From Kiritimatiellia bacterium (GTDB taxonomy: Bacteria > Verrucomicrobiota > Kiritimatiellia > CAIQIC01 > Lenti-01), in the NCBI GenBank assembly GCA_017540905.1, contig JAFYAC010000011.1:1-61325 (forward strand): a DNA stretch of 61,325 bases. Direction: 5' to 3'. Below are positions 1 to 61,325 of the stretch, one piece after another (position 1 is the first letter of the stretch; each line of letters begins with the position of its first letter). The notes below the pieces were generated by a model that was given only the letters and a program-made list of their open reading frames with translations, was not told the DNA's origin and searched no databases. The translations under genes were made by a program, and so were the position numbers.

Positions 1-225
1 AGTTTGCAGGGAGGAGCTTCGCACTTCCAAAAACATCCCTCGCAAGCGTTTATCCAGCGTTTTCCGGGTGCGAAGTCTCCTCCAACAAACGCTCCATCCA
101 AAATCTCTCCGTGTCTCCGTGCCTCCGTTCCCTCCGTGTTTTGCGCCGCAGGCCCCTCCTTCAAGGGAAAATCCTTATCTAATCGGCATTCGGGACTGCC
201 CCCGCCCCCCCGCCCCCCCGCCGCA

Positions 226-1233
226 TCACCGCGGACGCATCGACGCGACCAGTTCCTCGGGCGTGCAGCTCGCCGTGCCGAGCTTGCCGACGACCACGCC
301 GGCCGCGATGTTCGCCAGCTGCACCGCTTCCGCGAAGGACGCCCCGGCCGCCAGCGCCGAGACGCACGCCGCGATTACCGTGTCGCCCGCGCCGCTGACG
401 TCGTAGACCTCCCGCGCCCGCGTCTGCACGTGCTGCGGGGCCTTGCCGCGCGACAGCAGCAGCACGCCCTGCGGTCCCAGCGTGATGGCCAGGTTCTTCG
501 CCGCCCACTTCTCCATCAGGATGTCCCCCGCGCGCAGCAGCACCTTGTCGCACAGCGGATTGTCCCGCACGCCCGGGTCGGGCAGCCCCGCGATGGCCAG
601 CGCCTCCTTGCGGTTCGGCGTCGCCACCGTGATGCCCTTCATGTCCAGGTCGTGCCCCTCCTTCGGGTCCAGCCCCACCGGCAGCCCGCGCGCGGCCGCC
701 TTCTCCATGATCAGGTCCACGACCGGCTGCGTCACCGCGCCCTTGCCGTAGTCCTCGATGATGACCCCGTCGGCCTTCTCCAGCTCCAGCGCCAGCATCA
801 CGAGGAACTTTTCCTGCTGCTTCTTCGTCCACTCGGCGGGCTTCTCGAAATCCACCCGCACCACCTGCTGCTGCTCGGCGATGATGCGCTCCTTGACGAT
901 GGTCCGCGCGCCCGCGAACATCAGCGCGCATTCCACGTCCACCTCCGCGTGCTGCAGCAGCCAGCGCAGTTCCACGCCCTCGCGGTCCTTGCCGAGCAGG
1001 CCGGCGATCGACGCCCCGGCGCCGAGCGTGCGGATGTTGCACGCCACGTTGCTGGCCCCGCCCGGCATCGACGTCTCGCGCGAAACGCGCACCACCGGCA
1101 CGGGCGCTTCCGGCGAAATCCTCGTCACGTGCCCGTACACGAACCGGTCCAGCATCAGGTCGCCGACCACCAGGATCCGGCACCGCCCGAACTGCCCCAG
1201 CAGCGCCAACACTCTCTTGCGGGTGATGTTCAT
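226..1233 (-). CDS. rfaE1: D-glycero-beta-D-manno-heptose-7-phosphate kinase (stand-alone RfaE/HldE domain I, PfkB family)
   Basis: Motifs VVGDLMLDRFVYG.V.RISPEAPVPV, PGGASNVACN, DYGKG, TPNRKEA and VYDVSGAGDTV; no adenylyltransferase domain. Confidence 0.92.
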   Translation of the reverse strand: MNITRKRVLALLGQFGRCRILVVGDLMLDRFVYGHVTRISPEAPVPVVRVSRETSMPGGASNVACNIRTLGAGASIAGLLGKDREGVELRWLLQHAEVDVECALMFAGARTIVKERIIAEQQQVVRVDFEKPAEWTKKQQEKFLVMLALELEKADGVIIEDYGKGAVTQPVVDLIMEKAAARGLPVGLDPKEGHDLDMKGITVATPNRKEALAIAGLPDPGVRDNPLCDKVLLRAGDILMEKWAAKNLAITLGPQGVLLLSRGKAPQHVQTRAREVYDVSGAGDTVIAACVSALAAGASFAEAVQLANIAAGVVVGKLGTASCTPEELVASMRPR

Positions 1234-1236
1234 GCG

Positions 1237-2412
1237 TCAAAACCCTTCCGCCGCCGCGTCCACGATCTTCTGCAGCCAGGCCGTGCCCGCCCGGCGCGCC
1301 TCCGCGCCCAGCCCGTGCACCCGGTCCAGGTACGCCTCCTCCGGCGCCGCCCCCCACGCCGCGAGGAACGCCTCCCGCTCCGCGCATTCCGCGTCCTCGA
1401 GCGACTCCAGCCGCCCGCGCAGCGCCGGCCAGGCGGACACCAGCTCCGCGTGCGCCGCCGCCAGCTCCGCGTCCAGCGCGCCGCGGTCTTCCTTCCCGAT
1501 GGCCTTGGCCACGGCATCCATCCGCTTGATGCGCTCCTTGCGTACGGCGGCGAGCTGCCGCAGCGCCCCTTCCAGGCACGCCGCGCCCCAGGGGGTGCGT
1601 TCCATCAGCGGCCTGCGCACCAGCCGGTACCACGCCTGGAGCGCCGCGATGTTCCCCACGTAGACCGCCCCGTGCTCCATGACCCGCCGCACCGACCGGT
1701 AACCGCGCGGATACGGGATTTCCCCGCCCGGCAGCGGCCGCGGCACCACCAGCATCCCGGGCTCGGCCACGTCGCGGCGCAGCACGTTGCCGGCGGCCAG
1801 CACCGTCCCGTACTCCACGCGCACCGGCCCCGCCATCCCGCCCTGCCCGCCCAGGAACACCGGCGGCTGGTCCAGCATCACCCCGCGCGGAACGTCCCCG
1901 ACCAGCGACGCCGTCGCCTTGTCGCCCCGCGGCGTGTAGTTGAAGTGGATGAAGGACGAGCCGATTTCGCTGTGGTTCTTCCGGTCCGTCCCGCCCGCCA
2001 TCAGGGCGTCGCAGAAGTTGATCAGGCTGCCGCCCACCACGAACGGGAGGAAAATCGTCTGTTTGAGCCCCACCGTGTGGGCCATTTCGGCCCCTTCCTC
2101 CAGCACCGTCCCCGAGCGCACGTGGGCCCCGCTGCCCATCGCCGCCCCGTCGAGGAACACCGCCCCCGCGAAATACCCGCCCTTGAGCCGCACCTTCTCC
2201 CCGAGCTGGCAGTCGTCCACCGTCGAAGGCGTCTCCTCGCCCAGCACGCACCCCGGCCCCATCGACGTCTCCGCGCCGTACACCTTGCAGCCCGCGTGGA
2301 TGACCACGCCCGGCGCGATCCGTTCCGGCCGCACCTCGTCCCCGACCTCCACCGCCTCCGGCGCCGGAATGGCCACCCCCCGCTCCAGCAACGCCTTGAC
2401 CGCCGCGTTCAT
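1237..2412 (-). CDS. GlmU-like left-handed beta-helix protein (UDP-GlcNAc pyrophosphorylase/acetyltransferase-like)
   Basis: Start re-called at ATG 2412 (MNAAVKALLERGV). Hexapeptide-like repeats and AHTVGLKQTI, GSLINFCD, HSEIGSSFIHFNYTP..DKATASL motifs; start overlaps the stop of the upstream small gene. Confidence 0.7.
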   Translation of the reverse strand: MNAAVKALLERGVAIPAPEAVEVGDEVRPERIAPGVVIHAGCKVYGAETSMGPGCVLGEETPSTVDDCQLGEKVRLKGGYFAGAVFLDGAAMGSGAHVRSGTVLEEGAEMAHTVGLKQTIFLPFVVGGSLINFCDALMAGGTDRKNHSEIGSSFIHFNYTPRGDKATASLVGDVPRGVMLDQPPVFLGGQGGMAGPVRVEYGTVLAAGNVLRRDVAEPGMLVVPRPLPGGEIPYPRGYRSVRRVMEHGAVYVGNIAALQAWYRLVRRPLMERTPWGAACLEGALRQLAAVRKERIKRMDAVAKAIGKEDRGALDAELAAAHAELVSAWPALRGRLESLEDAECAEREAFLAAWGAAPEEAYLDRVHGLGAEARRAGTAWLQKIVDAAAEGF

Positions 2413-2591
2413 GGACGCACCATCGCCCCGGCGACCACCCCGACCGCCCCCGCGGCGAGCAGCGCGTACACCGTCTTCATCGACCATTTCAGCCCGAAGA
2501 CGTCGAACCCGACGCTCCCGGTCTTCGTCCCCACCGCCACGATGACCAGCGCCGCCAGCAGCGCCAGCCCGATCCAAATCCGTTTCTGCAT
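2409..2591 (-). CDS. Small two-TM membrane protein, LapA/DUF1049-like
   Basis: ATG 2591 preceded by GGAGG; 60 aa with two hydrophobic helices; stop overlaps the next start; LPS gene context. Confidence 0.55.
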   Translation of the reverse strand: MQKRIWIGLALLAALVIVAVGTKTGSVGFDVFGLKWSMKTVYALLAAGAVGVVAGAMVRP

Positions 2592-2920
2592 GCAAACCTC
2601 CAATGCCGGTAACCTTTCTGTCGCCCCCCATCCAACCACATCCCCCGCCCCGCTGGAAACCTTTTTTTGCCCTTTCCCCCCTTTCCGCCCCGGAGCGTGG
2701 GATGACCTCACCGGCAACCCCGCCCCCGCCGCCGACGGCTACCGCTTCTTCGGCGCCGCCGTCTCCCTGCCGGAATAGGAGGGAGGATGCGGCGGTCGGG
2801 GTGACGCCGCTTTCCGTTCCTTCCGCGGGGGAGCAGGGTTCCGGCGTCCCGCACTCGGGGATTGCGGGCGGGGGCGGAAAGGGGGTAAAAAGGGTCTGTT
2901 TCGGTGAAAGGCGCAAGACG

Positions 2921-5900
2921 ATGACGACCATGAGGACAAGCGTGCGGACAGGCTGGCGGTTGCTGCTTGCGGCGGTGGCCGCGTGGGGAATGGCATGGAC
3001 GGCGGCGGCCGGCGGCGCCGCGGAGGCGAGCGCGGGCGCGGGCGTGCTCGGCGCGGCGGGCCGGAAGGATGGCGACGCCCTCTCCCCCTGCGTCTCGCCG
3101 GAGGCCGCGCGCCTCGCCGCCCTCCGCCAGGGCAAGCTGCTTTTCCTGCAGATGGGGGCGGAATGGTGCGGGCCCTGCCTGGGCCTCAGGGAGTACCTCA
3201 AGTCGCTCGGCACGGCCTTCTCCGGCGACTACGTTTTCTGCTACTTGGACACCGACAAGGACGCCTGCGGCTTCGACGACGGCACCTTCTCCGGCATCCC
3301 CGCGTGGGCCGTCATCGACCCGCGCCGCTTCAATCCCGCCGAACGCTGGGCCTCCGGCGGCATCCTCCACGAGCAGGCGGGCTACAGTGTCTCCTCCGTG
3401 TCCACCTGGCTCGATCACGGGCGCGCGCAGTGGAAAACGCTCGGCGCCGCCCCCGCGGCCCTCGTGGCGTCGGCTCCCGCGACCCTCGCGCTTCCCAAAG
3501 CCCTCTCCGCTTTCCTCCGTTTTCCCGACGGCACCGAATGCGACGTAAGCGGCGCCGTCTCCTGGAGCCTCGCCTCCGGCACCGCCGCCACCCTCTCCGG
3601 CAACACGCTCATCCCCGCCGGCTCCTCCGGCGAAGTGGCGGTCCGTTGCGAAGGGACCTTCTGGAACCGCGCCTTCGACGCCGGGGCGACCGTCCGCGTC
3701 ATCGGCGGCGCCACCCTCGCGGGAATCGAAATCCAGGGCCCCGCCGTCTTCGATCTCTACGACGAAAGCGCCGTCCAGTACACCGCCGTCGCGGTCCTGT
3801 CCGACGGCTCCCGCGCCGAGGTGGACGCCGAATGGTCCGCCGACACCCCCGGCAAGGCCAATTACCTGCAATGCTCCGAGGACGGGCGGCTCTCCTTCTC
3901 CCGCAACACCTACACCGTCCAGCACAGCGTGACCGTCACCGTCCACGCCGCCAGCGCCGGGATCGCCGCCTCCCGCGACATCCTGGTGCACGGCCCCGGC
4001 TACGTCCGGCCCGTCGGCACCGTGTTCTCCCAGAACGCCCTCTGGCCCGGGGCTGAAGTGGAACTCGTCCCTCAAAAGGTCCAGTGGTGGCGCCACGGCG
4101 TTCTCGAGCCTCCCACCGACGACTTCACGGACGTCGAGTTCCGTTGGGAGATGTATTGCCCCGGCAGCGGCTCCCGGTCCGGCGACGGCCCGACCGTCAC
4201 AGTCCCTGCCGATGCCGAGTCCACAAACAGCTATGCGTACGTCTACCTGAACAGCCGCCCCGCCCGCGAACGCTATTACAACACGCAGTACGACTACATG
4301 TACATGGACTTCCAATCCTCCCCGGCCCCGCTCCTCGCCGTGGACTTCGATGCCGGCGGCGGGACCGTGTCCGTTCCACGCATCCTCCGCGCGACCGGAA
4401 CCTCTTTGGGCGCCCTTCCCGAGGCCACCCGGCCCGGGCATCTGTTCGATGGCTGGTTCCGCCGTCCCGACGGCGCAAAGGTCACCGCCTCCACCACCGT
4501 CTCCAACGCATTCGCCTGCACCGCGAAGTGGCTGCAGGTCGTCTCCGTGGACCTCCTCGGCCCCTCCGCCGCGGCCGAACCGTCGAAGTTCGCCCTGTCC
4601 GTCGCCTTGGATGACGGCACCGCCCGCACCGTCACCAACGGCGTCGCGTGGGCGCTCGTGTCCGGCGATGCCGCGTCCATCGCGGCGGACGGCACCCTCA
4701 CGCCCCTCCCCGGCAAGACCGGCGACGTGCAAATCTGCGCCACCGCCGTTGTCGCCGGCGGGGAATACCGCCTCTGCAAGACCGTGCGCATCCTCTCCCC
4801 CTCCGACGTGCGCTCGCTCCGGGTCGAAGGACCGGACCTCATCGACCTCTACGACGTCCCCGGTGGCCTCTACCGAGCCTATGTCACGACGGCTTCCGGC
4901 GAATACGAGGTCGCGCCCGCCTGGACCGCCGAGGGCATTGGCGCCAGCTACATGCAGATTTCCCCGCTCGGCGAACTCTCCTTCTCCTACAACACCTACA
5001 CCGTCTACCAGTGCGCGACCGCGCTCGTCACCGCCGCCTGCTGCGGCCTGACCAACACCGTCTCCACCCTCCTCTACGGCCCCGGATACGTCACGCCCGT
5101 TTCGTTCACGCTGTCCCAGAACGCCCTCTGGCCCGGCGCCGAAATGGAACTCGTCCCGCAGAAGGTCCAGTGGTGGCGCCACGGCGTCCTCGAGCCCCCC
5201 ACCGACGACTTCACGGACGTCGAGTTCAGCAGCTGGGAAGTGTATTGTCCCGGCTATGGATGGCATGCCGGCAATGGCACGACCATCACGGTCCCCGCCG
5301 ACGCCGTTTTCACCAACGGAACCACTTCCGTCTACCTCTATACCCAGCCGGCGCGCGAACGCTACTACCGCTATTCCTCCGGCTCCCAATCGCTCCACTT
5401 CCTCGACGCCGCGCCCGCACGGTGGGTGACGGTCTCCTTCGACGCCAATGGCGGCGAAACCGCCTGCACCTCCGTCCGCTACCTCCCGGGCCAGCCTTAC
5501 CGGTTCCTGCCGGCGCTCTCGCGGAAAGGCTACTCCGGCTCCTGGTACACCGAGGCAAGCGGCGGCAGCCCCGTGACGGCCTCCTCCAACGCCCCCGCCG
5601 CCAACGCCACGCTCCACGCCCGCTGGACCGCGAACTACTACTGGATCACCTTCGACGCCAACGGAGGCGAAGGCTCCATGTCCGACCAGCGCTTCTACTA
5701 CGACACGCCGGCCACCCTGCGCAAAAACACCTTCACGATGGAAGGCGACTCCTTCGCGGGGTGGGCCCTCAGCCCCGACGGCGAAGCCGTCTTCGCCGAC
5801 GGCGCCCAAATCCTCAACCTGCGCGACGATTACGACGAAATCACCCTCTACGCCGTGTGGCCCAAGACCACCTACGTGGACATTGCGTTCGATCCCAACG

Positions 5901-6973
5901 GCGGCGCCGTCGGGGAAAAGAGGCGCCGCACCGCGCTCGGCCGTCCCATCCGGACGCTTCCGCTGCCGGTGCGCCCGGGGCATGCCTTTGCGGGATGGTA
6001 CACCGCCCCCGAAGGCGGCGCGCACGTCCGGCGGGGCATGGCCGTGCCCGGCCCCGCAACGCTTTGGGCGCACTGGGCCGAAGGGGAGGTGCCCTCGTTC
6101 ACGGACCTCTCCACCACGAACGCCGCCGCCGCCATCGAGGCCGCCGTGGCGGCGGACAAGCTGTTGTTCGTGCTCCACGGGGCCGACTGGTGCGGTTATT
6201 GCGCCATCGTCAAGCGGTGGCTCGCCGCCCGTTGGGCGGAAGTCGGACAGGACTTCGTCGTGTACTACTGCAACGGCGACTACGACGACACGATCTACGG
6301 CTCCTATCCCCAGTACGGCGTCTTCGATCCCTCCGCCTTCGCCGGCAATTGGCAGAGCGGCTGCCACGCCTACGTAACCGGCGGGTCCGACAGCCTGGTC
6401 GAAAACCTCGTCACGGACGCCCTGCGCGCGGCCGGCCGCCTCGGGGAGTGGGGTTCCGTCCTCGCCCCCGTCTCCGACGGGGCCACCGCCGCCGAAGTCG
6501 AGGCCGCCATCGTCGCCGCCGGCTTCGCCGACCCCGGCGTCGCCCGCGCCGTCGGAGGCCGCGCGGCGACCTTCAACGCCCTCGTGGATTGGGCCTCCTC
6601 CGTCAAGGACGCCTCCGGTGCAGCCCCCGCCGGTGCCTCCGCCGTCATTGCCGATTCCCATGCCGCCGCCGCGTTCCTGCTGGGTGCGGAACGGCTGTTC
6701 GCGGACGCCCCGTCCATCGCCTTCGAGTCGCTGGCCGTCCCCCGCGGCGGCGCGCTGGCGGTCATCCTGGCCGTTCGCGACTCCGCCGGCGTGGTCCCCG
6801 TCTCCGCCGGGAAGGTCGGAAGCCTCCTCGAATCGGCGGACTCCCCCGCGGCCTGGACGGACGCCCCCTCCGTGGAAAGCTCCTCCACCGACGCCGAAGG
6901 CCGCCTCCACTTGTCCCTCGCCCCCGCCAACCCCGCGTCCGCGACCCGCGGCTTCCTCCGCCTCCGCAAGTAG
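2921..6973 (+). CDS. Large secreted surface protein: two thioredoxin-like CxxC domains, duplicated Ig-like module, four InlB-B (Listeria-Bacteroides) repeats
   Basis: Signal peptide after MTTMRT; GAEWCGPC near the N-terminus and GADWCGYC near the C-terminus; four FD.NGG...GW...W repeats; ends RGFLRLRK. Confidence 0.75.
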   Translation: MTTMRTSVRTGWRLLLAAVAAWGMAWTAAAGGAAEASAGAGVLGAAGRKDGDALSPCVSPEAARLAALRQGKLLFLQMGAEWCGPCLGLREYLKSLGTAFSGDYVFCYLDTDKDACGFDDGTFSGIPAWAVIDPRRFNPAERWASGGILHEQAGYSVSSVSTWLDHGRAQWKTLGAAPAALVASAPATLALPKALSAFLRFPDGTECDVSGAVSWSLASGTAATLSGNTLIPAGSSGEVAVRCEGTFWNRAFDAGATVRVIGGATLAGIEIQGPAVFDLYDESAVQYTAVAVLSDGSRAEVDAEWSADTPGKANYLQCSEDGRLSFSRNTYTVQHSVTVTVHAASAGIAASRDILVHGPGYVRPVGTVFSQNALWPGAEVELVPQKVQWWRHGVLEPPTDDFTDVEFRWEMYCPGSGSRSGDGPTVTVPADAESTNSYAYVYLNSRPARERYYNTQYDYMYMDFQSSPAPLLAVDFDAGGGTVSVPRILRATGTSLGALPEATRPGHLFDGWFRRPDGAKVTASTTVSNAFACTAKWLQVVSVDLLGPSAAAEPSKFALSVALDDGTARTVTNGVAWALVSGDAASIAADGTLTPLPGKTGDVQICATAVVAGGEYRLCKTVRILSPSDVRSLRVEGPDLIDLYDVPGGLYRAYVTTASGEYEVAPAWTAEGIGASYMQISPLGELSFSYNTYTVYQCATALVTAACCGLTNTVSTLLYGPGYVTPVSFTLSQNALWPGAEMELVPQKVQWWRHGVLEPPTDDFTDVEFSSWEVYCPGYGWHAGNGTTITVPADAVFTNGTTSVYLYTQPARERYYRYSSGSQSLHFLDAAPARWVTVSFDANGGETACTSVRYLPGQPYRFLPALSRKGYSGSWYTEASGGSPVTASSNAPAANATLHARWTANYYWITFDANGGEGSMSDQRFYYDTPATLRKNTFTMEGDSFAGWALSPDGEAVFADGAQILNLRDDYDEITLYAVWPKTTYVDIAFDPNGGAVGEKRRRTALGRPIRTLPLPVRPGHAFAGWYTAPEGGAHVRRGMAVPGPATLWAHWAEGEVPSFTDLSTTNAAAAIEAAVAADKLLFVLHGADWCGYCAIVKRWLAARWAEVGQDFVVYYCNGDYDDTIYGSYPQYGVFDPSAFAGNWQSGCHAYVTGGSDSLVENLVTDALRAAGRLGEWGSVLAPVSDGATAAEVEAAIVAAGFADPGVARAVGGRAATFNALVDWASSVKDASGAAPAGASAVIADSHAAAAFLLGAERLFADAPSIAFESLAVPRGGALAVILAVRDSAGVVPVSAGKVGSLLESADSPAAWTDAPSVESSSTDAEGRLHLSLAPANPASATRGFLRLRK
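4028..5253 (+). repeat. Intragenic duplication (offset 1086 bp = 362 aa)
   Basis: Near-identical DNA from 4028 and from 5114, encoding SQNALWPGAE(V/M)ELVPQKVQWWRHGVLEPPTDDFTDVEF. Confidence 0.9.
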
Positions 6974-7326
6974 GGCGGAGCCGCCCCTGCGGCCAGGCCG
7001 CGCCGTTCATCGCCGGGCCATCCCCCCCCGGGAGAATGTTGCCGTTCGCCTTTCTTACCCCCCCTGCACCGTCCTTCCGCCCCCCATAATCTTCATGGGA
7101 TGAAGAACGCTTGGAAACATCGGAAAACAATGTGTTTTTTTGTAATCTCAAAGATGACGTTCCATTCCCTGAATTTTCCACTCATCCCGACGGCCAAGAT
7201 GTCCCACGTGGGAGGACCGTGCTTTGTCGAGGCCGCCGTGGGACTTGATGAAGGAAGGGAACGGGGGCAGAATCCGACGGCAATTCGACAACGAAAGGGC
7301 CGCAAGGGCCCGGAAGGGATACTGCG

Positions 7327-8334
7327 ATGAAACGTGCGAAAATGTGGATGCTGGTTGTGGGGGCGGTGGCGCTGTGCGGGGCGGTGGCGGCGCGGGGGGC
7401 GGGTGTGCCGGGCGGCTGGACGGAGTTCAGGGACCCGAAGGGGAATTTCACGATGAAGGTGCCCGAGGGCTGGACGGTCTCGTCGGGAGGATTCGACCTG
7501 GGCCTCTGGATCCATGCCTGGGATGCGAAGCGGCCGGAGCTGGGCGTCTTCTCGCTGCTCAAGACGGAATGCCTGCTGATGAACCGCGAGTCCAAGGAAT
7601 TCTACGAGCCCAAGCGGGCGTTCGGGCTGTACGCGATGTTCGCGGACATGATCGTGGCGGAGAAGGTGGAGGATTTCTATGCGCAGTTCATGGAGTTCTG
7701 CGCCTTCGCCGCGAAGTGGGAGCAGACGTACCGGGGGTTCGCGTTCCCGCAGGTCGCGGGATTCGAGCTGGTGGAGAAGCGGCAGGCCCGCACGGCGATG
7801 TCCGGGGTGGCGCTGGACGACGCGGTGCTCCGGGGAACGTTCACCGACCCGCTGACGAAGCGCCGCGGGGAGGGGTTGTTCACGGGCACGCTGTGCCGGG
7901 GCGTCGTGTTCGGGAACGTGGGCTGCAACATGATGTACAACATCTCGGGGGTGACGGCGCCGGAAGGGGAGTTTGGGGCATATGCGCCCACGCTGGCGAA
8001 GGTCCTGGGTTCGGTGTCCTATACGGAAGCGTTCGCGGCGACGGCGATGCGGGATTTGCAAATCCAGGCGCAGGGAGCCGCGCAGCTGAACCGCACGCTG
8101 CAGGAGACATCGGATTTGGTGGTGCGGGGCTGGGAGGAGCGCCAAAAGGGCTTCGACGCGCGGGTGGGGAAGCGGGCGGATGCGACGCTGGGCTACGAGC
8201 GCGTGGTGGACGAACGCGGGGATGTCTACCGGGCGTACAACGGCTTCATGGACGATCCCGATCGCTCGAAGGGCTTCACCCCGGCCCCGGACGACGCCTA
8301 TTCGCGCCCCTTGTCGGGCACAATCGAGCGGTAA
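7327..8334 (+). CDS. Hypothetical secreted protein
   Basis: 335 aa, Sec-type signal peptide (MKRAKMWMLVVGAVALCGAVAA), normal codon usage; family not recognised. Confidence 0.75.
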   Translation: MKRAKMWMLVVGAVALCGAVAARGAGVPGGWTEFRDPKGNFTMKVPEGWTVSSGGFDLGLWIHAWDAKRPELGVFSLLKTECLLMNRESKEFYEPKRAFGLYAMFADMIVAEKVEDFYAQFMEFCAFAAKWEQTYRGFAFPQVAGFELVEKRQARTAMSGVALDDAVLRGTFTDPLTKRRGEGLFTGTLCRGVVFGNVGCNMMYNISGVTAPEGEFGAYAPTLAKVLGSVSYTEAFAATAMRDLQIQAQGAAQLNRTLQETSDLVVRGWEERQKGFDARVGKRADATLGYERVVDERGDVYRAYNGFMDDPDRSKGFTPAPDDAYSRPLSGTIER

Positions 8335-8546
8335 CCGGAGTCTGACCAAGGGGGAGGCCAATGCGTGCGCGCCATGCGTGAGAGTATGGGCAACATTGGT
8401 TTCTTTCCGGGTGTTTCCCATCCTGTCCATCTGGATTTCCCCTCGGAAACCCGGTGGACAAGTCTCCCGTGGCCGTGTAACTTCCGTGGGGTGCAGCGTG
8501 TAGGCAGAATGTCTACCATCTGCAGAAAAAAAAGCGAGACAAGCCC

Positions 8547-11237
8547 ATGAGCGGACATTCAGGATTCCAGGCCATTGGAAACGGGTACCGGCCGCCGGTC
8601 GTCCCGCCGCAGGTCGGCGGGACCGGCGGGGTGCACAAAGCGCCGCCGTCCGGCGGGGCGTCCGGCGCGGTGGATGAGGGCGGTCTGCCCGGGGAGGGGC
8701 AACCGGTCCGCGCGGACGCGAAATCGCTGTCCGGGAAGCTCGACGCGCTTCTGCTGCGGGCGGCGGAGTACTCCACGAAGGCGGTTTCGGCCAAGAAGGT
8801 TTCCAAGGCCGTGGAGAACACCGGGCTCGCGCGCGGCGAACGGGCGCTCCTGGAAGGGCTCGCTGACCGCGCGGCGGCGAGTTTTGCCGCGCTGTCGCAA
8901 TTCAGCGGCAAGCAGATCGCCGCCGCCCTCATCGCCCGGGAGGGCGCGTTCGAGTGGAAGGAGGGCGACGCCGTCGCGTCCGCCATCCGCCAGGCGCTCG
9001 ACGACCAGGCGGAGCTGGCCGAGGCCCTTCACGGGCTCGCGAACGATCCGCGCGTGATGGGGGGCGCCTTCGAGGCGGTATGCGACCAGGCGCTCGCGGC
9101 GGACCGGCGGCAGAGCGAGATCTTTTCCCTGGCGGTCGAGCTGGCGGACGCGGTGCAGAATGCCGGGAACGATCCGGCGCTCAACGCGCGTCTCGACGCG
9201 AAGCTCGCGGAGCTCCTGCCGCGCCAGGCGCTCTCGATGCACGGCAACGAGGCGGCCATCGAGCAGCTCAAGACCAAGCTCCAGCCGCTCGCCGACCGCC
9301 TGGAGGCGTTCAAACAAAAGCCCGACGCCTCGATCTCGGGCGAGGAGTTCGCCGCGTACTCGCTGGAAGTGGCGGAGGCCGAGAACGCCCTCGCGCGCGG
9401 CATCGCCGAAGGCTTCCCCACGGGCGACGGCGGCCGCTGGGAGCCCGACCACGCCTTCCTGTCGGCCGCCAAGGCGCTCGTGGGCGCGGCGAAGCAGTTC
9501 CTCGGCGACGTGCGCAAGGAAATCGGCCTGCGCTCGCTCGCCGCATTCGCGAAGGCCGCGTTCGCGGTCCCGAACGACTTCGTCCCGGCCTACAAGGAGA
9601 ACCTCGACGCCATCCGCCCGCGGTTCCCGCGCCTCGCGGCGGTGGCCGAGCTGCGCCACCGGCTCGACGAACTCGCGAAGCGGTACGTCGAAAAGCCGGA
9701 CGACCGCCTCCTGTCCCGAATGGAACAGGCCGCGAAGGAGATGGCCGCCATCGGCGAGCCCAAGCTCCGCGAGGAGCTCAAGTTGCTGCGCGCGATCGGC
9801 CCCCGCCAGTTCCCGGACATGACCGACGACGACTGGACCGCGTTCACGGCCGAGATGTCCCACGCGTCGGGGATGGTCTCGCAGGTCGTCCACTTCAAGC
9901 TGATGGCGAGGAAGATCGACCACGGGATGTCGCCCGAGCAGTTCCTCTCCACCTCGTCGGCGCGCCTGCTGGTGGAGGGGCGGTTCTCGTTCTCCTCGCT
10001 CGTCGAGACGCGCATCCACGGGATGCCCGACGCCGACGTGGACCCCACGATCGACGACACCCACATGACCGCTTCCACCCCCCTCGGCCGCGGCAACACC
10101 AGCGCCGTGTCGCTGGTGGAATACGACGACGGGCGGGAATTCGTCTTCAAGCCCGAGGCCCAGGGCCGGCTGGGCATGGGGTCGCTGCAGCTCAGCCAAG
10201 GCTACGAGCCCACGGTCAAGGTCGCCGACCTCAACATCGCCACCCAGCGCACCGCCGACGTCCTGGGGCTGGACGACATCATGCCGCATTCCACCGTCGG
10301 CTCCCACAAGGGGCGGTTCGGCGTGTTCATGGAGAAGGCGCCGGGCGCGGAGGCGGCGGCGTTCGCCGAGGGCAAGGCCAAGACCGGCCCCGGCAAGCTC
10401 TCCGCGTCGCAGGTCCGCCGGCTCCAGGACGCCGACCACGCCAAGGTCGCCGGAGAGCTCCTCCGCAAGACCAACCGCCTCGAATGGTTCGACCTGATCA
10501 CCGGCCAGGGCGACCGCCACGGCCGGAACTACATGGTGGACGTCGGCGACGACCTGACCGTCGAGGTCAAGGCCATCGACAACGACCAGTCCTTCCCCGC
10601 CTACCGCACGGGCCTGCGGACCTACCGGCTCGAAGGCGCCGCCGCCGGGATTTTCCTCTCGAAGATGGATGCCGTCCTCAAGGCCTATCCCGCAAAATAC
10701 CACGACGAAATCCGCAACCGCCTCGCCGCCGACCCCGGCATCCGGAAGTTGCCGGGCGGGGCGCTCTCCATCGACCCGACCCAGTTCAAGAACGCCGAAC
10801 TCCACTGGGTCCTCAAGGAGGCCGTCGGGCTGCACGGCACGACCATCCCGGACTTCATCGACCAAGACCTCTACGACCGGTTCCAGACCCTCAAAGCCGG
10901 CCCCGCCCGCGACCGATGGATCGCCGACCTGCGCGCCCGCCTGCCGGAGGCCGCCGTCACCTCCGCCATCGCGCGCCTCGACGAGGCCATCGCCCACGCC
11001 GAATCCCTCAAGAAGGCCGGCCGCGTCGTCGCCAAGGCCGACTTCGCCAAGCGCGACGTCCAGTCCCGGCTCCTCGCCCCGCAGCTCGCCGCGCCCCCGT
11101 ACCCCATCCAGCCGACCGCCGACAAGCGGTTCCAGGTCCAGTCCGGCGATCTGCAGACCCATGCCGTCCGCCAGACCCGCTCCCTATTCCGGCGCGACCT
11201 CTTCTCCGCCATCTACAAAAAAGGCTGGCTCCAATGA
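8547..11237 (+). CDS. Atypical kinase-fold protein (PI3K/PI4K/HipA-like C-terminal domain), effector-like
   Basis: LGRGNTSAV Gly-loop, FVFKPE, GQGDRHGRNYMV catalytic loop and KAIDND; long helical N-terminal half; no signal peptide. Confidence 0.7.
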   Translation: MSGHSGFQAIGNGYRPPVVPPQVGGTGGVHKAPPSGGASGAVDEGGLPGEGQPVRADAKSLSGKLDALLLRAAEYSTKAVSAKKVSKAVENTGLARGERALLEGLADRAAASFAALSQFSGKQIAAALIAREGAFEWKEGDAVASAIRQALDDQAELAEALHGLANDPRVMGGAFEAVCDQALAADRRQSEIFSLAVELADAVQNAGNDPALNARLDAKLAELLPRQALSMHGNEAAIEQLKTKLQPLADRLEAFKQKPDASISGEEFAAYSLEVAEAENALARGIAEGFPTGDGGRWEPDHAFLSAAKALVGAAKQFLGDVRKEIGLRSLAAFAKAAFAVPNDFVPAYKENLDAIRPRFPRLAAVAELRHRLDELAKRYVEKPDDRLLSRMEQAAKEMAAIGEPKLREELKLLRAIGPRQFPDMTDDDWTAFTAEMSHASGMVSQVVHFKLMARKIDHGMSPEQFLSTSSARLLVEGRFSFSSLVETRIHGMPDADVDPTIDDTHMTASTPLGRGNTSAVSLVEYDDGREFVFKPEAQGRLGMGSLQLSQGYEPTVKVADLNIATQRTADVLGLDDIMPHSTVGSHKGRFGVFMEKAPGAEAAAFAEGKAKTGPGKLSASQVRRLQDADHAKVAGELLRKTNRLEWFDLITGQGDRHGRNYMVDVGDDLTVEVKAIDNDQSFPAYRTGLRTYRLEGAAAGIFLSKMDAVLKAYPAKYHDEIRNRLAADPGIRKLPGGALSIDPTQFKNAELHWVLKEAVGLHGTTIPDFIDQDLYDRFQTLKAGPARDRWIADLRARLPEAAVTSAIARLDEAIAHAESLKKAGRVVAKADFAKRDVQSRLLAPQLAAPPYPIQPTADKRFQVQSGDLQTHAVRQTRSLFRRDLFSAIYKKGWLQ

Positions 11238-11692
11238 GCGAAGACCGCGCCGAAACCATCGCCCTCCTCCGCCAGGCCCTCGCCTCCTTCGAAGCGGGCG
11301 GCGACCCCGTCCCCTACGCGGCGGGCCACGGCCTCCAGAGCCGGCGGTTGCGCTTCGAGTGGGACGAGCCCGTGCTGTCCATCGACCTCGACCTGCCGAT
11401 CGACCGCGTCCTTTCCGACGAAGACACCCAAGCCGCCGACGCCGCCGAAGCCGCCGCCGCCCTCCGCATGGCGCTGCTGCTGCTGACCGCCGCCGAGGAA
11501 GGCCTCCTGGCCGTCGACGGCGAAGCGCGCCTGGCCGTCGCCCACGACGGCGAAACCGCCTCCTGGGCCTCCTACGCCCCCGACGGAGAACTCCTGGCCG
11601 ACGGCGACGACTGGGCACCCCTCGTCGCCCGCCTCGCCACCGCCTTCCACGACACCTCCGACTCCCCGGCCGTCACCGTCATCTGGCCCTGA
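11234..11692 (+). CDS. Small acidic hypothetical protein coupled to the kinase
   Basis: ATG 11234 overlaps the kinase TGA (ATGA); 152 aa, Asp/Glu/Ala-rich (MSEDRAETIALLRQ...). Confidence 0.7.
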   Translation: MSEDRAETIALLRQALASFEAGGDPVPYAAGHGLQSRRLRFEWDEPVLSIDLDLPIDRVLSDEDTQAADAAEAAAALRMALLLLTAAEEGLLAVDGEARLAVAHDGETASWASYAPDGELLADGDDWAPLVARLATAFHDTSDSPAVTVIWP

Positions 11693-11804
11693 CGGCGCCC
11701 GCGGGGGGAACATGGGCGGAATTGCCACGGCATCCGTTTGCGCATGAGGCGGGGATGATAGTGGACCCACCTCTGGAATCCCACGAATGCAAGGCACAAG
11801 GAGG

Positions 11805-11965
11805 GCGGACGCGCAGAAGCGCGTCCCTCCCCCGGAGGTGCGGCTTTCAGCCGCGCCATGGACTTGGACATTGGGCTCGGAAGGATGCCGCCCTCCCGGA
11901 GAGGCGCAAGACCTTCTGAACAACCATCGCGCGACTTCCGGAGGTGCGGCTTCCAGCCGCGCCGC
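11805..11965. repeat. Cluster of GGAG-type REP-like palindromes (variant families)
   Basis: ggacgcgcagaagcgcgtccctccc and two copies of ggaggtgcggctt(t/c)cagccgcgcc; related copies at ~37487 and ~50028. Confidence 0.65.
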
Positions 11966-12187
11966 TGGATGGGAGAGCATAGGGAGACATGGACATTTTC
12001 GGCCGCTTTTCCATCTCCATGCCCCTCGCGTGCGGGCCGCCCGCGCCCCCGGAATCCACCTGCTTTTCCATCCGTTTCCCCCGCAATGTCCGCCCGCAGG
12101 ACGCACCGCCCGCTCCTACTCGTCACTTGTCACTGCGCCGGCCCTTTTGGATTGCCAAGCGCCCTCCCGCCGCGCATTCTTCCCTCC

Positions 12188-13573
12188 ATGCCCCCGTCCT
12201 CCACATCCACGACCGCCCCCCAAGCCGCCACCTACACGCAAGGCCCCATCGGCCGCACCATGATCCGCACCGGCTTCGCGATGCTGGCGGGGTCCCTCGC
12301 CGTGCACGGCTACCACCTGGCCGACGCCTGGTTCATCGGCCACCTCCCCGGCGCCGAGCCCCTGGCCGCGATGGGCTACACCCAGCCGCTCGTCATGCTC
12401 GTCGGCTGCCTCCTGCGCGGCTTCACGGGCGGCCTCATGATCACGACCGCCCACGCCATCGGCGCCGGCGACGCCCCCCGCGCGCGCCGTCTTGTTGCCG
12501 CCGGCATCGTCCTCAACGTCATCCTCGGCATCGCCCTCATGCTTCTCGGCATCCGCGCCGGCCGCCCCGTCCTGCACCTCTTCGGGGCCACCGGCGAAGC
12601 CCTGTCCCTGGCCCTCGGCTACATGGACATCTGGTACGCCGGCATCCTCACCGCCGCCCTCTCCATGATGGGCAACGACCTGCTGATCACCGTCGGCGAC
12701 GCCCGCATGGCCAGCGCCGCCATGATCCTCGGCATGGCGCTGAACATCCCGCTCGACGCCCTGCTCATCTTCGGCGCGGCCATCCCCGGCACCCCCTGGA
12801 CCGTACCCGCGATGGGCATCCGCGGCGCCGCCCTCGCCACCGTCCTCGCGCAGGGCGTGGGGATGGCCTTCGTCCTCTGGCTCCTCCACCGCCGCCACCG
12901 GATGCTGGCGTTCCGCGGAGTGACCCTGCGCCCCCTCCTCTCCGCCTGGCGCACGATTTCCCGCTACGCGATCCCGTCCATCCTCGGCATGATGCTGATG
13001 CCGGCCGGGCAGGCGGTCCTCACGCGCGTGACGGCGGCGTTCGGCGACATCGCGGTCGCGGCCACCGCCGCCATCGGGCGTCTCGAAGGCATCGCGTTCG
13101 TCTTCCCGATGGCGCTGGGCATCTCGCTCTCCCCGATGGTGAGCCAGAACTACGGTGCCCGCCGCTACGACCGCATCCACCAGTGCCGCCGCTTCGCGAT
13201 GCGCTTCGCCCTGCTGTTCCTCGGGACCATGTCCGTCCTCTACGCCTTCGCGGCCCCCGTCCTCGCGCGCGCCTTTTCGAGCGACCCCGAGGTCGAGCGC
13301 CTGATGGTCCTGGGCCTGCGCATCATCCCGTGGGGATTCGCGTTCGTCGAGATCCACCGCTACACCGGAATGTTCTTCACCGGCTGCGCGAAACCCGCGG
13401 CGGCCGCCTGGTTCAACGCCTTCCGCATCGTGGGTCTGCTGATCCCCTTCTCCCTCCTCGCGATGGCCTTCCATTGGCTCCCCGGCCTCTTCCTGGCCCG
13501 CGTGGCGGCCGACCTCCTCGCCGGCGCCACCGGCTGGTACCTCACCCACCGCCTCACCAAATCCCTCGCCTGA
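12188..13573 (+). CDS. MATE family efflux transporter
   Basis: About 12 TM helices; YHLADAWFIG, MGIRGAALAT and SQNYGA...R motifs; start re-called at ATG 12188. Confidence 0.9.
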   Translation: MPPSSTSTTAPQAATYTQGPIGRTMIRTGFAMLAGSLAVHGYHLADAWFIGHLPGAEPLAAMGYTQPLVMLVGCLLRGFTGGLMITTAHAIGAGDAPRARRLVAAGIVLNVILGIALMLLGIRAGRPVLHLFGATGEALSLALGYMDIWYAGILTAALSMMGNDLLITVGDARMASAAMILGMALNIPLDALLIFGAAIPGTPWTVPAMGIRGAALATVLAQGVGMAFVLWLLHRRHRMLAFRGVTLRPLLSAWRTISRYAIPSILGMMLMPAGQAVLTRVTAAFGDIAVAATAAIGRLEGIAFVFPMALGISLSPMVSQNYGARRYDRIHQCRRFAMRFALLFLGTMSVLYAFAAPVLARAFSSDPEVERLMVLGLRIIPWGFAFVEIHRYTGMFFTGCAKPAAAAWFNAFRIVGLLIPFSLLAMAFHWLPGLFLARVAADLLAGATGWYLTHRLTKSLA

Positions 13574-13742
13574 TTCCCCTTCCAAAAAGCCAATCCGCGC
13601 GCACGCCTCCCCCCTTGGTTGGCCCGCGAACATCCCGACCGACCGCCCCGGACGGTACATTTTTTTCGCCCCCCCTCGCAGATTGTGGTAATGGAGAGAG
13701 GATTGGAAGCGACAATGTAGGTATGACCCGGAGAAGCACGCC

Positions 13743-14756
13743 ATGAAAGCACGATTCCGACTCGCCGCCGCCACCGCCGTCCTCGCGCTGGTGCTTGCCG
13801 CCGCCGCCGGCTGCGCCACCCGCGGCGCCCGCACGGCCAACTCCGGCGTTCCCGCGCCCGTGGCGGACGCCGAATGGCATTCGCTCGTCAAGAGCGGACG
13901 CGCGGCTTTCCTGCGCAACGACTTCAAGGCGGCGCTGCCGCTGTTCGCCTCCGCCGCCAACCGCTCGCGGGCGCTCGACGACCCCAACGGGCTCGCCGTC
14001 GCGCTGCTCGACCAGGCGCGGTGCCTGGAGGAATTGGAAATAGTGGACATCCTCGCTGCCCGCGACAGAGAGGCGTCCACCGCCACCTCGGTCGGCAGGG
14101 AGGATTCGTTCATGACGGAACGATTGCGCCTCCTGGACGATCTCCGCGCTTTGCGCCCCGACCTCCGCCTGTCCATCAAGAGACGCGCCGAGCTCGATGT
14201 CGCGGTCGCCGGTTTGCCGCGGGAGTGGACCGAATTGGCCGAGATCGTGGACCGCACTCCACCTGACGTCCTTTCTCCTGCCGACCGCGCCCGCCTTCTC
14301 TTCGCCCGCATCGAGCCATTGGATCCAGACGACCCAGCCGCCGCCTGCGACCTCCTGAAGGAGTGCCCGCCCGATGACGAACTTCCGCCCTCCCTGCGTG
14401 CCTGGCGGCAAATCATGAGCATCCTGTATTGCGGGGCCGACGAACTCGAAACCCTCGAATCCGTCGTGGCCATCTATCGTGAGGCCGGGCGCGCCGACGG
14501 GGTTGCTTTTGCCCTGTCCAGCGACATTTATCAGTCTATCCGCTCCCCTGACCCCGTGCATGCGGGCGACATGCTCCTCCGTGGTGCCGCCACTTGCCAC
14601 GCGCTTGGCTATGTGCACCTTGCCGCCAGCCTTCTCGACCGTGCCGAAGCGGTCGACAATCCGGCCATCCGCGAGCGCACCGAAAAACTGCGCGCGGGCC
14701 TGCGCATTCCGTCCACCCATGATTCCGCCGAACCGAAAGGAGATTCCAAGCCATGA
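13743..14756 (+). CDS. Putative lipoprotein, TPR-like helical
   Basis: Lipobox AAGC; helical repeat-like pattern; stop overlaps the next start. Confidence 0.6.
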   Translation: MKARFRLAAATAVLALVLAAAAGCATRGARTANSGVPAPVADAEWHSLVKSGRAAFLRNDFKAALPLFASAANRSRALDDPNGLAVALLDQARCLEELEIVDILAARDREASTATSVGREDSFMTERLRLLDDLRALRPDLRLSIKRRAELDVAVAGLPREWTELAEIVDRTPPDVLSPADRARLLFARIEPLDPDDPAAACDLLKECPPDDELPPSLRAWRQIMSILYCGADELETLESVVAIYREAGRADGVAFALSSDIYQSIRSPDPVHAGDMLLRGAATCHALGYVHLAASLLDRAEAVDNPAIRERTEKLRAGLRIPSTHDSAEPKGDSKP

Positions 14757-15226
14757 AACAAAACCGATTTTTGCCGGCCGCCGCGCTCGCGTTCGCGCTG
14801 GCCGCCGCCGCGGTGCACGCGGCGCAGATGAGCGTGCAGGTCCAGAACAGCGTCCTGCGCGACAAGGCGTCGTTCCTGGGCAAGCCGGTCGGCAACGTCG
14901 CCTACGGCGACCGCGTGGACGTGCTGGCCTCGCAGGGCGACTGGCGGCAGGTGCGCGCGGCGTCCGGCGCGGCGGGCTGGATCCACGGATCGGCCCTCGA
15001 CAGCAAGCGCGTGACGCTCTCCGCCGCGTCCGGCGGCGACGTCCGGCTCGCGGCCAGCACCGACGAGGTCGCGCTCGCCGGCAAGGGCTTCAGCCAGGAA
15101 GTCGAAACCGCGTACAAGAAGCAGAACCGCTCGCTCGACTACGCGTGGGTGGACCGCATGGCGACCTTCAAGGTCACCGACGCCGAAGCCCTCCGCTTCC
15201 TCCAGGAAGGAGGGCTGGAGCCGTGA
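14753..15226 (+). CDS. Secreted bacterial SH3-domain protein
   Basis: Signal peptide, LRDKASFLG...GDWRQV...GWIH, then VALAGKGF.QEVE. Confidence 0.8.
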   Translation: MKQNRFLPAAALAFALAAAAVHAAQMSVQVQNSVLRDKASFLGKPVGNVAYGDRVDVLASQGDWRQVRAASGAAGWIHGSALDSKRVTLSAASGGDVRLAASTDEVALAGKGFSQEVETAYKKQNRSLDYAWVDRMATFKVTDAEALRFLQEGGLEP

Positions 15227-16131
15227 CCCGCCGCATCGCCGTTGTTTCCGCCTTCGCCGCCGCGCTCGCGTTCGCCCTCGCCGGATGCGACACCGTCAAC
15301 CAGCTCGTCGAGGTCGGCACCAGCGCCGCCGTCGCGTCGGGGCATCTCACCGCCAGCCAGGCGCAGAGCATCAACAAGTCGGCCGCGGCCGTCGTCAAGA
15401 CGTTCGAGGACATCACGCCCGAGCAGGAACACTACATCGGCCGCACCGTCGCCGCCACCTGCCTCTCGCGCTATCCCGCGCAGGACGACGCCCGCCTCAA
15501 CGCCTACCTCAACCTCCTCGGCCAGACCCTGTCGCGGTTCTCCTCGCGGCCAGAGACGTTCGGCGGATACCACTTCCTGCTGCTGAAGTCGGACGACATC
15601 AACGCCTTCGCGGCGCCGGGCGGGCTGATCCTCGTCACGCGCGGCCTCGTGGACTGCTGCGCCACCGAGGACGAACTCGCGGCGGTGCTTGCCCACGAAA
15701 TCGGCCACGTCCAGAACCGCGACGGCCTGCGCGCCATCCGCACCGGACGTCTCAATTCCGCGTTGACCACCCTCGCCGCAGAGGGGGCCAAGAACCTCGC
15801 CGGACCCGAACTCGCCGAGGTGACCGCCGCCTTCGATGAAAGCGTGTCGGAAATCACCTCCACGATGATGAACAGCGGCTACGCCCGCCGCCAGGAATTC
15901 CAGGCCGACGCCGCGGCCGTGGGCATCCTCCGAGCCGCTGGCTATCCGCCGTCCGCCCTCGTCGCCATGCTCCGCAACATGGAAAAGCGCTGGGATCCCT
16001 CCCGCCACGACTTCGCCGCCACCCACCCCTCCCCCTCCGACCGCATCGCCCAGCTGGACAAACTCGTCGCCGCCCCCTCCTCCCCCGCCTCCCCCGTCCG
16101 CACCCGCCGCTTCCTCGCCGCCGCCCGCTGA
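15223..16131 (+). CDS. M48 family zinc metalloprotease lipoprotein
   Basis: GTG start overlapping the SH3 stop; lipobox LAGC; INAFAAPGG, AHEIGH, EFQAD, THP...RI. Confidence 0.9.
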   Translation: MTRRIAVVSAFAAALAFALAGCDTVNQLVEVGTSAAVASGHLTASQAQSINKSAAAVVKTFEDITPEQEHYIGRTVAATCLSRYPAQDDARLNAYLNLLGQTLSRFSSRPETFGGYHFLLLKSDDINAFAAPGGLILVTRGLVDCCATEDELAAVLAHEIGHVQNRDGLRAIRTGRLNSALTTLAAEGAKNLAGPELAEVTAAFDESVSEITSTMMNSGYARRQEFQADAAAVGILRAAGYPPSALVAMLRNMEKRWDPSRHDFAATHPSPSDRIAQLDKLVAAPSSPASPVRTRRFLAAAR

Positions 16132-16174
16132 ACCGCAAAGCCGCTTCTCCCCACCTCTCGCCCTCCCCTTCCCC

Positions 16175-16199
16175 GGGAGGGCCGCGCTTCGTCGCGGCC
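16175..16199 (+). repeat. Single REP-A (GGAG-GGCCGCG-N6-CGCGGCC)
   Basis: gggagggccgcgcttcgtcgcggcc between the convergent M48 and RHS genes. Confidence 0.85.
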
Positions 16200-16458
16200 G
16201 TGCGGTCGGGATACCTCTGGGGCACAGTTTTTCGCTTTTCCGTGTCATTCCTGCAACGGGACGACAATTGGGTGGCTTGCTGCCCCGCCCGTCCACATGC
16301 GGATGGATTGTCCATGGATAGCGAATCCCGCCCATGGTTCTTGCACTTGGACGGGTGAGACACCCGTCTCCCCGGTGCCATGTCCCATTCGGGACATGCG
16401 ATGATTCAGCCCCCTGTAGCCCCACTCATGCCACTTCATGGCAGTCCCTGTTTTGTTA

Positions 16459-19400
16459 CTATCTAAGAATGAAATCCACCCACTCCCCCCATGACATATC
16501 CCATATCGGCTTGGAGTCCCCACTCACCACCTCAAAAACTACATTGACCCCCATTTGCACAAAGGGAGAAATCCTTGCTTCCGCAGCCTGCATTGGTGTC
16601 ATGGCGGCAGAAAATCCTTGTTTAATTGGAATGTGAGCCACATCCGCTGCCACAACTGTGGATTTGGTGATTGCTTTGGTTGCAGCTTCAGATGCAGCCA
16701 GCTCGGCATAAGGTTGCATTCTTCCCAACATTTTGTCCGAAGGATCATCGGCAACAGTTCGGTAGGCGGCATATCCAACACCAACAATCGTCGAGGCTAC
16801 CGCATATTTGGCTTGGACAGCCGTTTTCGCGCCAATGATGGCACCCTTCACCCCCGCATCCACAGCGGTCTTGCCCAATTCAGCCACATTGGATAATACG
16901 AAATTGCGCAACTCCGTTCCAGACATGCCCATGGATTTTCCAGCCCGATAAGAGCTGGCCCCCACCGCATAGCTTCCTACACCATAAATTGCTGCATCAG
17001 CCACTGCCAACAATGTAATGGTTGCGGTAATCACAAATTCACCGTCAGAATCCGTATACGCTAACGGATTTCGCCCTGCATACGCATACAAATTCAAGTC
17101 CAGAGCATCACCGATCCACTCATCCGGGAACTCCATCCCCAGCGGGTCGGGCGAGGCGAACGAACCGAAGCGAGACAGCATGGCGCGGGCTTCGAAATGG
17201 TGCATGCCGGTTTCGGCGTCGAGTTCCTTGCCGGCGAAGCCCCACTCGCCGGCGACGTCGCCGACGGAGGCGCGGGTTTCGCCGTTGGGCCAGTAGGCCA
17301 ACGCGCCGAGCAAGGAGCCGTCGCGGCCGGTGAGGCAGTCGGTCGAGCCGAGGGCGTCGGCATGAATCCAGCGGATGCCGGCGGGCGAGAGATTCCCGGC
17401 GGCGGCGCGGGTCTTCCGCGAGACCTTGACGAACGCGGCGGCAGACGGGGGAATGTCGTCCAGCGCGTTGGTTCCGCCATCGACCCCGGAAACGCGCGAG
17501 GCCCACTCCGCGCGTCCGTCGGGAGCTGCCCCGGCAATCGTCCAGACGGCGTCGGCTCCGGCCCGTTCCAGCGCCTTGGCGGAGACGCGCCGCCCGAACG
17601 CGACGGGATGCACGCCGGGTGCCAGCGCCACGCCACCTCCCTCCGCCGGTGCCATTCCTTTCCAGACGCCCATCCAGGCCTCCGGTGCGTCCACCATGAA
17701 CACGGAATCCGCACGGACGCTATCCCCCGGCACCGCGTCACGCCAATCGTCCGCCGCCGTGTCGAACACGCGGACTCCCCCATCCGCCGCGGCAGTACCG
17801 AACACGTCCCGGACGGTTGTCCCATCGTCCGGCGTCCCGGCGACGCCGACAAGGTTCCATCCCTTGCGGAGGGGAATCCACGCGCGGGCCATCCCGGACG
17901 TTCCCACGCGGTCGCTGAACCGTGCCACGGGCACGTTGCCCCGCCGCGCACACTTGACGGGCAGGCCGTCGCGCAACTCGAAATCGGCGTCCACGTACAG
18001 GACGGAACTTTCGGTTCCCTCCCGCGGTACCACCCGCTTCCACACGCGCCGCCCGCGCCAGTCACGCCGGTATTCGGCGCGCATCGCCCCGTCCTCCGCC
18101 GCCGCCAGCCGCCCCCGCGCATCCCATTCGAAGCGCATGTCCCCGCGCCGCACGAGATTCCCGGCATCGTCGTACCCCATCGACTCGCCGGACGCCGTGG
18201 CGACTAGGGCCTGCGGGCCGGGAGGATCGCCCGGAAGACGTCCCCCGCGGCCGGAACCACCGGCAACGCCGCCATAGCGCATTTCGCCGAGGTCGGTGTC
18301 GCCTGTCCCTCCCGTCTGACGGACAAGGTTCCCCGCATCGTCGTAAGCCATCTCCAACGCCAATCCGGCAACAGCCCTCCCGCTTTGGGAGGGCCGCGCT
18401 CCGTCGCGGCCGCATGCCAAGCGCGTCCCTGACACGCTCAAGTCACTTTCCATCGACTCGGCCCGGACAAAGCCGGGCCCTCCCGTTTCCAAGCCTTGCG
18501 CAGTGACATCGCCACGGGAGGGCCGCGCTTCGTCGCGGCCGCCGGCCCGGACGGAGCCGGGCCCTCCCGAGGCGGAATCCGCGCTTTTTGAAAACGGTTC
18601 CTGTCCTCCCGCGACCTCGTCGAGACGGAACTCCACCAGCCGCGACAGTCCATCGTAGCCCATGGCGCGCCCCGCGCGGAACGGTCCGTCCCCGGACGCT
18701 CCGGCGAATGGCGCTTCATCGCGCGCATCGCCTATTCCCAAAACGTTGGAAAGCCGGTCGTAGCTGTAGTCGAAATCGCACAGCGTCTCTCCGGCGGTCT
18801 CGCCGGCGCCGGCGACCCGCACGCGGCGTACGCGCCGCCTCGGATCGAACTCCCAGGTGGCGACGGTGCCGTTGGCGTTTTCGGCGCGCAACGGCGCACC
18901 GTCGGGGGCATAGCGCGCGGCCTCCAACAGCCCCGGAATCCGCGACACCATCCCCCGCGCATCGTACACGGTTTCCACGCGGTCCCCGTCGGGATATGTC
19001 CTCGCCACGGGCCGGTCCATCGCGTCGTAATCCCATGCCGAAAGGAAATCCAGTGCCTGCCCCGTGCCGGGGTGGACAATCCGTTTGACGCGCTCCCCGA
19101 CGAGTCCTCTCGGCGTGTAGCCCGTGAACTCGGCTCCGGTGTCGTCCTCGACCCATGCCAGCCGCCCCGCAGTGTTGGTGAAAGCGGGGAACTCCGCCGG
19201 GGGTTCGTCGTAGTGGTAGCGGACGGTGGGAGGGACATCCATGGTCGCACTGTCGGCACGGGCGCGACGGAGCGCGGCCCTCCCGGAGGCCATGCCGGAC
19301 TCCAGGCGCGTTTCCTCCAGCACGCGGTTGGCCCCGTCGTAGGCATAGCGGACCACCGCCCCGCGCGCGTCGCGGGTTTCCACGAGATTCCCCGCCCCGT

Positions 19401-22400
19401 CGAACGTGCGTTCGAAGGTGCCCGCGTTGGGGTCGTGGACGAAAATCCGCCGTCCTGCGCCGTCGTGGCGGTGGCGCCGCGTGTTGCCCATCGGATCGGT
19501 GACGGACACCAGCCTCCCCCCGGCATCGTAGGTGTAGCGGATGGGAATCTCGCGGACGGTCCCGCCCTCCCGCAACCGTCGCACCAGTTGCACCAGCCGC
19601 CCCAAGCCGTCGGTCCGCCGCGTCGCAGGGGTCGCCGCGTTGGGGGAACGGGGCTGGGTGTCTTCGGCATCCCATTCCTCGGTTTCCAGAGGCAGGTGGA
19701 AGGCAAGCGACTCCGCCCGGGCCTCCGGCGCGTCTTCCGATTCGGGTGGCTGCAGGGTCCGCGTTTCGCGCCCCATTTCGTCCCGCCAGCTGTCGACGCA
19801 CGCGGCGTCCCCGTCCGGCAACCGGTAATCTTCCACGCCGTTCTCGAACGGAAGGAAGGCCCGCGCAACCTCGCCCCGTGCCGTCCGGCACACGGCCCCC
19901 GCGTGGATCCAGTGCCCGGCATCCGCGCCCTCGGACACGGTCCCGAACTCCCGCCCGCCGCCGTCGGAATACGCGTGCGACACCAACTGTCCGGGCTTCC
20001 CCGACTGCTCCCGGTTCCGTGTCGTGGTGCGTTGCAGCCCGGACTCGCCCGTGGCCAGCCGCCCCGTCGCCAACCGCCCATCGCGTGCGTATGAATACGC
20101 CAGCTTCCGCACGGGATCCGCCAACCGGTATTCCCATTCGACCGTCGGCAACGCCGCCGTGTCCCCCGGCTTCACCAATCCCACCGGACGCCAGAACGAA
20201 TCGTACAGGCATCGTGTCACCTGCCCTGCCGGATCGGTTGCCTTCAACAAAACATCCCCGCCCAAGTCCCATTCGCCTAACGTCGAAAGCTCCTTTCCAT
20301 CCCCGACCTCGACGGTTTCCTTCACGACGTGCGTATGGAAAACAGCATCCCACTCGAAGCGCCGTTCGTGGCCCGCGCCTTCCTCCGTCCACGCGCCGTC
20401 GCGCTCGGCCACGGGATTTCCCCAGGCGTCCCAGGCGGTCCGCCCCGTGACGATGGCCGCATCCGGCGCCACCCGCGGGTCGCCGACCGCCGCTGTTGCC
20501 TCGCCCAACGGCGGGGGAACCGTCCCGGCGTTCAGCGCTTCCTCGACCCGCGCAGGCAGCCCCCGCCCGCCAAGCCGGCCCAGCGGGAGCCCCGTGAACG
20601 CCTCCCCGTCGTAGTAGGTCCGCCGTTCCGACACGAAGGCCCCGTACTCGTCCGTCACGCGCTCTCGGCAAGGCTTGCCGAGAATCCACGCATTCAAGTC
20701 GATGGCGTAATCCGTCACGGTGAACCGTTCGTCGTCAGGCGTGGTACTGGCACTTGTCTTGCGCTCCGGCCGCGACGAAGCGCGGCCCTCCCCATCGGAT
20801 GCATCGCCTTGGGAGGGCCCGGCTTCGTCCGGGCCGTCGTCCGCGGGGCTCGACTGGGACGCTCCATCCACGCCTCTTGCGTCCGGCCGCGACGAAACGC
20901 GGCCCTCCCCATCGGATACATCGCCTTGGGAGCATCCGGCTTCGTCCGGGCCGTCGTCCGCGGGACTCGACCGGGACGCTCCATCCACGCCCCTTGCGTC
21001 CGGCCGCGACGAAGCGCGGCCCTCCCCCGAAACCACGCCCCACTCTTTCTTTCTGATTTCGTTGCCGAAAATGTCCGTTTCGCTCTCGGTGAGCACTACC
21101 GCCGGGGCCCGTTCCGGCGCGCGGGAATCCCTCCGACGCAACGCGTCGTTGGCTTCCGGCATGGTCGTCCGCGTCTCCGCCACCCACACCTGCGAAACCG
21201 TCCGCCCGTCCCGCGTCGACGCCGGAACCGACCATTCAGGATGCTCCTTGCCCGCCGCATCCCGGTACGTGCATCCGCCCTCAGGACCGTGGAGGGTCCG
21301 CACCCGCCAATCGGTTTCCGTGCGGCTGAACACCTCCCCGTCCGCCGCGAATTCGCCCGGCACCCGCCGCTCCCTCCCCGCGTCTTCCAGCACCGCGATT
21401 TCGCTCCACAGCGGACGCCCCTTCAGCGGTTCCTCCTCGTAGCCGCGCGTTTCGTCGAACTCGTCCACCATGCCGTCGCCGTTGTTGTCCAGTCCGTCGG
21501 GCATGCCGGTGTGGAAAGCCGTCCGGGTCACGCTCCCGCGGTGGCGTTCGTCGCCCCGCGCGACCTGTTCCGCGAAGGCGAACCCGCGGAACTCCCGTTC
21601 GAACGCGTCGTACCACCCGTCCGCGTAGGACAGCTCCGTCGTCTCGCGGTCCTCTCCCTCCTCCATGTCCAGGTCCACCCCGAACAGGCGCTCGATCTTC
21701 GTGACGGCCAGCGACGAAAACGGCAACCGCGTCCGCCACGGCCTACCCGCCTCCCGCGCCGCAATCCGCAGCTCGGTCGTTGTGGCATGTTCCAGCCGCG
21801 TCCGCACGCCAAGGCCGTTGTCGGTCTCCACCAGCACGTTCGGCTTCGTCCCGGGCGCGAAGTCAAACCACTCCACCGCCCACGCGCCCTGCGCCGGGCT
21901 CCAGTTCTCCCACACGAAGTCGGTCGTGCCGTTGCCGTTCATGTCGGCCATCCGCAGGACCGTCCTCCCCGCCACGAACTCCGGAGTCCCGTCCACTTCC
22001 AGTGCCTCCGAGAACGAGAGGTTTCCGAGATTCACCCAGTAGCGCAACCGGTCGTAGGCCACCGCGACCACGTCGGAAATGCCGTCCCCGTTGACGTCCG
22101 CGATCCGGACGTTGTCCTCCTGGACATCCCCAAGGTCGATGTCCCGCGCCATTTCGGTGCGTGTTCCCCACGCACCGTTCCCGCGGTTGGGCCAGAAGTC
22201 GATTTCCAGCGACCGCCCGAACACGGTCTTCCGCACGAGGTCGAGCAACCCGTCCCCGTTCATGTCCGCGAGCTCGACGTTTCCGTTGGGCGTCCCGTCC
22301 GCGTTCGCGAACTGCACGTCGTCGGCCCACGTGATGCCGCCGGTTTCGGGCTCCCCGAAGAGATATATCCCGCGCTCTTCCCAGCGGTCGCCCCGGTTGA

Positions 22401-24408
22401 GCCAGTACAAAAAACCGCCCGGCGTCGTCCGCATCCAGTCCATCCGCCTGTCGCCGTCGAGGTCCAGCGACCGCACGTCCGCGTCCCCGAACCCGAACGC
22501 CGGCGGCGGCCCGCCGAAGTCCCGCTCCCCGCCCCAGGCCGCACGGCCCCCGCCGTCCGCTTCCGCCGCGAATGCGTTGGGATACCACGTGAAGAATCCC
22601 GACCCCGCCCCGCCCTTCTGCACCAAATCCACGCGGCTGTCGCCGTCCATGTCGAGGAGCTGCACGCCCTCCTGGTCCAGCGTCACGCCCGTCGGCCATG
22701 CCGCGAACGGCTCCGCTTCCGCGAACGCTCCCCGCCCGCGGTTCCACCACACCTCGTGGCCCCCCGTCAGCGGGTCGGTACGGAAGAAATCGGGCAACGC
22801 ATCCCCGTCGATGTCCGCCAGCGCCATGTCCGGGCTGCCCAAGGAGTACGGCGGCCCGCCCGCGCACCGCCCGAAGCCGCCCGCCCCCGGCGCGAACGGC
22901 TCGTACCCGAACCTCAACGGCGGCAGCCACGATGCCTCGGCTCCCGCCCGCCCATCGTATTGCGTCACCCGCCTCAGCAGCGAAAACGCAAGCGGGACGC
23001 CCGTCCCGACATCCACCCCATCCCCCTCGCCGTATCCGAGCGCATACCGCCGGATGATCCGCCCTTGGCTGGACACCCGGATTTCGCGGCACCGCCGCCC
23101 CGTCGTCTCCGCAAACCCACCCAGATGCGACGTGAACGCATCCTCCCTCGCCTCCCACTCGAAGGCCACCTCGTGCCGCGCCTCGCTCCCCGCCGCACCC
23201 CAGCGAATCCGCGAGGGATAGAGCCGCCCCGGCGAATCCTCGAACGTCGCATAGCTCCACTCGATGCGGTTTCCGTGCACATCCTCGGTCGCCTCGACGT
23301 ACCACGCGAACGTTGACCCGAACGCCCCGCCCGCCTTCTTTCCCGTGCGGGCCGACGCCGTCGTGCCCAGCCAGTGGCGCATGCCGTCGCGCTGCCGCAC
23401 CACCCAGCCGTCGCCCTCTCGAAGGGCCCGCGACCAGTCCGATTCGATTTTCCGCCGCCACGACCCGTCCGAAAGCGGCACCAGTTCCGCCCCGTCCAGC
23501 AGGAACACGTCCCCGTCGCCGTAGGTCGGGATGCCCTTGGCCGTCCGCCTGCGGATGTTCATCGGCTCCCAGTTCCAGCCCAATCCGAACGGTCCGTTGC
23601 CGCTCCCCGCGTTGTAGGCGAGGGCGATTTGCGGCGCCAGCCCCGCTGTCCCCGCCGGGACCTGGATGTCCACCCGGTACGCCGCCGTCCCGCTGTTCAG
23701 CTGCGGTTCGAAGCCGCTCCCCAAGCCCTCGATCGAACCCGGCCCGTCCGGCAACGAAATCTTCTCCACCCCCACGCCCGTCTTCCCCTCGTCCGCCCCA
23801 TGCGCCACCACCGCCGCCAGCAGCAATGCAAACACCGCCCAAAAACCTCCCCGCCGGGAGGGCCGTGCTCCGTCACGGCCGCCGCCCAAAGGACTCGTCA
23901 TGCGTGCACCTGCCACGCCCCCTGTACACGGCCGCGACAAAGCGCGGCCCTCCCCTGCTCCGCGCTCCCTCCCAGCACTCCCAGCACGCGCCCGGGAGGG
24001 CCCGGCTTCGTCCGGGCCGCCGCTCAAGGGACTCAACAGGCGTGCATCTGCCACGCCCCGCGCACACGGCCGCGACAAAGCACGGCCCTCCCCTGCTCCG
24101 CGCTCCCCCCCAACACTCCCTGCACGCGCCCGGGAGGGCCCGGCTTCGTCCGGGCCGCCGCTCAAGGGACTCAACAGGCGTGCATCTGCCACGCCCCTCG
24201 CACACGGCCGCGACAAAGCGCGGCCCTCCCCTGCTCCGCGCTCCCTCCCAGCACTCACTGCACGCGCCCGGGAGGGCCCGGCTTCGTCCGGGCCGCCGCT
24301 CAAGGGACTCAACAGGCGTGCACCTGCCAGCCCCCCCTCACTCGGCCGCGACAAAGCGCGGCCCTCCCCGTTCCGCCCATTGTGCATTGTGCATTCTACA
24401 TTCTGCAT
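16459..24408 (-). CDS. Fused TcB-TcC-like RHS/YD toxin (SpvB N-domain, FG-GAP repeats, TcdB mid regions, RHS core, C-terminal cargo) with in-frame REP insertions
   Basis: ISLPDGPGSIEGLG..F, LAYNAGSGNGPFGLGW, DIDGD/DMNGDG repeats, YDAFEREFRGFA, YD repeats, GKELDAETG..HFEAR...PDPL and NLYAYAGRNPLAYTDSDG. Start uncertain: ATG 24408 (just after the upstream stop) or ATG 23901; signal h-region FWAVFALLLAAVVAHGA at ~23845-23795. Confidence 0.85.
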   Translation of the reverse strand: MQNVECTMHNGRNGEGRALSRPSEGGLAGARLLSPLSGGPDEAGPSRARAVSAGRERGAGEGRALSRPCARGVADARLLSPLSGGPDEAGPSRARAGSVGGERGAGEGRALSRPCARGVADARLLSPLSGGPDEAGPSRARAGSAGRERGAGEGRALSRPCTGGVAGARMTSPLGGGRDGARPSRRGGFWAVFALLLAAVVAHGADEGKTGVGVEKISLPDGPGSIEGLGSGFEPQLNSGTAAYRVDIQVPAGTAGLAPQIALAYNAGSGNGPFGLGWNWEPMNIRRRTAKGIPTYGDGDVFLLDGAELVPLSDGSWRRKIESDWSRALREGDGWVVRQRDGMRHWLGTTASARTGKKAGGAFGSTFAWYVEATEDVHGNRIEWSYATFEDSPGRLYPSRIRWGAAGSEARHEVAFEWEAREDAFTSHLGGFAETTGRRCREIRVSSQGRIIRRYALGYGEGDGVDVGTGVPLAFSLLRRVTQYDGRAGAEASWLPPLRFGYEPFAPGAGGFGRCAGGPPYSLGSPDMALADIDGDALPDFFRTDPLTGGHEVWWNRGRGAFAEAEPFAAWPTGVTLDQEGVQLLDMDGDSRVDLVQKGGAGSGFFTWYPNAFAAEADGGGRAAWGGERDFGGPPPAFGFGDADVRSLDLDGDRRMDWMRTTPGGFLYWLNRGDRWEERGIYLFGEPETGGITWADDVQFANADGTPNGNVELADMNGDGLLDLVRKTVFGRSLEIDFWPNRGNGAWGTRTEMARDIDLGDVQEDNVRIADVNGDGISDVVAVAYDRLRYWVNLGNLSFSEALEVDGTPEFVAGRTVLRMADMNGNGTTDFVWENWSPAQGAWAVEWFDFAPGTKPNVLVETDNGLGVRTRLEHATTTELRIAAREAGRPWRTRLPFSSLAVTKIERLFGVDLDMEEGEDRETTELSYADGWYDAFEREFRGFAFAEQVARGDERHRGSVTRTAFHTGMPDGLDNNGDGMVDEFDETRGYEEEPLKGRPLWSEIAVLEDAGRERRVPGEFAADGEVFSRTETDWRVRTLHGPEGGCTYRDAAGKEHPEWSVPASTRDGRTVSQVWVAETRTTMPEANDALRRRDSRAPERAPAVVLTESETDIFGNEIRKKEWGVVSGEGRASSRPDARGVDGASRSSPADDGPDEAGCSQGDVSDGEGRVSSRPDARGVDGASQSSPADDGPDEAGPSQGDASDGEGRASSRPERKTSASTTPDDERFTVTDYAIDLNAWILGKPCRERVTDEYGAFVSERRTYYDGEAFTGLPLGRLGGRGLPARVEEALNAGTVPPPLGEATAAVGDPRVAPDAAIVTGRTAWDAWGNPVAERDGAWTEEGAGHERRFEWDAVFHTHVVKETVEVGDGKELSTLGEWDLGGDVLLKATDPAGQVTRCLYDSFWRPVGLVKPGDTAALPTVEWEYRLADPVRKLAYSYARDGRLATGRLATGESGLQRTTTRNREQSGKPGQLVSHAYSDGGGREFGTVSEGADAGHWIHAGAVCRTARGEVARAFLPFENGVEDYRLPDGDAACVDSWRDEMGRETRTLQPPESEDAPEARAESLAFHLPLETEEWDAEDTQPRSPNAATPATRRTDGLGRLVQLVRRLREGGTVREIPIRYTYDAGGRLVSVTDPMGNTRRHRHDGAGRRIFVHDPNAGTFERTFDGAGNLVETRDARGAVVRYAYDGANRVLEETRLESGMASGRAALRRARADSATMDVPPTVRYHYDEPPAEFPAFTNTAGRLAWVEDDTGAEFTGYTPRGLVGERVKRIVHPGTGQALDFLSAWDYDAMDRPVARTYPDGDRVETVYDARGMVSRIPGLLEAARYAPDGAPLRAENANGTVATWEFDPRRRVRRVRVAGAGETAGETLCDFDYSYDRLSNVLGIGDARDEAPFAGASGDGPFRAGRAMGYDGLSRLVEFRLDEVAGGQEPFSKSADSASGGPGSVRAGGRDEARPSRGDVTAQGLETGGPGFVRAESMESDLSVSGTRLACGRDGARPSQSGRAVAGLALEMAYDDAGNLVRQTGGTGDTDLGEMRYGGVAGGSGRGGRLPGDPPGPQALVATASGESMGYDDAGNLVRRGDMRFEWDARGRLAAAEDGAMRAEYRRDWRGRRVWKRVVPREGTESSVLYVDADFELRDGLPVKCARRGNVPVARFSDRVGTSGMARAWIPLRKGWNLVGVAGTPDDGTTVRDVFGTAAADGGVRVFDTAADDWRDAVPGDSVRADSVFMVDAPEAWMGVWKGMAPAEGGGVALAPGVHPVAFGRRVSAKALERAGADAVWTIAGAAPDGRAEWASRVSGVDGGTNALDDIPPSAAAFVKVSRKTRAAAGNLSPAGIRWIHADALGSTDCLTGRDGSLLGALAYWPNGETRASVGDVAGEWGFAGKELDAETGMHHFEARAMLSRFGSFASPDPLGMEFPDEWIGDALDLNLYAYAGRNPLAYTDSDGEFVITATITLLAVADAAIYGVGSYAVGASSYRAGKSMGMSGTELRNFVLSNVAELGKTAVDAGVKGAIIGAKTAVQAKYAVASTIVGVGYAAYRTVADDPSDKMLGRMQPYAELAASEAATKAITKSTVVAADVAHIPIKQGFSAAMTPMQAAEARISPFVQMGVNVVFEVVSGDSKPIWDMSWGEWVDFILR
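18387..18568. repeat. Four REPs (A+,B-,A+,B-) inside the RHS coding sequence
   Basis: Translated as GGPGSVRA / GRDEARPS / GGPGFVRA / GRDGARPS in the open RHS frame. Confidence 0.9.
19260..19285 (-). repeat. Single degenerate REP-A inside the RHS coding sequence
   Basis: gggcgcgacggagcgcggccctccc, translated as GRAALRRA. Confidence 0.75.
20766..21027. repeat. Tandem REP array (117-bp unit, 5 REPs) inside the TcB-like coding sequence
   Basis: ccggccgcgacgaa at 20766, 20883 and 21000; encodes a 39-aa repeat GEGRASSRPDARGVDGAS.SSPADDGPDEAG.SQGD.SD. Confidence 0.92.
23856..24370. repeat. Tandem REP array (138-bp unit, 8 REPs) in frame upstream of the RHS signal peptide
   Basis: Units at 23927, 24065, 24203 and 24341; 46-aa repeat GEGRALSRP...GGPDEAGPSRARA. 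Confidence 0.92.
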
Positions 24409-24415
24409 TGCTCTC

Positions 24416-25321
24416 TCACCGGCTCGCCGGACCCGGTCCCGCGGGGGGCCGACCTTCGCCGCCCGCCTCTTCCAGCAACCGTTCCGCCGCGCCGTCCGCG
24501 CGCCCGATTTCCGCATCGCCCCGCAACCCGTCCACGAACTGCCGGTACGCATCCCGTTGCGCCTCCTGCACCATCCGGCGCGCCACGCCCGCCCGCGCAG
24601 CCTCGAAGGGCGTCGTTTGCGCCGACCGCACCTCCAGCCGCTGCACCCAGTACACCGCGCGGTCCGTCTCCAGCGGTCCTTCCACCGACCCCATGCCCCC
24701 GGTCCCGAACAGCGCCTCCGTCACCTCCGCCGGATACCGCCGCTCGGCCCGCCCTTCCGCCAACCAACCCGTCACGCCGCCCACCGCGCGCGCCGACGCA
24801 TCCGTGCTCCACTTCTGCACCGCCTCCGCGAACCCGGCCCCTCCCTTCTCCTCCAGCCAGGTCGCCGCCGCATCCCGCCGCGACTCCCAGTCCGCCGCGT
24901 CCTTGGATACCTCCAGCACCCGCCCGCGCCCCACCGCCGGACGCGTGAACTCCTCCGGATGCGCCTCGTACCACGCCTGCATCGCCGCCTCGTCCGGATC
25001 CTCCCCGCGCACCTCCCCCACCCTGCGCGCCAACAAGCGCTGCACCGCCATCGCCCGCACCGTCTGCACGATGTCGTCCTCATCGAAGATTCCCTCCCGG
25101 CGCGCCTCCTCCGCCAACAAAACAAAATCCTCCGCCTCCGCCAGCGCCCGTTCCGCCGACTCCCCGTCACGGATGGCATATCCCCCCTTCGCCGCCGCGC
25201 GCACCGCATCCGCGACGGTGACCGGCGTCCCGCCAACCCGAGACAGCGTCCCGTCATCCGCCCACGCAACGCCTCCCGCCAGAACCAGCGCCACTATCGC
25301 CCATTCAAACGCTTTCATCAT
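24416..25321 (-). CDS. Secreted PpiC/parvulin-like (SurA/PrsA-like) foldase
   Basis: Signal peptide; LLAEEARREG; WYEAHPEEF; FAEAVQKWSTD.SARAVGG.TGW; GPLETDRAVYWV; PFEAAR. Confidence 0.75.
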   Translation of the reverse strand: MMKAFEWAIVALVLAGGVAWADDGTLSRVGGTPVTVADAVRAAAKGGYAIRDGESAERALAEAEDFVLLAEEARREGIFDEDDIVQTVRAMAVQRLLARRVGEVRGEDPDEAAMQAWYEAHPEEFTRPAVGRGRVLEVSKDAADWESRRDAAATWLEEKGGAGFAEAVQKWSTDASARAVGGVTGWLAEGRAERRYPAEVTEALFGTGGMGSVEGPLETDRAVYWVQRLEVRSAQTTPFEAARAGVARRMVQEAQRDAYRQFVDGLRGDAEIGRADGAAERLLEEAGGEGRPPAGPGPASR

Positions 25322-25353
25322 GCACCCATCCTTTCACCACACTTTCCCCTCCC

Positions 25354-25640
25354 GGGAGGGCCCGGCTTCGTCCGGGCCGTTTGTCCTTTGGACACGACAG
25401 ATTCGCCCCTCCCACGCCCCTCCCACCCGGCCGCGACAAAGCGCGGCCCTCCCCGCTCCGCGCCCCCTGTGCCTCCCGGGAGGGCTCGGCTTCGTCCGGG
25501 CCGTTTGCCCTTGGGACACGACAGACTCGCCCCTTCCACGCCCCTCCCACCCGGCCGCGACAAAGCGCGGCCCTCCCCGCCGTCGCCCCCCACCTTCGCC
25601 CCATCCCCAGCCCGGGAGGGCCCGGCTTCGTCCGGGCCGC
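25354..25640. repeat. Intergenic REP array (B+,A-,B+,A-,B+)
   Basis: gggagggc(c/t)cggcttcgtccgggcc at 25354, 25478 and 25614 alternating with inverted REP-A. Confidence 0.9.
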
Positions 25641-25693
25641 ATCCATTCCACATTCTGCATTGTGCCTTCCGCATTGTGCATTGTGCATTTCCC

Positions 25694-28600
25694 CTAAAAC
25701 CCCGGAAACTCCGGCGGATTCCCGTACGTGTACGTGAACCGCACCACGATGTCCTTGATCTTCGAGAAATCAATGTCCTTGTTCGCCGGGTTCTCCGTGT
25801 CGATCTTCAGGACCCACTGCGTCGCCGCGATGGGACGCCCCTTCAGCCCGGCGACGCTGAACTCCGCCGACGGACGCCCCCCCGTCGCCCCGTTGATTTT
25901 CGCGGGAATGGTGATGCCATACGCCGTCCGGTCCGACCGCCCCACCAGGAACGACAGGTGCATCAAGTCGTCCGCCCACGGCGGTTCCGCCCAGAAGCGG
26001 CGGATGGACACCAGCCCACTCTCCGTCAGCGTCACCTCGGCCACCTGCTTTGTGCTGAACCCGCTCTCCGCATAGATGTCCACCGCGATGGTGTCGATGC
26101 GCATGTTCCACCGTTCCGCCGTCGTCGGGAACAGCGAGTTGTCGGCGATGGTCGTCGCGAACGTGAACTCCAGCGACGGATTCTCCACGTTCCAGTAGTT
26201 GTTCGTCCGGTGCCCCGCCAGGTACGTCCGGAACGCCTGCACGCTCTCCGCCATCGTCATCTCCCCGTTGTCCGTGCGGAACCCCAGGATGTCCTCCCGC
26301 AGGGAAATCGGTTCCGCCGTCACCGGCCCCGCGTTGTTCGGACCGCGCACGCTCGTCACCGAAATCCGCCGCAGCTTGCTGTCCCACGCCTTCAGCGCGT
26401 CCAGGTAGTCCTTCGCCTCGTCCGCGCACGTCGCGTTGAACAGCGAATCCAGCTGCGTGAACTGGTCGAACAGCGGATTCTCCAGCGACGCCGACTCGTT
26501 GCAGTTGATCGGCACCACCACCGGGTTCTGGTACGCCTCCGCCCACTCGTATTCCAGCGTTTTCGCCAGCCTGTACAGCCGGTCGATCGCGTAGTCCATC
26601 TCGCTCTCCGCCCGCTCCATCGCGCGCGACACCACCACCCGGAACGACGGATCCTGGAAGTACAGGTCCGCCGCCGTCTCCCGCGTGTGCGCCAGGTCCG
26701 CAATCAGCCGATCCATCCGCGTCAAAGCGTTGTCCAGCTGGAGTTCCGCCACGGCAAGGGCGTTCTTCTGGCGCTCGACCTGGATTTGGAGATTCGTAAG
26801 TTCAAGAAGAATGGTCTTTATTTCAGCCGCGGCATTGACCCCTTGTACAGTCAACTGTTGCATGGCCGATAACATGTCCTTTGTTGAGTTAATTGCCCCC
26901 ATTGCCGTTCCCCAACCAATTTTTGTCCATGCTTCATCGCCCCACCCTGCAAAAGCCATGCACCCTTGAAGAACACCCAAAGTGAGATCCAAAGCCATTA
27001 ACTGCTCTGTGGTACTTATCGTGGTATCAACAATCGTTGCGGTCGCCCATTCTGCGATTTTCACACGCTCAAAGACATTCTTCACACTCTCCACCGACTG
27101 CAACAGCGCCATCTGTTGGTCCAGCACCGCCAACACCAGCTCCCCCAACTCTCCCAACGCCGCCGGATCTGCATTCGGATAGTTCTCCTCCAGCGACTTC
27201 ACCCTCGTCCTCACCGCGTTCTTGAAATCCCGCTGGTCGTCCACTGTCGCCAAGTTGTTGTAGAGCTCGGGGTCGATGTGAGTGAGGTTGTAGAGGGGCG
27301 TGATGTAGCTCGCCCGCTGGTTCAGCAGCTCCGCCCGCAGCTGCGTCTGGTAGCTGTCGTAGGTCCGGTCCTCCTGCCGCGCCGCGACTTCCGCCTCCCG
27401 CACGTCCGCCACCGCCTCCTGCGCATCCTGGTAGATGGCCGAAAAACTCTCGTTGGGAATGAAGTCCCCGTTGTCGCCGAGCGGCGTGAGCCCCGCGTTG
27501 ATTTGCTCGAACAAGTCCCGCGCATTCTTCAAGTGCGCGAGGCACAGGTTGCCCTCGTTGAGCTCGAAATCGTCCTCGCTCTGGCACGCCGCCAGCAGCG
27601 CCATCCCCAGATAGCTCTGCAACCCCGACTTCTTGCACTCCTCCTTCGCCTCCTGGCGCGCCGTCTTGTCCGAAAGCGACAGCCGGAACAGTTTTTTCGC
27701 CTTCTCCATGCTCCCCAGCCCCATCCGTTCCAGGCATGTCGCCATCTGCCAGTATTCATTCTTGATGGGCACCGGATACGGGCTCAGCGACGGATCCAGG
27801 AATGAAATGTACCGCGGAAACGCCGGATACGGCTCCGCCCCCGGCACCGCCCGCGACCGCAGGATATCCGGCCCGTAGCGGTAAATCGCGTTTGCGGGAT
27901 AAATCAGCGCCGCGTAGAAGTCCAGCAACGCCACGTCGATGGCCTGGGTCTCCTCCCTCACTCCCGGCGGTGCCGGCAGCGTCTCCGGAGGGTTCTCGGG
28001 ATCGTACTCGGCCATCCGCGGATACTTCAGCCGCAGCGCCTCCGTCAGCCGCGAGTTGCCCAGCAGCACCTGGCCTTGCAACAGCTCGTTCGCCGTCTCC
28101 GCGAACGTGGTCCGCAGATCCGGATCCGCCGTGTCGCCGAACAAGTCCGCCGAAGCTTTGTCATAGGCTTTTTCCAGATGGTGGAAATAAACGTAGCGGT
28201 CCTCCTGCCCCTTCTCGTCCACCCCGCGCGCCGAATACGCTTTCACGATGTCGCTCCACGTGTATTCGTCCGGGAATCCCTTCCGGTAGGCCCGTCCCAG
28301 CGAGAGCTCCCCTTTGTCGTCCTCCACCACGATGTAGCCCGCCTTCGTCTCCGACAGCTCGTTGGTCGCCGTCTTGTCCTTGTCCAGCACGTAGCTCACC
28401 GTCAGCGTCACGTCGAACGCTCCCTTGCTCCGGTAGGCATGCGTCGCGTTGCCCTTCGTCCCCTCCTCCACCGACCCGTCCCCGAAGTTCCACCGGTAGC
28501 CCGTGATCCGTCCCGCCTGCCGCAACTCCGCGTCCGCGTAGAACCGTGCCGTCGCCGTCCCCGTTCCCGTCTCCAGCGACATCAGGCGCGGCCCCCCGGA

Positions 28601-29056
28601 AAAATCCACCGACAGTTCCGCCGTCCTCGCGTTGTACGGCCGGATGACCAGCTCCGCCTTCGTCCCCGCGTCGAGACCGTAATAGTCCTCCGTCATCCCC
28701 TCCTGCACCAGTTCCCGCCCGTCCGTCGCCGTGACCATGAGCCGCGGCAGCACGTGACGGAACCCGTCCTCCTCCACGTCGTTCGCGTCGAACACCGCGT
28801 ACCATGTCGCGTCGATGCCCGCCGCCCCCGTCCCGCGCGCGTCAACCGTCCCGTCCCCGTCGAAGTCCCACGCCCACGACGCGATGCTCTCCCGGGGCAG
28901 TCCCTTCTCGCCCAGATAGTGGAACGTCACCGCATCCCCCCCGTACACCCGCACCGGCGTCGCATAGAAACGCAACTCCGCTCCGTCCGCCAGCGCTCCC
29001 GCCGCCGCCATCCAAGCCAGCGCCGCCGCCAAAACCATCGCATTTTTTCTGCTCAT
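25694..29056 (-). CDS. Secreted PKD-domain protein with TcA-like coiled-coil/pore region and TcB-binding-like C-terminus
   Basis: Signal peptide; two PKD motifs (WAWDFDGDG; YRWNFGDG...HAY...FDVTLTV); long helices around a hydrophobic hairpin; LYRLAKTLEYEW, ISLREDILG and QWVLKID..N..IDFSKIKDIVVRFTYT resemble the TcA C-terminus (recognised by eye). Confidence 0.65.
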   Translation of the reverse strand: MSRKNAMVLAAALAWMAAAGALADGAELRFYATPVRVYGGDAVTFHYLGEKGLPRESIASWAWDFDGDGTVDARGTGAAGIDATWYAVFDANDVEEDGFRHVLPRLMVTATDGRELVQEGMTEDYYGLDAGTKAELVIRPYNARTAELSVDFSGGPRLMSLETGTGTATARFYADAELRQAGRITGYRWNFGDGSVEEGTKGNATHAYRSKGAFDVTLTVSYVLDKDKTATNELSETKAGYIVVEDDKGELSLGRAYRKGFPDEYTWSDIVKAYSARGVDEKGQEDRYVYFHHLEKAYDKASADLFGDTADPDLRTTFAETANELLQGQVLLGNSRLTEALRLKYPRMAEYDPENPPETLPAPPGVREETQAIDVALLDFYAALIYPANAIYRYGPDILRSRAVPGAEPYPAFPRYISFLDPSLSPYPVPIKNEYWQMATCLERMGLGSMEKAKKLFRLSLSDKTARQEAKEECKKSGLQSYLGMALLAACQSEDDFELNEGNLCLAHLKNARDLFEQINAGLTPLGDNGDFIPNESFSAIYQDAQEAVADVREAEVAARQEDRTYDSYQTQLRAELLNQRASYITPLYNLTHIDPELYNNLATVDDQRDFKNAVRTRVKSLEENYPNADPAALGELGELVLAVLDQQMALLQSVESVKNVFERVKIAEWATATIVDTTISTTEQLMALDLTLGVLQGCMAFAGWGDEAWTKIGWGTAMGAINSTKDMLSAMQQLTVQGVNAAAEIKTILLELTNLQIQVERQKNALAVAELQLDNALTRMDRLIADLAHTRETAADLYFQDPSFRVVVSRAMERAESEMDYAIDRLYRLAKTLEYEWAEAYQNPVVVPINCNESASLENPLFDQFTQLDSLFNATCADEAKDYLDALKAWDSKLRRISVTSVRGPNNAGPVTAEPISLREDILGFRTDNGEMTMAESVQAFRTYLAGHRTNNYWNVENPSLEFTFATTIADNSLFPTTAERWNMRIDTIAVDIYAESGFSTKQVAEVTLTESGLVSIRRFWAEPPWADDLMHLSFLVGRSDRTAYGITIPAKINGATGGRPSAEFSVAGLKGRPIAATQWVLKIDTENPANKDIDFSKIKDIVVRFTYTYGNPPEFPGF

Positions 29057-29098
29057 CGCCTGCTCCTGTCGTTCGTCAAATCACGTCACCAAAAACCC

Positions 29099-29456
29099 CG
29101 GCCCGGACAAAGCCGGGCCCTCCCTGCTTTCCTCCCCCACCATCGCTCTATCCTCTTCCCGGGAGGGCCGCGCTTCGTCGCGGCCGCTGCGCATGGCTCG
29201 CCACAGGAACGTCCCTATCCCGCCCCACGGACCCGGCCCGGACAAAGCCGGGCCCTCCCTGCTTTCCTCCCCCACCATCGCTTCATCCCCCACCCGGGAG
29301 GGCCGCGCTTCGTCGCGGCCGCTGCGCATGGCTCGCCACAGGAACGTCCCTATCCCGTCCCGCGGACCCGGCCCGGACAAAGCCGGGCCCTCCCTGCTTT
29401 CCTCCCCCACCATCGCTCTATCCTCTTCCCGGGAGGGCCGCGCTTCGTCGCGGCCG
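29099..29456. repeat. REP array left of RAYT (135-bp unit, 6 REPs)
   Basis: gcccggacaaagccgggccctccc at 29101, 29236 and 29371 alternating with REP-A. Confidence 0.92.
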
Positions 29457-29509
29457 TCGTCCCCAAAAGCGAACTGGACACCCGTTCCTTTTTCTGCCAT
29501 CCTTCCCCC

Positions 29510-30013
29510 ATGAACTCCAGTTCCCAATCTTCCCCACCCCTCCCCTCCCGTCGCCGCCCTTCCCGCAACTCCGTCCATGAACGCCCCGGCGACCGCCGCC
29601 CCGTCATCCTCTTCGTGACCGCCGTCGCCGACCACCGTCAACCCGTATTCGCCCATCCAGACGCCCACGCCTGCCTTCTCGACGCCTGGCGTGCCGCCAA
29701 AGACTGGCTGGTCTGCCGCTATGTCATCATGCCCGATCACATCCATCTCCTCTGCTGTCCCGGCGCGCTCCCCGTTCCCGATTTCCACCGCTGGATGAAA
29801 TACTGGAAAGCCAAAGTCTCCTTTTCCTTCCCCCTCCCCCACTCCCGCCCCCTCTGGCAACGCCAATGCTGGGACACCCAAATCCGCGCCGGCGAACACT
29901 TCTCCGCCAAATGGGAATACCTCCGCGCCAACCCCGTCCGCAAAGGCCTCGTCGCCACCCCCAACGACTGGCCGTATCAGGGCGAACTCTTTTCCATCCC
30001 CTGGCGCGACTGA
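29510..30013 (+). mobile_element. rayT: REP-associated tyrosine transposase (RAYT/TnpA-REP, Y1 HUH family), 167 aa
   Basis: ILFVT, YVIMPDHIHLL (HUH), LWQ..CWD..IR and EYLRANPVRKGLV...DWPY; flanked on both sides by REP arrays; antisense to the host operon. Confidence 0.9.
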
Positions 30014-30041
30014 CCACCCATCCGCCCCGCATCCCGCTTGC

Positions 30042-30553
30042 GGGGAGGGCCGCGCTCCGTCGCGGCCGCAGTGCATGGCTCGCCCCAGGAACGCCCCTGT
30101 CACGTCCCGCGGACTCGGCCCGGACAAAGCCGGGCCCTCCCTGCTTCCGCACCGCCCACCCGCTTCGCTTCCCGCTTGCGGGGAGGGCCGCGCTCCGTCG
30201 CGGCCGCCGGGCATGACTCGCCCCAGGAACGCCCCTGTCACGTCCCGCGGACTCGGCCCGGACAAAGCCGGGCCCTCCCTGCTTCCGCACCGCCCACCCG
30301 CTTCGCTTCCCGCTTGTGGGGAGGGCCGCGCTCCGTCGCGGCCGCCGTGCATGGCTCGCCCCAGAAACGCTCCTATCCCGCCCCACGGACCCGGCCCGGA
30401 CAAAGCCGGGCCCTCCCTGCTTTCCTCCCCCACCATCGCTCCACCCTTCTCCCGGGAGGGCCGCGCTTCGTCGCGGCCGCCGTGCATGGCTCGCCCCAGG
30501 AACGCCCCTGTCACGCCCCACGGACTCGGCCCGGACAGAGCCGGGCCCTCCCA
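30042..30553. repeat. REP array right of RAYT (138/138/135-bp spacing, 8 REPs)
   Basis: gcccggaca at 30118, 30256, 30394 and 30529 alternating with REP-A. Confidence 0.92.
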
Positions 30554-30595
30554 TGCCCATCCATTACACATTATGCATTGTGCATTATGCATTGT

Positions 30596-31708
30596 TCAGT
30601 ACGTCGGGTCCACCTTGATGATGAAATTCACTGCGCCGGATGGCGGCTGGACGGTGTCCGAACGCCCGTAGATAGGTGAGGAGCGAGAAGCATCAAAATT
30701 GGCATTGTGGCTACCGCCTGTGCCTCCACCATAGCCATTGCTACTTGGAATGGCAAAGACACCGTTTACCACGCCAAGATGTCCAATACCTCCCACTGTC
30801 CCTGTAATATTCGGCAACCCCGCCTCCACATATTTACCCACCTTGTGTTCCCCCGCCCCCCACAACGTCCGGTTCCGCAAATCCGGCAACTTGAAATACG
30901 TAACCCCATTCTCCGTGATATTCGTCTCATAGCCCCACGTCGTCCCGATATTTGCGAACAGCTTCGGATAGGTAGTGGAAGCCACCGCCCGCCCGTCGCA
31001 CAGCAACCAACCAACAGGAACATTTTCCGCAGGCCCCGCAAACGGCATGATAATTCCCGGGGGCAGAAATGCTGACGCCAGGTCGTTCTTCATTGCTGCG
31101 GACAGATGGTCCGGCTCGATGGCCCCGTCGGCAATTTTCGCGGACGTCACGCTCTTGTCCGCCAACTTTGCCGTCGTCACGTTCTTGTCGGCAATCTGTG
31201 CGGCCTTCACACTCTTGCTCGCAATCCTTGCTCCCGCGATATACCCCGTCCTCGGGTCCGTCGCCCCAGATGCCAGGATGGCGCTCCAGTCAGCCCCCCG
31301 CAAGGACTCGCTGTCCTTGGCGAAGAACGCCGGCACGATCATCTGCCGCGGCACCATCTCCGGGTCGGCCGTGTTGGCGTTCCCGTCCGCGTCGATGGTG
31401 ATGCCCAGGTAGCGTGTCTGGGTGAAATCCTGTCCGTCCAGTGCCACGATGGAGCCGAGGAAGACGTTGACCATTCCATTGACCAGCCCCACGCCCGTGT
31501 GCCGCTCGGTCCAGAGGGCGGTGCCGCCCACCGGCGCGTCGTAGAGGTTGAACACGATGGTGTAGGTCCCCTCGGAATAGGGCGTGCCCGCCTGGTCCGT
31601 GAGACGCCCCTGGAACGGAATCACCTGCGGCGCCGGCGCCGCCCATCCCATCCAAGCCCACGCAACGGCCATCGTCGCCACCCATGCCATTTTCATCTGC
31701 TTTTTCAT
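30596..31708 (-). CDS. Secreted tail-fibre-like protein with phage tail collar domain
   Basis: Signal peptide; IPFQGRLTD...LWTE.H N-domain; VTTAKLAD/VTSAKIAD repeats; PPGIIMPFAG...GWLLCDG...YPKLFANIGTTWG...FKLPDLR; QPP..AVNFIIK. Confidence 0.85.
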   Translation of the reverse strand: MKKQMKMAWVATMAVAWAWMGWAAPAPQVIPFQGRLTDQAGTPYSEGTYTIVFNLYDAPVGGTALWTERHTGVGLVNGMVNVFLGSIVALDGQDFTQTRYLGITIDADGNANTADPEMVPRQMIVPAFFAKDSESLRGADWSAILASGATDPRTGYIAGARIASKSVKAAQIADKNVTTAKLADKSVTSAKIADGAIEPDHLSAAMKNDLASAFLPPGIIMPFAGPAENVPVGWLLCDGRAVASTTYPKLFANIGTTWGYETNITENGVTYFKLPDLRNRTLWGAGEHKVGKYVEAGLPNITGTVGGIGHLGVVNGVFAIPSSNGYGGGTGGSHNANFDASRSSPIYGRSDTVQPPSGAVNFIIKVDPTY

Positions 31709-31759
31709 TCCACGTTTCCTTTCACCTTTTCATTCGAAATCACGTTGCAACCCGCTTGC

Positions 31760-31859
31760 GGGGAGGGCCGCGCTTCGTCGCGGCCGTGCGCAAGGACTCG
31801 CCCCAGAAACACCCCTCCCACGCCCCACGGACTCGGCCCGGACAAAGCCGGGCCCTCCC
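31760..31859. repeat. REP doublet (A+,B-)
   Basis: gggagggccgcgcttcgtcgcggcc ... ggcccggacaaagccgggccctccc. Confidence 0.9.
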
Positions 31860-31910
31860 ATGCGCCCTCCCCCATTGAGCATTCTGCATTCTGCATTGTG
31901 CATTGCTTTC

Positions 31911-34673
31911 TCACGGTTCCCTCCGCCCGCTCTGCAAATAGAATCCCTGCGCCCGCGCCGCATCCTCCCCGAACACGAACCCGCCCATCGTGCACTCCAT
32001 GCGGAAACGGTCCGGCCGCAACGCATCCGTTTCCCAAGCGTCGAAATACCGGTCCCAAGGCTCCTTGTCCACGGCGTAATACGGCGTGTCCGGCTGCACG
32101 AAGAAATCGGTGTCCTCCGCGCGCGGATTGAATGTGTCCGGGCCGACCGGATACCGGTCGATGTCGAACGCCGCGCAATCGCGGTGGCCTTCCATCAGCC
32201 GCCACGTTCCGACATCCGTGCTGGACGTCCCCCCCAACCCTGCGCCCGCGCCGACAAACGCGCAATCCAACAGGCAATACCCGCCGCCGGCCGCGTTCGG
32301 AACCAGCCCGTTCGTCGCCGCGCCGCCGCCGCCCGCCGTCTCCTGGCAGAGACGGAACGTGCCGAGGTCCAGGTTGGCGTCTTCCAGCGAAAACCTCTCT
32401 TTCGCCACCGTCGCGTTGGTCCAGCCGGGCTTGAGGAACACGATGCGGTAGTCGTTTTCGGTCAGGCCGTCGATCCGGAATCCCCCGTCCTCGCCGGTCG
32501 CCCCCTGGTGGATCAGCGTGGTTCCCGAGAGCGCCCACGGCACGCCCGGCATCGCCGCCCCCGTCGCGTCGTCCACCACGCGCCCGCTGGCCGAGTGCGT
32601 CACGATGCCGCCCAGGTCCAGCGTCCACGAGTGGAACCGGCCGCGCTCGCCGCTGCTCGCGTTCCACGCAATCCGCAGCGTCCACGTCCCCGCCCCGTTC
32701 TCGCCGTCGAAGTCCGCCAGCGTCCACGACGACGCCATCGTCGCCTCCCCGCGCGCATGCAACGTCGCCACCGTTCCCGACGGCGACTCCAGCGTCACGG
32801 TCAGCGACGCCGGGTCCGGAAACTCCACATCCAGTGTGGCCAACGCCGTCTGAACCTTCACGGCCTCTTCCACCACCACCGTGCGGACGAGGCCATCCTC
32901 GCTGGATTGGCCGATCAGCCCCGATTCGTCGTTGTGCTCGTTGTAGATGCTCCGCCGCGTCGGATCGAACGTCCGCCGCTCCAGGACGAACGTCCCCTCG
33001 ATCAGGATTTTTTCGTCGTTCGGCAACAACCCCTGCAACGTCTCGGCATAGCTGCCCTCCAGCGTGTTTTCGTCCACCCGCGTCCCGCGCAGCGTCACGC
33101 CGCGGCGGATCGGGGACGGAAACGGATTGCCCACGTCCAGCACGCCGTCGCCGTTGCGGTCGCGGTCGCCGTATTCGCCCGCGCCGTCCCCGAACGTGTC
33201 GTACGGCGGCGCGTTCCGGTCCGCCGCCGGCAGGGTGAACGTCGTCGCCAGCGAGAAGTCGTTTCCGCTGTAGAACACCCCGTCCATGAACACGTCCTTC
33301 GGGAACAGCAGCGATGTCTCCCGGTCCACCACCGCACGGAAGCGCGTCTCGTCCGTCCGGTCGCTTTCCATGAAGAAGCTCAGCCCGAGGTCCACCTTGC
33401 CCAGCGAAATCGCCTTGCCGTCCACCGTCGCCGCCGTCGCGTAGCCTTTGAAATCGCCCGCCGCCGTCGCCACGTCCAGCTTCACGGTCAACCGCTTCTC
33501 CACGCCCCCCGCGCGAACCACCACGTTCGACGAAACATGCGTCCCCGGCTCCAGCCCCGACCGGTCCGCTTTGAGGTATGTGTACGCCTTGGCCGAGGCC
33601 ACCACCCCGGAATCCGGGCCTTCGACGGACAGCCACGGCACGTTCTCCTCGACCGACCAGTTCATCGCTCCGCCGCCCGCGTTCCCGATGGTCACCGGCG
33701 AGAGGTCCACCCCCGCGGGGAAATGCACCGTGTCCTGCGTCCATGCGTCGTCCACGATTCCGTTCCCGTTGAGGTCGCCAGCCGTGTCTTCCTCCCCCGC
33801 CCATTTGACGCGCCGCCCCGCGTAGGCCGCGTCGCTCCCCGAATACGGGACCGCATCCTGGAGCGGCGCCGCATCCACGTCCGGGACCAGCATGACCTCC
33901 GGCTCTGGTGCCAGCTCGATGCCTTCCTCCGCGAAAACCCAGTAGCCTCGCCCCGGCTCAACGCTCTCCACGTCCCTCCGCTTCGGCAAGGCCGTCGCGT
34001 CGTAGCCCGCAAACGCCTTCGTCCCCGCCGCGTCGAACGTCCACACCTGCCGCACGGCATCGAACGCCCCGCCGAACAGCGACTCCAGCCCCGTCCCTTC
34101 CAACCCCGGAAATCCGGCGAGATTCCATCCGGGGACGAGCGACACCGCCCCTTCCCACGGCTCGCCTTCCCCTTTCCACACGACCGCCTCGTCCACTTGC
34201 ACCCACCAGCCGCGTCCCGGCCCCACCGTCGCCAAGTCCCCTTCCCAGCCCGGAATCCCGCCCTGCCACGTGCGCCATTGCCCCGCGGCCGCGTCGTATC
34301 CCCACACCGACCGCAATACGTCGGGATTCTCCAGCCCGGACGCCCACTCTTCCACCGTCGTCTCCCCTCCCACCTGCCACGAAACCAGGTTCCAGCCCGC
34401 CTCCAGCGGCACCCGCTGCACCGCCCCCTCCGCACCCATGCCCGCCATTGCAAAAACCACCGCCAAGCAAGCAAGCCACCGCACCCCCCATCGCCTCCCC
34501 GCACCAATTTCCGCTTGCGGGGAGGGCCGCGCTCCGTCGCGGTCGTCGCGCACGGCTCGCCTCTGGAATGCCCCTGTCGAATCCCCCAGGCCCGGCCCGG
34601 ACGAAGCCGGCCCCTCCCAGGCCGCCTCCCCAATTGTGCATTGCGCATTCTGCATTGTGCATTGCTTTTTCAT
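31911..34673 (-). CDS. Secreted multidomain protein (GWNL repeats, BACON-like, proprotein-convertase P-domain, carboxypeptidase-regulatory-like) with N-terminal in-frame REP doublet
   Basis: ATG 34673 overlaps the upstream TGA; h-region WLACLAVVFAMAGMGAEGA; LEAGWNLVS/LVPGWNLAG; NAGGGAMNWSV...PWLSV; LTVTLESPSGT...GTWTLRI...SWTL; GRVVD...TGEDGGFRIDGL. Confidence 0.75.
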   Translation of the reverse strand: MKKQCTMQNAQCTIGEAAWEGPASSGPGLGDSTGAFQRRAVRDDRDGARPSPQAEIGAGRRWGVRWLACLAVVFAMAGMGAEGAVQRVPLEAGWNLVSWQVGGETTVEEWASGLENPDVLRSVWGYDAAAGQWRTWQGGIPGWEGDLATVGPGRGWWVQVDEAVVWKGEGEPWEGAVSLVPGWNLAGFPGLEGTGLESLFGGAFDAVRQVWTFDAAGTKAFAGYDATALPKRRDVESVEPGRGYWVFAEEGIELAPEPEVMLVPDVDAAPLQDAVPYSGSDAAYAGRRVKWAGEEDTAGDLNGNGIVDDAWTQDTVHFPAGVDLSPVTIGNAGGGAMNWSVEENVPWLSVEGPDSGVVASAKAYTYLKADRSGLEPGTHVSSNVVVRAGGVEKRLTVKLDVATAAGDFKGYATAATVDGKAISLGKVDLGLSFFMESDRTDETRFRAVVDRETSLLFPKDVFMDGVFYSGNDFSLATTFTLPAADRNAPPYDTFGDGAGEYGDRDRNGDGVLDVGNPFPSPIRRGVTLRGTRVDENTLEGSYAETLQGLLPNDEKILIEGTFVLERRTFDPTRRSIYNEHNDESGLIGQSSEDGLVRTVVVEEAVKVQTALATLDVEFPDPASLTVTLESPSGTVATLHARGEATMASSWTLADFDGENGAGTWTLRIAWNASSGERGRFHSWTLDLGGIVTHSASGRVVDDATGAAMPGVPWALSGTTLIHQGATGEDGGFRIDGLTENDYRIVFLKPGWTNATVAKERFSLEDANLDLGTFRLCQETAGGGGAATNGLVPNAAGGGYCLLDCAFVGAGAGLGGTSSTDVGTWRLMEGHRDCAAFDIDRYPVGPDTFNPRAEDTDFFVQPDTPYYAVDKEPWDRYFDAWETDALRPDRFRMECTMGGFVFGEDAARAQGFYLQSGRREP
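34519..34619. repeat. REP doublet (A+, degenerate B-) between start codon and signal peptide
   Basis: Translated as WEGPASSGP...DRDGARPSP. Confidence 0.85.
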
Positions 34674-46682: not shown

Positions 46683-47639
46683 ATGAAGCACCGCATCTTC
46701 TCCATCATCCAGATCGGCCGGCGCGGCGACATCCCGAGCATCGCCTTCGACTACGTCCTCACGCTCAACATCGCGCTGAACATCCTCGTCCTCGTCCTCG
46801 GGACCTTCGACGGACTGGCCGCGCACGCCCGCGCCTTCCGCGCCGTCGAAGTCGCCACCACCCTCTTCTTCTGCGCCGAATACCTCCTCCGCCTCTGGAC
46901 CGCCGACCTCCTCTACCGCAACCACCACCCCCTCGCCGCCCGCCTGCGCTACGTCTTCTCCTTCGACGGCCTCGTCGCGCTCTTCACCATCCTCCCCGTC
47001 TTCTTCTTCCGCGGCGTCGTCGCCTTCCGCATGCTGCGCGTCGTGCGGATCCTCCACCTCTTCCGGCTGAACGCCCGCTACGACTCCTTCAACGTCATCA
47101 CCTCCGTCCTCCAGGAAAAGAGCCGCCAGATCCTCTCCTCCCTCTTCATCATCTTCGTCCTGATGGTGGCCGGCAGCATCTGCATGTACAACGCCGAGCA
47201 CGCCGCCCAGCCCGAAGTCTTCAGGAACGCCTTTTCCGGCTTCTGGTGGAGCGTCTCGACGACCCTGACCATCGGCTACGGCGACATCTACCCCGTGACC
47301 CCCTCGGGCACCGTCCTGGCGATCTTCCTGGGCTTCCTTGGCGTGGGCGCGGTGGCCATCCCGACGGGCATCATCAGCGCGGGCTTCGTCGAAAAATTCA
47401 CCCGCGCCGAGAACGCCGTCAAGCGCTTCCACGACGTCTCCGCCATCGGCGAAATCCGCATCGCGCCGGACAGCGAACTCAGCGGCAAGGCCATCGACGA
47501 CCTCCGCCGCTCCTACGGCATGACCGTCTACCTCGTCGTCCGCGGCGACCTCTCCGTCCTCCCCGAAAGCACCCTCACCGTCACCCCCGGCGACATCCTC
47601 ATCCTCAAATCCGAAAAACTCGCCAAGCCCGGGGCCTGA
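46683..47639 (+). CDS. 6-TM potassium channel with C-terminal TrkA-C-like domain
   Basis: S4-like RMLRVVRILHLFR, filter TIGYGD, C-terminal S.LSGK.I.DL...GDILIL. Confidence 0.88.
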   Translation: MKHRIFSIIQIGRRGDIPSIAFDYVLTLNIALNILVLVLGTFDGLAAHARAFRAVEVATTLFFCAEYLLRLWTADLLYRNHHPLAARLRYVFSFDGLVALFTILPVFFFRGVVAFRMLRVVRILHLFRLNARYDSFNVITSVLQEKSRQILSSLFIIFVLMVAGSICMYNAEHAAQPEVFRNAFSGFWWSVSTTLTIGYGDIYPVTPSGTVLAIFLGFLGVGAVAIPTGIISAGFVEKFTRAENAVKRFHDVSAIGEIRIAPDSELSGKAIDDLRRSYGMTVYLVVRGDLSVLPESTLTVTPGDILILKSEKLAKPGA

Positions 47640-47645
47640 CCCGCC

Positions 47646-48260
47646 CTATATGCGGATCAGGATGAGCACCACCGTCGCGATGGCGCCGATGGTGAGCAGC
47701 CCCGCGACGAGCCCCCCGCGGCGGAAGGTGGTGCCGATCGATGCCCGTGCGCGGCGGAGTCCGGCGGCCTCCAGCACCGCATCCAGACGTTCTTTCCCGG
47801 CCGCGGCCACGATGTCGTCGCCGACCCAGGCGACGAGATGGGGTTCGCGCAAGAGCAGGAGGCCGTGGGGGACGAAAACATACTCCGCCGCGAGGTCCTT
47901 CCAGCGCAGGCTCTGGTACAAAGTGTCGCCGCGGCGGATTTCCAGTTTCCCGTCGGTCAGGCGCGTGGTCGTCGGGGTGGAAAAGGCCCCGCTCTTCTCC
48001 AGCGAGCCGACGATGCTCCGTATCATCCTCGCGCGCTGCCAGAGGGTTTGGCCCCCGAGGAAGAGGCAAATCACGCCCAGCACCAAGTCGATGCGCACGG
48101 ACCGGGGCTTCCCCTCCACTGCCGCCAGAATGAAAAGGAGCGCAGCCAACCCAAACGCGATCCATTCGATCCGGTGCCCCCCGTCGGCAAACCGGAACCA
48201 GTCCTTGAGAATGCTCCGGACTTGCCCGGGCGTTCCGACCGCGCTGTGTGTGGTATCCAT
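47646..48260 (-). CDS. Hypothetical membrane protein (YcxB-like layout)
   Basis: Two N-terminal TMs, soluble domain with W.D motif, C-terminal TM; start re-called at ATG 48260. Confidence 0.5.
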   Translation of the reverse strand: MDTTHSAVGTPGQVRSILKDWFRFADGGHRIEWIAFGLAALLFILAAVEGKPRSVRIDLVLGVICLFLGGQTLWQRARMIRSIVGSLEKSGAFSTPTTTRLTDGKLEIRRGDTLYQSLRWKDLAAEYVFVPHGLLLLREPHLVAWVGDDIVAAAGKERLDAVLEAAGLRRARASIGTTFRRGGLVAGLLTIGAIATVVLILIRI

Positions 48261-48485
48261 GGCCGCAACAGTATCGCCCCACCCGCCGCATAGCAAGCCC
48301 CAACCCGCCTCCCGCCTCTTTTTCCCCCCAGTCATCTTTCTTCCTCATCCACACATCTCCAACAATTCGCAATATTAAGGAAAACACACATATTTCAACG
48401 ACTTCCCGCTCATCCTCGCCCCTATGAACGCTCCCCGCCCAGACTCGCCCTCCTCCCTGCAATGGGGTACCGGCCCGCTTCAATC

Positions 48486-48845
48486 ATGTCATGGAATGCA
48501 TTCGATGTATTCACCCACCCTGAAAGGAGTTTCCCCATGGTCTGTTGGAGCTTGGAACGCATTACCATGGGGACATTCAGGGCTTGCCGTGGTCTGGGAA
48601 CGGTGGATTTCGGCAATGGCTTGCGTGAAATGCACCACATCGGAGGCGGGGCGTTTTCTGGCTATTGGGAATTGACCAAGATGCCCTTCCCGAAATTGCA
48701 TGAAGGTCTTGGCGGAACTTTCGCATACAGCGGCGTGCGCCTTATCCGCATACCGGCTTCGTGGGCGGGCACCCCCATGCTGGCGTCGGCCGACCTGCCG
48801 AAGTCCTGCCGCGTGCTGTACTACGGTCCGGCGTCCGCCGAGTAG
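48486..48845 (+). pseudogene. Degenerate BspA-type leucine-rich-repeat fragment
   Basis: SLERI...FRAC.GL..VDF...L..IG..AFSG...L pattern, eroded, lacking an N-terminus. Confidence 0.45.
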
Positions 48846-48868
48846 CCCCCACTGCCCATTTCGGCCCC

Positions 48869-49855
48869 CTACCGCCTTCGATTCCGCCGTGCCTCCAGCG
48901 GCGCGTTCAGCCACGCCCGGATGTCGCTCTGCAACCGCCGCGTCTCCGCATCCGGATTCCGCTCCCCCAGCACCCTCCGCAATGCCTCCCAGAACGCCCT
49001 CTCCCGCTCCTCCCCCGCCCCCACGCTCACCCCCGCCCCAACCACTCGCGATATCAAGGAATTATCAGGCTTTCCCTTCGATTTTCTCCTTCTCGCCCGC
49101 CCCGGTTTCGGCGGCTGGATACGCCGGATTGTCACCATCCGCATGATGCCCAGCTTCGACTCCACAGCCCGCGTCAGCCGCGTCACCTTCGGATTCTCCT
49201 CCAGCAACCTCAGCAGCTTCGCCTTCGCCTTGACCGCCGTCGCACGCTCGCCCTCCGACAGTCCCGCGAGCCCGTCCTGTCCTTCTTCGCTGTCCGGCAG
49301 TAGCCATTCCAGCGGAATCCGCGCATCCAGCCCCACCAGCTGGCGCAGGCGTGTCGCCAGCTTCTTGTAGTGCATCGCCGTCGGATACTTCACCGACGGC
49401 ACCTTCTTCTTCATCCACCCCTTCAGCCCCGGCTGCCGCGCGCAAATGCGCTTCGACCCGTTCCGGGTTTTCTTGAACACGAATCGCGAATCCAGCGTCG
49501 GCTCCAAGTCCGCCAGACGCGACCCGATGCGCAACCTTCCGCACAGCGTCCGCGGATTGATTTCCCATACTTCTTCGATTTCTTCCGGCTCCGGCACGCC
49601 TCGCAGCGACACCGCCTCCCGCGGCGCCGCCGGCACCACGACCTCCTGCGGCGCGACATGCCGCCGGAGCCGCGACAGCAGCTTACGCCCGCCGTAGAAG
49701 GCGAGGTGCAGCGCGATGGCGCCCGTGCAGGCAACCAGCCCGAGCGGGAAAGCGACTTGGTCCTCAAGGCGCGTGTAGCGCCGGTTGAGACAGGGCAGGA
49801 ATAGCTCTTGGAGGCCTTCGAGATAGCCGGGAGGGAAAAGAGGTTCGGTTTTCAT
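48869..49855 (-). CDS. Basic hypothetical protein, weak DUF3102-like pattern
   Basis: Start MKTEPLFPP (49855); IGSRL.DL...GLKGWM...Y.TAMHYKKLA; Arg/Lys-rich. Confidence 0.5.
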   Translation of the reverse strand: MKTEPLFPPGYLEGLQELFLPCLNRRYTRLEDQVAFPLGLVACTGAIALHLAFYGGRKLLSRLRRHVAPQEVVVPAAPREAVSLRGVPEPEEIEEVWEINPRTLCGRLRIGSRLADLEPTLDSRFVFKKTRNGSKRICARQPGLKGWMKKKVPSVKYPTAMHYKKLATRLRQLVGLDARIPLEWLLPDSEEGQDGLAGLSEGERATAVKAKAKLLRLLEENPKVTRLTRAVESKLGIMRMVTIRRIQPPKPGRARRRKSKGKPDNSLISRVVGAGVSVGAGEERERAFWEALRRVLGERNPDAETRRLQSDIRAWLNAPLEARRNRRR

Positions 49856-50027
49856 GCCCTTGATGATGGAGGAAAACAATGGGAAACGAAAGAGTTTTCT
49901 TAGATATCGCGAGCTCTTTGGACGGCTTGCCATCCGGGTGCGCAAAACACGGGGACGGCGCGGGACCTGACCCGCCTTTGGGAGGGTTCTGTTGTTCTGC
50001 GGCTTCCCGGACGTTTCCCCTTCACAT

Positions 50028-50093
50028 GGTCGCGCGGAAGCGCGACCCTCCCGCTGCGGTCCCCTCGGGGAGGGACGCGCTTCCGCGCGTCCG
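50028..50093. repeat. REP doublet of a variant family (GGAG-GG[T/A]CGCG-CTTCCG-CGCG[A/T]CC)
   Basis: ggtcgcgcggaagcgcgaccctccc and gggagggacgcgcttccgcgcgtcc. Confidence 0.8.
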
Positions 50094-50115
50094 CAATCGC
50101 CGACGGTAGCCCCCG

Positions 50116-51144
50116 TCAGACCGCGGTTTCCCCCGCCAGCACGCGGCGGTAATCTTCGAGGTTCGCCTTCAGAAGCGCCGGAGTGTCGAGTCCGTACGGA
50201 CAGCGCGAAGCGCAGCGTCCGCATTTGGTGCACGACTCGATTTTCGCCATTTCCGCCTGCCATTCGGGCGAGAGCCAGGCGGAGGACGGGGCCCGGCGGA
50301 GCAGGAGCGACGTCCGGGCGCAGTTGTTGATCTTGATGCCCGCAGGGCACGGCATGCAGTAGCCGCACCCGCGGCAGAAGGAGCCGGAGAGTTCGGCGCG
50401 GTCGCGCCCGATGGCCGCGGCCCGTTCGGGCGTCATGGAGGGCGTCCCGCGCATGTACGACAGCCATTCCTCCAGCTCCGCCTCCCGCTGGATTCCCCAG
50501 ATGGGCACGACGTTGGGAAACTGGGCGACGAACGCCATCGCCGCGTCCGCCCGCGTGATGAGCCCCCCCGCCAGCCCTTTCATCGCGATGAACCCAACTC
50601 CCGCCCCGGCGCAGCGCCCCACCAGCGCGATCTCCCGGTCGCTCGCCAGATGGGAAAAGGGAAACTGGATGGTTTCGTACAATCCCGAACCAACGCATTC
50701 CTCGGCGACGCCGACCAGGTGCGCCGTGATGCCGATGTGCCGGATTTTCCCCGCCTTCCGCGCCGCCAGCATCTCCTCGTACATCCCGGAGCCGTCGCCC
50801 GGACGCCAACATTGCGGCGCGCAGTGGAACTGGTAGATGTCGATCCGGTCCGTGCGCAGCGCCCGGAGCGACGCGTCGAGCTGGGCGCGGAACTCGGCGG
50901 GCGTCCTGGCCATCGTCTTGCTGGCCAGCACAATCCGGTCGCGGAGCCCCCCGCCGAACGCCGCGCCGAGCTTCTCCTCGCTGTCGGTGTAGGCCCGGGC
51001 GGTGTCGAACAGGCGCATGCCCCCGTCGAAGGCCCGCCGCAGCAAGCGGACCGCGTCCGCCTTGGGTATCCGCTGGATCGGCAGCGCGCCGAAACCGTTT
51101 TGCGGGACTTCCAATCCCGTTCTCCCGAGTGCAACCGTGTTCAT
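50116..51144 (-). CDS. Aldo/keto reductase with C-terminal 4Fe-4S dicluster
   Basis: LGRTGL, FDTARAYTDSE, LRTDRIDIYQFH, CRGCGYCMPCP, CTKCGRCASRCPY. Confidence 0.92.
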   Translation of the reverse strand: MNTVALGRTGLEVPQNGFGALPIQRIPKADAVRLLRRAFDGGMRLFDTARAYTDSEEKLGAAFGGGLRDRIVLASKTMARTPAEFRAQLDASLRALRTDRIDIYQFHCAPQCWRPGDGSGMYEEMLAARKAGKIRHIGITAHLVGVAEECVGSGLYETIQFPFSHLASDREIALVGRCAGAGVGFIAMKGLAGGLITRADAAMAFVAQFPNVVPIWGIQREAELEEWLSYMRGTPSMTPERAAAIGRDRAELSGSFCRGCGYCMPCPAGIKINNCARTSLLLRRAPSSAWLSPEWQAEMAKIESCTKCGRCASRCPYGLDTPALLKANLEDYRRVLAGETAV

Positions 51145-51160
51145 GGGGCGGAGTCTACCA
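51145..51160 (-). promoter_or_regulatory. Extended -10 element, probable leaderless transcript
   Basis: Minus strand TGgTAGACT, 7 nt, ATG 51144. Confidence 0.55.
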
Positions 51161-51247
51161 AATGCCAGGGAAGGTGCAAAGGTGGGAGGAATTGCGATTG
51201 CACTCGACTGCATTCGATTGCAGCCGATTGCAATCGAAGGGGCCCGG

Positions 51248-52813
51248 TCAGTCGAGGTAGGTGCCGGCGCGGGCGGCGGTTTGGCGGCCGTCGAGGAGGG
51301 CGGGGGTGCCGTCGACGAAGACGGCGGCGATGCCGGTGCAGAAGGAGTGGGGCTTGGCGTAGGTGGCGGTGTCTCGGAAGGCGGCGGGGGTGAGGACGGT
51401 GATGTCGGCCCAGTTGCCTTCGCGCAGGATGCCGCGGCCGGACAGGCGGAAGCGTTCGGCGGGAAGGGAGGTGATCTTGCGGATGGCTTCCGGCGCGGGG
51501 AGGTGGAGTTCGTCGATGGCGAGGCGGAAGTAGCGGGCCATGGTGCCGTAGGCGCGCGGATGGGGGTGGTCGACGGCGAGGGGGCCGGTCGGGGCGCGGA
51601 GGGAGGCGTCGGAGCCGACCATGATCCACGGCTCGGCGAGGATGCGGCGCATGTTGTCTTCGCTCATGCCGAAGAAGAAGCCGCCGGTGTAGAGGTCGTC
51701 GGTGTCCATGAAGCGGAGGGCGGCTTCGGGAGGGGACAGGTGCCAGGCGTCGGCGGCTTCGCGCAGGGGGCGGCCGGTGAAGGGGGCGTTTTCCTTTGCG
51801 TGGGTGCAGCCGATCCATACGGTGTCCCAGTCGGCGTCGGTGCGGCTGGAGGCCCACTCGGCGAGGATGCGGGCACGGGTGGCGCCGTCGCGGACGCGCG
51901 CGAGGATGGCGTCGCGGCCGTCCTGTTCGGCCCACTCGGGGAGCAGGATGTCGAGGTCGGTGCCGGAGGCGGTGTAGGGGTAGCGGTCGGAGGCGACGTC
52001 GGTGCCGGAGGCGCGGGCGCGGCGGAGGGTTTCCAGGAGGTCGCCGATCTTGTGCCAGTTGCGGCGGCCGCTTGTCTTGAGGTGGGAGATCTGGAGGCGC
52101 ACGCCGGTGGAGCGGGCGAGGTCGAGGGCTTCGTCGACGGCTTCGAGCAGGCGCGCGGATTCGCTGCGCATGTGGGTGGCGTAGAGGCCCCCGCGGCGGG
52201 CGGCGGAGCGGCAGAGGGCGAGGAGTTCGTCGCGGCCGGCGAACATGGCGGGGGCGTAGACGAGGCCGGTGGATACGCCGGCGGCGCCTTCGTCGAGGGC
52301 CTGGTCGAGGAGGCGCACCATGGCGCGGACTTCGTCGGGGGTCGCGGCGCGCGGGGCGGTCCCCATGACGGCGGCGCGCAGGTTGCGGTGGCCGCAGAGC
52401 ATGCGGGAGTGGATGGCAGGGCGGCATTCGGCGAGGAGGGCGCGGTACTCGGCGACGGTGCGCCAGGGACGGGGATACGTCTGCTGCCGCCAGTCGCTGG
52501 GCAGCTCGTAGCCGCCGAAGCGCGGCGCGGCGGAGGCGCCGCAGTTGCCGGTGATTTCGGTGGTGATGCCCTGCGTGAGCTTGGACGCGGCGGAGGGCTC
52601 GACGAGGAGGTAGGCGTCGGAGTGCGAGTGGGCGTCGATGAAGCCGGGGCACACCCAGCGGCCCGCGGCGTCGAGGGTGTGCGCGGCCTCCGCGCGCGAG
52701 AGGTCGCCGATGGCGGCGATGCGGCCGCCGGAGATGGCCAGGTCGGCGCGCCGGGCGGGGGAGCCCAGGCCGTCGTGGAGGGTACCGTTGAGGATGAGCC
52801 AGTCGTAGGTCAT
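51248..52813 (-). CDS. N-acyl-D-amino-acid deacylase (amidohydrolase)
   Basis: PGFIDAHSHSD, GNCG.S, STGLVYAP, HMRSE, HPRAYGT, GNWADI. Confidence 0.9.
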   Translation of the reverse strand: MTYDWLILNGTLHDGLGSPARRADLAISGGRIAAIGDLSRAEAAHTLDAAGRWVCPGFIDAHSHSDAYLLVEPSAASKLTQGITTEITGNCGASAAPRFGGYELPSDWRQQTYPRPWRTVAEYRALLAECRPAIHSRMLCGHRNLRAAVMGTAPRAATPDEVRAMVRLLDQALDEGAAGVSTGLVYAPAMFAGRDELLALCRSAARRGGLYATHMRSESARLLEAVDEALDLARSTGVRLQISHLKTSGRRNWHKIGDLLETLRRARASGTDVASDRYPYTASGTDLDILLPEWAEQDGRDAILARVRDGATRARILAEWASSRTDADWDTVWIGCTHAKENAPFTGRPLREAADAWHLSPPEAALRFMDTDDLYTGGFFFGMSEDNMRRILAEPWIMVGSDASLRAPTGPLAVDHPHPRAYGTMARYFRLAIDELHLPAPEAIRKITSLPAERFRLSGRGILREGNWADITVLTPAAFRDTATYAKPHSFCTGIAAVFVDGTPALLDGRQTAARAGTYLD

Positions 52814-52831
52814 GGGAGGGAAACTCGGGTT

Positions 52832-52875
52832 CTAGAGATCTAGATACCTAGATACCTAGATACCTAGTTTTCTAG
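52832..52875. repeat. 8-bp periodic CTAG tract (CTAGNNNN x6)
   Basis: CTAG at 52832, 52840, 52848, 52856, 52864 and 52872. Confidence 0.9.
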
Positions 52876-54618
52876 GGCTTGGGCCTCCTCCGCGGCGGGC
52901 GCGTCGAAGCTCCAGCTGCCGAGCCAGAGGAAGCGGAGGCGGCGCTCGTCCGGGGTGCGGTCCCAGGCGAGGAGGCCCTTGAGGAAGGACCAGTGGCGCT
53001 CGCCGCGCGGTTCGCTGCGGTCGTGGTCCCACAGGGGGAAGGCGCTGAAGCTGCGCGAGCCGTCCGCTTCGCAACGCTGGCGGTACAGGCCCCAGAGGAC
53101 GTCGAGTTCGGAGCGGCCCTCCTTCGCGCGGTAGTCGGCGAGGGTCCAGAGCGGCGCCCAGGAGCGCTCCACCGGCGCCGGATTCGGTCCGGGCCAGAGC
53201 TCCAGCGTGCGCCAGCGGATTTCGCCGGTGTCCACGTTCGACGCGTGCGACCAGAGCGGCCATACCTTGGTGCGCGTGGCGGTGATGCGGCGCGGGCCGT
53301 CATCGGCGGGCGGCGGCGGGGGCGCGTCGGCGGAATCGCCGTCGCCGTCGCCCTCGCCCGACCCGGGGGCGATGGCGGAGAAGAGGCTCCCGCGCTTCGG
53401 CTCCGGCGGCGGGTCGCCCACGGGCACGCTGGTGGTGACGCGGTTCCAGAAGGGTACCAGCGTCCAGCGCACGCGCTGCTCGCGGCCGACGCGGTTCTGT
53501 TCGCGGATAAGGAACGGCCAGGCCCAGAAGGTCCGCCGCAGGTCGCCGTCCGTGCGGGTGCCCCAGAATGGCCACACATACAGCCGCTGGCGGTACTTGC
53601 CGGTTTCGCGCTGGAAGAACGGCCACGGACAGTAGAGGCGGGTCATCTGCTCGCCCTCCACGTACTGGAAGAGCGGCGGCAGCGCCATCCAGCCCTTCTG
53701 CGAATTGAGGTCCACGCGACCGCAGACCGGGAAGAGCACCCACGCCTTGCCGTTCGCCTTCGGGTGCGTGTACTCGGCCTGGTTCCAGAAGGGCCACATC
53801 ACCGACTTCTTGACGAACTGGCGCTTGTTTTCGACGCGCGAATAGAACGGGAACACGCGCAGCTTGTCCCACTTTCCGTCGTCGGACTGGCCGCGCGAAT
53901 AGATGGGCCAGAGGATGTCGGTGGTATGCAGGTCGTTGACGTCGCTCTCCATCCAGATGGGCCAGAGCACGAACGAAATCCGATCCTTCCACAAAAAATC
54001 GCGCACCGTCCCGCCGAAGGGGAACAGCGCCGCGTACGGCGTCCCGTCGGCGGTGTGCCCGTTGGCCCAGAAGGGGATGATCCAGAAGTGGTCGGCCTTG
54101 GAGGTGCCATCCGACCCATCCTTGTCGAACCCGAACACGTTCACCACGCGCCACGACCGCTCGTCGCCGAACGTCTTGCCCGCCGCGACGGGCCAGCACG
54201 CGTCCCAGTTGGTGCGCCCGCCGACGGGGTCGATGGCGCGGCTCCAGAAGGGCCGCACCGGCGCGAACAGCTCCGCCCCGTTCGCCGAGGACGAACTCTC
54301 GAAGAACGGCCCCGCCGCGCGCACCCGCTCGCTGCCGTCGATGTCCTCCAGATGCGAATAGAAGGGCCCCGCGTCCGTCTCCCACGGCAGCGGCCAGGCC
54401 GCCGGTTCCGCCCAAACGACCGCGCAGCAGGCCCAGGCGGCCGCCGCGCAAATTTTCCAACCATTGGAAAAAAGTTTTCCAATCATTGGAAAAATCGGCC
54501 CGGTTTTTCCAACCATTGGAAAAAATTTCCGCGATTTTTCCAACCATTGGAAAAAAGTTTTCCAATCATTGGAAAACTTTCCGCGGCGCCCTGAAAACGA
54601 TGTCAGCCCTGTATGCAT
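52864..54618 (-). CDS. Secreted/outer-membrane-like Trp-rich protein with (L/W)WP(F/L) repeats; palindrome array in N-terminal region
   Basis: Repeated WPF/FPF motifs; h-region ICAAAAWACCAVVWA; ATG 54618 lies 7 nt after TGcTAGAGT; alternative ATG 54486 inside the repeat array. Confidence 0.7.
   Translation of the reverse strand: MHTGLTSFSGRRGKFSNDWKTFFQWLEKSRKFFPMVGKTGPIFPMIGKLFSNGWKICAAAAWACCAVVWAEPAAWPLPWETDAGPFYSHLEDIDGSERVRAAGPFFESSSSANGAELFAPVRPFWSRAIDPVGGRTNWDACWPVAAGKTFGDERSWRVVNVFGFDKDGSDGTSKADHFWIIPFWANGHTADGTPYAALFPFGGTVRDFLWKDRISFVLWPIWMESDVNDLHTTDILWPIYSRGQSDDGKWDKLRVFPFYSRVENKRQFVKKSVMWPFWNQAEYTHPKANGKAWVLFPVCGRVDLNSQKGWMALPPLFQYVEGEQMTRLYCPWPFFQRETGKYRQRLYVWPFWGTRTDGDLRRTFWAWPFLIREQNRVGREQRVRWTLVPFWNRVTTSVPVGDPPPEPKRGSLFSAIAPGSGEGDGDGDSADAPPPPPADDGPRRITATRTKVWPLWSHASNVDTGEIRWRTLELWPGPNPAPVERSWAPLWTLADYRAKEGRSELDVLWGLYRQRCEADGSRSFSAFPLWDHDRSEPRGERHWSFLKGLLAWDRTPDERRLRFLWLGSWSFDAPAAEEAQALEN
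54453..54576. repeat. Five 19-bp palindromes TTTTCCAA-(C/T)CA-TTGGAAAA
   Basis: Copies start at 54453, 54475, 54505, 54536 and 54558. Confidence 0.92.
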
Positions 54619-54856
54619 GCCTCGGACTCTAGCACCCCCCCTTCCCTCCCGCCAAGCGCGTTTTCCGCGCCTGCCGCGGGGAGGCGGCGAGTCCCTTCGC
54701 CGCCGTGCGCCTGTCGTGCGCATGGATTTGCCTTCATGCCGCACCCCTTTCGCAGGGCGGGCAGGGGACTGCCCGCCCTGCCCGCGGCCCGCAAACACGA
54801 ATGTTTGGACTTTATGCTGCACTGGAGCGGGTTGGGATTTCCTGTAGGCGCAACGC

Positions 54857-54884
54857 AAAACGGCCCGCCGGGGGGCGGGCCGTT
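54857..54884 (-). terminator. Rho-independent terminator after secDF
   Basis: Stem aacggcccgcc/ggcgggccgtt followed by a short T run on the minus strand. Confidence 0.65.
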
Positions 54885-54908
54885 CGCGGGGGGATGTGTC
54901 CCGGGGGA

Positions 54909-61325: not shown

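What the first reader, a model, noticed from the sequence alone, without database searches (positions are those of the whole stretch)
18387..21027. RAYT-type REP arrays inserted in frame inside the TcB/RHS protein
Seen: three REP insertions (18387-18568, 19260-19285, 20766-21027) lie inside a frame that stays open for >2400 codons. The largest has a 117-bp (39-aa) unit between EWGVVS and PDDERF, and the same REPs are read in different frames (GRDEARPS, EGRASSRP, GRAALRR, GGPGFVRA). Known: REPs/REPINs are described as almost exclusively extragenic; coding insertion is known for unrelated elements such as Rickettsia palindromic elements. Inference: a RAYT-driven element is adding and expanding peptide loops in a toxin shell, with its probable mobiliser 9 kb away.
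Basis: partly seen in the sequence, partly recalled or inferred. Interest (0 to 1): 0.85.

Follow-up and report, generated by a model that had tools for sequence, protein, structure and literature searches.

The report
Mobile DNA hairpins inside a toxin-shell gene
Short mobile DNA palindromes that normally sit between genes have landed in frame at three places inside a large toxin-capsule gene of a gut bacterium and are read as floppy protein loops, a real but already described kind of event seen here in unusually large and changeable form.

Summary
A 2697-codon open frame (16459-24552, minus strand) encodes a TcB/TcC-type RHS cocoon protein. It carries ten copies (one decayed) of the genome's REP palindrome at three sites. 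Relatives at 39-72% identity have short loops at all three sites. Five closer relatives carry inserts of different, always in-frame lengths: site A 6/62/74/101 residues, site B 27/38/42/92, site C 11/91. The window's site A equals a relative's plus one 117-nt unit.

The gene is intact and under purifying selection (core dN/dS 0.17), whereas the inserts evolve almost neutrally (0.71-0.79). Contigs from two independent studies bridge sites B and C without gaps. In an AlphaFold model the only long low-confidence stretches are the three inserts, each between two beta strands.

A bona fide RAYT gene flanked by REP arrays lies 8.5 kb away. All 41 REPs of the contig lie within 19 kb around it.

Intragenic RAYT-type REPs, including clusters coding 43-82 residues, were described in 2013 (PMC3733652). 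This scan also found single in-frame REPs before, in CPR genomes.

Verdict: a new, large and polymorphic member of a known kind. A role for RAYT in the insertions is inferred, not shown.

The parts
16459..24552 (-). Host gene: TcB/TcC-fusion-type RHS cocoon protein, 2697 codons from ATG to stop. The real start probably lies near 23840-23901, just before a signal-peptide-like stretch. The C-terminal tip (residues about 2505-2697) is a variable toxin-like domain with no family match.
   Evidence: ORF and translation. Pfam SpvB, FG-GAP_3, TcdB_toxin_midN and RHS_repeat. Best fold match TcdB2-TccC3, 6sup/4o9x, E 1e-37, TMq 0.59. Core dN/dS 0.16-0.17. No Pfam hit for the tip.
20734..21036 (-). Site A insert (residues 1173-1273). 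The loop is 101 residues where insert-free homologues have 5-12. It holds five REPs (one decayed) arranged as a lone REP plus two 117-nt units.
   Evidence: Model residues 78-172 have pLDDT below 50 and lie between strands 66-74 and 177-186.
19231..19311 (-). Site B insert (residues 1748-1774). The loop is 27 residues where the closest insert-free homologues have 9. It holds one REP (19260-19284) read as GRAALRR.
   Evidence: Model residues 653-671 are mostly below pLDDT 50 and lie between strands 645-651 and 678-682.
18349..18621 (-). Site C insert (residues 1978-2068). The loop is 91 residues where homologues have 7-19. It holds two REP dimers (18387-18484 and 18516-18568). It is 240 nt longer than the empty site of L016.
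   Evidence: Model residues 883-963 have pLDDT below 50 and lie between strands 873-878 and 966-971.
23856..24368 (.). Array of 8 REPs with a 138-nt period at the 5' end of the open frame, most likely upstream of the true start. The last REP (23856-23880) may be translated if the ATG at 23899-23901 is used.
   Evidence: Gene callers began relatives at different points (P0002 after the REP, P0003 and P0004 before it).
16175..16199 (+). Single REP about 260 nt downstream of the stop codon.
29501..30010 (+). RAYT (REP-associated tyrosine transposase) gene, flanked by REP arrays at 29100-29455 and 30043-30552.
   Evidence: NCBIfam NF047646 scores 90.3 bits against a cut-off of 80. It is the only match above cut-off in the genome. 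Flanking arrays.

Best explanation
REP/REPIN elements of this genome's RAYT-associated repeat family inserted into three loop-coding positions of an intact, secreted TcB/TcC-type RHS cocoon gene. REP DNA has no stop codon in any frame. So every insertion or array change whose length is a multiple of three yields only a Gly/Arg/Ala/Ser/Pro/Asp-rich, probably disordered loop between two beta strands of the shell. The fold tolerates such loops, while out-of-frame events are removed by selection. The inserts are therefore tolerated passengers. They were gained in the ancestor of a small clade (sites A and B) or later (site C), grew by whole repeat units, and were lost once. The closeness of the RAYT gene and the very high local REP density explain why this gene was hit three times. 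Shown: insertion, in-frame polymorphism, selection on the host gene, near-neutral evolution of the insert peptides, and loop location in a model. Inferred: mobilisation by RAYT, the mechanism of array growth, translation of the inserts, and their neutrality.
For: 1. Repeat family. The assembly holds 338 REPs in 159 clusters, and 93 of the 159 clusters are the canonical inverted A+B- dimer. The RAYT exceeds its curated cut-off and is flanked by arrays.

2. Empty and filled sites.
- Site A loop lengths: 5-9 residues in P0004-P0012, L017 and L018; 62 in L016; 74 in P0003; 101 in the window and L015.
- Site B: 9 in seven of the eight insert-free relatives compared (P0010 has a 27-residue loop of its own, unrelated sequence); 27 in the window and L015; 38 in L016; 42 in P0004; 92 in P0003.
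- Site C: 11-15 in all others, including L016 and P0003; 91 in the window and L015.
- At DNA level the window's site A equals L016's plus 117 nt, and site C is +240 nt against L016.

3. Separate events. The same REP type is read in two frames and in both orientations at the three sites.

4. Selection. Core dN/dS is 0.17 (2022 codons against L015) and 0.16 (2017 codons against L016). The inserts give 0.71 (219 codons) and 0.79 (96 codons). Of the 40 listed strain differences, 27 fall at third codon positions, p = 1e-5.

5. Independent assemblies. Contigs of 4435 nt (X5) and 3994 nt (X12), from two other studies, cover 18200-20794 with 0 gaps. L015 is a separate metagenome record with the same three insert lengths.

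6. Structure. The AF2 model has mean pLDDT 80.5. Apart from the first 14 residues, the three inserts are the only stretches below pLDDT 50 (site B as three 3-5-residue runs), and each lies between two strands.

7. Loop tolerance. A distant homologue (P0044) has an unrelated Cys-rich 65-residue insert at site A. Site B varies from 5 to 27 residues among the 40 other family members compared.

8. Locality. All 41 REPs of the contig lie within 16-35 kb, where 1.8 would be expected at the genome-wide density.

9. Phylogeny. The five insert-bearing proteins form one clade with 100/100 support. P0004, which lacks site A, groups with L016, which has it (support 82/87 and 86/92).
Against: - No RNA or protein evidence shows that the inserts are translated.
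- RAYT activity on these REPs is untested, and their tag is GGGAGG rather than the canonical GTAG.
- REP cores inside the gene differ at only 6 of 100 aligned positions between the window and L016, against 33% at third codon positions of the core gene. The whole site A block is about 2-3 times less diverged than its flanks. A purely neutral passenger should decay faster, unless gene conversion or recent allelic recombination keeps it fresh.
- Both large inserts would fold into very stable RNA structures: -158 kcal/mol (z -3.0) and -131 kcal/mol (z -6.8). Such structures could matter for expression.
- Site A is covered only by short overlapping unitigs in the runs laid, and no single contig spans it.
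- My census of coding versus non-coding rests on a home-made codon-usage gene finder.
Confidence: 0.78

Rival explanations
1. The in-gene REP arrays are kept because they do something. They could act as length-variable surface loops that diversify the toxin shell, in the manner of a contingency locus. Or they could act as DNA/RNA hairpins inside the ORF that tune mRNA stability, ribosome transit (the GGGAGG tag resembles a Shine-Dalgarno sequence; own knowledge) or local recombination.
For: REP cores show 6/100 differences against 33% at silent sites of the same gene pair. Insert block A is less diverged than its flanks. There are four different filled lengths at site B and three at site A among five close relatives. 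The predicted RNA structures are strong. A second RHS gene (C149) also carries a decayed REP dimer in frame.
Against: Insert peptides evolve with dN/dS 0.71-0.79, so the peptides themselves are not conserved. The low DNA divergence is also expected from gene conversion among hundreds of REP copies or from a recent recombination tract, and the gene is visibly mosaic. My REP mask was defined on the window copy, which biases the count towards conservation. One clade member lost site A with no visible effect on the rest of the gene up to where its record becomes unreliable.
Confidence: 0.15
2. The gene is a decaying pseudogene or an assembly chimera, and the open frame through GC-rich, stop-free REP DNA is a matter of chance.
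For: The genome has 67% G+C, so long spurious open frames are common. The assembly is a fragmented draft of 178 contigs. The gene's codon-usage score per codon (0.10-0.22) is below the genome median of 0.40.
Against: Family domains and homology run the full length. dN/dS is 0.16-0.17 in four comparisons. At least eight distinct filled insert states in five relatives are all in frame. Contigs from other studies bridge sites B and C with no gaps.
Confidence: 0.03
3. The repeats are not insertions. They are native coding modules of the protein that spread from this gene into the rest of the genome.
For: The contig around the gene has the highest REP density in the assembly.
Against: All homologues outside the five-member clade lack them. 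155 of 159 clusters lie outside genes by my census. The same family, with far fewer copies, occurs in genomes of the same genus and family (23, 7, 3 and 9 exact matches). The copies are read in different frames and orientations.
Confidence: 0.02

Closest known systems
Intragenic GTAG/CGTC REPs (Di Nocera et al. 2013, BMC Genomics 14:522, PMC3733652; abstract and passages read)
   Same: RAYT-type REP singles, dimers and clusters lie wholly inside ORFs and are read in frame. Some genes are hit twice. Comparison with shorter homologues is used to show insertion. The highest GTAG count is in O. terrae, a PVC bacterium like this one. The authors favour neutral insertion at tolerant positions.
   Different: The reported inserts mostly code 20-30 residues, and the largest clusters code 43-82. 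Here the net gains are about 92-96, 18 and 76-80 residues in one gene. Here a series of natural alleles shows gain, unit duplication and loss. The tag here is GGGAGG, not GTAG or CGTC.
Rickettsia palindromic elements (RPE; Ogata et al. 2000, as cited in PMC3733652 and PMC3184786)
   Same: Palindromic repeats are inserted in frame in genes that stay functional, and they code extra peptide segments.
   Different: RPEs have no linked RAYT in those accounts, and RPE-1 is a longer element. Here the elements are a classic REP/REPIN population with its own RAYT nearby.
REPIN-RAYT systems and BIME arrays (Bertels and Rainey 2011, PMC3116915; Nunvar et al. 2010, PMC2817692; search listings and abstracts only)
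   Same: A short GC-rich hairpin with a conserved 5' tag, inverted dimers as the main unit, hundreds of copies, arrays with alternating orientation, and a RAYT gene flanked by REPs.
   Different: Those systems are described as essentially extragenic. Here three clusters lie in a coding sequence.
Tc toxin TcB-TcC cocoon (TcdB2-TccC3, PDB 4o9x and 6sup)
   Same: SpvB N-terminus, FG-GAP propeller, TcdB mid/N region, RHS-repeat shell, a C-terminal DPLG...DSDG motif and a variable tip. These entries are the best fold match.
   Different: It is a single fused chain with a signal-peptide-like N-terminus, from an uncultured gut bacterium. No TcA partner was found. About 190 extra residues are REP-derived loops.

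Membership tests
REP / REPIN-RAYT repeat system | Short GC-rich imperfect palindrome present in high copy number (more than 100 per genome) | tested here: met
   A 25-nt core with a 7-bp stem. 338 copies pass a stem filter in the 3.5-Mb draft, and 283 are exact pattern matches.
REP / REPIN-RAYT repeat system | Conserved GTAG (or CGTC) tetranucleotide at one end of the hairpin | tested here: not met
   The invariant tag is GGGAGG. PMC3733652 reports degenerate tags such as GTGG in O. terrae, but GGAG is not among those I read.
REP / REPIN-RAYT repeat system | Inverted dimers (REPINs) as the predominant arrangement | tested here: met
   93 of 159 clusters are A+B- or B+A- dimers with start-to-start spacing mostly 46 or 73 nt.
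REP / REPIN-RAYT repeat system | A RAYT (Y1 HUH transposase) gene flanked by the same REPs | tested here: met
   NF047646 scores 90.3 bits against a cut-off of 80. REP arrays lie on both sides, at 29100-29455 and 30043-30552. Pfam Y1_Tnp reaches only 17.2 bits, below its cut-off.
REP / REPIN-RAYT repeat system | RAYT cleaves and mobilises its REPs | not testable with these tools
   This needs biochemistry or mobilome sequencing.
Intragenic (translated) REPs in the sense of PMC3733652 | The REP lies wholly inside a real ORF, in frame, with homologues lacking it | tested here: met
Intragenic (translated) REPs in the sense of PMC3733652 | The insert is present in the mature protein | not tested
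   No RNA run holds the stretch, and there are no proteomic data.
Tc toxin BC component | SpvB + FG-GAP propeller + TcdB mid/N + RHS shell architecture and cocoon fold | tested here: met
   Pfam. Foldseek to 6sup/4o9x gives E 1e-37.
Tc toxin BC component | Partner TcA pentamer encoded in the genome | tested here: inconclusive
   PF18276 (TcA_TcB_BD) has no match in the 84%-complete draft, and the control rang nowhere either. The co-oriented upstream 1120-residue protein shows only a PKD domain.
Tc toxin BC component | Autoproteolytic release of the C-terminal toxin inside the cocoon | not tested
   The DPLG...DSDG motif is visible in the translation. That this is the protease motif is my recollection.

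The most novel reading that the evidence does not exclude
The REP arrays inside this RHS/Tc cocoon gene are not mere passengers. They would be a maintained, RAYT- or recombination-driven device that changes the length of shell loops in whole in-frame units, with 117 nt equal to 39 residues, while keeping live hairpins inside the mRNA. That would give a polymorphic toxin a second variable region besides its C-terminal tip. RHS shells would then be preferred hosts for REPINs, since a second RHS gene of the same genome also carries one.
Probability: 0.12. Interest if true: 0.75.

Novelty: new member of a known kind. Interest (0 to 1): 0.45.

Why it matters
This case shows with natural alleles how a bacterial non-autonomous mobile element can add about 190 residues to a large structured protein without breaking it. 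It also shows that such inserts can grow by whole repeat units and be lost again while the host gene stays under purifying selection. That makes it a clean case for studying how repeats create protein loops, how long REPs stay 'alive' inside coding DNA, and how tolerant the RHS cocoon is to loop insertions. It also warns annotators that REP-coded peptides (GRDEARPS, EGRASSRP, GPDEAGPS and the like) in PVC-group proteins are repeat-derived. It does not overturn current views, because intragenic REPs have been known since 2013.

Tried and rejected
- **Search with the site A peptide.** I searched the 100-residue site A peptide against longer proteins (176-2000 residues). There were 5201 candidates and none scored E <= 0.001, so this gives no survey of other REP-decorated proteins.
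- **Genome-contig scan with P0002.** It returned only one distant actinobacterial relative, which was of no use.
- **Thirty related genomes searched with the whole protein.** No orthologue was found, only generic RHS-repeat hits and REP-peptide hits.
- **Sequencing runs.** No RNA holder is listed, so expression is untested.
- **Joints in the laid contigs (table 5).** Joints such as 18413-18512 and 20839-21001 have sides under 30 nt and fit other REP copies of the metagenome. I did not read them as length variants.
- **Site A bridging.** No single contig bridges site A.
- **Borderline REP cluster C157:22607-22631.** It lies in an open frame with weakly positive coding score on both sides. On inspection it sits between two genes that I read by eye as an HD-domain gene and a NUDIX-like gene (no family search run), so it is intergenic.
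- **TcA partner.** PF18276 gave nothing, and its controls rang nowhere either. Pfam on the upstream 1120-residue protein found only a PKD domain.
- **Orientation of the loops.** No tool returns model coordinates, so I could not tell whether the loops point into or out of the cocoon.
- **Target-site motif.** The empty sites of distant homologues carry GGGA(A/G)G- or CCC(A/T)CCC-like motifs where the REP tags now lie. At 65-72% protein identity this may be coincidence, so I make no claim.
- **Supplementary table of PMC3733652.** This list of host ORFs could not be opened. It may contain RHS-type hosts or larger inserts than the text gives.


Full report
**1. Observation**

The window is contig C120 of a 3.5-Mb draft genome with 178 contigs and 67.4% G+C. 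Earlier notes of this scan call the organism a rumen Kiritimatiellia bacterium. I did not check that label myself. It fits the gut, sheep, bovine and goat metagenome runs that hold the stretch.

A frame on the minus strand, 16459-24552, is open for 2697 codons from ATG to stop. The 25-nt palindrome GGGAGGGCCSNGCNNNGNCNSGGCC occurs 42 times in the window, against 0.18 expected. None of 100 shuffles reached that number.

The 117-nt tandem unit (20765-20881 and 20882-20998, 93% identical) is real. The copies are read in different frames and orientations.

**2. Host gene**

- Pfam finds SpvB, FG-GAP_3, TcdB_toxin_midN and RHS_repeat.
- An AlphaFold2 model of residues 1100-2290, built on 43 sequences (mean pLDDT 80.5, pTM 0.76), matches the TcdB2-TccC3 cocoon best. 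The top hits are 6sup and 4o9x, with E about 1e-37 and TMq 0.59. T6SS Rhs cores and teneurins follow.
- The protein is therefore a fused TcB/TcC-type RHS cocoon with a signal-peptide-like N-terminus and a variable C-terminal tip.
- No TcA-binding-domain family was found in the 84%-complete draft, but that search also found nothing in its control genomes. The co-oriented upstream protein shows only a PKD domain. I file the protein as Tc-BC-like in architecture, not as part of a proven ABC toxin.

**3. The repeats**

- With up to two mismatches and at least 6 of 7 stem pairs, the assembly holds 338 REPs in 159 clusters.
- There are two stem variants, A (GGCCCGG) and B (GGCCGCG). 93 of the 159 clusters are the inverted A+B- dimer, with start-to-start spacing of mostly 46 or 73 nt. 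This is a REPIN-like unit.
- The ORF at 29501-30010(+) matches NCBIfam NF047646, REP-associated tyrosine transposase, at 90.3 bits against a cut-off of 80. It is the only match above cut-off in the genome. It is flanked by REP arrays at 29100-29455 and 30043-30552.
- All 41 REPs of the contig lie between 16 and 35 kb, where 1.8 would be expected at the genome-wide density.
- The family is much rarer in relatives. G000 has 283 exact matches. Two genomes of the same genus have 23 and 7. Two of the 16 other genomes of the same family have 3 and 9, and the other 14 have none. One of the 12 more distant genomes of the same order has 2, with different loop sequences.
- The tag is GGGAGG, not the canonical GTAG, so one defining feature of classical REPs is not met.

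**4. They are insertions**

A search of 5.8 billion proteins found a graded series of relatives. A metagenome scan gave DNA for five of them (L015-L019). The table gives loop lengths in residues between fixed anchors.

| Site | Insert-free relatives | Insert-bearing clade |
|---|---|---|
| A | 5-9 in P0004-P0012, L017, L018 | 62 in L016; 74 in P0003; 101 in the window, P0002/L015 |
| B | 9 in P0005-P0009, P0011, P0012, L017 (P0010 has a 27-residue loop of its own, unrelated sequence) | 27 in the window, L015; 38 in L016; 42 in P0004; 92 in P0003 |
| C | 15 in P0005-P0012, L017 | 11 (empty) in P0003, L016; 91 in the window, L015; P0004's record is unreliable by this point |

- At DNA level the window's site A equals L016's plus exactly one 117-nt unit. 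It is 276-288 nt longer than the empty sites.
- Site C is 240 nt longer than L016's empty site. Site B is 54 nt longer than L017's.
- The extra peptides in P0003, P0004 and L016 are the same REP read-outs (GRAALRRGR, ARTKPGPP, EGRALSRP). L015 and L016 carry the REP cores at those places.
- L017 has one REP just upstream of its gene but none inside.
- Across 40 further family members, site A has 5-12 residues. The exception is one distant protein (P0044) with an unrelated Cys-rich 65-residue insert. Site B has 5-27 residues and site C has 7-19. These are naturally indel-tolerant loops.

**5. The gene is intact and under selection**

- Nei-Gojobori dN/dS for the core, with inserts and ends excluded, is 0.17 against L015 (2022 codons, dS 0.096). 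It is 0.16 against L016 (2017 codons, dS 0.63), 0.17 against L017 and 0.17 against L018.
- The inserts give 0.71 (219 codons against L015) and 0.79 (96 codons against L016).
- Logan contigs from two other studies cover 18200-20794 in one piece with 0 gaps. X5 has a 4435-nt contig with 90 substitutions, and X12 has a 3994-nt contig with 103 substitutions. Sites B and C and their junctions therefore exist in independent samples.
- Of the 40 substitutions listed in that output (109 more were not shown), 27 fall at third codon positions of this frame, p = 1e-5.
- Site A is covered only by short overlapping unitigs in all four runs. Its support comes from the separate records L015 and L016.
- The C-terminal tip (residues 2505-2697) is replaced between the window and L015 (dN 0.88), as is usual for polymorphic RHS toxins.

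**6. Where the inserts sit**

Apart from the first 14 residues, the model's stretches below pLDDT 50 are:

| Model residues | Protein residues | Site | Flanking strands (model numbering) |
|---|---|---|---|
| 78-172 | 1177-1271 | A | 66-74 and 177-186 |
| 653-657, 659-661, 667-671 | 1752-1770 | B | 645-651 and 678-682 |
| 883-963 | 1982-2062 | C | 873-878 and 966-971 |

The rest of the model is mostly above pLDDT 90. I could not determine whether the loops face the lumen or the outside.

**7. History**

- In trees of residues 260-1170 and 1275-1745, the five insert-bearing proteins form one clade with 100/100 and 99/100 support. These are P0001, P0002, P0003, P0004 and L016.
- P0004, which lacks site A, groups with L016, which has it (support 82/87 and 86/92).
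- P0001, P0003 and L016 share the same flanks at site A (VVS..., ...GEGRA-SRPER).
- The simplest reading is this. Sites A and B were gained in the clade's ancestor. Site A was lost cleanly and in frame in P0004. One unit was duplicated in the window/L015 line. Further changes occurred in P0003. Site C was gained in the window/L015 line.
- That makes roughly nine or more length changes, all multiples of three.

**8. Against a purely passive reading**

- REP cores inside the gene differ at 6 of 100 aligned positions between the window and L016. Third codon positions of the core differ at 33% (Fisher p = 3e-10).
- Block A as a whole shows 7-12% third-position divergence, against 19-38% in its neighbours.
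- This could reflect constraint on the hairpins, gene conversion from the hundreds of other copies, or a recent recombination tract. The gene is mosaic, with third-position divergence of about 0.22 in the N-terminal half and 0.45-0.5 in the C-terminal half.
- My mask was defined on the window copy, which biases the count towards conservation.
- The insert RNAs would fold very stably: -158 kcal/mol (z -3.0) and -131 kcal/mol (z -6.8).

**9. Census**

By a home-made codon-usage gene finder, only three of the 159 clusters have coding signal on both sides in one open frame. All three lie in this gene. A fourth is a decayed REP dimer at L001 9052-9103, which lies in frame in another RHS gene on contig C149, just before the conserved core motif. 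It adds about 12 residues relative to homologues at 49-59% identity. One borderline cluster (C157) proved intergenic. Most other REPs inside stop-to-stop frames lie in the first 90 codons or fewer and are probably upstream of true starts.

**10. Mechanism**

*Shown:*
- REP/REPIN DNA was inserted at loop-coding positions.
- The arrays changed by whole units.
- The host gene stayed under purifying selection, while the insert peptides drift.

*Inferred:*
- Because this REP has no stop codon in any of its six frames (read directly from the consensus), about one insertion in three is harmless to the frame. The RHS beta-hairpin turns tolerate long disordered loops, and closeness to the RAYT raises the hit rate.
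- Whether RAYT or simple slippage or unequal recombination drives array growth is open.

**11. Comparison with what is known**

- Intragenic RAYT-type REPs are already in print. PMC3733652 (abstract and several passages read) reports REPs entirely within ORFs in several species. The most GTAG cases are in O. terrae. Inserts are mostly 20-30 residues, and clusters of 43-82 residues occur in Thauera and R. conorii. Some genes are hit twice, and hosts are often DNA-repair genes. The authors favour neutral insertion.
- PMC3184786 (passages read) reviews repeats fused in frame to genes.
- This scan also noted single in-frame REPs in CPR genomes (not tested here).
- Three full-text searches found no paper linking REPs with RHS or Tc proteins. 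The host table of PMC3733652 is a supplement I could not open.
- New here are the host (a Tc-like cocoon), the size (about 190 REP-derived residues at three sites, the largest about 95), the natural allele series showing gain, unit duplication and loss, and the selection measurements.

I class this as a new member of a known kind, of moderate interest.

Noticed in passing
window 24378-24410, 25652-25690, 30570-30600, 31880-31906, 34636-34668: A tandem heptamer (TGCATTG/TGCATTC, about 4 copies) sits at one end of five REP arrays or dimers, always on the side away from the downstream minus-strand gene. In frame it reads as the recurring 'MHNAQC/MQNVEC' peptides of spurious N-terminal extensions. 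Genome-wide, 12 of 32 matches to a loose pattern lie within 150 nt of a REP.
   Followed up: partly
L001 9052-9103 (G000 contig C149, RHS gene at L001 1700-9667): A second RHS-repeat protein (2655 residues) carries a decayed REP dimer in frame (GWPSSVSATADTEAGPPS) just before the conserved core-end motif. Homologues at 49-59% identity are 12 residues shorter there, and closer ones are 6-8 shorter or identical.
   Followed up: yes
window 16459-17040 (residues about 2505-2697): The C-terminal tip of the RHS protein has no Pfam match. It is rich in Gly/Ala/Val stretches and is completely different in the 97%-identical relative L015 (dN 0.88). This is a swapped polymorphic toxin tip.
   Followed up: partly
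window 16459-24552 compared with L016: Divergence along the gene is mosaic. Third-position divergence is about 0.22 in residues 250-1450 and 0.45-0.5 in residues 1650-2400, which points to recombination between alleles. The gene's codon-usage score (0.10-0.22 per codon) is well below the genome median of 0.40.
   Followed up: partly
whole genome G000 compared with relatives G001, G002, G003, G009: The REP family is hugely expanded in this species. It has 283 exact matches, against 23 and 7 in two genomes of the same genus and 3 and 9 in two genomes of the same family.
   Followed up: partly
window 23840-23901: The true start of the RHS gene is ambiguous. An ATG at 23899-23901 would put one REP into the signal peptide's N-region. 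A GTG 10 nt after a GGAGG would start just after the REP. Gene callers chose differently for P0002, P0003 and P0004.
   Followed up: partly
window 25694-29056 (-) and 30596-31708 (-): Co-oriented upstream neighbours are a 1120-residue secreted protein with one PKD domain and a long unassigned region, and a 370-residue protein with a phage tail collar domain. REP arrays separate all of these genes.
   Followed up: partly
protein P0044 (distant homologue), loop equivalent to site A: An unrelated Cys-rich 65-residue insert occupies the same loop as site A, so this position accepts large insertions in other lineages too.
   Followed up: partly
G000 contig C86, 3840-4199 (-): A second RAYT-like ORF scores 77.2 bits, just under the NF047646 cut-off. 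REPs lie only on one side of it, 1.5-2 kb away.
   Followed up: partly
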